From Geosiphon pyriformis uo1 (Eukaryota > Fungi > Glomeromycota), in contig JAAOMT010000710.1 in NCBI GenBank assembly GCA_016748015.1, positions 372,001 through 436,000 of the forward strand: a stretch of DNA of 64,000 nucleotides, in the 5' to 3' direction. Below are positions 1 through 64,000 of the stretch, piece by piece. The notes beneath the pieces were generated by a model. That model worked only from the letters and a program-made list of their open reading frames with translations. It was not told the DNA's origin and made no database searches. The first letter of the stretch is position 1. Each line of letters opens with the position of its first letter. The translations under genes and the position numbers were made by a program.

Positions 1-1108
1 GGACAAAGAAGAGAAAAAAGTTTTTTAAATATTGTAAATATTATAATAACTAATTATTAATTAGATTTTTGTAGTATTTTTTGATTTATGTATTATATAT
101 AAAGCAATTATTAAATATTGTTTTATATTAATTCTGTAAAATATAAAATCTGTTATTTAATATTTTATTAATTATAAATGATTTTTTTTAATAACTTAAA
201 AATTTGTTATTAAAAATATTGTTTTATAATTGAGTTTGGTTATTTTTTTAAAAATTCAGTTTTAATATTAGCTTTAATAAGTAATATTATTATTTATTTA
301 TAAAATAGATAGAAAAATTCATAATTAATTATATTATAATTTATTATTTAATATATAAAAAGTGCTAAAAACAAAAATTTGTTTTATAAGTTTGTTTTTT
401 TATTGGTTTTTGCTAAAGTTTTATAAAATATTTTTTTAATCTATTTATTTAAAGATAATAAAAAAAAGTTTGTAATATGTTCTAGGTTTTTTAAAAACTT
501 TTTTATTAATAAACTAAAGAATATCTATTTTTATATATAATTTTTTTATAAATAAAACTGATAATTAAAATGATTATTTAATTAGATATTAATATTGTTT
601 TTATGAATTTTATTAAAAAATTTGTTGATATTATAATATTTTATTATTATTAAATATTATTATTAAAAATTTAACAATATTTATTCTAATTTTATTAAAA
701 AATTAATTAACAGAAATTGAATAAATGTTTTTTTAATTGATTTTACTTTTTTGTTAACAAATATTACAAATTTTAATATATTTTATTGTATTTTTTTTTA
801 ATGTTGACTAATAATATTTTTTGAATTGCTTTTGTTTTTTCAAAATATTTTACTAAAGAATTTTATATATTGTAATTTTTATTTTTTTAAAATAAATAAC
901 TTATTATAATTAATTTAATTTTTTTAATATAATTAGTTTTGTTAAATTAAATAAAAATTTGTTAGTATTTACAACTATTTTTTGCTGTTAATTGTATTTT
1001 AATAAATATTGTCTTTTATTTAAAAATTTAATAAGTGTTAAATAGTTTTTTAAATTTATTGTTATGTTTAATTTAAAGCAATTTATTAAAAATTAATTTA
1101 ATTAATTT

Positions 1109-1245
1109 TATTATTATTATTATTAGCTTTTAATGAATGAAGCCCAATTGCTATCTAGTACAAAAAGCCAAACTAAGTGGCTTATATTAGATACAACTCA
1201 CACACTCCCTACATGTGATTAGCCACTCAGGTCAGACAAAGCATT
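1109..1245 (-). mobile_element. 5'-truncated LINE 3' end (3' UTR plus (TAA)n tail)
   Basis: 1131-1240 aligns by eye with the LINE A 3' UTR (6497-6612), e.g. gcccaattgctatctagt..aactaagt..ctacatgtga..agccact; (tta)n run at 1109-1124. Confidence 0.75.
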
Positions 1246-4213
1246 AATTAGCATTAATTTGTTTTTTATTAAATAATTAATTAAAATAAAGCATTTATAT
1301 TTTAATTATTTATTTTTTTATAATATTTTATATTATATTTATATTTATTTAAATTTACAATTTAACAAGAAATTTTTTTATAATCCAGTTTTTTTTTGTT
1401 TTTTAATTAAACTAAATTTTAATAATTAGTATAAAGATTAAATTATTTTTAAAAAAGTATTTATACCAATAAATAGTAAATTATATTATAGCTAAATATT
1501 TTTTTACTTTGGTTAAGTTTAAAGATTTTTATTTTTTATAACAAAATAACTTAAAAAGTGAGTAAATTATTATTTAAAAAATAATTTAATTAAGTTGATT
1601 TAAGTTTAGTATTTCTAAAAAGATCAAAAACTTTTTAAAGATAATTTAAATATTTATTTTAAGTTTTTGAATTATAATTATATTATTAAAATATATAAAA
1701 ACGAATTTTTAATGTTTTGGTTTAAATATTTTGTTTATTAATTTTTAAAAAATAGGCAAAATATTTATTAATTCAAAAAATATTACAATAAACTTGTAAA
1801 TTTTATATATTATTGTAAATATGATTTTTTTTTAATAAAATCTATTTTTACTTATTAAAATTTAATAGTTAAATTAATTGTTATAAAATAAATTAAGTTT
1901 TCAAATTAATTAAAAATATTGTTAACTCTTAAAAATAAATATATATCTTATTTAATAATAATATTTAATTGTTAATAATAAATACAAAATAATAAAATTT
2001 CTTTTTTTTAAATATTACTATAGTTAAAAATATTTATTTATTCTTGGTTTTTTGTATAAATTCAAGTTTTTTATGTAATTTATTTATTTTTAATAAACTT
2101 ATTGTTTTATTTGTTTGATTAATAAGATTTTAAATAAATAGGCTAAATATTTTTTGTTTTAACCAAATATTAAATAAGATTTATTTAATCAGATTTTTTT
2201 TTGATATTACTTTCTAAAAAATAATAATTAATTATTATAATTCTGTTATCTTAAATAAAATATAACTTATTTTGGATTAATAAATTTTTGATATCAATTT
2301 TTTGATTTTCTTTACTGAATTTTTTTATTCAACTATTAATGATTAATGATTAAATTTTAAATATTTCTTTTTTAAATGTTTTTTATATAGTATTATTAAT
2401 AGATTTTTACATTTTTAAATACAAAGATTACAATATATACTATAAAAATTACTATTAAAATCATTTAAAAAAGACTTATATTATTATATTTAAATAAAAA
2501 AATTAGCTGGCAAATAAAAATAAATAAATTAGCAATTAACTTAATTACAATAAAAAAATATAATATAATTTAATTATTTAACTAAATTAAATATAAAAAT
2601 ATTTTAGCAAGCTAAAAAACAACAATAAAAATTAAAAATTGGTATATATAATTTAATAACAACAGTTTTATTATGTTTTAAAATTTTTATATACTTTTAT
2701 TTATATAATTTAATATTTTAAATTTGTAATTACTATTTAAAAATAGGTTTTAAAAAAATATAATCAATTAATTTACTTTTGATTCTATTAATTATAATTA
2801 TTATTAATATATTATTAAATTTTAAATTTAGCTATTTAAATCTAATTATTTAAATTAATAGCTTATAAAAAATAATAAGTAAATTTACTAAATTAATTAA
2901 TTTAATATATATAATTAATTAATATACTTAAATAATCTTAATATAATATGTAAATTTAATATAATTTAATTATATATACAAATTTCTTATTAATTTAAAA
3001 AAGTATTAATTTTATATTAAGTTATAGTTTTATAATAAGTAATTGATTTTTTTTTTTATATGTTTTTTTTAAGTTTTAAATACATGTTATTAAAATTTTA
3101 AGTATATTTTATATTTATTATTAATATTTTAAGTTATATTTTTATTATCTTTTATATATTTATTATTAATATTTCGAGTTTTTTATTTTTTAAAACACAT
3201 ATTATTCATATTTTACATTATGTTTTATTTTTATAAATAAATTATTGATTTTATTATCTGATTTTGTTTTTGTTATAAAATTAATTTTAATTTTTGACTG
3301 ATTGTATTTTTTGTGTTTTTATAAAATTTTATTATTTTTCTTTATAAAATTTTATATTAAAACTAGTTTTAGTCCAAAAATAAACAATAATAACAGTATT
3401 TTTTATTATTGTAAATAATTTTTTTATTTTTATTTTTATTTTTCTAAATACTAAAATAATCTATATATTTATATATATATGATAATTTATAGTTATATAT
3501 ATATTAATATTGCTTAATAAAAGTATTATTATTGTTAAAAAAGTTATTAAATTTATGTTTTTCTTTTAATAACAATATTTTGATTTTTTTATTAATAATT
3601 AAATCAATTAGTTCTTAATTTTTAAAATTATTAATATTAAAAATTTTATTTTGCTTTTTTTTGATTGTTGTTTAAATATTTTTTTAATATAATTAATAAT
3701 AAGTTTTCTATTAATTAATAAATTTTTACTGTTTGTTTGTATATTGTTTAAAAATTTCTATTGTTGTTAAAAGTAGTAAAAACTAATTTGACTTTTTTTT
3801 CTTTTTGTTTTTTTTTAAAGTCTTTGGAATTATTAAAATTATAAAATTATTGTTATTTTGGCTTTATTATTGTTATTGCTATTAAGTTAATTTTAAAGAT
3901 ATTGTTCAGTATTAGTATTTAATTACAATAAGTTTTGGTTTATTGTAAATTGTAAATTTACATAAGTTTTAGTTTAAAAAAGCTTTTGTTTTTTTTAATT
4001 ATTTTTTTTAATAATCTTTATGTAATTTTTAGCTTTTATATTTTCATATTAATTTTAATATATATTTTATTAATTTGAATAAAAACCGGTTTAATAATTT
4101 TTAGATCATTTTTTATTTCTATAAATATTAATTATTAGTTTAATTAATAATTTATTGGTTTTTTTAATTATATTTAAGAAATAAAAAGCTATAATATTAA
4201 GTTTATAAAATAT

Positions 4214-4500
4214 TTAATTACTTAAACTTTGTAAATAAAAAAAATAATATTATTGCTAAAAACCAAAATTATTTATTGAAAATACTTATTAATTTTGAAC
4301 TGTTTTTTCTTGAATATTAATAATTTTTATAGGTTTTTTTAAACTATAAATAAGTTATTAATTACTTAAACTTTGTAAATAAAAAAAATATTATTATTGC
4401 TAAAAACCAAAATTATTTATTAAAAATACTTATTAATTTTGAACTGTTTTTTTTGAATATTAATAATTTTTATAGGTTTTTTTAAACTATAAATAAGTTA
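4214..4500. repeat. Tandem duplication, ~144-bp unit x2
   Basis: 4214-4357 and 4358-4500 are near-identical (about 3 differences). Confidence 0.9.
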
Positions 4501-4569
4501 TTAATTATTAAAGATAATATGTATTAAAATTTTTATTAAAATAATTTTTGAAATTTTTAATTTTGGTGA

Positions 4570-5560
4570 TATTACATAAAATAATATAAAAAAAACAATT
4601 AATAGTTAAATATAATATAAAAATTTTAAAAATACCAAAAAAAATAGTAAAGATTTTAAAAATGTCAAAATTTTTAGAAAAAATATAAAAATCATTAAAA
4701 ATTTCAGAAATTTTGTATTATAAAGATTTATTTATATATAATAATAGTATTAAAAACATAAAAATAATAATTTTTTTTTGTTTTGTTTTGTTTTACTAAT
4801 TAAGTATTAAAATTATAATATTACAAATTATATAGTAAAAAATGTAGAAATAAGCATAAAAATAATTTATTAAATATTAAATTACTTATTAAAAAAGTAA
4901 AAAACACTAAAATAAATTAATTTTTATGTCAAAAAAATTAAATATCAAGTATTATTAATTATTATTAAGTAAATTTTTATTTATTATAATATTTGGTGCT
5001 TTCTGTAAAATATAATTTACAGAGAACAAAAATATTATTTAAACTTATTTGCAAAAATAGCAAAATTAAAAATTACAAAAACAAATTATCTTAAATTTAT
5101 GAAATATTTATTTTAATACTACTAAAAACGTTAAAAATTAACTAATAACAGCTTTTTAACCAAATTAACTTTTAATTTATATATTAATAAAAATTGTATA
5201 TTTTTTGAAAAAAACAAAAAACTTAAAAACAACAAAAAAAAACTTTTATAAAAAATTATTATAATATATTAATTTTTTATAAAATCACAACTTTATACTA
5301 ATAATTGTAAAATTTAATTATATATTTAAAAAAAAATTTCTAATAATTTTTAAAAACAAAAAAACAAACCATAAATTTTTATAATTATTTCAAATAAAAA
5401 CAATTACTTAATTAAAAAAAATTACAAATTATCTTATTAATAAACTTATTATATTATAATATTTTAAAAAGTATAATTCAAATTTCAATAGAAAATAAAT
5501 TATTATTATTTATTGTAAAGCCAAAAAGCATATAATTTTTGTTTTAAAACAATTCAAAAA
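4570..5560 (+). mobile_element. Hypermutated relic of a G3-like LTR element (LTR, PBS, gag start); boundaries approximate
   Basis: 4986-5027 ataatatttggtgctttctgtaaaatataatttacagagaac matches G3 39061-39103 gtaacatttggtgctccctgtgaggtataatcctacagagaac mostly by C>T/G>A; downstream tracks the G3 gag start; 4620-4715 resembles decayed GGAATTCCAGGA repeats. Confidence 0.65.
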
Positions 5561-6129
5561 CATTAATTTACTTGAAAAATATAACAAATTTTTTGAAAAA
5601 TTCAAATTGTAATTATTTATGTATTAATTTACTCAATTTTTACTATTATTATCAAAAATACAAATTTACTAATAACTAAAAAAAATACTAATTCAGAATA
5701 AAAAAAGATTAAAAAAAGCTTAAAAAAAATCTATCTTAAAATCTATTATTCAAATTTTAAAATTAATTTAAATCTAATTATATAAAATTCAATTATTAAA
5801 AATCTCTCAAATTCAACTTAATTGTACTAGTATATTTATTTTTAATATTACCAATTATCAAAGTTTTATTATTATTAATTATATTTTTTATTAATAATAC
5901 TAATAATATATGTATTTATTATCTAACTTAAAAAATTTAACAATAAAAAAACAACATATAAACTTGATTTAATAACATAGAAAAAACATTATTATAAATA
6001 ACTAAATAATATTAAAGTGTTATAAACAATTTCATATTTTTTTAAAATATAATAAATTTATAATATCAAATTTTAATCATAAAATCTAACATATTTAATA
6101 TTTTCAAAATAGTTTTTTTATAATATTTT

Positions 6130-6481
6130 AATAATTACAACAGTATTATTAAATCACAAAAATATTTTAATACTATTAAACAAAATAATAATAAAAGAGT
6201 TATTACTTATTTATAATAATTTTAAATTAATAAATAGTTATAGAATTTATAATAATTTAAATTAAGATGATGTTTTTTTTTTGCTTTGGCAATTTTTTAA
6301 AATTTTATTTTATATAAGATTAAAAAGTATAAATAGTTTTTTAAATATTATGTTAATTTTAAATTGGTATTTAAAACAGATAAAATAAAAAATTTAACTA
6401 ATTTTATATTATATTTAATTTTTAATACTTTTGTTAATAATATTATTTAAATTAACAATAGTTATATTACAATACTGCATA
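6130..6481 (+). mobile_element. LINE relic C, part 1 (decayed RT region; left limit uncertain)
   Basis: aatacttttgttaataatattatttaaattaacaatagt is the AT-converted form of GAFVDDTIWVGSS (cf. LINE B 61399-61440); continues at 23116. Confidence 0.7.
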
Positions 6482-6615
6482 ATTTTTTTTATTAACATTT
6501 AACGAGTAAGGCCCAAATGCTACTTAGTGCAATACATCAAACTAAGTAATCTAAAATAGGTGCAAATCATGTACTTTCTACATGTGACCAGCCACTTGGA
6601 CTGGTCAGAACAACA

Positions 6616-9600
6616 CTACAAATCTATTAGAACAGAAACTATACTATCTATACCAGAAAAAAAACTTCAATGTTTATGAAAACCAAAACAGACACTTAGT
6701 GCCTTAGCAATTCCAAGCAACCTAATCACTCCAGCTAAGAACATACATGACAAACTGTGGGTCACAGAATACACAGAACCATTAAGCAGAATCAAACCAT
6801 TCTTTTCTATTAAAGCCCTATATTTAGCTCTAACCAACCAAATATCTGTGTGGTGGGCAGCACCCAATTCTCGAACAAAATCAACAATAAACTTTCCTGC
6901 AGTCTTGGCATTATCCAGAATGAACATAGCTTCCTGAATCTAATCTTTGAACAAAAAACTCTTGCCCATAGTAGTATACAACACATTATCAGTTATACAC
7001 AAAAAAAGCACTTACAAGATGCGAAATAAAGATGAATTCAAACCAGACACATGACATTACTTGGCCAGATGAGATGTAAAAATGCTCTTACAGACATCAG
7101 AGTCAAACATATAAACAAAGAAATAATCGGAACTTTTCACATCACCACAGCATAGACATAAAACACTTGGGTAAACCTTACTATACAAATGCTTCCACAC
7201 AGCAACTGGTAGATGGCAGTAGAGGGTCTTCAAAAAATAAGAGTACAAACTAGCTGTAGATTTGCTGGTGAAGCCAGCCATCATATAGAAATCAGGGTGC
7301 CACATCAAAGTACTATAAGACCAATTCACATCATCAAGTAAACTGTTATCAATAACATCAAAACCAGAACCAATTTCCCAACAAGCATGATTAACAAACC
7401 TAAAAATCTTATGAGCAAAATAACAAATGTTTTCAGACACAGCCATCCTACCAGCCTTAATAAATCTTTCCTTAACCAATACAGGAAGTGCCAGATCAGA
7501 ACCTACAGCCAGACTGGCTAAATTATTAGCACGCTCATTACCAACAACACCTGAATGCCCTTTAACTTTGTGCCAAGAAACATTAAGCCACTTTTCCTTA
7601 ATCAAATTAACAATGTTACACTGCTCTATCTAACAGCAGTTGCAGAATTTCAGAAACACCAGAGCTGATTCAGCCACACAAGCATCCAAGGCAGTCTGAC
7701 TGTTTGAATAAACTACTACTGAACTGTCAAGAGGAACACACTCCAAAGCTAAAGCAATTGCCTACAATTCTATCATAGTTGAAGACATCAATCCACTAAC
7801 TCTAGCACTAATACTCAGATTCAAATTAGGGAAGTAAGCAGCAGCACCACACTTTATCTCAAGTGAACCCAAATTCCTCAACAATCTATCTGTGTAAATA
7901 CTAAAAACCCTTATATTAGTAGAATAGAAACGTTAACCCAAACTAGAGACATCACCTGAACTGTAAACATTCAGAGCCTGTAAACCTACAATACACAAGT
8001 CATCAAATGGAGAAGAACACTCCAAAAAGCCACAAGCCAGAGTAAACCAATGAGGGACTGGGCCCCTCAGATCAAGTCTTTTCCAATGTCGAAAGCTCTT
8101 CCAATTGAGAACCAAATTTTTTTTGGTGTATAACTGCTTAGCGAAAATGACCCCAGATCTTTTAAAAGAGGAAGAAACATCATAAAACAAAGAAATTCTT
8201 AAGACTGTAGACATTGGTGTTCTACCAGAAAAGCAGAATGCAATAACAGAGAGATTGCCAAAAGACATCTTACAGTCCAAAAAAATCCTAATGATATCTA
8301 CCAAAAAATTATTGACTGGACTGACATACAACTTAACCAGACAACATAGAAGATAAATAGGTGACTAACCCAAAACCTAAAAGTCCAAAGACCTATGATT
8401 AAATAAACGACCAAAAACACCACTAGCATTTGAAAAACACAGCACTGAAGCCACTTTGTACTTAGTCTGCAACTGTTCAAAAGATTTCAAGCTGTACAAA
8501 AATGAATGGTAAAGAGTCTCATTGGGAAAGTTCCTTGGAAGTCCAGATTTAAGCCTCAAGTCTCTCCTAATCAACATATTCCACTTCATGCACACATTCT
8601 TAGAAATGAAACTGAACTAAGTCCTATAACTAACAATAAGTTGTAAGACAGCTGATATTAGATAAAGAAACTGCTTGTCCAAAATAGTCTTCTTCAGAAC
8701 CAAATTAATAAAAAACCTAATGTCCACATATGTCTTAGCCAAACTGGGTTTGAACAAACTTTCAAATGACAAATAAATGCCAAGATATTGATGAAATTTT
8801 TTCTTGCAAGCAACTGAAATCAGCAGACCACTAATTGACAATAATGCATTACCAACCATCTAATTAATAGGAATGGTCACAGTTTTCTCATTATTGATTG
8901 AAATGTCATTTACCATGAAAAATTCACTTGCTATATCCAAAATATATTAAGTAGTGGCCTGACTGCTACCCACCCAAATAGTGTCATCAACAAATATACC
9001 AGCAGCTAGAAACGAAGTTAAACTGTCTTGGTTTTCCATTCTATCTGTTTTAGCAACAAATTTAGTATCAATTCAGTACTTACACAAACTTTTCTGCCTC
9101 TTGACCTCACACAAAAAAAGATCATAAAAAATTCTTCATAATAAAGAAGAGAAAATTTCACCCTGGTCAAAACCATTATGTATCCAGTATCTATCAGTCA
9201 GACTGAAATTAATCATAATATGATTAACATGATTATTGTGAATAGAACCAAAAAATCTAATAAAATACTTACACATTTTGATTTGAACCAAACTATTACA
9301 TAAGTGATGCCAATCCACAGAGTTATAGACTTTATGCATATCCTGTAACACAAGCCAAAGTTCACAATCTTTCTCTAAAGCATCTTTAATAACTGAGCCA
9401 ATGGCAAAAATAAGAGACTGAGTAGTAGTGCTCTTAAGTACAGAAAAATTGTTTCCATGAAGAATGTTGAATAGACAGCATGCTGACAAAATTCTATCAA
9501 AAAGCAACTTAGAAAAAATCTTATGTGCAGTCTCAATTAAAATGATCAGCCTAGTATTTGTTAAAATGCCTTTCCACTCATAAGGCTTAGGAATCATTGA

Positions 9601-11275
9601 CACCCAAGCTTCTTTTTAACAATGAGGAACTAACTCACACACCAAACAAATGTTCAAAAGATCCAGAAGCAAGCTTAGTATAGATCCATTACAATGTTTC
9701 CAAAGTTCATTTGAAATACCAGACAGGCCAGCAGCCTTACCATCTGGTAAGTTCTTAACCACACATGTCAAGTCATCCAAACTGATAGCATCCATTACAC
9801 CAGAAAAAGCATCATCATTGACATAATCTAATGGCAGATATTGATGCTACCACAAATTTGGAACACTTTTCAGCATGGCCCTCTTCCTCATCTAATCTTC
9901 TATTATACTCTTAATATCTACTGGGTCCAAAATCAAATTGCTATCAGAAACCAAATGGTCCAACACTACTTTGTGGAATGGACATTCCAAAACACTATGG
10001 ATTGTGTGGCCTTTGTTTACCACAAAATTCTCTATTTTTTTTTTGATAGCTGATTTAATGCCTGACTTTTTGGCTCGCAATAACTCAGCAAGCTTAGAGA
10101 CACAATAAGATCTTCTTACATTACAGAGAGCAGAATGGATATAATTCAACCTCGCACTAAAGCACACAAGATCCCAAACAACAGAAGCTTTGTCACTATT
10201 CAGAGAAACTTAATGTTTCATAAGAGATACAAATTGGCCAGAGTCCACCTTGTGAAAAGCCTTTACAATTCTCAAAACCAAAATTTTCAGGTTGTGCAAC
10301 TTAGAAAACTTCTTGGTAAACATCCCATTATAACTCTTGAACCATTTTTTTTTGAAAGCCCTATTAGCCAAAAAAATCATTACTTTGTGAACAATGTCTC
10401 ACATAACATCCAGATCAGAGAACTTCTTGGTCAACTTAAACTTGTCCAAAAACATGGCAGTATTGGTCATAGTAGCATCCTTAAATTCACATCATTTCAC
10501 TTCATTCACATTTTTTATATTAAATTTTTAATGATTTTTATTTGTCTGCTTGCATAGTAAATTTAACTGGACATTAAGCAAACCACCCAAATTCATGGAA
10601 GTAAAAACTGCTTTGTGATTAATATCAAAATAGTCCTCAATACTGGTCACATTACCATTTATTACAGCACTGCCCAAACTTGAAGAAACAAAAATATAAT
10701 CAAGGACTTTAGCAACACTATAAAAATTGGTCTATGTAAGCATCTTAGTGAATGAACTTCCTCCTAAAGAATTAACTAAACCACTTCCTGAAATTCACAT
10801 ACTTCTAGGCACCATCTTCATTGAAATCACCACCCAAAATCACAAAGGAGGATTTATTCACAGCTTTTGCAATCAAAAAGTTGATATTATCAGCCTGAGA
10901 GAACCAAACACCAGACAATGCACCAACATAAAGTCCCAAAATTGAAACAGAAAGCTTATTCTTAAAGAACAACCTGACAGAAAGAAAACATTTTGCCAAT
11001 TCAAAAACTTTGCATACATGACTAGCCAAAAAATTGTCTATAATAATAGCAATGTCTAAACTCAAGTAACCAGAGTTCACATCAGAAGTGAAAACACAGA
11101 CACCATCAAACCTGTTCATGATCCATGGACGAATCTTATCTTTTAATTTAGTCTCAGTAACAATGAAAACCAAATTGTTTATTTCCTTATGCCAATGAAT
11201 TATATCTCTCTACTTTGCAGAATTGTTCATTTCCCTAATATTGCAAGTGACAACTTTCTAGATCTTATCACTTAT
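6616..11275 (-). pseudogene. LINE A ORF2: AP endonuclease, RT, RNase H, C-terminal Cys/His finger (disrupted)
   Basis: TCNIRxMN, VTETKL, ILGGDFNE (APE); SMIPKP, LQDMHKVYNSVDW, GFDQGEIFSSLL, IFVDDTIW (RT); IYTD and WHKVKGHSGVVGNERAN (RNase H); CLCCG. Confidence 0.9.
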
Positions 11276-12803
11276 TGAAAAAAAAGGGGTAGAAACTGAA
11301 CCAGCATTGTCCATTTTAGCTGAAAGGCTCATAACTGTGATTGAAAAGTTGTTCAATGTTTTCTCCATTTTTGAGATAACTGAAAGATCAAAAACCACCA
11401 CTCTTGTAACAGTCTCACCACCAGTGGCCACACCCAAACTCTCATTCATCACTATATTCACCTCTTGATTCTGTGATGAAGAAGTCACCAATAGCTAACA
11501 TCCAGGGCTAAGCTGAGAAACCATTGGTCCAGGTGTGTTCAATCTCTTAACCAGCTTGTCAACATGCTCTGCGAGGCTGGCAAGACTGTGTTCAAGAGTG
11601 GCAAACCTATCATTTAATTTCAAAGACACCAGTGAGATAGGCTTTATCTCCAAAGAAGAGCCAGCATTTAACAAAACATTCCAAACAGAAAGAGGAGAGA
11701 GAGAAGATTCACCAGCAATCTGCGCCCATGAGACACCACTAAAGGAAACTAGACAAGCAACTGGAGCCAAGCATTTAGCATAGATAGCAGCCAGTCTGTT
11801 TTTATCAGAATTAGAGAGAGTTTTTCATGATAAAACACCAGAAAAAGCACTCTCATTTCTACCAACAGAACAAGACAAAGATATATTGTCTAATTTCTCA
11901 CACTTGGTGTACTTAGCCAGAACAAGACAAAACCAGTGCAGATTGGTCTTTTTCAGAACAGGCATGGTTTTCATGACAACATCCAGTGACTCAGCAGAAT
12001 CAAAACAAACAGCAGCACATCTGGCCTAAGCATAAATAACCAGATGACAGTCAATAATACAAGTCTTTCCATCCATTGAAGTAATGTAATCTCAGATATC
12101 ATGTGTATTGGTCTCCATTGACAAAGTGTATAGAAGAGCTTTGTGAACATTTCTTGCATTCCATGACTCTTTGTCCACATCAAACCTAGCAATGCACACT
12201 GCATCCTTTCCAATTAGAATAGATCAGCGTGATACAACCAAATCAGCATGCTCAATCTGTTCAAATTCAACCACTGTTTTCTGCCACAGTCCCATTAATT
12301 GCATTTTAATTGACTTAATTATGCCAAACTCGGATAGCGCAGCACACACAGTCTTAGCCATTGTCTCAATTGGTATCTTTTTCATGACCACAGCCTGATC
12401 TAATCATCCAGTAGATTTCTTAAGATCAGTGTTTACTATGATCTTCACACCAGTAGTCTTTTCAGTGGCTTTTATCAAACCCAATTCAGAAATAAACATC
12501 ACTCAGATGATTCCAGAGAATTTTGAGGAAGTAGAAGCCCTTCCAAAACCATTAATTTCTGAAAATAATTTTCTGTTCACTGCACATTTCTCATGAGAAG
12601 TTTTACTCACTACCTTGTCCAATCTAATACCCAAAGTAAAAGATTTATAAACAAAAACATTGACCAAGTTTTTTAAAGAAAGAGGGAAGATCACAGGTTT
12701 GTCTAAGAGAATGTTATCATCATCATCACCCAAAAAGTTGATTCTTCTTAGTGACTTATCCAGTGCTCTCTTGGTCTGAATTTTTGAATTTTTAGGAGTA
12801 CAG
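11272..12803 (-). pseudogene. LINE A ORF1, C-terminal part (RRM-like region, decayed CCHC, coiled coil)
   Basis: Homologous to LINE B ORF1; LNDRFATLEHSLASLAEHVDKL heptads; stop overlaps ORF2 start. Confidence 0.8.
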
Positions 12804-13786
12804 TGTTACCAAACGAAATTAGAGATATTATTTAGCATGAAATTATCTTTATAATTTCTATCATTAATTAGCATATATTATCGTTTCAAATTATCACTTA
12901 TTACATTAACAAAATGTCCGAAATTATTATTTAATTAATAACCCAATTTGTACATAACACAGATGTAACCTAATTGCGATAATCAATCATGCAATACTCC
13001 AAAATATGTAACATTCAAAAGTTTACCGAAATTTGTAGAAATTCACCGAAATAATTGATAGTTCACTGAAATATCTAATAGTTTGCAGAAATAACTTGTA
13101 GTTTCCCAAAATGTATCTTTAGTTTAGCAAAATTGTAGAAAAGAGCAAAGTTCAAGTTTATAGAATAGTGTTATGACAAGTTGTATAAAAGAAGAGCTTC
13201 TCTCTTCGAGAAAATGTATTTTGCTTCAGATTTAACAATTAGAATCATCCTTTACACACAAAAATGAAATAAATATCAAATAATTCGAAAAATCAAATTC
13301 TTAATTATTTCCCTTTTGAAATTAACCAATTCCTATTAAACAGTTTTGAAATTGATTAGCTACCAATTTCAATAAACTGTTAATAACTCCAGGCCTGGAT
13401 AGAAAACGTTTCTCTTGACAAAATTCTATTTCTTTTACATTTTTTTTATTTTCTTTTTTTTATTTTCTTATTATAATCATTAGGATAGCCTACAGACAAG
13501 ATTCCTGTAGAAGAGTTAACTTTTACAGCAAAGTAACTACACATTTTTAGTGAGCTTCCAGATGAGCAATTTCTAGGAAAGAGTTGACATTTACTATAAC
13601 GTAACTACACAAAGCAACTGGCACGGAATTGGCCATTCCACTTATAAGCCCAGCAGTTCAAATTATAGGAAATAATTTGAAGATAAATTCAGTTACTGGA
13701 GGTTCAACTACTTTCTAAAAACGTGAATTCACAGCAAATCAACATCAACAACATTCAAAAAAAGAGACCAAAAACCTTTGGTAACA
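12804..13786 (+). repeat. G1 5' LTR
   Basis: Colinear with 21704-22686, no indels; terminal inverted repeat. Confidence 0.97.
13184..13190 (+). promoter_or_regulatory. Putative TATA box in G1 LTR
   Basis: TATAAAA downstream of the ~19-bp U3 repeats; conserved in G2 and G4 LTRs. Confidence 0.55.
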
Positions 13787-13788
13787 TT

Positions 13789-13804
13789 TGGTGCTCTTTT
13801 ACAG
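13789..13804 (+). promoter_or_regulatory. G1 primer-binding site
   Basis: TGGTGCTCT.. 2 nt after the LTR, complementary to a tRNA ending ...GAGCACCA. Confidence 0.85.
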
Positions 13805-13831
13805 AAATAATACAGCAACAACAAATTCAAA

Positions 13832-16800
13832 GTGGCAACCACACCAGACACAGCAACTCTAGAGTATTACCAGTCAATTTACACACACTGCAAGCAAAGA
13901 TTCAACATTCCAGATGGAATTGAAGTTGTCAAGAAATCAGTATACCAATACATTGAAAACTGCATCAACAATTATCTTTTTGGAAACTACAATATTTCAG
14001 AAGTTAGAAACAACCTCTACAATAATTTAGTGCACTATTCACAATTGGGAACAAAAGATCTGAACAGTGAAACACTTGCTACCTACTTCTAAGAACTTAA
14101 TTTTAATATTATTGAGTATTGTGAAGAAAAATACCCAGTACAGTTTAAATACTCTTTTGACTTTGAATCAGAGACAGAAACAAGCAACAAAGGCAAACAA
14201 AAATTAAAGCAATACTCAAAAACCACCCCAAATACTCCAATACTACCAAAAACAACTGCCAAACACTTACAAACACCTGAACAAAGAACCAGTTCAAAAC
14301 TCCCACTCACTATTACACTTTTTCTAACTTTACTTGCACAAACAGAAACTCCTAATTCACCTTTAAATCAATTTTCAAGACTAAAAGATTATACATCACC
14401 CAGAAGTCCCACCAGACAACAAGAAACTCTTCAGACTAGTACTAATCTTCTTGACTATTTAGCAGAAAACACAAGTGAACACTCTGAAACATTAGCCAAT
14501 GAAGAAAATGTTTCTGAATCTATTGAAGAAAAAGTAGAATCCAAAGAAGAAAGTGAATTAACAGATAACAAGGAAGAAGATGAAATGACAGCTTATATTG
14601 CAAAAATTCCTGAATTTAATGGAGAAGATATTGAGACCAGTTCCCAAGAATGACTCGACCAAGTTACTAAAGCTGAAGATGCAAATGGATGAAATGCTGC
14701 CAGAATGTTAAGAACAATTCCTTACTTTCTCAAAGAAACAACAAGCGAATGATTTGAAAACTTGATCATCTCTTTTAATGACTGGACAGCTTTCAAAACT
14801 GTCTTCTTAGAACAATTCACTGATAAAAACACCTCCATTACTCTTCAAAATTGTTTTCACAATATCAAACAAGAACTCTCTGAATCTGTCATGACTTATA
14901 TTAGAAAATTCAACAAACTTCTCAGACAAATTCGCCAACTTGAAACTAATGATTATTATTCTAATGCTCAAATCTTGAATCAATTTATCACTGGTCTAAA
15001 GGATAAACTGATTAAAAAGGTTTGCCCACATGCCCCAGAAGATTTAAACTCTGCCATACAGCATGCAAAGAGATACAAAATGGTCATAGAAGAGGCCAAT
15101 TGCACAAAACTTGTAAACTTGACCATTGGAAAAACCAGCTTAGCAGCTAAGGAGAAAATTAACCAACTCATGAAGAAAGTCAAAAACTATTTTACTAACC
15201 AACAACAACAGCAACTCCAAAGATATTAATCATCCCAAAGATGAAATCAAAATAACTTCACATCACTCTCTAATAACCAGCCTCAGAATTGCCATTACTG
15301 TGAAATTCCTGGTCACTGAAAAAGAGATTGCAGAAAGCTACAATGAGACCAACAAAATAGAAGTAATCAACATTACCCTCCACCACAGCAATCTTATTAT
15401 CAACCACCACCACCAGCTTACTATCTATCAAGACCCCAATACCAAAATAACTATTATTAGCCTGCCCCACAGCCAATCCAACAACAATACCAACAACCAC
15501 CCACACAATATTATCAAGTACCTGCTCAAAGATTGATTACACAAAATCAATTCACATCACAAAACCGATACCAAGTAAACAACAATAGAATCAGTTCAAA
15601 CAACCAATTGGTTCCCCGAAATTCCACTCAACCAAGACCCAACCACTATTATACTCAACTCAGTTATTTAACAATGACAGAAGAACAGGATTTTTACTAT
15701 ACTGCACTCTCGGAAGATAGAGCTGCAGCATGACAACAAAACTCTTCCTATATTCCTACCACAATTCCATTAGCCAGAATTGCTGAAAACACCAACCTTT
15801 TAGATATATTCCCTTTTGAGTTTGAAGCAAATGAGTTACTATTCTTGTTCAGCAATGCAGCCACCAACAAACAAAAAGCAATCACTGCTATGTACACTGA
15901 AGCAGAAGTTGAAGAAAAGACAATTTGCTTGATCCTAGACAGTGGATCCACTGGAAGTATTATTACCTATCAGTTGATACAACAGTTAAAGAGAAATGTT
16001 GACCAACCAGCTCAGACAGTAATTGTTACTGCTAATAGCATGAAAAAGACTCCCATAAGAGAAATTGACAATTTTTCATTCACTCTTGATGGAATCACCA
16101 TTCCAGTCAAAGTTCTTGTAATGGACGCATCCTAGTATCAAGCCCTTGTCGGAAATGATTGGCTTCAAAAAGCCAATGCAAAATTAGACTGAGAAATCCA
16201 AGAATTACAACTCTCCTATCAAGGACAACATGTCTGAGTACCCGCTACTTGTGGTACATTCAACAAACGATTGGAGAAAGCTTCTGTTTTTGAATTTGAA
16301 GAGAAGGAAGAAAAGCCTGTAGTTGAAACATTTATGGCCCTTGAATCAACATCTAACTGAGCTGAAGAAACTGAGCAAACATATTTTGCAACAAAATTAT
16401 ATCCAGAGGAACCAGAAACCCCTGAATGGAACATCCCATATTCTAAACCAGAACCAAAGAAATGACACTCTTACATTCGACTCAAATGCAAGGACTGCCA
16501 CAAAAAACTCTTCTTAATGGGAGCCTGCATTTAACCTGAAAAAGAATATGAAAATCATACTTGTTGTTACTGCAAAGCTTGCCACAGAGAACAATGGGGC
16601 CATCTAATAAAAAGAAGTGGAAAATGGGACAACACTCCTTGTTTGACTTGTGGAGATATGTTACCAGAAGAATGCAATTGGATTGATATAGCAATGAAAA
16701 GAGAAGTCTGCAATCAAACCTGCCAATATGCTTTATCAATTTCAGAAAAAGTCAAAAGAGGAACACCCTTTGATGCAGCATACAACAGTGCTTTTAACAA

Positions 16801-19468
16801 ACTCTATCACTATTCTCATGATGCTGAAATGATTTTCGACTTAGCAATGGCATTGGTTAATGGAGCTACCAAAGAAGATGTTTGTCAAATAAAAAAGCTG
16901 AATATATTAAATATATTTTAGAATTAGCTGAATACGATTATGAAGATGAAGTAGAAGTGTATTATCAAATTGCAAGTCACACCTACCCGACTAAAGAAGC
17001 TCAAGCTCAATGGCTAGAGCAAATGAACATTAAATTGTGTGAAAAATGCATAATGCCTTGTGATGAGCAATGATGCCCTGAATGCTATGCTCTTAGTATT
17101 CCCCTGCTCAATGAAAACAATAAAAACGAAATTGAATTTGAAGAACCTGAAGCAACAGAAAAAATTGAAACAACACATATTTATCTTATTGAAAATCAGC
17201 CTGCCTTACAACTCAAATACTTCAACAACAACGGACAAGAAATAAAATCTGAAAAAGCACATGAAATTGATACTGGATATGACCTAAGATATCCAAACAA
17301 AAATACTCTTGTTCTCAAACCCAAATCTCTCACAAAAATCAACCTCAAAATTGCCCTCGAAATCCTACCAGAAACAATAGTTCAAATTACCTCCCAGTTC
17401 TCTCTGGCAAGCAAAGGAATCAATGTCAGAGGAGGAATAATTGATACTGGTGATATAACAGTAATACTCCAAAACAAAACTGACAAGCCATTTAAGATTG
17501 AACATGCTGAGAAAATTGCCCAAGCCATTTATTTACTCTTAATTAATATTTTGGGTTTACAATTAGTCAATCAAAGAGAACAATTGGGAAAAAGTGAAAA
17601 AAGAACCCAAGGTTTTGGTTCAACTGGATGATTCACAGTTCCAGTAAACATAGCTCTCAATAAACAGAATGAGTCTCACCAGATTTTATGCTTTTCCCAA
17701 CCAATCACTATTTCATCTTTTGGAGAACACCCTGAAATTTATACCTGCCCAAAGTCAACAACCACCCAACAAATTTTTGAGTCTAATGAATGAATCTGCT
17801 TGGAAAATAATATCTTGATCCCAAATATTTATATTCCAGAAGGAACAAAGAAAGTCCAAGTTACTTTTTACAATCCCAACAATTATCTCATAGTTTTATT
17901 AAATAACTTAGAAATTGGAATCATTCACAGTAACATCTTTCAACAAGAATTACCCCAAACAGTCTCCGATTTCTCTGAAATTATTGGACATTCACTACCA
18001 AAAATCAACCCAAACCCCAACTTTAAAAACTACCATGTTGTCATGGAAAAACTATCTCGAATCAACATGGGACAACTTGAACCACAACAACAAAACCAGT
18101 TTAAAGAGCTAATTGCAGAATTTGCCAATATCTTTGCCAAAAACAACAATAACTTAGGAAGAACCGATTTGGTTCAACATCAAATCTACACAGAAGATAC
18201 CACCAAGATGACAGCAAGCCTACCAAGTTGCTCCAGAAAGTCACCAATTTATCTGCAAAGAAGTACAACGGATGCTCAACAATGGGCTTATTCAACCATC
18301 AATAAGTTCATGGGCCTTACCTGTGGTCTTAATTAAAAAGAAGAATGAAAAAATACAATTTTGTGTTGATTATTGACAACTCAACAGTGTCATTATTAGA
18401 GATGCCTACCCTCTTCCCCAAATTAATAACATGCTAGATGCTCTTGAAAAGTCCAAATACTTTTTGACATTAGATTTAGAGAGTAAATACTGGCAAGTTG
18501 CTATAGATCTCAAAGATCGCCCCAAAACAGCATTCACCACTCAAGAAAGAAATTACAAGTTCAATGTAATGCTTTTTGGATTATGCAATGTACCAGCAAC
18601 ATTCCAAAGACTCATGGATGTTGTTTATAAAGACCTCCTTTGAAAATCAGTAGTTGTCTATCTTGATGATACTGATGTTTACTTACCATCTTTTGAATTA
18701 CACTTAAAACACCTGCGAGAAGTCTTTCAATGATTACGGAAAGCAGAATTGAAACTGAACATCAAAAAATGCTACTTCAAAAAAACAAGTTTGGCCTTTC
18801 TTGGTTACATTATTAGTAAAAATGGAATCAAACCAGACCCTAGAAAAATCAGCACTGTCAAAAACTTTAAAACTCCTCAAAACACTACAGAACTAAGAGG
18901 ATTCATAGAATTAGTCTTTTACTATCGGAAGTTTATCAAAGGATTCTCAGAAATCACAAAACCTCTCAACCAGCTTACCACCAAAAATGTCAAATACAAA
19001 TGAACTGCTGAACACCAAAATGCATTTGAAATCCTCAAAGAAAAACTAATCACAGCTCCAATTCTCGCCTATTCAGATTTCAGTAACTGATTCCAGTTAG
19101 CAACAGATGTTTCTTATACTGCCTTTAGTGCCATCTTATCACAGTTAGATGACAATGAAAATGAGCGAGTAATTGCTTATACTAGTAGAATATTAAAACC
19201 AGCTGAAAAGAACTACCCTACAACAGAATTAGAAACTGCAGCAGTAATCTGGGCTCTACATCACTTCAACCTTTACCTCAGACCCAAAGAATTCGATATT
19301 ATTACTGATAATATTGGACTCAAATGGCTTCAAAACAAAAACACTCAGCTGAATGCCAAACAAATCCGATGGACAGGATTTTTAGCCAACTATCAATACA
19401 TTGTACATCACAAATCAAGAAAACTCCACACCAATGTTGATTGTCTCTCAAGAATGAGACAAGATTAG
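13832..19468 (+). pseudogene. G1 ORF1: Gag-PR-Cys-rich domain-dUTPase-RT-RNase H
   Basis: Capsid starts MTAYIAKIPEF (14585); CHYCxIPGHxKRDC; LILDSGS; dUTPase motifs 17250-17630; VVYLDDT; QLATD; ends SRMRQD-TAG. Confidence 0.92.
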
Positions 19469-19514
19469 AACATAAAAACAACACCCATTTGAATTAACAA
19501 CAAAACAACAAACA

Positions 19515-20900
19515 ATGAACCCCGAAAACTACAACAATCTTAAACAATATTTGGAGACATTAACAATCCCAACAGATTGGTCTTCAGATAAAAAACATTG
19601 GTTACAACAACAAGCCAAATAATACTTCTTACACAACAACATAATTTATTATCAAAACTTCAGAAACTCAGACAATCCACTCAGATTAATACAAGAATAT
19701 GAAAAAGAAACCATTTTATATAACATGCACTCAAACCCTTCATCAGCACACCTAGAAAAAGACAGCACCACCCAGAGAACACTAGAATATTATTTTTGGC
19801 CTTAAATGAGAAAAGACATTCATGAATATGTTAAGTCTTGTAATAGTTGTCAAAGAAGAGAAGGAACTTGCCCTACAGAATCTTTAAACCCAATTAAAGT
19901 TGGACAGCTTTTTGACCGAGTTGGTATCAATTTAGTCAGACCATTTCCTATCACAAACCAAGGAAACCGTTATATTGCAGTAGCTGTAAACTATCTCACC
20001 AAATGGCCTGAAGCCAGAGCCATTCAATAAACAGATGCGAAATCAGTAGCAAACTTCATCTATGAAGACATCATTTGTAGACATAGATGCCCAATAAAAC
20101 TTTTATCTGATCAAAGAACACATTTCATGAACAATTTAATCCAGGAAATTTGTGAATGATTTAATGTCAAAAAACCATTATCTTTGCCTTACCATCCACA
20201 AACAAATGGACTTGTAGAACATTTCAACAGAATATTGTGTGAATCATTAGCCAAAGTCTTAACTGATTTTGAGCAAGAATGGGATCTCTTTATTCCATCA
20301 GTGTTATTAGCATATAGAACACTAAAACAAGATACCACAAAACACACACTATTTGATTTAATTTATGAAAGGACAACAATATTACCAATTAGTTTCACAA
20401 TGGAAACATACTCAGTACAACCAATTAATAAAGACAACTTTCAGAAAACACTACAACAAAGAGCCTACACTCTGCTTAACATGTTGGAAGGAAAATGACA
20501 AATAGCAGCCACCCATATTAAACACTTCTAAGCTCAACAAAAAGAATGGCATGATGACAAATTGCCTCCAGTTACCAATGGATTTAAAATCAGAAACAAA
20601 GTTCTCTTACACAGAACTAAAGCTGAAAAACAATGGAGTAGAAAATTTGAAAATAAATGGGATGGATCATTCTTTATCCATGAAATCCTAGGCAATGGAT
20701 TATACAAGCTAAGACTTGAGAACAAAATCCTAGCAAAAGTTACACATGAAGATTGTTTGAAATACTATAATTCCAGAAACAATCCTGAACCATTAATTCC
20801 ACAAATTGGTACACATTCCCCTTTAATCAATCCTGAAGATATTCCTTGAAATTTAGAACCAATAGTTGTCATTGAACAACCTCTCAACTTAAACACTTAA
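19515..20900 (+). pseudogene. G1 integrase ORF (separate frame)
   Basis: ATG 19515; HHCC; GINLV..SDQ..YHPQTNGLVE; GPY/F-like KWDGSF; 1386 nt in one frame. Confidence 0.92.
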
Positions 20901-21022
20901 TTTAAATTTATTATTATAGTTATCTTTTTATAATTTAGAAACAATTTCACAAAAACAAAACAAAAATAACATAAAAACCCATACACCAAAAATAAATTTC
21001 TTTTATTTTCAAATCTCTTATA

Positions 21023-21735
21023 ATGACTATTCCTCAAAACATTCAACAATTATCCCAAAAACTAATGTTAGTTTTAAAAACAATACCTGAATTATTTATT
21101 ACTGTTACTGGAAACCACATTAATTATACCCAAACAGAAGTAGTTATAAATTTAGTCCCAAATGCATGAAAATATCACTCGTATAAGAAAAACACAAGAA
21201 GTTATTTTGGAATTCATCTGCCAGAACTTTTGCTTTAAGAGCAAACTTAATGTTCACTCCTATTAATATTCCACCAAATGCTACTATTCAACAAAAACTT
21301 CAACTGTGTTTTAATGAAGAAAACTATAACTATACTCCAATATATAAATATTTCTACATTGGAAAAACACTTTACGAACAAAAATGGGAGCTTACAACAG
21401 CAAATCTCACAAAAGAAACTATTCGGAAACAACTTCACAATGAATTCAAGACAACAGCTGGATCTACAAACAGTTGTTATAAACTAAGAGCTGCTCTTAG
21501 ACTTTATAACCTATTCCACATCTGTGAAAACATTCTACAAAACCCAATTTTACAGCTTTTGAAGATTCAATACATTGAAAAGCTCACAGAACTGAAATTT
21601 CAACAATTTTCAGACCAAATTTCTTCAATAATTTTGGATTATTATCTGGAAATTACAGACAGTACTTGGACTTCGACAGAGCTCAGTTTTGAGGAGGAGA
21701 TTATGTTACCAGATGAAATTAGAGATATTATTTAG
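21023..21735 (+). pseudogene. G1 ORF3, unknown function
   Basis: Homologous to intact G4 ORF3; frameshift near 21240; ends inside the 3' LTR. Confidence 0.85.
21691..21700 (+). promoter_or_regulatory. G1 polypurine tract
   Basis: GAGGAGGAGA, 3 nt before the 3' LTR. Confidence 0.85.
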
Positions 21736-22686
21736 CATAAAATTATCTTTATAATTCCTATTATTAATTAGCATATATTATTGTTTCAAATTATCACTTA
21801 TTACATTAGCAAAATGTCCGAAATTATCATTTAATTAATAACCCAATTTGTACATAATACAGATGTAACCTAATTGCAATGATCAATCATGCAATACTCC
21901 GAAATATGTAACATTCAAAAGTTTACTGAAATTTGTAGAAATTCACCGAAATAATTGATAGTTCACCGAAATATCTAATAGTTTGCAGAAATAACTTGTA
22001 GTTTGCCAAAATGTATCTTTAGTTCAGCAAAATTGTAGAAAAGAGCAAAGTTCAAGTTCATAGAATAGTGTTACGACAAGTTGTATAAAAGAAGAGCTTC
22101 TCTCTTCGAGAAAATGTATTTTGCTTCAGATTTAACAATTAGAATCATCCTTTACACACAAAAATGAAATAAATATCAAATAATTTGAAAAATCAAATTC
22201 TTAATTATTTCCCTTTTGAAATTAACCAATTCCTATTAAACAGTTTTGAAATTGATTAGCTACCAATTTCAATAAACTGTTAGTAACTCCAGGCCTAGAT
22301 AGAAAATGTTTCTCTTGACAGAATTCTATTTCTTTTATATTTCTTTTATTTTCTTTTTTTTATTTTCTTATTATAATCATTAGGATAGTCTACAAATGAG
22401 ATTCCTGTAAAAGAGTTGACTTTCACAGCAAAGTAACTACACATTTTTAGTGAGCTTCCAGATGAGCAATTTCTAGGAAAGAGTTGACATTTACTATAAT
22501 GTAACTACACAAAGCAACTGGCATGGAATTGGCCATTCCACTTATAAGCCCAGCAGTTCAAATTATAGGAAATAATTTGAAGATAAATTCAGTTACTGGA
22601 GGTTCAACTACTTCCTAAAAACGTGAATTCACAGCAAATCAACATCAACAACATTCAAAAAAAGAGACCAAAAACCTCTGGTAACA
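21704..22686 (+). repeat. G1 3' LTR
   Basis: Copy of 12804-13786. Confidence 0.97.
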
Positions 22687-23000
22687 ATGGTCTGAGTCCC
22701 TATCAGCAAGAATATTACCTTCTCTATAATCAAAGCTGGTTTCTTCAACCAAACATTCTTTCTCCATGTCCACACTATCAGACTCAGTAGTATTACCAGT
22801 CTCAGACTTCCAAAAACAACCACTTGACATCTTAGCAGTAGCAAATTTTCTATTACCAATATTATCCTTCAAAACACCACCTCTCTTTTTCTTTTTAGAC
22901 TCAGCAGACTTAACTCCAATATTAAAACCAGGCTCTATAATAGATTTGTTCAGAACGGCAATACTAGGGCTAACTGTGGTCTTGTAATTGAGCAAAAATG
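22687..23000 (-). pseudogene. LINE A ORF1, N-terminal part (start uncertain)
   Basis: SETGNTTESDSVDMEKECLVEETSFDY matches LINE B 27160-27250; joins 12803 after removing G1. Confidence 0.8.
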
Positions 23001-23115
23001 GTTTGGATTTATTGTGCTGAATGTTGAAAAAAACTTCTTTCAGAAAAATTTCTTGGCTCTTTTTTGGGAATTTGGGATGAATAAGAGAAAGAATATTTTT
23101 TTTTGTTCTTAATTT

Positions 23116-25115
23116 CTGCATATTTTTAATATTGCTAGTAAATTTTTTAAGATTAATAATATTTTTATTAATATTAATAAAACTGTAATTATCTTAAATA
23201 ACTAATAAATTGTTAATTTTTTCTTAATTATTAATAGATTACTTATTATTATTATTATTATTATTATTAAAAAAAATATATTTGAATATTTTTTTGTTTA
23301 TAAATAATTTTTTCAAGTTTAATCTTGTTAAAACTTATTTTAATATTAAGTTTTTTATTAATATGATTTTAAGAAAGACTATATAATAAATAAACAATTT
23401 TTGTATTTGGTTTTTGTTATATTGTAGTTTATTATTAATTATAAATTTTAATTTAGTTTTATCTTTAAGAATATATATTAAAAATAGAATATAATAATTT
23501 GTAAAAACTTGAAAAATAAAACAAATTTTTTAGAAACTTTTTAAATAAAATCTTATATTATTTTTTTCTGTATAGTCTTAAATTTTTTAAACAAATATAA
23601 ACTAAGAACAAAATTATATTATTAATAATATTTTTAAATACTTTTGGTATTATTAATTGGTTTTTTAAACACTAGTTTTTAAATTTACAAGTTTTTGATT
23701 AAGCTTTCAAAAATTTATTGCAATTTATATTAAATTAAAAGTTAATTTAATTAATAATTTTTTGGCTAACATAATTAAAATTCTATTTAATTGTGATATT
23801 TTTTGATAAACTTTTTTTTTCAGTTTTTTTTGGTTCTAATAACACTTTTATTTTAAATATTTTAAGTATTTTATTATATTATAAAATGATTGGCTTTTTA
23901 AAAAAATTTAAAATAGCTTTTAGTAAATATTTAATTAATAAATATAATTAAATTTTTAAGTAAAAAACTTTTTATTATTGAAAAAAACTGAATTTAAAAA
24001 ATTTTGTATTGTGTTAATTTATTTTTACTATTAGTTTTTTCGAAAAAAAAACTTACATATAGTTGTTTTATTTTTTGATTATAGTTTTAGCTATTAAAAT
24101 ATTTTTCATTCTTATAATTTATTTATAATTAAAAAATATTTAATAAAAACAAAATTGTCAATTATAAGTGTTCTTACAAATAATTTATAAATAAAATTAA
24201 ATTTTTGTAATATATTCAAAAAAATTGTAATATTTTTTAATTTGAGTTTGAATATTAGTGTTTAAATTTTTGGCTTGGTATTATTAATATTGGCTAAATT
24301 ATAAACTATTTTTTTATATAATTAATATTAAGTCTAATAATCTAATAGTCCTTAATTTTTGTATTTTAAAGCTTAATTTGTTATTGTTAAATATTTGTAA
24401 TTATTGTTAAATTAAAAAAAAACAGATTATTAATTTTATTTAAGTTAAAAACATTTTAATTATTTGATTTAAAATTAAGAATTACTTTAATATAATTGAT
24501 AATTTAATTGGCAAAACTATTTGTTTATTTAGTTTTAATTTGTAAAAATCTTATTTAAGCTAATAAAATAATTATCTTAAATAATATTTACTATTTTGTT
24601 TATAATATATATTAAATAATTAATTGTAATTAATAAAAAATTAAATATTAATATAATTTTAAGTATATAATTAAAAATATAAACTAATATTATATATTTT
24701 TGGTTTAATATTTTAATGTCTATATAAGATCAAATTTCATTAATAAATTTATAACTAATATGTATATATATTTAATAAAATCTATTTATAGACAATTTTT
24801 TGTTGCTGTTTAAAATATCTATATAATAAGTATTACTTTGGGATTTTTTATCTTTATTGTAAAAATATTGAATTTTTAGATTATGTTTTATATATAAATT
24901 GGATTTTATTGTTTGTTTAAAGTTGTTAAAAAATTTGTTTAAATTTTGGGTTTTTTTATTAATGTTTTGTTTTTGTTGTTTTTAGTTTTGTGTTTGCATA
25001 TTTTTAATATCTTAAATATTTTATATATAATTATGTATAAAAGTTTTGTATTTAATGTTTAAGAATACTAAATTAGCTTGTTTATATTTTATCTTTTTTA
25101 CATATTATTTAATAA
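23116..25115 (+). mobile_element. LINE relic C, part 2 (decayed RT C-terminus, RNase H, Cys finger)
   Basis: Colinear with LINE B ~61450-63490 when G/C are read as A/T, e.g. 23350-23410 ttttttattaatatgattttaagaaagact..taaacaatttttgtatttgg. Confidence 0.8.
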
Positions 25116-26480
25116 TTTATTTAATTAATACAATTTAACAAGTAAAGTCCAACTGCTATTATAGGATGGTTTTCTTGATATATTTAATTGCTGATATTTT
25201 GTTTTAATTGCAATTAATTTTTTATGAATTTTTTAATTCTATTTGTATAATAATGTTATTGTTATATTAAAAACTTTCTCTTTAATATCACAATATAAGT
25301 TATTTCTTAATTTCTGATTTTTGTGTGTGTTTATATATTTTTTTTCAAAAGCTGAACTGAAATTTACTCACTATTTGGAGTCTTTTTTGAGACTATTCTT
25401 GCAATTGCCTAATGTGTTTTTTTAATCTAAAAACACAGAATGTTAATGGTTTTTAGTGTTTTTTTCAATTAGTAACAATATGAATAATCTTAATTAAAGA
25501 TTATTTTTCCAAGAGATTCAGCTGATAAATAATAGTTTTATTCAATAAATAATACAAGTAAGTTTCTTAATACTTTGAATTGTAATCATTTAGTTTTCAA
25601 TATTTTTTTTTCATTTTTTTTTGATTAAAAGTTTTTGTGAATATTTATTTTTAAAAGTAAAGACTAAAGGATTATTAAAATAAAATTGTTGAATAAATTG
25701 TTTGATAACTTGTTTTTATGATTTGTTTTTATGACTTTTTAAATAATATTGTTTTTTTCAATATTAAAGCTATTGTATATATACATGTTTGTAGTTTTAC
25801 AAGAAAACATATTGTAATATTTTTTTTTGGTATTTTAATCTGGTATTTGCTCCTATTATTAGTTGGTGTTGACTACTATTACCAGTTGGTATTGGCTGTT
25901 ATTGTGAACTGGTGCTTGCCACTATTATGAGATAGTACTTATCACTATATTAATTATTATTTTTCTAGGATTATTACTGTGCTATATTATAATTAAATAA
26001 TTTATATTATTTTATGATTTTTTTGTTAAATTATTAAATTATAACACCACTATTTAATATACAGAATCAGACTAAGTAATCTAAATTAGATGTAATTTAC
26101 ACATTTTTTATATATGGTTAGCTATTTGAGTTAGACAAAACAATATTATACACTTATTATAACTCTTATACTGTCAAACAAACCTAAAAAAAAAACATGA
26201 CTTATGCCTACTAAAACTAACAGCAAAAAACTCAATAATACCAAAAAACCAGACTATATTATCTGATAACTCAGCTGTCAGACCACAAAACAAATTATAT
26301 ACCACTCTATTATCACTTGTTAAACTGGTTTTTTCCATTTCAGCCTTAAATTTAGCTCTATCCAGCCAAACCAATGAACAATACTTCTCTACTAATTAAC
26401 TCACAAATAAAACAACAACTGTTATAGCTTCTTTCTTAATTTTAAATACTACCAACACTTTCATACATCTGTTTTTAAGC
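25116..26480 (-). mobile_element. LINE D, 5'-truncated 3' fragment interrupted by a solo LTR
   Basis: 3' UTR at 25131-25156 and 26051-26150; ORF 26174-26374 (VWLDRAKFKAEMEK) matches the ORF2 C-terminus; candidate TSD ATTTAATAA 25107-25115 and 26481-26489. Confidence 0.8.
25157..26046 (-). mobile_element. Solo LTR (~890 bp), decayed, distantly G3-like
   Basis: Ends TATTAT..ATAACA (decayed TGTTAC..GTAACA); TSD CTGC/CCAC; removal restores the LINE D 3' UTR; ~21-bp tandem repeats at 25850-25945. Confidence 0.75.
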
Positions 26481-26866
26481 ATTTAATAAAAAGTTATAAA
26501 AAAAAATATAATTATATAAGTTTAAATACAAGATTATAATAAAAAAAATAATTTGATTAATAATAATTTATCTGTTTTTTATAATTTATATAATTTAATT
26601 AATAATTTGTTTAAGAAAGTAATTTACTGTATATACTTAATATTAATAAAGTTTATAATTAACTTTAATTACTATAATAACTACATATTTTTTTCGAGTT
26701 TTAATAATAGTATTAATATAAATATAAATATATAATATAGTTTTAATTAGTTTAAATAACTGGCTATATATAATAAATACATAAATTATATTTAATTATA
26801 AATATTTAATTTGTTTATATATACTAAATAATAATTAAAATACTTATTAAATAAATAAATAAATAA
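26481..26866 (+). mobile_element. LINE relic C, part 3 (ORF2 end, 3' UTR, (TAAA)n tail)
   Basis: tataatatagttttaattagtttaaataactggctatatata is the AT-converted form of the LINE A 3' UTR tgtagtgttgttctgaccagtccaagtggctggtcacatgta. Confidence 0.75.
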
Positions 26867-26984
26867 AAATTAAAAAATACAAAAAACTTTTCTCTTTTTT
26901 TTGCCCATAATTCCCAAAAAAGAGTCAATAATCTTTCAAAAAAAGTTTTTTACAATTCAATATGATAAATTCAAACTATTTATT

Positions 26985-28809
26985 CTCAACTATAAGACCA
27001 CTGTTGGCTGTAGTATTGCTGTTATAAAAAAGACTCTCAAAGATTCTGGCTCTGATGCTGATTTCAAATCTGTTTTGTCAAGAAAAAAAAAAAGATGGCA
27101 CTTTAAAAGATGATATCAGCAATAGTAGAAGTTTAGTTAAGAAAGTTAGTGGTTGTTTATGGAATTCAAAAACTAGTGACACTACTAAGTTGGAAAGCAT
27201 TGACATAAAAAAAGAGTGTCTGGTTAAGGAAACTAGTTTTAACTATGGTAAAAGAAGTGTTTTTGCTGATAGAGATTCTGATCTGACACCTAAAGGCTTA
27301 CGAATAAAAACTGTGAAAGCATTGAGAAAACTGTTAAGGAAAATTGTATTTTTAAGTAATGAGAATGATAATGTTCTAGTGGATTTCTCTTTTATGCTTC
27401 CACCCTCTATCAAGAACCTGGTTAATGTTTTGGTTAGAAAGTTTTTCATTTTAAATATTGGTTTAACCAGTATTGCTGGAAAGTTATCTTAGGAAAAGCT
27501 AGTAGTGATTAGAAAGTTGTTTTTAAAAGTCAATAGTTTTAGAAGGGCCTCTACCTCCTCAAAATTTGCTGGGATTATTAGAGTAATGTTTACTTTTGAA
27601 TCCAGCTTAATGCAGACTATTAAGAAGGCAAAAAGTGCAAAAATTCTAGTAAACAATGATCTTAAGAAATCTGCTATGTGCTTAGATCAGACTGTGGTTG
27701 TAAAGAAAATTCCAATTGGGATGTCAGCTGATACTGTGTGTGCTGCAATGTTTAAATATGGTTTGGTGATGTTGATTAAGATGTAGTTGGTTGGATTATG
27801 GTAAAAAGCAGTGGTCAAATTTGGTAAGATTGAACAGGCTAATTTGGTTGTAGCTTGTTGGTTTATTCTAATTGAGAAGAATATGATACGTATAGCTAGA
27901 GCTGATCAAAACAAGGAATCATGAAATACCAAAAATCTTTATAGAGCACTGTTCTATATTTTGTTAATGAGAACAAATGCTCACAACATCTAGAATTTTA
28001 TTAGTTCTGTGGATGGAAAAACATGTGCAATTAATTGTTATCCTATCACATATGTCTGAGCCAGATGTGTTGTTGTTTGTTTTAACTCAATTGAATCTTT
28101 GAATGCTGTCATAAAAACCACATCAGTGGTAAGGAATGCTTATTTTTGCTGATTTTATCTTGTTTCTGCTGTGTGTGCCAAGTGTGAGAAATCTGGTCAT
28201 ATATCTTTGGGCTGTATTCTTGATAAGAAATTTTCTTCTGGTGGCTTGTTTCACAGAGTTTTTTTGGATGCTAATAAAAGCAGGCTGGCTGCTATTTATG
28301 CCAAACACTCAGCTCTGGTTGCCCATCCTGTTCTTTTTGGTGGTGCTTCTTGGACACAAATTGCTGATGAGTCATTTTTCTTATCTCCTCCTTTAAGTAA
28401 TGATTCAGTCAGTTTTGATTCCTCTTTGAAGATAAAACCTACCCCACTGGTGTCTGTGGAATTGAATAACAAGTTTGCTGCTCTTGAGTGCAGTCTTACC
28501 AGTCTTGCAGAACAAGTTGATAAGCTGGCTAAGAGATTGGATGCACTTGGATCAATGGTTTCTCAGCCTAGCCTTGAATGTTAGCTGTTGATAACTCCTT
28601 TATTATAGAATCAAGAGGTGGATATAGTAATGAGTAAGAGTTTGGGTGTAATCACTAGTGGTGAGACTGTTGTAGAAATGGTGATTTTTAATCTATTAGT
28701 GGTTTCAAAATTGGAAGGTACTTTAAACAATTTAGTTAATACAGTTATGGACCTATTAGCCAGAATAGAAAATGCTAGTTTGGGTTTTGGTGCTTATTTT
28801 TCTCAATGA
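26985..28809 (+). pseudogene. LINE B ORF1 (start uncertain)
   Basis: CCHC knuckle CAKCEKSGHISLGC; coiled coil LNNKFAALECSLTSLAEQVDKLAKRL; stop TGA 28807-28809. Confidence 0.85.
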
Positions 28810-28999
28810 CTGTTTTCATTTGGAAAATAACTACATGTAATGTCAAAAGCATGAATAATGCTGCCAAACAGACAGATATTATTTGGTGGCACAAAAATAT
28901 AAACAATTTGATTTTGATTTTTACAGAGACAAAGCTGAAAAAAAAAGTTTGTTCTTGGATTACTAATAAGTTTAATGGTGTTTGGGTTTTCACTTCTGG
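28806..28999 (+). pseudogene. LINE B ORF2, N-terminus (APE)
   Basis: MTVFIWKITTCNVKSMN..FTETKL. Confidence 0.85.
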
Positions 29000-29965
29000 T
29001 GTTACCAGTAGAGTTTTAGCTATTAATTAGCATGAAATTACCCTTATAATTCCTATTATTAATCAGCATATATCATTATTATTTCGATTATCACTTATTA
29101 TTTAATCAAATTATCAAATATCATTACTCAATCAATAATCCGATTTGTACTTGAAAAATTAAGATGATCAAATTACACAATACCCTGAACCATTTAACAT
29201 AGTCAAAATTCGCCGAAATTAATGAAAATTCGTCGAAATAATCAATAGTTCAGTGAAATAACTTGTAAATTTGCCGAAATGTATCTTTAGTTTACCCAAA
29301 TTGAAAAAAAAGAAAAGTGCAAGTTCAAGAATAGTACTACAACAAGTTGTATAAAAGAAGAGCTTTTCTCTTCAAGAAAATGTATCTTTCCCATATCTTA
29401 TCATAGTATCTTACTTTAGATATCTTAATTGAAACAAATCATTTTTTACAAAAATCAAATAAAAATTAAATATTTGAAAACCAAATCCTCAAAATTATTA
29501 CACTTGAAATTCCCTCAAATACAAATTAACGTTTTAAAATTGATTAGCTACCAATTTCAATAAGCTGTTAGTAATTCCAGGCCTGGATAGAAAACGTTTC
29601 CCTTGATAAAATTCTATTTCTTTTATTTTTCTTTTCTTTTCTTTTCTTATTACAATCATTAAGGTAGCCTACAGATGAGATTCCTGTAGAAGAGTTGACT
29701 TTCACAGCAAAGTAACTACACATTTTAGTGAGCTTCCAGATGAGCAATTCCTGGGAAAGAGTTGACGTTTACTACAACATAACTACATAAAGTAACTGGC
29801 ACAGAATTGGCCATTTCACTTATAAGCCCAGCAAGTTCAAATTATAGAAGATAATTTGAAAATAAATTCAGTTATTGGAGGTTCAACTACTTCTAGAAAA
29901 CGTGAATTTGCAACTAACAGACATTTACAATATTCAAAAAAAAAGACCAAAAACCTCCAGTAACA
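29000..29965 (+). repeat. G2 5' LTR (PBS TGGTGCTCTCCCA at 29968)
   Basis: Matches 37928-38205 plus 58589-59290. Confidence 0.95.
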
Positions 29966-30010
29966 TTTGGTGCTCTCCCATAAAAATAACACAGCAACAA
30001 CAAATTCAAA

Positions 30011-33000
30011 ATGGCAACCACACCAGACACAGCAACTCTAGAGTATTACCAGTTAATTTACACCCACTGCAAGCAAAGATTCAACATTCCAGACGGAATT
30101 AAAGTTGTCTAGAAATCAGTATACCAATACATTGAAAACTGCATCAACAATTATCTTTTTGGAAACTATAACATTTTAGAAGTTAGAAGCAACCTCTACA
30201 ATAATTTAGTGCACTATTCACAATTGGGAACAGAAGACCTGAACAGTGAAACACTTGCTACCTACTTCCAAGAACTTAATTTTAACATTATTAAGTATTG
30301 TGAAAAAAAATACCCAGTACAGTCTAAATACTCTTTTGACTTTGAATTAAAGACAGAAACAAGCAACAAAGGCAAACAAAGATTGAAGCAATACTCAAGA
30401 ACCATTCCAAACACTCCAATACTACAAAAGACAACTGCCAAACACTTGCAAACATCTGAACAAGGAACCAGTGTCAAATTACCACTTTCTATTACACCAT
30501 TTCCAATTTCACTTGTTCAACCACAAACACCAAGTTCACTACTTAACTATTTCTTCAGACCAGAAAATTTTCAGTCACCTAGAAATCCTACTTAACAGCA
30601 AGAACCCATATTAACAAGCACCAATATTATTGAATATTTTCAAAAAAATGAAAGTGATCATTCAGAAAACTTGAAAAGTAAAGAAACTAAATCAGAACAA
30701 AAAGAAACCACAAAAAATGAAAAAAAATGACAACTGCTTACATTGCAAAGATTCCAGAATTTACTGATGAAGATAATGATACCAGTCCTTAAGAATGGCT
30801 TGACAAAGTTCAAAAAGCAGGAGATGCAAATGATTGGATTGCAGCAAGAATGCTCAAAGCAATCCCATACTTTCTCCAAGGAACTGCAGAAAAATGATTT
30901 GAAAACTTAGAAGAACCATTTGAAAACTGGCAAGCATTCAAAGATGTTTTTTTACAACAATTCACTGACAACAACACCTCTATTACTCTCTGCAATCACT
31001 TTCACAATATCAAACAAGAAACATCTGAAACTGTTATGACCTATCTTGGAAGATTCAACAAACTTCTTTGACAGATTTGACAATTGGAAATCAATAATTA
31101 CTATTCTGATGCCCAGATTTTGGATCAGTTTATAGCAGAATTAAAGGACAAATTAATCAAGAAAGTTCGTCCACATGCTCTAGCAGACTTAGCAACTGCC
31201 ATTAGACATGCAAAAAGCTATGAAATAGCAATAGAAAAAGCAAATCACATTAAGCTTGTAAATCTTGCAATTGGAGAAACCAACTCAGCAGCTGAAAAGA
31301 AGATAGACCAACTCACAAAAAAAGTTGAAAGCTACTTTACAAACCAACAACAACAACAGCAACAACTACAAAGATACCAACCCCCACAATGACACAACCA
31401 AAACAATTTTGGATCATCATCCAACAACCAATCTCAAAATTGTCATTATTGTGGAATTTCAGGACACTGGAAACAAGATTGCAAGAAATTGCAAAGAGAC
31501 CAACAAAATAGGAGTAATCAACGTTATTCTTCATCACAACAATCCTATTACCAACTTCCACCACCAACTTATTATTCACCAAGACCCCAAAATCAAAACA
31601 ATTACTATCAACCAGCTCCACAACCAATGCAGCAACAATATCAGCAATTTTTACCAATTCAGCAATATTAGACACAACTCACTCAACAATATCAAATACC
31701 AGCCAGAAGATTGGTTTAACATAACCAATTCACACCTCAAAATTAATTTCAGAATAACAACAATAGAATCAACCCAAATAACCAATTAGTTCCCCGAAAT
31801 TCTGGTCAGCAATAACCAAATTACTTTCACATTCAACCCAGTTATTTAACAATAACTGAAGAATCGAATTTTCAACAAACTGCACTTTCTGAAGATAAAG
31901 TTGCAGTATCAAGAACAAATCCTTCCAACCATACTATTCCACCAGCTTAAATTGCTCAAAACGCCAACCTTTCAGATATATTCCCATTTGAATTTGAAGC
32001 AAATGAATTACCATTCTTGCTTAGTAATACAGCAGCTAATGAACAAAAAGCTATTACTGTCATGTACACTGAAGCTACAGTGGAAGAAAAACCCATCTGA
32101 TTAATTCTAGACAGTAGATCAACTGGAAGTATTATCACTTACCAGTTAATACAACAGCTTCAAAAAACTGTTGACAGACTAGCCCAAACTGTAATTGTTA
32201 CAGCAGATGGTATAAAAAAGACACCAGTAAGAGAAATTGACAATTTCTCATTCATTATTAATAGAATTACCATTCCAGTCAAAGTGCTAGTTATAGATGC
32301 ACCTCAATACCAAGCTCTGGTCGAAAATGATTGGCTTCTTAAAGCCAATGCAAACTTAGATTGGGAAACTCAAGAACTAAAAATCTCATATTAAGGACAA
32401 CACACTATAGTATCTGCTACTTGTAGTACCTTCAACAAATGATCAGAAAAAGCCCCAGTATTTGAATTTGAAGAGGAATAAGAAATGCCACTTATTGAAA
32501 CCTACATGGCACTTGGATCAACATCCAATTGGGCTGAGGAAACAGAACAAGAGATTTTTGAAGAATCAAGAGGATAGAAGAAAGTTAGATATTCTACTCC
32601 AGAACCACAAAAACAACCACCCTATATTTCACTTAAATGCAAAAATTGCAACAAGAAACTTTCATCAATGGAAGCATGTATTTCTTCAGAAGAGGAATAT
32701 GAAACTTGTATCTGCTACTTTTACAAAGCATGCCATAAAGAACGATTTGGATATCCTAAAAGGAGTGGAAAATGGGACAACACTCCTTGCCTTATATGTG
32801 GAGATATGCTACCAGAAGAATGCAACTGAATTGATGTTGCAATAAAAAGAGGAGTTTGTAACCAAACCTGCCAATATGTTCTAGCAATCTCATAAAAAGT
32901 GAAAAGAAGAACACCATTTATACAATATACAATAGTGCTCTCAACAAACTATACCATTACCCACATGATGCTGAAATGATTTTTGACTTAACAATAGCTT

Positions 33001-35631
33001 TAATCAATAGAGCCACCCAAGAAGATGTATGCCAAATGAAAGAAGCTGAATACATTAAATACACCATGGAATTAGCTGGATTTGATTATAAAAATAAAGC
33101 AGAAACATATTACCAAATTGCAAGCCATACATATCTGATCAAAGAAGCTCAAATTCAATGATTAGAGCAAATAAACATTCAATTGTGTAAAGAATGCATC
33201 ATGCCTTGTGATGACCAATGGTGTTTAGAATGCTATGCTCTTAGCATTTCTCTGCCAAATAAGAATGATGAAAATGAAATCAAATTTGGAGTATCTGAAC
33301 TAGTAGAAGAACTACCAACCACCCCTATCTATCTTTTTGAAAAGCAACCACCTCTACAACTTAAATATTTTAACAACTATGGCCAAGAAATCAGACCAGA
33401 AAAAGCACACGAAATTGATGCTAGATATGATCTAAAATACCCAGGAAAAGATACTTTGGTTCTCCAACAAAAGTCCTTGACAAAAATCAATCTCAAAATT
33501 GCTCTTGAAATACCACCAGGAGCAATGATTCAAATTGCCTCCAGATCATCATTGGCAAGCAAAGGAATCAGTATTAGAGGAGGAGTTATAGATGCAGGAT
33601 ATACTGAAAACATTACCATCATGTTGCAGAATGAAACAGACAAACCATTCAAGATTGAACATGCTAAAAAAATTGCTCAAGCAATTTACCTACCCTTAAT
33701 TAATATTTCAGATCTACAATCAGTTAACAACAAAGAACAATTGAGAAAAAATGAAAGAAGAATACAAGGTTTTGGTTCAACTGAACGATTTACAGTTCCA
33801 GTAAACATAGCCCTTAATATACAAAATGAATCTCACCAGATTCTTCAACTTCCACAACCAATTACCATTTAATCTTTTGGAGAACATCACGAAATTTACA
33901 CTTGCTCAAAACCACTACTACCCAACAAATTTTTGAATCCAATGAACAAATTTGTTGAAGCATGAAATATCAATTCCAAACGTTTATATTCTCAAAGAAA
34001 TGAAAAAATTTTGAGTTACATTTTACAACCCCAATAATTACCCTATTGTCTTATTAAACAAATTAAAAATTGGAATCATATACAGCAATATCTTTCAAGA
34101 TGAAAACTCTCAAATTGTTTCTAATTTCATCGAAATTGTAAGGCACACTCTACTTCCAAATCCAAATATCATTTCTACTACTAAAAACTACCACCTTTTG
34201 GAAAAAAAACTCTCTCAAATCAACATAGGTCCCTTAGAATCTCAACAACAAAGACAATTGAAACAATTGATAGCTGAATTTGCAGATATATTTGCAAAAA
34301 ACAACAATGATCTGGGAAAAATGGATATTGTTCAACATCAGATCCATACAGGAGATGTTTCACCAAAACGTCAACAAGCTTATCAAGTGCCACCTGCCAG
34401 CCATCAATTCATTAGAGAAGAGGTCCAAAGAATGCTCAATAACAGATTGATTCAACCATCAAGTAGTCCTTGGGCCTCACTAGTAGTTTTAGTTAAAAAA
34501 AAAAACGGAAAAATCAGATTCTGTGTTGATTATAGACAACTGAATAGTGTTATAATTGGAGATGTCTACCCTCTTCCAAGAATTGATGACATGCTAGATG
34601 CTCTAAGAAAAGCCAAGTTCTTCTCAACTTTAAACCTGGAAAGTGGATACTGGCAAGTCAAAATAGACTCAAAAGATAGACCCAAAACAGCATTTACCAC
34701 TCAAGGAGGAAACTATGAGTTCAATGTTATGCCTTTTGGACTCTGCAATGCACCAGCAACATTCCAACAACTCATGGATGTTGTATATGAAGGACTCTTG
34801 TGACAATCAGTGGTTGTCTATATTGATAACACTGATGTATACTTATTAAACTTTGAAGCCCATCTCATCTACCTACAAAAAGTTTTTCAACAATTATGGA
34901 AAGTAGGATTAAAGTTAAACATTAAGAAATGTCACTTTGGAAAAACAAGCTTAATTTTTCTTGAGCACATTGTGAGCAAAGATGGAGTCAAACCAAATCC
35001 TAGAACAATCAGTGCTATCAAAAACTTCTAAACTCCCAAAAATACCACAGAACTAAGAGAATTTGTAGAATTAGCCTCTTACTATTGGAAATTTATAAAG
35101 GGATTCTCAGAAATTGCCAAACCACTTAATTATCTTACCAACAAAAATGTGCCATACAAATGGACAGAAAAACAACAAAAAGCATTTGACACTCTCAAGA
35201 CAAAATTAACAACAGCCCCAGTTCTTGCCTATTCAGATTTCAACAAACAATTTCAACTAGCCACTAATGCTTCACACATAGCATTTGGTGCTATTCTATC
35301 ACAATTGGACAAAAATAGGCAGAAACAAATTATTGCTTATGCTAGTAGAACTCTCAAACCAACAGAACTTAAATATGGCTCAACTGAATTAGAAGCTGCC
35401 ACAGTTATCTGGGCTCTCAAACACTTTCAACAATATCTAAAGAATGGAAAAGAATTTGACATAATAACTAATAATATTGGCCTTAAATAGCTTAATAAAA
35501 AGAAAACTAAACAAAGTGCCAAACAGTCTCGATGGAATGACTTTCTAGCAGACTACAGATACATTGTACACCACAAACCAGGAAAACTACATACCAATGT
35601 TGATAGCCTCTCAAGAATAAGACAAGATTAA
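30011..35631 (+). pseudogene. G2 ORF1: Gag-PR-Cys-rich domain-dUTPase-RT-RNase H
   Basis: dUTPase in ORF 33183-33872; [29 protein letters not shown]; ends SRIRQD-TAA. Confidence 0.92.
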
Positions 35632-35688
35632 TACTGACAACAATTCCACTACAACTTACTAACCTACCAACAAAATAACCAAACAAGA

Positions 35689-37071
35689 ATGAATCTCAGA
35701 AATTACAGCAATCTTAAAAATTATTTAGAGACTCTTACTATGCCAGAAAACTGGTTTCCAAGTAAAAAACATCATTTACAACACCAATCAAAACAATATT
35801 TCATACACCATAACAAAATCTATTATAAAAATCACAGAAACCCAAACCAACCACTCAGATTAGTAAAAGAGAATAAAAAAAAACAATTTTATACAATATG
35901 TACACAGATCCGTCTTCAGCACATTTGGGAAGAGATAGAACAATTCAAAAAACTCTTAAACATTATTTTTGGCTTCACATGCAAAAAGACATTTGACAAT
36001 ATGTAGAATCTTGTAATAGTTGTCAAAGAAGAGAAGGAACTTGTTCCACAGAACCTTTAAATCCAATCAAAGTTGGATAACCTTTTGACAGAGTGGGAAT
36101 TGATTTAGTCAGACCATTACCTATTACAATTCAAGAAAATCATTATATTGCAGTAGCAGTAGATTATCTCACCAAATGGCCTGAAATTAGAGCCATCCAA
36201 AGAGCAGATGCAAAATCAGTAGCAAATTTCATCTATGAAAACATTATTTGTAGACATAGATGCCCAATTGAACTTTTATCTAATTAAGGAACACATTTTG
36301 TAAACAACTTGATACAAAAAATTTGTAAACAGTTCAATATCAAAAGACCTCTATTATTATTTTATCACCCTCAAACAAATGAACTTGTAGAATGTTTCAA
36401 CAGAAGATTGTGTGAATCATTAGCCAAAGTCTCAACAAATTTTGAACAGAAATAAAATATCTTTATTCCATCAGTATTACTAGCATACAGAACACTAAAA
36501 CAAGATACTACAAAACACACTATTTGATCTTACTTATGAAAAGACAGCAATACTACCAATTAATTTCACAGTGGAAACATACTCAGTACAACCAATTAAT
36601 GAAGAAAACTTTCAAAAAACACTCTAAAAAAGGGTCTACACTCTTCTTAGTACACTGGAAGAAAAAAGAAGAATAGCAGCAACTCATATTGAACATTCCC
36701 AAGCTCAACAAAAAGAAAGACATGACAACAAATTACCACCCATAACCAATGAATTTAAAATTGGAAATAAAGTTTTTTTACACAGAACTAAGACTGAAAA
36801 ACAATGGAGTGGAAAATTTGAAAACAAATGGGATAGACCATTTTATATTCACGAAATTCTAGACAATGGATCATACAAGTTAAGACTTGATGACAAAATA
36901 CTAGCAAAAGTTGCACATGGAAATAGATTGAAACACTATTATTCCAAAAACAATCCTGAACCATTAATTCCACAAATTGGTACACATTCTCCTTTAATTA
37001 ATCCTGAAGATATTCTCTGAAATTTAGAACCAATAATTATAATAGAACAACAGCCAAACTTGAACACTTAA
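35689..37071 (+). pseudogene. G2 integrase ORF
   Basis: ATG 35689; GIDLVRPL; VDYLTKWPE; ends LEPIIIIEQQPNLNT. Confidence 0.9.
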
Positions 37072-37239
37072 TTCAACATAATTTTACAATATTTTTTATA
37101 TAAACCACAAAACATAAATCAAAAAATAGTAAATAATTATAAAGAAATATTTAAAACCCAAAAACAAATAAAAACCCTAGACCCAAAAATAATTTTCTTT
37201 ATTCTTTTCAAACTTTGTTATTAATTAGTCATTTTTATC

Positions 37240-37947
37240 ATGATTTTTCCCCAAAATATTCAAAAAATATTCCAAAAATTAATGTTAACTTTAAAAACAC
37301 TTCCTGACTTGTCCATAACGATTAATGGAAGTCAAATTAATTATATTCAGAAAGAAACCACAGCCCCAATAGTAAATAATTCTCAGAACTATCACCCTTA
37401 TAGAAAAAAGACAAGAGGTCACTCTGAAAATAGATTACCAGAACTTTTAAAGCAAGCACTAGAAGAAAACCTTTCAATTGTCCCTATTGACATTCTACCA
37501 AATACCACAATATAACAAAAACTTCTACTACTCCTTAATAGACAGAACAATGAACATATCCTTATATATAAATATTTTTATATTGGAAAAACATTTTATA
37601 AACGAAAACTAGAACTTAAAGCAACCAACATCACTCCTGAGACTATACAAAAACAAATTCACAATGAATTCAAGACAGCAGCTGGACCAACAAACACTCA
37701 TTACAAATTTATAGCAGCATCTAGACTCTATGATTTATTCAACACTTGTGAAAACGTTCTACAAAATCTAATAATCCATCCAATGAAGATTCAATACATT
37801 GGAAAACTCACAGAACTGAAATTTCAACAATTTTCAGACCAGATTACTTCAATTATCTTGGACCACTATCTTAATATCACAGATAATGCTTGGACTTTGA
37901 CAGAACTCAGTCTTAAGGAGGAGATTATGTTACCAGTAGAATTTTAG
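37240..37947 (+). pseudogene. G2 ORF3
   Basis: 236 codons, one frame, internal stop; homologous to G4 ORF3; overlaps PPT (37915-37924) and LTR. Confidence 0.85.
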
Positions 37948-38205
37948 CTATTAATTAACATGAAATTACTCTTATAATTCCTATTATTAATTAGCATATA
38001 TCATTATCATTTTGATTATCACTTATTATTTAATCAAATTATCAAATATTATTACTCAATCAATAATCTGATTTGTACTCGAGAAATTAAGATGTTCAAA
38101 TTACACAATACTTTGAACTATTTAACATAGTTAAAATTTGCCAAAATTAATAAAAATTTGCTGAAATAATCAATAGTTCAGTGAAATAACTTGTAAATTT
38201 GCCGA
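37928..38205 (+). repeat. G2 3' LTR, left part
   Basis: Matches 29000-29277. Confidence 0.95.
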
Positions 38206-39066
38206 TGTTACTCATAGAAATATAGGGAATATATATTAGCATAATTATTAACCAATCAGAAGTAGACGTAGTAAAATGTGGAATTCCAGGATTCCTCTCA
38301 GGAATTGCAGGATTTCAGGAATTACAGGATTCTTACAAAAAATTGCAGGATTCCAGAATTGCAGGATTCCTTTCAACGGAATTGTAGGATTCTAGGAATT
38401 CCAGATTTCTTGTTGTGAAGAATTGAGGAATTGAGGAATCTCAATTATGTATATATAGCAGTAGAATTAGATGCTAAAAAAACAGATCTCTTAGTTTAGA
38501 TTTTATCTAGACAACTTTCCAAATCACAAATAAATAACTGTTTGTTATCTCAAACCTGCTGCCACTATTAACACTTTATGTTGATAGTAATTGATACTTA
38601 ACCACACTAGAACAATAACTCTTGATCACAGCTATTGACAAAATACTAACTTGTAAATTGCCTTGGCTTATTTTTTTTTTTTCTTTATTTTCTTTATTTC
38701 TTGCTTTGATTTTATTGTTGTTTACTAACTCTATTGAGAATTAATGCATGGGATACTGACATCAGGATAAATGTGACTGGTAAAAGACCCAGAAATAAGG
38801 GTAGAACACTTGATTAAGGATAGCTTACTAGAAGGAATACCAGCCATCAAGCTGAGAAAAAAATTGACAAAACTGCAGTTTCAAGAAGCTATGGATAAAA
38901 CTATTACCATTGAATCTCTGTCTATTATACAAAGAACTCAACCAAACTCTTCAGATACAAATCTTTCAAACACAAATTTTCAGATCACTATTAACTGCAA
39001 CTAAATTTGAGCACCAAGTTATGGGTTTGTTATTTAATTCAACACCAAAAATAGTCACCTGTAACA
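38206..39066 (+). repeat. G3 5' LTR, with GGAATTCCAGGATTCC-type tandem repeats at 38280-38440
   Basis: Matches 57718-58588. Confidence 0.95.
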
Positions 39067-39125
39067 TTTGGTGCTCCCTGTGAGGTATAATCCTACAGAG
39101 AACCAGCACCAACACAAATCTAAAA

Positions 39126-42100
39126 GTGACAAAATCAGAAAACATAGGAGCAAACCATCTAGGATTTATGAAATCTTTATTTCAACACTACTGTCAACAT
39201 TTGGGATTAAATCACAACCACATATCAGTGGAATCAGCTTTCAATTTCTACATCAATGAAAAAATTGCCTATCTGTTAGGAACACCAGTAAATATTGAAT
39301 TGGCAAGAGAAGCTTTTTACAGTGAATTAATTCAAAATACCAACCTGCCAACAAATCACAATTTCACTTCCATCATTATGGAAATCAATAAAGAAATTGA
39401 ACACCACATACAGCAAAGATACCTCATTGTTTATGCGAACAAAGACAAAGAAAAACTGCAAACACCAGCAGTAATACCTAAAAGAATACAACCACCTACT
39501 TGGAGTTGAGTCCTCAACTAATCCATCATACCACTATACATTCGGAAGTGTCATTAATATTACATCTACTGGCACGGCCACATCAAACACAACATCAGCA
39601 TTTAGACGATTTCCATTCCAAAGTAAACAAAGAAAAACAGAGTTATTAGGACCATATAGCACATATTTTGAAGAATTTAACTCATGATCATCAATGCCAT
39701 CAAGACTCCAATTGTTACTGCCTCCTCCAGATTTCAGAATTTCTGATCCATGGGAAGTAATGAAATCAGAAGAAGAGGAAGAAGAAGAAGCTAAAAATCA
39801 AGAATTCACTTACCAGAATCTGATTGCTAAAAACCCAGAATTTGAAATCCCGAATCTTTAAACCCAGCAAAATCTAAACCCAGAAAATCCAGAAATCAAA
39901 ACTCTGAATATTCAGACACTGCCAACTTAGGATAATTGAAACTCTGATTTAATAAATCAACAAAACTTACCTCTAGTAATCATCATCAATCAACCACCAA
40001 TTAATCCAATAGCCAAACTTATACAACTGCCACTTCAACTACCACTCTAACAACCCATGCAACAACAACCACTTCAACTACCACCACAACAACCCAACTT
40101 AGATCCAATAGCCTACATACCAATCGCAAAACTTGACAATTTTACCAGCAAAGAGAATGATACCCAAATATGGCTCAATGACATTGAAAAAGCCATAGTG
40201 GCCAACAGATAGAATGACAGTAGAGCTCTTCAAGTGATCCCCTATTTTTTCAAAGATATTGCTGACTTGTGGTATCAGAGCCTAGCCACCAAACTACAAA
40301 CCTTCAATGAGTTCAAAACAGAATTCTTGAAATACTTTAGTAATAACAATAGTATCAATCACTTAATCAACACATTTACCACCATCAAACAAGGGGACAC
40401 AGAAGCAGTCACCACTTACTTGGGACACTTCCATAGAAATCTGTGCCAAATTCAGGCAATTCAAGCTGATTACTTTACAGCACCACAGATCTTGAACCAA
40501 TTCATTAGAGGATTGTGCAGTAGCATCTTTCAGCAAGTACGTTCAATGCATCTAGTTGACCTCCCAACCACCATCACTCACGCCAGAGATTTTAAAGCAG
40601 CCGAGCTAAAAGCCAACCATACCCAAGCTGTAAATTTAGTGATGAATAGATCATCTGACTTGGATTCTAAACTAAAACAATTCAGTAATACAATCAATCA
40701 GAAACTAGAAGGATACTTAGCTAACAATCATGTAATCTATTAACCATCACAACAATGCAATAATTCAAAAAACACAAATTGTTTCCAAAATCAGCCACAT
40801 TTATCAACATCATTGTCATCATCATTACCCAATCAGCCGTGACAGCCAGAAACACATGTTTGCCACAATTGTGGTAAACAAGATCACATTAAAGCCGACT
40901 GTTGATTTTATAGCAACAATTCATGATCAGGAAATCAATATCAAAACCCCAATCGCAGATTTCAGACTCAGAATCACTACCCAAATCAAGACCAATATCA
41001 AACCACTTACCTGCCAATAATGCAGCAACCAATCTATCAACTGTCAATATATCAACTTCCAATTTATCAACTGTAGCCACCAGTAATTTATTAGCCACAG
41101 CCCCAAATAATTTATCAGCTCCAACAACCAATTCAAACACCACTCCAAAACTCCACTCAAATGACATCAGAAAACCCAAGACCTAGAATCACTCAAAACT
41201 GGAAATCAGCAATAGTTGTTCATCAACCAATCTCCAGCTTTTCTCACCAACTATTAGGCTCTTGACAGTGGAATCCGGATACTGGTTCCACCCAAAACCT
41301 AAATTCCCAGAACTATTTAAGTCTTCTGGTTACCCCAGAAGATGCCACCACCAACAACTCAGAATCCAACCCACCCCAAACAACACTCACCAATAATATT
41401 CCACCAGCAATGGTCACTGAAAACGAATCTCTCGCAGCCATCTTTTTTTTCAAATTAGAGAAAACCATCAACTCATCTTTGTTCAGTGGAGCAGCACTTG
41501 AGAAGAAACCTATTACCATGATATACACTGATGCAAAAGTTGATGGTCACTTCATTAAACTGATCCTAGATAGTGGATTAGCTAGCAGCATCATCACAAA
41601 ACAACTCATGGATCAATTAGGTCACTGACATGATCACACTGTCAGCGCCAGAATTATTACAGCCAATGGAGTGACCAAAACACCCATTGGAGAGATTGAT
41701 GATTTCCCCATAGAAGTTAATGGCATCATAGTACCAATCAAAGTACTTATTATGGAAGCCACTTAATACCAAGCACTTGTTGGGAACAACTGGCTGTTCA
41801 AAACCAACATGACTCTAGATTGGAACACCCAAGAGCTCCAGCTTAGCTAGAATGGTCGACACATATGGGTACTAGCCACATGTGGCCACTTCAAGCCCAT
41901 TACCACACCATCATCACCACTTATCAAATTTGAGGAAGGAAAAGCAAAACCCATCTGGGAAGCATACCAAGTCTTGTGGGCCAATGTTGACCACAACAAA
42001 CTGCTGCCAATACTCGCCTGGGACAACAACAACAACAGAAAGGAGAAACAAAGAGAAGAACTTACCTGGGAAGCCACCATCAACACTTGAATCAACAACA

Positions 42101-44260
42101 ACCAAAGCAAGATGCCACCAATTCTAGATTGGGAAAAAAAGAACAAGAAAAAAAAGAAAGGAAGGGAAGAAAACATACCTGAAGAAACCACTACTGCAGA
42201 AAAAATAACTAGTGGTTGGGAAAAGAAATACTCATGTGAACCAATAAAAGAGCTGCCATATATACCTCTCAAATGCAAGGACTGTGGAAAGAAACTGTCT
42301 TCAATAAGAGCTTGGGTAGTACCAGACGAAGACTACTGGACGCGAACCCATTACTTTTGTAAGCCCTGCCATAGAGAACAATATGACTACCCAAAAAGAC
42401 AAGACAAGTAAAACAACAAACCATGTTTCACTTGTGGCAAACAATTACTCGATAAAAGAATGTGGAATGACATTTCTGGTCAAGAAGGAACATGCGACAC
42501 TTCGTGCCAATACATGATCCTTATCAATGACTGAGTGAGTTGTGGTATGCCCATCACAGCAGCATGGCACCAAGCTATATTCTGCCTAGACAGCTATCCA
42601 CATGACAAGGACGAGATCTAACAAATGGCCAATGCCAAAGTAGAAGGCGCTTTGCCCAGTGAAATGGAGATCAAGAATAACCCTCCAGAACCAACAGACA
42701 TTGTTTTGGTTCTCAACCTGGATGCCTTTATTGACTTAGAAAACAGCCCAAAAGAATTCCATAAATACTATCAGAATCTAACACCCACAAGAGAAGAGCA
42801 AAAGCAATGCTTGGAAGAAATCAACACCCAATTATGTGACCACTGTTTGATTCCATGTGACTTCCAATTCTGTGATGATTGTAATCTTATCTACAATCCA
42901 CCACCACACATGATCTACACAATTCCTGAAAAAAAAAACCAATCAACAGCTGCACATTAGAATTGGAATTGAGTTCCAACTCTGATTCAAACTCCAACAA
43001 TAATGATAACAAAAATAATAGTTCCAGCTCAGTTTAAAATGGCTATGACAATAATTCCAACTCAAATTCAAACTCTGATTCAAATTATGAACAATATATT
43101 GCACTTTCTAACCTCACCAAGTAGCAAGAACTGAAATGGTTCAGTGATAATGATAAAAGTATCATGCCAGAACATGTGCATAATACTAATACAGGTTTTG
43201 ATTTGAGATATCCAGAAAAGGATGCCATTAAATTGGAACCCCATTTGTGCACTTGCATCAATCTGAAAATAGCACTGGAAATTCTAGCAACAACAATGAT
43301 TCAATTAGTATTTAGGAATAGTTTAGTGAAAAAGGAAATAAATATCAGAAAAGGAATAATTGATGCAGGATATGTAGGAAATATTATTGCTATGCTACAA
43401 AATAACTCAGAAAAGGCCTATGTTATAGAGCCAAATGAAAGGATAGCACAGGCAATATTCCTGCCTCTGATGAAAATAGCTCAGTTAGTTTCAATGGAAA
43501 ATAGGAAAGAATTAGAGATAACAGCAAGAGGGATACAGAGATTTGGATTAACAGGTAGAATAGATGTATCAGTCAATATGATAAAGGAGGAAATTATTGA
43601 TCAAGGAGAAATTATCTCAACTGGTCAAACAATTTTTATTCCACTATATAGCTGATACATGTTAGCAATAGAAAGGAGAAAGAAAGAACAAAAACAGATT
43701 TTTGAAGCAGAAGCAACTCTTTGTGAATCAGGAGAAATTGGACTTATCAATCTACACATACCAGCCAAGAGCCATAACCATATCAAAATTCCCATCTACA
43801 ACAATACTGGAAATGTTGTAAAGATATCAGAAGGAACCACTCTCAGATATTTAACCATGGAAATTGAAGATCAAGCACCAAACAGCATTCCAGATTTTCT
43901 ACAGCTTTGTGGATATGTGAATATTATATTATAAACTATCTATGAATGAAACGAATGTTATTTGTTACAGCCAGAACAATTGGAACAGATAAACATGGAA
44001 AATTTAGACCCACTTCAACAGATGCAACTAAAGATATTACTCAATAATTTCAATGACATCTTCGCCAGTGAAAACAAATTTGGTAGAACTGATATTATCT
44101 AGCATTAGATCAAGACTGGAGATGTAATATCAATCAAACAGTGAGCATATAGAGTACCACCAGCCAGCCATGAAATCATCCATCAAGAAATCAACCAAAT
44201 GCTTGACAATGGGTTAATTTAGCTATCAATGAGCCCATGGTCATCACCAGTAGTACTCGT
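39126..44260 (+). pseudogene. G3 ORF1, left part: Gag-PR-Cys-rich domain-dUTPase-RT start
   Basis: GTG 39126; capsid (I/M)AYIPIAKL 40108; CHNCGKQDHIKADC; LILDSG; dUTPase 43164-43560; SPWSSPVVLV. Confidence 0.9.
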
Positions 44261-45201
44261 TGTTACCGGAAGTTTTGGTCTCTTTTTTTAAATATTGTAA
44301 ATGTCTGTTGGTTGCAAATTCACGTTTTCTAGAAGTAGTTGAACCTCCAATAACTGAATTTATCTTCAAATTATCTTCTATAATTTGAACTTACTGGGCT
44401 TATAAGTGGAATGGCCAATTCCGTGCCAGTTACTTTATGTAGTTACATTGTAGTAAATGTCAACTCTTTTACAGGAATCTTGTCTGTAGGCTACCCTAAT
44501 GATTATAATAAGAAAATACAAGAAAATAAAAGAAATGTAAAAAAAATAGAATTCTGTCAAGGGAAACGTTTTCTATTCAGACCTGGAGTTACTAACAGTT
44601 TACTGAAATTGGTAGCTAATCAATTTCGAAATGTTAGTTGGGTTTTGGGGATTTTCCAAGTGCAATAATTAAAAAATTTGGTTTTTCAAATTATTTGATA
44701 TTTTTTTTTTGTGTATATAGGAACGGTTCTAAGAGATAAATCTAAAGTAAGATATATTTTCTTGAAAAAAAAAGCTCTTCTTTTATACAACTTGTTGTAA
44801 TACTAGTCTATGAACTTGCACTTTTTCTCTTTGCTCAAATTTTGGCAAACTAAAGATACATTTTGATGAACTACAAGTTATTTTGCTAAATTATTGATTA
44901 ATTTGGGTGAACTATTCATAATTTCGGCAAATTTCTGTAAATTTCGGCGAATTTCTTATAAATTTTGGCGAATTTCTGTAAATTTTGGCGAATTTTTAGA
45001 ATGTTACAAAGTTCAGAGTATTGTATAATTTGATCATCCTACTTTTTGTTATACTAATTAGATTATTTTAATTGAATCGTGATATGTGATAATTAATTAA
45101 ATAATAAATGATAATTTAAAATAATATTAATATACTAATTAATTATAGGAATTATAAGGGTAATTTTATGCTAATTAATAGCTAAAATTCTATTGATAAC
45201 A
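44261..45201 (-). repeat. G4 3' LTR
   Basis: Matches 53453-54444, with a ~68-bp deletion and one extra 19-bp repeat unit. Confidence 0.95.
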
Positions 45202-45898
45202 TAATCTCCTTTTCAAGACTGAGCTCTGTCAAAGTCCAAGCACTATCTGTAATATTGAGATAGTAATCCAAAATAATTGAAGTAATCTGGTCTGAAAATT
45301 GTTGAAATTTCAGTTTTGTAAGTTTGTCAATGTATTGGACTTTTATTGGTTGCAGTATTGCATTTTGTAGAACATTTTCACAAGTATTAAACAAATCATA
45401 GAGTCTAAAAGCTGCTCTAAGTTTGTAGCGACTGTTTGTTGGTCCAGCTGTTGTTTTGAATTCATTGTGGATTTGTTTTTGTATAGCTTCAGGAGTGAGA
45501 TTTGTTGCTTCAAGTTCCATTTTTCGTTCATAAAGTGTCTTTCCAATGTGAAAGTATTTATAAATAGGGGTGTGTTCATTGTTTTGTTCATTGAAAAGTA
45601 GTAGAAGTTTTTGTTGCATTGTAGCATTTGGTGGAATGTCAATAGGGACAATTGAAAGATTTTCTTTTAGTGCTTGCTTTAAAAGTCTTGGTAACCTATT
45701 TTCAGAGTGACTTCTTGTTTTTCTTCTATAGAGGTAATAGTTCTGTAAATGATTTGCTACTGGGGCTGTGGTTTCTTTCTGAATGTAATTAATTTGACTT
45801 CTATTAATTGTTATGGATAAGTCAAGAAGTGTTTTCAAGGCTAACATTAACTTTTGGGATATTTGTTGAATATTTTGGGGAATAATCATAATAAACAT
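45182..45898 (-). CDS. G4 ORF3, intact 238-aa protein of unknown function (homologous start probably 45889)
   Basis: Open frame; homologues at the same position in G1, G2 and G3. Confidence 0.85.
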   Translation of the reverse strand: MFIMIIPQNIQQISQKLMLALKTLLDLSITINRSQINYIQKETTAPVANHLQNYYLYRRKTRSHSENRLPRLLKQALKENLSIVPIDIPPNATMQQKLLLLFNEQNNEHTPIYKYFHIGKTLYERKMELEATNLTPEAIQKQIHNEFKTTAGPTNSRYKLRAAFRLYDLFNTCENVLQNAILQPIKVQYIDKLTKLKFQQFSDQITSIILDYYLNITDSAWTLTELSLEKEIMLSIEF

Positions 45899-46035
45899 GA
45901 TTAATTATAAAAAGAGAAAATAAAGAAAATTATTTTTGGGATATGGGGTTTTTTATTTGTTTTTGGGTTTGGGTGTTTTTGTAATTTATTTACTATTTTT
46001 GTCTTTGTGTTTTTATTAAAGAATTATTGTAAAAT

Positions 46036-47421
46036 TTAAGTGTTCAAGTTTGGTTGTTGTTCTATTATAATTATTGGTTCTAAATTTCGGGGAATATCTT
46101 CAGGATTAATTAAAGGAGAATGTGTACCAATTTGTGGAATTAATGATTCAGGATTGTTTCTGGAATGATAGTGTTTCAATCTGTCTCCATGTGCAAATTT
46201 TGCTAGTATTTTGTCATCAAGTCTTAACTTGTATGATTCATTGTCTAGAATTTCGTGAATATAAAATGGTCTATCCCATTTGTTTTCAAATTTCCTACTC
46301 CATTGTTTTTTAGCCTTAGTTCTGTGTAAGAAAACTTTATTTCTAACTTTAAATTCATTGGTAATAGGTGGTAATTTGTTGTTATGTCTTTCTTTTTGTT
46401 GAGCTTGAGAATGTTCAATATAAGTTGCTGCTATTCTTCTTTTTTCTTCCAGTGTACTAAGAAGAGTATAGGCTCTTCTTTGGAGTGTTTCTTGAAAGTT
46501 TTCTTCATTGATTGGTTGCACTGGGTATGTTTCTACTGTGAAATTAATTGGTAATATTGCTGTTCTTCCATAAGTAAGATCAAATGGTGTGTGTTTCATA
46601 GTATCTTGTTTTAGCATTCTGTATGCTAGTAACACTAATGGAATAAAGATATCCTATTTCTGTTCAAAGTCTGTTGAAACTTTGGCTAGAGATTCACACA
46701 ATGTTCTGTTAAAATGTTCTACAAGTCTATTTGTTTAAAGGTAATAAAATGATGATAAAGGTCTTTTAGTATTGAACTATTCACAAATTTTTTGTATCAA
46801 GTTGTTTACAAAATGTGTTCCTTGATTAGATAAGAGTTCAATTGGGCATCTATGTCTACAAATAATGTCTTTATAGATGAAATTTGCTACTGATTTTGCA
46901 TCTGCTCTTTGGATGACTCTAGCTTCAAGCCATTTGGTAAGATAATCCACTACAACTACAATATAACGATTTCCTTGGGTTGTGATAGGTAATAGTCCAA
47001 CTAAATTAATTCCAATTCTGTCAAAAAGTTGTCCAACTTTGATTGGATTTAAAGGTTCTGTGGGGCGAGTTCCTCCTCTTTTTTGACTACTATCACAAGA
47101 TTCTACATATTGTCAAATATCTTTTTGCATGTGAGGCCAAAAATAATGTTCAAGAGTTTTTTGAATTGTTCCATCTCTTCCTAAGTGTGCTGAAGAAAGA
47201 TCTGTGTGCATGTTGTATAGAATTGTTTCTTTTTTATTTTCCTGTACTAATCTGAGTAGTTGGTTTTTGTTTTTACAATTTTTGTAATATATTTTGTTAT
47301 GGTGTATAAAATATTGTTTGGATTGGTATTGTAATCGATGTTTTTTACTTGGAAACCAATTTTCTGGCATGGTGAAAGTCTCCAAATAGTTTTTGATGTT
47401 GTTGTAGTTTTCTGGATCTAT
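46036..47421 (-). pseudogene. G4 integrase ORF
   Basis: 1386 nt, one frame, start ATA (decayed ATG); HHCC, DDE, GPY/F-like region. Confidence 0.92.
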
Positions 47422-47488
47422 TGTTGTTAATCTTGTTGTTTGTTCTGCTGTTAAGTTTGTTGGTGTTTTGTTGGTGTTGATATTGGTA

Positions 47489-50400
47489 TTAATATTGTCT
47501 CATTTTTGAGAGGCTATCAACATTGGTGTGTAGTTTTTCTGGTTTGTGATGTACAATATATCTGTAGTTTGCTAGGAAGTCATTCCATCGAGACTGTTTG
47601 GCACTTTGTTCAGTTTTCTTTTTATTAAGCCATTTGAGACCAATATTGTTAGTTATTATGTCAAATTTTTTTCCATTCTTTAAGTATTATTGAAAGTGTT
47701 TGAGAGCCCAGATGACTGCAACAGCTTCTAATTCAGTTGAGCCATATTTAAATTCTGTTGGCTTGAGTGTTCTGCTGGCATAGGCAATAACTTGTTCCTG
47801 GCCATTTTCATCCAATTGTGATAAGATGGCACCAAATGCTATGTGTGAAGCATCAGTGGCTAATTGGAATCATTTGTTGAAGTCTGGGTAAGCAAGAACT
47901 GGGGCTGTTGTCAATTTTGTTTTGAGAGTTTCAAAAGCTTTTTGTTGTTCTTCAGTCCATTTGTATGGTACGTTTTTGTTGGTAAGATAATTGAGTAGTT
48001 TGACAATTTCTGAGAATCTTTTTATGAATTTTTGATAGTAAGAGGCTAATCTTACAAATCCTCTTAGTTCTGTAGTATTTCTGGGGGTTTGAAAGTTTTT
48101 GACAGCACTGATTATTTCTGGATTTAGTTTGACTCTGTCTTTACTAACTATGTGTCCAAGAAAAATCAAGCTTGTTTTTCCAAAGTGACATTTCTCAATA
48201 TTTAACTTTAATTCTGCTTTCCATAATTGTTGAAAAACTTCTTGCAAGTGAATAAAATGAGTCTCAAAGCTTGGTAAGTATACATCAGTATTATCAATAT
48301 AGACAACCACTGATTGTCACAAGAGTCCTTCATATAAAACATCCATGAGTCGCTAGAATGTTGCTGGTGCATTGCAGAGTCCAAAAGGCATAACATTAAA
48401 TTCATAGTTTCCTTCTTGGGTAGTAAATGCTGTTTTGGGTCGGTCTTTTGGGTCTATTTTGACTTGCTAGTATCTACTTTCTAAGTCTAAAGTTGAGAAG
48501 AACTTGGCTTTTTCTAGAGCATCTAGCATGTTATTAATTCTTGGAAGAGGGTAGATATCTCTAATTGTAACACTATTCAGTTGTCTATAATCAACACAGA
48601 ATCTGATTTTTCTGTTTTTCTTTTTAATTAAAACTACTGGTAAGGTCTAAGGACTTCTTGATGGTTGAATCAATCTGTTATTGAGCATTCTTTGGACCTC
48701 TTTTCTAATGAATTGGTGGCTGGCAGGTGGCACTCAATAAGCTTATTAACATTTTGGTGAAGCATCTCCTGTATGGATCTGATGTTGAACAATGTTCATT
48801 TTTTCCAAGTCATTGTTGTCTTTTGCAAATATATCTGCAAATTCAGTTATCAATTGTTTCAATTGTCTTTGTTGTTAAGGTTCTAAGGGACCCATGTTGA
48901 TTCAAGAGAGTTTTTCTTCTAAAAAGTGGTAGTTTTCAGTAATGGGAATGATATTTGGATTTGGGAGTAGAGTGTGTCTTACAATTTCGATGAAATTAGA
49001 GACAATTTGAGGGTTTTCATTTTGAAAAATATTGCTGTATATGATTCCAATTTTTAATTTGTTTAATAAGACAATAGGGTAATTATTGGGGTTGTAGAAT
49101 GTAACTCAAAATTTTTTCATTTCTTTGGGAATATAAACGTTTGGAATTGAGATTTCATGCTTCAAACAAATTTGTTCATTGGATTCAAAGATTTGTTGTG
49201 TAGTGGTGGGTTTTGAGCAAGTGTAAATTTCGTGATGTTCTCCAAAAAGTGAAATGGTAATTGGCTGGAGAAGTTGAAGAATCTGGTGAGATTCATTTTG
49301 TGTATTAAGAGCTATGTTTACTGGAACTGTAAATCGTTCAGTTGAACCAAAACCTTGAGTTCTTCTTTTACTTTTTCCCAATTGTTCTTTGTTGTTTACT
49401 GCTTATAATCCTGAAATGTTGATTAAGGGTAAGTAAATTGCTTGAGCAATTTTTTCAGCATGTTCAATTTTGAATGGTTTGTCTGTTTCATTCTGTAACA
49501 TGATGGTAATGTCTTCAGTGTATTCTGCATCTATAACTCCTCCTCTAATATTGATTCCTTTGCTTGACAATGATGATTTGAAGGCAATTTGAACTATTGC
49601 TCTTAGTGGAATTTCAAGAGCAATTTTGAGATTGATTTTTGTTAAGGACTTTGGTTAGAGAACCAAAGTATCTTTTCCTGGGTATCTTAGGTCATATTCA
49701 GCATCAATTTCGTGTGCTTTTTCTGGTCTGATTTCTTGGCCATGGTTGTCAAAATATTTAAGTTGTAGAGATGGTTGCTTTTCAAGAAGATAGATGGGGG
49801 TGGTTGGTAGTTTTTCTACTAGTTTAGATATTTCAAATTCGATTTCATTTTCATCATTCTCATCTGGCAGAGGAATGCTAAGAGCATAACATTCTAAACA
49901 CTATTGGTTATCACAAGACATAACACATTCTTCACACAATTGAATATTTATTTACTCTAATCATTGAATTTGGGCTTTTTTGGTCAGATATGTGTGGCTT
50001 GCAATTTGGTGGTAGGTTTCTACTTCATCTTTATAATCAAATCCAGCTAATTCTATGATATACTTAATATATTCAGCTTCTTTCATTTGGCAGACATCTT
50101 CTTAGATGGCTCCATTGATCAATGCCATTGCTAAGTCAAAAATTATTTTAGCATCATAAGGGTAGTGGTAAAGTTTATTGAGAGCACTGTTGTATGCTGC
50201 ATCAAATGGTGTTCTTCTTCTGACTTTTTCTGAAATTGATAGAGCATATTGACAGGTTTGATCACATACTCCTCCTCTCATTGCTACATCAATCCAATTG
50301 CATTCTTCTGGTAGCATTTCTCCATATGTAAGACAAGATGTGTTGTCCCATTTTCCACTTCTTTTTGAAGATCCAAATCGTTCTCTATGACATGTTTTGC

Positions 50401-53107
50401 AAAAGTAACAGGTATGAGTTTCATATTCTTCTTCTGGAGAAATACATGCTCCCATTGATAAAAGTTTTTTGTTGCAATCTTTGCATTTGAGTAGAATATA
50501 GGGTGGTTGTTTCCGTGGTTCTGGTGTAGAATATCTAACTTTTTTCTATCCTCTTGATTCTTCAAAAATCTCCTGTTCTGTTTCTTCAGCCCAATTGGAT
50601 GTTGATCCAAGAGCCATGTAGGTTTCAGTAAGTGGCATTTCTTTCTTCTCTTTAAATTCAAATACTGGGGCTTTTTCTGATTGTTTGTTAAAGGTACCAC
50701 AGATTGCAGGTACTATGGTATATTGTTCTTGATATAAGATTTTAAGTTCTTGAGTTTCCCAGTTCAGGTTTGCATTGGCCTTGAGAAGCCAATCATTTCT
50801 GACTAGAGCTTAATATTGGGATGCATTCATAACAAGAACTTTAACTTGAATGGTAATTTCATTAATTGAAAAGGGGAAATCATCAATTTCTCTTACTGGA
50901 GTCTTTTTCATACCATCAGCTGTGACAATAACTGTTTGAGCTGGTCTGTCTATGTTTTGTTTGAGTTGTTGCATCAGCTGGTAAGTAATAATACTTCCAG
51001 CCGATCCACTATCTAAAATTAAGCGAATGGGTTTTCCTTTTATTATAGCTTCTGTGTACATAGCAGTAATTGCTTTCTGTTCATTAACTGCTGTATTACT
51101 AAGCAGAAATGGTGATTCATTTGCTTTAAATTCAAATGGAAATATATCTGACAGATTGGCATTTTGGGCAATTTGAGCTGGTGAAATAGTGTGGTTGGAA
51201 GAGTTTGATCTTGGTGCTGCAACTTCACCTTCAGAAAGTGCAGTTTGTTAAAAATCCGATTCCTCTGATATTGTAAGATAACTGGGTTGAGTGTAATAGT
51301 GATTGGGTTTTTGCTGACCAGAATTTCGGAGAACCAACTGGTTATTTGGATTGATTCTGTTGTGGTTGCTCTGCAATTGATTTTGGAGTGTAAATTGGTT
51401 ATGTTGAACCAATTTTCTTGCTGGTACTTGATATTGTTGAGTGGGTGGTGTCTGATATGGCTGAATTGGTAAAGGTTGCTAATATTGTTGCTGCATTGGT
51501 TGTGGAGCTGGTGGATAGTAATTGTTTTGATTTTGTGGTCTTGGTGAATAATAAGTTGGTGGTGGAGATTGGTAATAGGATTGTTGTGGGGAAGAGTAAC
51601 ATTGATTACTCCTGTTTTGTTGGTCTCTTTGTAATTTCCTACAATCTCATTTTCAGTGTTCTGGAATTCCACAATAATGACAATTTTGAGGTTGGTTGTT
51701 GGATGATGATCCAAAATTGTTTTGGTTGTGTTGTTATGGGGGTTGATATCTTTGTGGTTGTTGTTGCTGTTGTTGTTGGTTTGTGAAGTAGCTTTCAACT
51801 TTTTTTGTGAGTTGGTCTATTTTCTTTTCAGCTGCTGAGCTGGTTTCTCCAATTGCAAGATTTACAAGCTTGGTGTGATTTGCTTCTTCTATTGCCATTT
51901 CATAGCTCTTTGCATGTCTAATAGCAGTTGCTAAGTCTGCTGGAGCATGTAGATAGACTTTCTTAATCAGTTTGTCTTTTAACCCTGCTATAAACTGATC
52001 CAAAATTTGAGCATCAGAATAGTAGTCATTGGTTTCTAATTGTCGGATTCGTCTGAAAAGTTTGTTAAATCTTCCAAAATAAGTCATAACAGTTTCAGAT
52101 GTTTCTTGTTTGATATTGCAAAAGTGGTTTCTGAGAGTGATAAAGGTATTGTTGTCGGTGAATTGTTGTAGAAAAGCATCTTTGAATGCTTGCCAGTTTT
52201 CAAATGGTTCTACTAAGTTTTCAAACCATTTTCTTGCTGTTTCTTGAAGAAAGTAGGAAATTGCTTTGAACATTTTTGCTGCGATCCAACCATTTGCATC
52301 TCCTGCTTTTTAAACTTTGTCAAGCCATTTTTGAAGACTGGTATCATTGTCTTCACCAGTGAATTCTGGGATTTTTGCAATGTAAGCAGTTGCCATTTCT
52401 TCTTCGTTTTCTGTAATTTCTTTTGATTTAGTTTCTTCACTTTTCAAGCTTTCTAAATGATTACTTTTGTTTTCCTGTAAGTAATCAATGATATTGATAC
52501 TTGTTGATATTGGTTCCTGTTGTTGAGTAGGATTTTTAGGTGACTGAAAATCTTCTGGTCTGGAGAAATAGTTAAGTGGTGAACTTGGTGTTTGTGATTG
52601 AACAAGTGAAATTGGAAATGATGCAATAGAAAGTAGTAATTTGACACTAGTTCCTTGTTCAGGTGTTTGCAAATGTTTGGCAGTTGTCTTTTGTAGTGTT
52701 GGAGTGTTTGGAGTAGTTTTTGAGTATTGCTTCAATCTTTGTTTGTCTTTGTTGCTTGTTTCTGTCTTTGATTCAAAATCAAAAGAGTATTTAGACTGTA
52801 CTAGGTATTTTTCTTCACAATGCTCAATAATGTTAAAATTAAGTTCTTGAAAGTAGGTAGCAAGTGTTTTACTGTTCAGGTCTTCTGTTTCCAATTGTGA
52901 ATAGTGCACTAAATTATTGTAGAGGTTGCTTCTAACTTCTGAAATGTTGTAGTTTCCAAAAAGATAATTGTTGATGCGGTTTTCAATATATTGGTATACT
53001 GATTTCTTGACAACTTCAATTTCGTCTGGAATGTTGAATCTTTGCTTGCAGTGGGTGTAAATTAACTGGTAATACTCTAGAGTTGCTGTGTCTGGTGTGG
53101 TTGCCAC
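47489..53107 (-). pseudogene. G4 ORF1: Gag-PR-Cys-rich domain-dUTPase-RT-RNase H (1873 codons, no net frameshift, internal stops)
   Basis: ORF-track starts 53107, 52273, 51061, 50455, 49381 and 48310 and the stop at 47491 are all in one frame. Confidence 0.93.
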
Positions 53108-53436
53108 TTTGAATTTGTTGTTACTGTGTTATTTCCNNNNNNNNNNNNNNNNNNNNGTAGCAAGTGTTTTACTGTTCAGGTCTTCTGTTTCCAATTGTGA
53201 ATAGTGCACTAAATTATTGTAGAGGTTGCTTCTAACTTCTGAAATGTTGTAGTTTCCAAAAAGATAATTGTTGATGCGGTTTTCAATATATTGGTATACT
53301 GATTTCTTGACAACTTCAATTTCGTCTGGAATGTTGAATCTTTGCTTGCAGTGGGTGTAAATTAACTGGTAATACTCTAGAGTTGCTGTGTCTGGTGTGG
53401 TTGCCACTTTGAATTTGTTGTTACTGTGTTATTTCC
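52857..53436. other. Assembly gap (20 N, 53137-53156) flanked by an identical 280-bp duplication
   Basis: 52857-53136 equals 53157-53436. Confidence 0.9.
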
Positions 53437-53452
53437 ATGGGAGAGCACCAAA

Positions 53453-54444
53453 TGTTACTGGAGGTTTTTGGTCTCTTTTCTTGAATATTGTAAATGTCTG
53501 TTGGTTGCAAATTCACGTTTTCTAGAAGTAGTTGAACCTTCAATAACTGAATTTATCTTCAAATTATCTTCTATAATTTGAACTTGCTGGGCTTATAAGT
53601 GAAATGGCCAATTCCGTGCCAGTTACTTTATGTAGTTATATTGTAGTAAATGTCAACTCTTTTTCAGGAATTGCTCATCTGGAAGCTCACTAAAATGTGT
53701 AATTACTTTGCTGTAAAAGTCAACTCTTCTACAGGAATTTTGTCTGTAGGCTATCCTAATGATTGTAATAAGAAAATACAAAAAAATAAAAAAAATGTAA
53801 AAGAAATAAAATTCTGTCAAGGGAAATGTTCTTTATCTAGGCCTGGAGTCACTAACAGTTTACTGAAATTGGTAGCTAATCAATTTCAAAATGTTAGTTG
53901 GGTTTTGAGGATTTTCCAAGTGCAATAATTAAAGAATTTGGTTTTTCAAATTATTTGATATTTATTTCTTTTTGTGTGTATAGGAACAGTTCTAAGAAAT
54001 AAATCTAAAGTAAAATACATTTTTTTGAAAAAAAAAGCTCTTCTTTTATACAACTTGTTATAGTACTAGTTTATGAACTTGCACTTTTTCTCTTTGCTCA
54101 AATTTTGGCAAACTAAAGATATATTTTGATAAACTACAAGTTATTTCGCTAAACTATTGATTAATTTGGGTGAACTATTCATAATTTCGGCAAATTTCTT
54201 ATAAATTTTGGCGAATTTCTGTAAATTTTGGCGAATTTTTAGAATGTTACAAAGTTCAGAGTATTGTATAATTTAATCATTCTACTTTCTGTTATACTAA
54301 TTAAATTATTTTAATTGAATCATGATATGTGATAATTGATTAAATAATAAATGATAATTTGAAATGATATTAATATACTAATTAATTATAAGAATTATAA
54401 GGGTAATTTTATGCTAATTAATAGCTAAAATTCTACTGGTAACA
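53453..54444 (-). repeat. G4 5' LTR
   Basis: Followed (minus strand) by TT and PBS TGGTGCTCTCCCATGG. Confidence 0.95.
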
Positions 54445-54448
54445 TTGT

Positions 54449-55577
54449 CTGTAAGAAGAATAAAAAAATCCGATTTTGTGTAAACTATAAGAAACTCAAT
54501 AGTGTAACTTGTAGAGACAGCTATTCAACTCCACGGATACAAGAACTATTCGACACTTTTAGTAGAAACAAATGGTTCTCAACATTAGACTTGAATAGTG
54601 GTTACTGGCAAGTAGCCATAGATCTAGCTGACAAAGAAAAAATGGCATTCACCACAAAAGAGGGAAACTTTGAGTTTGAAGTTATGCCATTCGGCTTAAC
54701 CAATGCTCCAGCTATATTCTAACAGCTAATAGAAATTGTGTATACTAGTTTATTGTGAAAATTAGTAGTTGTATACTTGGATGACACCAATGTGTTCTCA
54801 AAAACATTCGATGATCATCTACGTCATCTCCAACAAGTGTTCAAAAGACTACAACAAGTAGGATTAAAATTGAATGCAACAAAGTGTTTTTTTGGCAAAA
54901 CAGAACTAAAATTCTTGGGACATATAGTTAGCAAAGATGACATAAAAACAGATCCAGAGAAAATAGAGATAGCAAAAAACTTTTCAATACCAACCAACGT
55001 AACTGAGCTGAAATTATTCTTAGAATTCACAAGCTATTATAGACACTTCATAAAAAACTTTTCAAAAATAGCACAACCACTCAATGATCTTCAAACCAAA
55101 AATGCAAAATATGAATGAACTGAAACCCAACAAGAAGCATTTGACATTTTAAAAAGAAAGCTTATTCAAGCTCCAGTATTGATCTATTCAGATCATAGTA
55201 AACTATTCATTATTACCACTAATGCATCAGGTCAAGCATTAGAAGCAGTACTATATCAGAGAGGATTGGATGAAAGAAAACATCTAGTCACATATGCCAG
55301 CCAAGATTTGACTCCAGCCGAAAAAAACTATGGAACACCAGAATTAGAATATCTAGCAATCTATTGAGCAGTTATGAAATGGAAAAAATACTTGAGCCAA
55401 AAGTTTAAGATGTACACAGATCACAAAGGATTGATATCACTCCAAAAACAAGAATTTGGAGATGGAAAACAATCAAGATGGAAAATGGCTCTTTCGACAT
55501 ATACTTATACTATACATTATAAAAAGGGAAAAAACAATGGAAATGCCAACAGTTTGTCACAAATAAGACAAATCTAA
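54449..55577 (+). pseudogene. G3 ORF1, right part: RT-RNase H
   Basis: KIRFCVNYKKLN, MPFGLTNAP, VYLDDT, YTDHKGL; ends SQIRQI-TAA. Confidence 0.9.
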
Positions 55578-55638
55578 GAACATTTCAACCCAAAAATATA
55601 ACAAAACCAAAACAATACTCACAAAAATATAACAAAAG

Positions 55639-57020
55639 ATAAACACACAAAAATATCAACAACTTCAACATTATATAGATACTCAACAGTTCAAGAAGAA
55701 ATTATCTCAACCAGAACAAAAAAAAATCAAACAACAATCCAAATATTTTATCACTCACCAAAATATACTTTATCAGAAAAATAGAAAAGATTCAGATCAA
55801 CCAACCAGAGTAATTACAGAACCAGAAAAGGAGACAATACTGTTCAACATGCACTCAGATCTAACTGCAGGATATTTTCATAAAGAAGCAACCATGGAAA
55901 GAACCAGAAAGAGATACTATTGGCCATCAATGTATCCAAACATCATCCAATATGTGCAAAATTGTGATACTTGTCAAAGAAGAGAAGAAACAAGACCCAG
56001 CAAACCATTGAAACCAATCAAAGTGGAACAACCATTTGACTGCATTGGAATCAATTTAGTTGGACCATTGACAATTACCAGCAGAGACAACAGATATATT
56101 GCAGTAGCCATAGACTATCTTACTAAATAGCCAGAAGCCAAAGCAATTCAAAGAGCAGATGCAGAATCCATTGTTGAATTTGTCCATCAAGATCTGATTT
56201 GTTGACATGGATGTCCGAAAGAACTATTATTAAACCAAGGAACCCATTTTGTGAATAGAACATTAGCAGAACTAAGCCAAAGATTCGGAATTAAGAGACC
56301 ACTATCATTACCATATCATCTACAAACCAATGGATTAGTTGAAAGATTTAATAGAACATTGTGTAAAGCAATAGCAAAACTCAGCCAAGAAAACCAGGAT
56401 GAATAGGATTTGTTCATATTATTAGTATTATTTGCTTATTGGACAATGAAACAAGACACTATACAAGCAATACCATTTGAATTGATATACGATAGAACAG
56501 CAACATTACCAGTTGAAATAGAGATTAATACATATTTAACTGAACCAATAACAGAAGAGAATTTCTAAGAAACATTGTTAAGAAAAACATATGACTTAAT
56601 AAAAACATTAGAAAACAAACGAAAAAGAGCAGCTGATAACATACAAAAATCACAAGAGAAACAGAAAAAAAGACATGATAATTAACTACCAGACAAACCA
56701 GTTGAATTCAAATTGGAGACAAAATACTCTTACATCATACCAAAGTGGAAAAACAATGGAGTGGAAAATTCGACCCCAAATGGAATGGACCATTTTACAT
56801 AAAAGAAATTCTAGGGAATGGAGCTTACAAATTAAGACTGGATAACAAAATTTTAACCAAAGCAGCACATGGAGATTGACTGAAACCATACCACAATATC
56901 ACACCACCATCCACCAATAATATTTCACAATTAGGAGTATAGAAGATACTAGTCCAACCAGAGAAAATTCCATGAGATTTGGAACCAATCATCATCATTG
57001 ACAACAACATGTTAAATTAA
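55639..57020 (+). pseudogene. G3 integrase ORF
   Basis: ATA (decayed ATG) 55639; MHSDLTAGYF..CDTCQ; QTNGLVERFNR; KWNGPF; ends DLEPIIIIDNNMLN. Confidence 0.88.
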
Positions 57021-57044
57021 TTCATCAAAAAAATATATAAAAAC

Positions 57045-57737
57045 ATGGTAGATGTAACAAAAAATATCAGAAAAATGGAAATCACAGACAACATCTACTT
57101 ACTAGCACAACAATTCTTTCAATTGATTCAACACCAAGAGATAGAAATTACAATTAATCAACAAACCATCTGATATCAAGACACTAAAAAGACATTGCCA
57201 CATAGAACACAGAAGAAAACAGAAAATACTATTGACAAAATCATTGCAAAAGTAAAATTAGCAATAAAAGAGTTGACAAAAGAGTCACTATACCAAGAGT
57301 TGACTAAAGAAACTTAGAATTAGTGGATACAACAATTTCCAAGAAACTATTATTATTTTTACTTAGAACAACATGTGAATATTCAGAATCTATATATGGA
57401 TAAAACAAAGCAATTATTTGACACAAGAATACTACAACAATTAGAATATTTTGTGGGAAAAAACAACTTATCCACACAAACCTGAGCCATATACCAAATA
57501 CACACAGTATTTCAGGATTGACCAGAAATTTTACTCAACAAAGCAATGGATATAGTTATCAGTAATCAATTAGGAAAGATTACCAATGCTCAATTTGAAG
57601 AATTACAGACTCAAATAACACAAGTAATTCTTGAAAATGAAATTCAGGAAATACTTCAAGAAGAGGAATTAACAGAGTTAGATTTCAACAAAGCTCAATA
57701 TTAAAAGGAGGGAATAATGTTACTCATAGAAATATAA
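57045..57737 (+). pseudogene. G3 ORF3 (divergent homologue)
   Basis: 231 codons in one frame; YYYFYLEQ, AIYQIHTVF, LGKITNAQF and EGIML align with G4 ORF3. Confidence 0.75.
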
Positions 57738-58588
57738 GGAATATATATTAGCATAGTTATTAACCAATCAGAAGTAGACATAGTAAAATGTGGAATTCCA
57801 GAATTCCTCTCAGGAATTGCAGGATTCCAGAAATTACAGGATTCTTACAAGGAATCACAGGATTCCAGAATTCCAGGATTTCTCTCAAAGGAATTGCAGG
57901 ATTCCAGGAATTCCAGGATTCCTGTTGTGAAGAATTGAGAAATTGAAAAATCTCAATTATGTATATATAGCAATAGGATTAAAAGCTAAAAAGACAGATC
58001 TCTCAGTTTAGATTTTATCTAAACAACTTTTCAAACCACAAATAAATAACTGTTTGTTATCTCAAACCTGCTGTCATTATCAATACTTCATGTTGATAAT
58101 AATTGATACTTAACCACACTAGAACAATAGCTCTTAATCACAGCTATTGATGGAATACTAACTTGCAAATCATCTTGGCTTATTTCTTTTCTTTTTTTAT
58201 TTTATTTTTTTTTCTTTATTTCTTGCTTTGGTTTTATTGTTGTTTACTAATTCTATTGAAGATTAACATGTGGGGTACTGACATTAGAATAAACGTGACT
58301 AGTAAAAGACCCAGAAATAAGGGTAGAACACTCAATTGAAGATAGCTTACCAGGAGGAATACCAGCCATCAAGCTGAGAAAAAAATTGACAAAACTGCAG
58401 TTTTAGGAAGCTATGGATAAAACTATTACTATTGAATCTCTGTCTATTATACAAAGAACTCAACCAAACCCTTCAGATACAAACTTTTTAGACACAAACC
58501 TTCAGATCACTATTAATTGCAACTAAATTTGAGCACCAAGTTATGAGTTTATTATTTAATCTAACACCAGAAATAGTTACCTATAACA
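57718..58588 (+). repeat. G3 3' LTR
   Basis: Copy of 38206-39066. Confidence 0.95.
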
Positions 58589-59290
58589 CTGAAATGTATC
58601 TTTAGTTTACCCAAATTGAAAAAAAAGAAAAGTGCAAGTTCAAGAATAGTACTACAACAAGTTGTATAAAAGAAAAGCTTCTCTTTTCAAGAAAATGTAT
58701 CTTTCCCATATCTTATCATAGTATTTTACTTTAGATATCTTAATTGAAACAAATCATTTTTTACAAAAATCAAATAAAAATTAAATATTTGAAAACCAAA
58801 TCCTCAAAATTATTACACTTGAAATTCCCTCAAACACAAACTAACGTTTTAAAATTGATTAGCTACCAATTTCAATAAGCTGTTAGTAATTCCAGGCCTG
58901 AATAGAAAACGTTTTCCTTGATAAAATTCTATTTTTTTTATTTTTTTTTTATTTTTATTTTATTTTATTTTCTTATTACAATCATTAGAGTAGCCTACAG
59001 ACGAGATTCCTGTAGAAGAGTTGACTTTCACAGTAAAATAACTACACATTTTAGGGAGCTTCCAGAAGAGCAATTCCTGAGAAAGAGTTGATATTTACTA
59101 CAATGTAACTACACAAAGTAACTGGCATGGAATTGGCCATTCCATTCATAAACCCAGTAGTTCAAATTATAGGAGATAATTTGAAGATAAATTCAGTTAT
59201 TGGAAGTTCAACTACTTCTAAAAAATGTGAATTTACAACAAACAGACATTAACAACATTTAAGAAAAGAGACCAAAAACCTCTGGTAACA
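58589..59290 (+). repeat. G2 3' LTR, right part
   Basis: Matches 29274-29965. Confidence 0.95.
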
Positions 59291-62200
59291 CTGGTTTAGA
59301 TTTTGGTTATATGGACTTCAGAGTTGTAATTGTTATGGATATTTCTCTGGCTAAACATATGTGTAAGATTTCTGAGCTGTCTAGTCAGCTTATTTCTGTC
59401 AGGTTATTCTTTAAAAATAAACTTTCTGTTTTAATTTTAGGACTTTACGCTGGTACTTCTTCCTTAGTTTAGTTTTCTCAAGCCAGTAATATCAATTCTC
59501 TAATTGCAAGAACTGTAAATAAATCTTTTTTTGTTATCTTAAGTAGCAATTTCAATAAAGATGGTTCTTACAAGAGTGCCAGTTTTAAGAAGTGCTTTGA
59601 TTTAGATTTGGTCAATTCTTTGAGTAGAAGCTTGTTTGTAAAAGTGCTAACTTAAACTAATTCTAGAGGTGTTACAAAAACAATTAACTACGTGCTCATT
59701 TTTTCTAATCTGATTAATGTATTGGTGGGTTTCGATATGCTTTCTGTTGAGAAATATTTTAACACTAATTACCAGGCTGTCTTTGTCTCTGTGTGACTAG
59801 GGAGTTTGTTGGATGTGTATTTGAATTTTTTATATAAGCAGACAAATATAGATCATTGAAAGTTTGATGTTAAAAATGCTAATGGAGTGAAATAAAGTGA
59901 ATTTAAGAATGCTATAGCAGCTAATGCTATGATGTTTTCTGACAATTTTGCTACATCTAGGTGATTTTCTGATTTGGATATGATGTGGGATGTTGTTCAC
60001 AAGATTGTTACTCTTTTAGCTAATAAGACTTTCAAAAAAAAGTGGTTTAAAAGTTTTGATGATATCTTTACTAAAAAATCTTCTAGGTTTTACAAGTTAG
60101 AAATTTTGGTGTCTAAATTGGTTAAAACTTCTTATTTAGTTTCTAGTGGAGAATTCACATCATTGATAGATAAGTGAAACATGCTTAACATAGCTAGTAC
60201 ATTAATTGTGAATTTTTTTTTTCTTTCAGGTTCTAATTTTAATATTATTCAGTCAGCTCTGGCCAGAGCAAGAAAGTTTTATCATTCTTTTAAGTTGCTG
60301 AAATTCAGACATGCTGAGAAATCTTACATCAAGTTGGCTATCAATAAAAGAATAAAAAGCTTTGAATTAGACAAGAGTCATACCATCAAGAGTGTATTGG
60401 AGTGTCCTTTTTGCAAAGTGGTACTGAATTATTTGGTTATAGATAATGAGCTGGTTTTGGAGTCTGAGTTAGTTAAATTTAAAGTGGATAAGATCATAGA
60501 AGATTAGACCAGAAAGCATGAGATGTTCTCTGATATCTCTGATAATTGGTTTTATCAATATTAGCTTTTGGATCATGTTTTTGATAGTGCTTTTTCTAAT
60601 GTGATATGTCTAATTAGTTTCAATAAAATGTTCAGTGTGATCTCAGATCTGTCTGATGAGAAAATAGCCAGTCTGTCTGACATCTCAAATAAATTGTGAA
60701 AACACTGTAACAATCTGGTTTTGAATATGCTTTTGGTGCTTTTGAATTTGTGTTTAATTTGTGAATCAGTATCTAAGCCTTAAAAGAAAGCTTAGATTTC
60801 AATAATTCTCAAGCCATATGAGTGGAAAAGTGTTTTTATGAATACCTGCCCTATTGTTTTGATTAAGACAGTTTGCAAAATTCTCTCCAAAATTCTTTTA
60901 GACAAAATTTTTTCTTCTTGTAGCACTTTTAAGGTTCTCTGAAGAGATAACTTTTTTGTTTTAAAAAGTACAACAACACAGTCCCCCATTTTTGCCATTG
61001 ATTCTGTAGTTGAGAATGTCTTAAAAAAGAACTGAGAACTGTGGCTTGTTTTACAGAATATGCATAAGATTTATGACTTTGTTGGATAAGAACATTTTAG
61101 GAGGAGTTTGATTAGGATCAAAATGTATAACAAATTCATTAGATTTTTTAGTAGTATTTACAATGGTTGTGTCAACAGAGTAATGACAAACTTTGGTTTA
61201 ACTGACAGATATCAGGTTCACAATGGATTGGATCAAGAAAAAGTTTTCTCATTTCTTCTTTGGTGCATATTCTATAATCTGTTTTTATATAAGATCAAGA
61301 AGCAAGAAAGTATGTGTAGTTACAAATTGAATTCTTATTTTGTTGCTAAGTTTGGTTAAGTAAAATTTTAGGTTGGAATAACATTTTTTCTTGCTGTTGG
61401 TGCTTTTGTCAATGATACAATCTGGGTTAATAGTAGCCAAACTACTACATAACACATTCTCAATATCACTAGTGAATTTTTTCAGTTCAATGAAATTTCA
61501 ATTAATAATGACAAAACTATGGCTATTTTTATAAACTACAAGGTTGCAAACTCATTTTTGACTGTCAGTGGCTTGCCTGTTTCTATTACTAAAAAAGAGA
61601 AATTTCATTACTATTTGGGCATTTTTTTATCTTCTGAGAGTTTGTTGAAGTCCAGCTTGGCTAAGGCTCATTTGGATGTCCAGTTTTTTACCAATCTAAT
61701 TTTAAGAAAGGCAATTTCTGATAAGCAGTTCATATATTTGGTGTTCGCAGTTTTTTATTCTATTATTGGTTATAGGATTCAATTTAGTTATATTTTTATT
61801 GACACATGTAATAAATACAATGCTCTAATTTATAAGAGTTTAAAGTCTAAATCTGGTTTGCCACTCGATTTCCCTAATGATACTATTTATTATCTTTTTC
61901 TGTATGGTCTGAAAACTTTTGAACAAATTCAAGCTAAGAGCAAATCAGCTGCTGCTGTTTTTTTTGTAAACTTTGTTGGAATTTTGGGTTGGCTGTTTTA
62001 TCACAGATCTTATGACTTGCAAGTTCTTAGCTGGTGTTCACTTCACTCTTTGCAGTTTCCAGTTCATATCAGAGTCAACTCTTTAAATAACTTTTTGGCA
62101 AGTGTGATTCATATTTTTTCTAAATGTGATCTGTTCTTGAATGTTCCTATGGCTAATGTTTTTAAGTTTCAGAATAAAACTCCTATGTTTCTTGTTTTTG

Positions 62201-63778
62201 GTAATTCAAATTATTTTAAATATTTTTTTTACTTCAGCATTATAAAATTGCCTTCATAGAACAGTTTTACAACAGTAAAGACACTGTTTTTGATTGGAAA
62301 ACCTTCAAGCAGTAGAAGTAGTTGAACTTTTATGGCCCAGTTTCCATTTAGTTTGAGCTTTCTATTTATTTTCTTTGTGATATAATTTCTTTTTCTGTCT
62401 ACTTTCTACCTCTGGATGGCTGCAGTTCTATAAACATCTTTAAGTCTTATAAGTTTGAAATTATTTGTAACAGTCTTTTGGGTGTTAAAGCTAATTGACT
62501 TTCAGTCTATACAAATGGATTTTTATGTGGTTTGAGAACTCTGAACATAAAGGCTGGTGGTGTAGCTTTTTTTAAGAATGTAGATTTGAATTTGGGTGTT
62601 GAGGTCTTTGGTTTGGTATCTTCTATTATGGCAGAGTTGCAGATCATTGTATTGGTTTTTGAGTGTATTTTTTTGTCTTATTCAGTTAACTTATATTTGG
62701 AAAGCCAGGCTGCTTTAGATAGTTGCAAGTTGGAATTGAGTTTGGTTTGTTCAGATTTCAGAAATCACTGTTGGATTGAATAATGCCACATTGTAAATAT
62801 CATCTGACATAAAAATTTGAATGTTAATTGGCACAAGATTAAAGATCACTCAGATGTTCTAGATAATAAACATGCTGATATGCTTGTCAGAGCTGCTGCT
62901 CTCTCTAGTTAGTGCCTTCTGTATTTGGTCAGTAAGCATTATATTAGAGCTGGTGGTGATACTGTTTTTGACAACTCTAGACATTTTGTTTGTGAAGTAT
63001 TTTGGTCAGTTTATTGTGTGCATTGGGAAGTTGGTTCTGGTTCCCAGGTTGTGTTGGATAGTTTATGTACAGATATTGATTGGTTTAGATCATCTTTGAT
63101 ATAACATTCTGACTTTCACATGGCTGTTGGTTTTACCAGCAAATATTCTGCTGAGTTCTGTACTTATTTTATAAAAGCTTTATATTATTGGCTACCTGTC
63201 ATTTTGCACAAAAGGCTTTATAACAAGTGCTATTCCAGTGTAGTATGTTTGTTTTGTGGTAAAGTGGAGGTCTTGGACCATGCTTTTTTTTGTGCTTTTG
63301 ATGCTGCAGATTGTGCTTGGTTATTGAATGCTCATACAACTGCTTGGGAAGCTCTTTCTGGTCTTTTTTACTTTGCTTTTTGTGTTTTATAGTTGTTATC
63401 TATCTGTGTTTCTAATATTGTGATTAGTATAACTCTGTATAAGGACTTTGTTTTTAATAATTGGTATTATAAGTCTGTTTTCATTTTTAAGCATTCCAAA
63501 ATAACAAGTCAAAATATTTTTGATTTTATGCACAGGTTTTGCCTGGCTTTTCAGGACAAATTTTGGTTGGTTTGTGTTAAATACAGAGCTTTTATAGAGA
63601 AAAATAACATGATAAATTCATTTCTGCTTTGGTATTTGAACTTTTTTTGATGCTTTCAGCTAGTGTGATAAAATTATTGGATATAGCTAAAGCTATTGGT
63701 ATTGGTTTTGGTCTTCATAAACCTTGTTTGTTTTTTTCAGATATAGAGGACATGGTTTCTGTTCATATAAGTGTTTAG
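59291..63778 (+). pseudogene. LINE B ORF2, remainder (APE, RT, RNase H, Cys finger)
   Basis: GLDQEKVFS, GAFVNDTIW, YLGIFLS, VYTNG, WHKIKDHS, CLFCGKVEVLDHAFFC. Confidence 0.9.
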
Positions 63779-64000
63779 TGTTGTTCTGACTGACTTGAGT
63801 AACTGGTTATATGTAGAAAGTACATAATTCACATTTAATTTAGATCAATTATATAATATATAGTACTAAGTAGTATTTAAATTTCACTTATTAAATGTAT
63901 AAAAAAAAATTAGTAATTAATTATTTAAACAATACTAATATGTTTTTTAAAATATTTAATAAATATTTATATTATTTACAACAAATTTTTAAACAATTTA

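Follow-up and report, generated by a model that had tools for sequence, protein, structure and literature searches.

It is generally assumed that LTR retroelements supply integrase (IN) as a portion of Pol. The window analysed here, a 64-kb (64,000-nucleotide) stretch of the Geosiphon pyriformis genome, holds four elements in which IN lies in an ORF of its own, and raises the question of how such an integrase, which must then be expressed and packaged by another way, is made. Our overall reading, for which we see an even chance, is that these are decayed copies of Ty3/Gypsy type with three ORFs, that IN would start at an AUG of its own, probably through reinitiation, and that ORF1 likely opens at a GUG combined with leaky scanning.

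The focal element and its companion copies

The focal LTR retrotransposon (copy C; 44261..54444, minus strand) is a single LTR-to-LTR unit with TG..CA ends that sits inside the RT of another element, copy D. Its 5' LTR (53453..54444, minus strand) and 3' LTR (44261..45201, minus strand) are 94.6% identical, differing by 50 transitions and no transversions, and it is flanked by a 4-bp target duplication (TCGT at 44257..44260, TTGT at 54445-54448). The primer binding site (PBS) lies at 53433..53450 on the minus strand; a tRNA gene search of the 64-kb window found none, and hence provided no primer tRNA candidate. An ATG within this PBS is the CpG-decay form of ACG, and was rejected as the start of a uORF, ACG being the commoner form. 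The region 52857..53436 (unstranded) is an assembly artefact, in which an exact 280-nt repeat flanks a 20-N gap (53137-53156).

The three companion copies lie on the plus strand. Copies A (12804..22686; GTG at 13832, IN ATG at 19515) and B (29000..59290; 3' LTR interrupted by D) belong to family 1, with 76% and 88% nucleotide identity to C, respectively. Copy D (38206..58588; GTG at 39126, IN from 55639, ORF3 at 57045-57737) is interrupted by C and represents a second family, its RT-RH (RH, RNase H) being 53% identical to that of copy B. LTR identity is unusable as a clock here, D (90%) being nested within B (93%). All four copies are decayed, with many transition-made stops; frameshifts are private to A, B and D, and the whole unbroken ORF1 frame is visible only in C.

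In copy C a single frame continues for 1869 codons past the assembly gap, with 26 internal stops, from Gag through RH. From the Gag methionine at 52396 it spans Gag-PR-Cys-rich-dUTPase-RT-RH (47489..52396, minus strand) and ends in a TAA at 47491-47489; in each of the four copies the frame runs from Gag into PR without a shift. Profile matches to a Ty3-type capsid, RVT_1, RT_RNaseH, H2C2 and rve establish the order PR-RT-RH-IN, which, along with TG..CA ends, a target-site duplication (TSD) within the usual 4-6 bp, a PBS and a PPT, is shared with ordinary Ty3/Gypsy elements (Metaviridae). In contrast to those with a fused gag-pol, the window elements have IN outside Pol, a third ORF running into U3 and an extension without an AUG start. 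The Cys-rich domain (49874..50551, minus strand; 16 Cys, five CxxC, dN/dS 0.15-0.25) had no match in Pfam, and the dUTPase (49340..49726, minus strand) matched PF00692 with E 3e-17. Between subfamilies, dN/dS values of 0.15-0.37 show purifying selection on the GTG extension, the Cys-rich domain, the integrase and ORF3.

A stand-alone integrase

The ORF1 stop falls 4 codons past the RH end motif in 4/4 copies, and of the 67 other ORF1 stop positions a single one, in a Trp column, is shared by A, B and C. It is followed in copy C by a 67-nt spacer (47422..47488, minus strand; 57% A, 4% G, no ATG) and the integrase ORF (46036..47421, minus strand), which lies in a different frame from ORF1. The domain order is kept and the ORF is broken in all four copies, bearing out the earlier note, which had placed IN outside the pol ORF and had described one layout of RH stop, separate IN and ORF3 for four copies in two families. 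The start codon of IN is ATG in A, B and the relatives found outside the window, and ATA in C and D. M-[DEN]-x-x-x-Y begins the integrase in 16/16 stand-alone proteins aligned, and a purine occupies -3 in 11/12 IN starts.

In the window copies the RH-IN spacers measure 46, 57, 67 and 61 nt, and they shift the frame by +1, 0, +1 and +1, respectively; the offset is 0 or +2 in eight relatives, and over 12 elements the spacer ranges from 30 to 521 nt. Because these spacers vary in length and frame, a fixed frameshift or readthrough does not fit. None of the four window spacers contains an ATG, which is weak evidence given that only 0.08-0.17 ATGs are expected per spacer; those of the relatives have ATGs in 5/8 cases (1, 1, 3, 4 and 8), about as expected. 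Window copies show no stop-start overlap at this junction, and a Chromo profile had no match in the C-terminal 205 residues of IN at E<=0.1. Taken together, the sequences argue that the integrase is very probably a separate translation product.

The N-terminal extension and its start codon

Upstream of the Gag methionine, ORF1 of copy C has an N-terminal extension of 237 Met-free codons (52397..53107, minus strand), with no ATG in any frame and a dN/dS of about 0.3 between subfamilies. Its candidate start is a GTG (53405..53407, minus strand) with A at -3 and G at +4; an in-frame TAA present in A, B and C lies 8 codons 5' of it (53429..53431, minus strand), and a TATA-like TTATAAG occurs in the 5' LTR 191 nt 5' of it. 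This GTG is seen twice in copy C (53407, and again at 53107-53105 through the assembly overlap) because the exact 280-nt repeat flanks the gap.

The start codon is GTG in A, C and D, the last at the matching place in family 2, and ATG in B. The extension of copy D is homologous to the focal one (SW 77; 0/500 shuffles as high). Four alignment columns have GTG in two copies and ATG in one, with none showing the reverse, and no ATG common to two copies occurs in the first 700 columns versus 3-29 in 11 later windows. On the other side, the ATG avoidance shrinks when shuffling keeps the encoded amino acids constant (out-of-frame P = 0.17, no-Met P = 0.026). It is less marked in A (4 ATGs) and B (2), and in copy D gives way to 9 ATGs, one of them an in-frame Met at codon 15; the dN/dS of 0.89 between B and C over the first 100 codons also counts against the GUG reading. 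Of the full layout claimed earlier, the RH stop, IN and ORF3 stand in all four copies, and the GTG gives way to ATG in B; its use as a start is likely.

ORF1 likely opens at GUG. Initiation there would give the long ORF1 form, and ribosomes scanning past the GUG would give the Gag-Met form by leaky scanning, a scheme that we consider fairly probable. A Gag extension from a non-AUG codon has precedent (PMC3542737): MLV glyco-Gag likewise has an in-frame non-AUG start 5' of the Gag AUG. As given in that source, its start is CUG, whereas here it would be GUG, opening 237 codons in which no signal or membrane segment was detected.

Routes to a separate integrase

The route that we favour, at about even odds, is termination-reinitiation on the genomic RNA: ribosomes would finish ORF1, cross the short AUG-free spacer and restart at the IN AUG. 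The dose of a separate IN would be set apart from that of the fused Gag-Pol, and IN would need packaging in trans. After an ORF of about 1,860 codons, reinitiation usually depends on a cis element or a transactivator, and neither was found in the window. Reinitiation after long ORFs has precedent in the systems described in PMC10275272; SART1, CHV1, HvV190S and CaMV TAV resemble the window elements in having a downstream ORF with its own AUG on a possibly single RNA, and the window copies differ from the systems as presented there in showing no stop-start overlap, structure or transactivator. Production of IN and ORF3 from subgenomic RNAs, spliced or internally promoted, seems nearly as likely as reinitiation, if on the whole doubtful. 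Foamy-virus Pol is made from a subgenomic RNA, and so are ORF3s of env type. Such a route would leave spacer length and frame unconstrained, and would accommodate the long ATG-containing spacers of relatives L003, L018 and L085; moreover, extra ORFs of LTR elements typically come from spliced RNAs, as stated in PMC5408684, and B, C and D have AG dinucleotides shortly 5' of the point where IN starts. However, A has no AG in its RH-IN spacer, L004 and L085 have none between IN and ORF3, no acceptor position is common to the copies, and L003 has a stop-start overlap at its IN start.

Initiation of IN through internal ribosome entry or a specialised element of the genomic RNA appears quite improbable, even though five relatives carry a 41-nt stem-bulge-stem-loop 12-46 nt (loop to ATG) 5' of the IN ATG, with 93% of cells paired, 6/9 pairs changed on both sides and 0/500 shuffles as high. 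That structure was derived from those five sequences themselves, its single-strand z-scores are weak, and a search with its model gave no hit in the window or in 18 further loci (best E 1.8); it had no match in Rfam, and an Rfam search of nine loci found nothing. Reinitiation also has to be set against the view that IN is still fused to RT-RH via a frameshift, readthrough or an intron removing the stop. The +1 offset in 3/4 window copies would suit this, as would the R. clarus gene model P0004, which joins RH to IN; yet P0004 is without the RH end motif, a loss that an intron predicted over the junction would explain. A, B and C contain no donor-like GT from that motif to the stop, and the offsets of 0, +1 and +2, the spread of spacers over the 12 elements and the conserved Met leave fusion very unlikely. 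Annotation treats elements of this kind as defective or places spurious introns over the RH-IN junction. That the layout is a mutational decay artefact of an ordinary gag-pol element might be suggested by copies riddled with transition-made stops, and by 20/92 outside loci that have a break between RH and IN but no conserved Met. The stop position nevertheless matches in two families, all three ORFs are under purifying selection, and the intact split loci L002, L004, L009 and L010 refute this account, to which we attach a negligible probability.

ORF3

ORF3 (45182..45898, minus strand; 238 aa, dN/dS 0.2-0.29) extends over the PPT and terminates 20 nt into U3, in keeping with its earlier description as running into U3, and an ORF3 is found in all four copies. 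It is separated from IN by 137 nt without an ATG (45899..46035, minus strand); seven IN-ORF3 spacers measured have no ATG, with only 0.2-1.4 expected per spacer. The ORF3 of copy D is homologous to the focal one (SW 138; 0/500 shuffles as high). Five relatives have ORF3-like genes 3' of integrase, whose link to the window ORF3 is weak; a six-frame search with a family-1 ORF3 HMM detected neither these outside ORF3s nor that of D at E<=1.

An env-type ORF3 was rejected: the maximal 19-residue KD value is 1.0-1.2, which leaves no hydrophobic segment, there are just 1-2 Cys, and the Pfam search gave no env match. The term 'retrovirus-like' used in the earlier note was therefore overstated. A resemblance to DUF1016_N / HTH-type proteins (Pfam E 0.12, below the cut-off; Atlas 0.89) is a lead only. 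The predicted model is of low confidence (pLDDT 44), and neither its best VIA-align hit (Z 6.5) nor its best BFVD hit (E 0.04) is meaningful. Tentatively, ORF3 could encode a small, soluble protein of helical fold that may bind nucleic acids. Among the 120 listed of its 203 matches, 119 are gene models from Geosiphon, whose genome is 41% LTR sequence (PMC11952901); ORF3 copies get counted as host genes.

Relatives outside the window

A survey of relatives for a matching layout, as the earlier note had proposed, recovered it: intact metagenome relatives carry the split-integrase layout, and among outside loci with both domains RH stops and IN starts at the conserved Met, in varying frames, in 8/92. 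An IN start at the conserved Met was seen in 28/140 relatives among the matches listed. When long proteins were searched with RT-RH, animal gene models with several RTs dominated the result; a search for longer IN proteins gave 17 matches, only P0004 at 40%, and a viral-contig scan with a single IN query gave no match. In the RT+IN tree, a branch at 46/52 sets 11 rows apart, with a 7-row core at 95/86; the split layout needs 3 changes on RT alone and 3 on IN alone. A single origin for all split elements is, on these trees, weakly supported. Of the 'distinct lineage' proposed earlier, the split IN and ORF3 are real, selected and common to a wider Ty3/Gypsy-type group, and monophyly is the part that stays weak.

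Other traits once offered as lineage-defining are not supported as such by this comparison. Relative L002 has a gag/pol frame break, although in P0261 an intact, fused Gag-PR-RT-RH ORF runs as far as the RH motif and stops there. Among 166 sequences, only the four window copies have the Cys-rich domain and dUTPase. The lineage traits are the split integrase and ORF3; evidence for the GTG start, the fusion of gag and pol, the Cys-rich domain and the dUTPase as shared traits so far comes from Geosiphon. We found no description of the split-integrase plus ORF3 layout in the literature searched; also new are the GTG evidence, the CG-centred Ginger1-like target sites and the RNA stem-loop before IN in relatives.

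Known systems and target sites

A dUTPase between PR and RT is already known from bdelloid Juno/Vesta/TelKA, fungal elements and planarian Burro (PMC6431247), and the rotifer families also carry ORF3s (PMC6431247, PMC5408684). As described there, they keep IN in pol, whereas here it is separate, and their ORF3s are of env, GDSL, DEDDy or TM types, none of which the window ORF3 matches in Pfam. Tat elements too place an enzyme domain in its own ORF, but theirs, according to the sources, is an accessory RH and here it is the sole integrase (PMC10508981, PMC13468544). Troyka, for which a 3-bp TSD and CG..CG termini are reported (PMC12440569), was rejected on the 4-bp TSD and TG..CA ends of the window elements.

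Ginger1 DNA transposons share with them a stand-alone Gypsy-type integrase, an aromatic motif before the zinc finger and TGTNR ends (PMC2836005). The window elements bear on whether Ginger1 transposons came from a Gypsy lineage; Bao et al. 2010 (PMC2836005) found no candidate and were unable to explain how IN would be freed. Ginger1 has 4-bp target duplications CCGG/CCGT/ACGG (PMC2836005), against ACGG (inferred), CTGG, TCGT and CCGA in the window; the four sites read ACAG/ATGG, CTGG/CTGG, TCGT/TTGT and CCGA/CTGA, 3/4 being CG-centred and the fourth compatible. The window elements differ in having LTRs and RT, for which membership in Ginger1 was rejected, and no TIRs or Ulp1/OTU tail. It is conceivable, if unlikely, that they represent an old polycistronic Ty3/Gypsy lineage that makes three proteins on a single RNA by leaky scanning at the GUG and by reinitiation, ORF3 serving as a helper in the manner of CaMV TAV, and whose free CG-targeting integrase was the source of, or link to, Ginger1. 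A nesting of Ulp1-tailed integrases among the split ones in a quick tree was rejected, as the two Ulp1-type proteins are not placed with the window elements in the careful IN tree. One Ulp1-tailed integrase likewise has the M-x-x-x-x-Y segment.

Separate integrase frame in the four copies

Four LTR element copies of two families, A (12804-22686), B (29000-59290), D (38206-58588) and the focal copy C (44261-54444, minus strand), share one layout, as the earlier note had claimed: ORF1 stops after RH, and IN and ORF3 follow as separate ORFs. Nucleotide identity to C is 76% for A and 88% for B, and D represents the second family (RT-RH 53% identical to B). D interrupts the 3' LTR of B and C lies in the RT of D, giving threefold nesting (29000-59290), with LTR identities (B 93%, D 90%, C 95%) out of step with insertion order. 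In C, a 20-N gap with an exact 280-nt repeat on both sides is an assembly artefact; beyond it a single frame of 1869 codons with 26 stops matches Gag, PR, dUTPase, RT and RH of Pfam.

The copies are decayed, with transitions to transversions in LTR pairs of 50 to 0 (C), 35 to 1 (A) and 82 to 4 (D). Among 67 internal-stop positions in ORF1 of A, B and C, 59 are private to a single copy, 7 are shared by two copies and one by all three. This last is a conserved RT Trp codon (48319-48317, minus strand) that is also a stop in D, and is explicable by chance decay because stops occur in one or more of A, B and C at 15 of 26 Trp-type columns. The RH stop differs in kind from these scattered stops: each of the four copies has it 4 codons past the RH end motif, and the spacers behind it measure 46, 57, 67 and 61 nt with 2-4% G. 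The extension has a dN/dS of 0.29-0.37 between subfamilies (A versus B or C), the Cys-rich domain 0.15-0.18, IN 0.21-0.23 and ORF3 0.20-0.27, against 0.48-1.27 in off-frame controls. Across the two families IN DNA is 66-68% identical (55730-57020 versus 19606-20892 and 46173-47346), unlike the Gag extensions, with only about 22% protein identity.

Distribution of the split integrase

A search with the focal IN against 50%-identity representatives recovered many stand-alone proteins, each about 420 aa long. Among 140 newly listed relatives, 28 start at the column of the window IN Met, 66 are fused or have long N-termini, and the remaining 46 comprise fragments and other forms. An M-[DEN]-x-x-x-Y start is seen in 16 of 16 stand-alone proteins of a hand-chosen, aligned set. 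Scans with this alignment gave 162 loci, 92 of them with both RH and IN: 64 are fused, 20 are broken without the conserved Met and were assumed to be decayed as a class, and 8 (L002, L003, L004, L009, L010, L018, L085, L102) combine an RH stop with the conserved Met, counts not readable as frequencies because the query favours split elements. The survey that the earlier note had proposed recovers the split outside the window. The eight spacers span 30-521 nt with frame offsets of 0 or +2. In the outside protein P0261 an intact Gag-PR-RT-RH ORF closes at the RH motif; P0004, a Rhizophagus clarus gene model, joins RH to IN and lacks the RH end motif, which we read as a predicted intron. Retrotransposon contigs L085, L086, L087 and L102 are placed in bacterial assemblies or MAGs, and the bacterial labels on some loci likely reflect fungal contamination through binning. 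Extra coding sequence separates RH and IN at L085:2-1146, L016:189-464 and L003:888-1396, with a Cys/His-rich segment common to L085 and L016.

Trees were built from loci, without named reference elements. In the 56-row RT-RH tree the four copies, L010 and P0004 form one branch (98/89), and the 13 split rows require 3 changes. In the RT+IN tree (39 rows, excluding B, L085 and P0261), the 11 split rows form one side of a branch with support of only 46/52, around a 7-row core at 95/86; the 36-row IN tree requires 3 changes. A single origin of split elements would be compatible with these trees.

The literature searched, which included PMC11952901, PMC2582038, PMC2774666, PMC3248453, PMC13468544, PMC10508981, PMC12440569 and bioRxiv 10.1101/2021.03.30.436303, describes no LTR element that encodes IN as a separate ORF; Repbase, GyDB, Wang et al. 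2021 or the papers on the Geosiphon genome may already record the layout. Within that literature the layout is undocumented, and we regard such a Ty3/Gypsy element as a real, new form with a putative expression mechanism.

Expression of integrase and ORF1

Since spacer length and frame are free while the Met is fixed, IN is very probably initiated independently of RT-RH. Our first choice is that ribosomes finishing ORF1 would reinitiate at the IN AUG after the short spacer, for which precedents are given in PMC10275272 (SART1, CHV1, HvV190S, CaMV TAV). We prefer this on account of the window spacers, which are short, poor in G and free of AUG, and of L003, where two small ORFs lie between RH and IN and the final stop overlaps the IN ATG. 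Production from a subgenomic RNA would come close behind, since AUG-free spacers carry little statistical weight and 5 of the 8 split relatives do hold spacer AUGs. In five relatives a covarying 41-nt stem-bulge-stem-loop lies shortly 5' of the IN ATG (L001:21-61, L008:174-214, L012:7-47, L016:491-531, L086:160-200), with changes on both sides in 6 of 9 pairs; it had no Rfam match, and its model found no copy in the window.

An in-frame TAA precedes the GTG site by 8 codons in A, B and C, where the reading frame has its first Met at codon 238. An extension without Met behind a TAA, yet under selection, argues for a start at the GTG site, although the first 100 codons give a dN/dS of 0.89 between B and C, which are little diverged. 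Around the site, position -3 is A and position +4 is G, a context that non-AUG starts require (PMC3542737). A homologous extension was found in all four copies, as claimed, and the GTG itself in A, C and, at the equivalent place, D. B reads ATG, most simply a G-to-A change because among A, B and C two-GTG-one-ATG columns outnumber the reverse by 4 to 0. No variant at the GTG or TAA occurred among the 40 of 119 variant rows listed for contigs of run X1, in which the ATG in the PBS of C is a minor form (A>G at 53437, 56% of depth). Over 708 nt of extension, ATGs in all frames number 0 in C (Markov P 0.0005), 4 in A (P 0.09) and 2 in B (P 0.03), none common to two copies. Two results count against avoidance: with the protein held fixed, P is 0.17 out of frame and 0.026 for lack of Met, and the D extension has 9 ATGs. 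ORF1 would, on balance, probably start at the GUG, with leaky scanning; alternatively, a spliced 5' exon may supply its start.

ORF3 and traits of the Geosiphon copies

ORF3 of D is homologous to that of family 1 (E 2e-7; 0 of 500 shuffles as high). Of 203 protein matches 120 were listed, made up of 119 gene models from Geosiphon pyriformis, which identifies this fungus as the host, and the window's own protein; the closest Atlas clusters are unnamed Mucoromycota proteins. A small ORF follows IN in L004, L007, L013 and L085, and their profile detects a fifth member in L005 (E 4e-9). Against Geosiphon ORF3s it matches weakly at the right position (domain E 0.08-0.7), and profile-profile comparison gives E 9e-5 with probability 59. 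The predicted structure is of too low quality for a fold to be named, and DUF1016_N is a lead only. No membrane segment was found in the ORF3 sequence, hence it is not env, and the proposed retrovirus-like character is an overstatement.

As a lineage trait, the separate IN holds, with weak outside homology of ORF3; the fused gag-pol does not, L002 having a frame break between gag and pol. The Cys-rich domain and dUTPase, supposed to be lineage-wide, occur among 166 sequences only in the window copies, few split relatives spanning PR to RT; a dUTPase at this place is already known (PMC6431247, PMC5408684). Apparently unrelated long extensions precede the capsid in L002:1-2916 (very rich in Cys), L085:3499-4638, L102:1-1908 and P0261.

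Target sites and neighbouring sequence

Four-bp duplications flank A (12800-12803/22687-22690), B (28996-28999/59291-59294), C (44257-44260/54445-54448) and D (38202-38205/58589-58592), the pairs being ACAG/ATGG, CTGG/CTGG, TCGT/TTGT and CCGA/CTGA. Three have a CG centre, one of them inferred from complementary decay, and the remaining pair is compatible; the window holds 3.5 CpG per kb. The CG centre would resemble that of Ginger1 transposons, which target CCGG, CCGT or ACGG, share an aromatic motif before the zinc finger and are reported to group with no Gypsy lineage (PMC2836005). One IN relative carries a Ulp1 tail and the same Met segment, but was not placed with the split group in the careful IN tree; the Ginger1 link is a lead.

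A decayed non-LTR (LINE-like) element occupies 6400-12800 (minus strand), with endonuclease-, RT- and RNase H-like segments recognised in translation and related stretches at 27406-29002 and 59329-64000. Tracts 1-6000 and 24001-26000 are extremely AT-rich (GC 10-16%).
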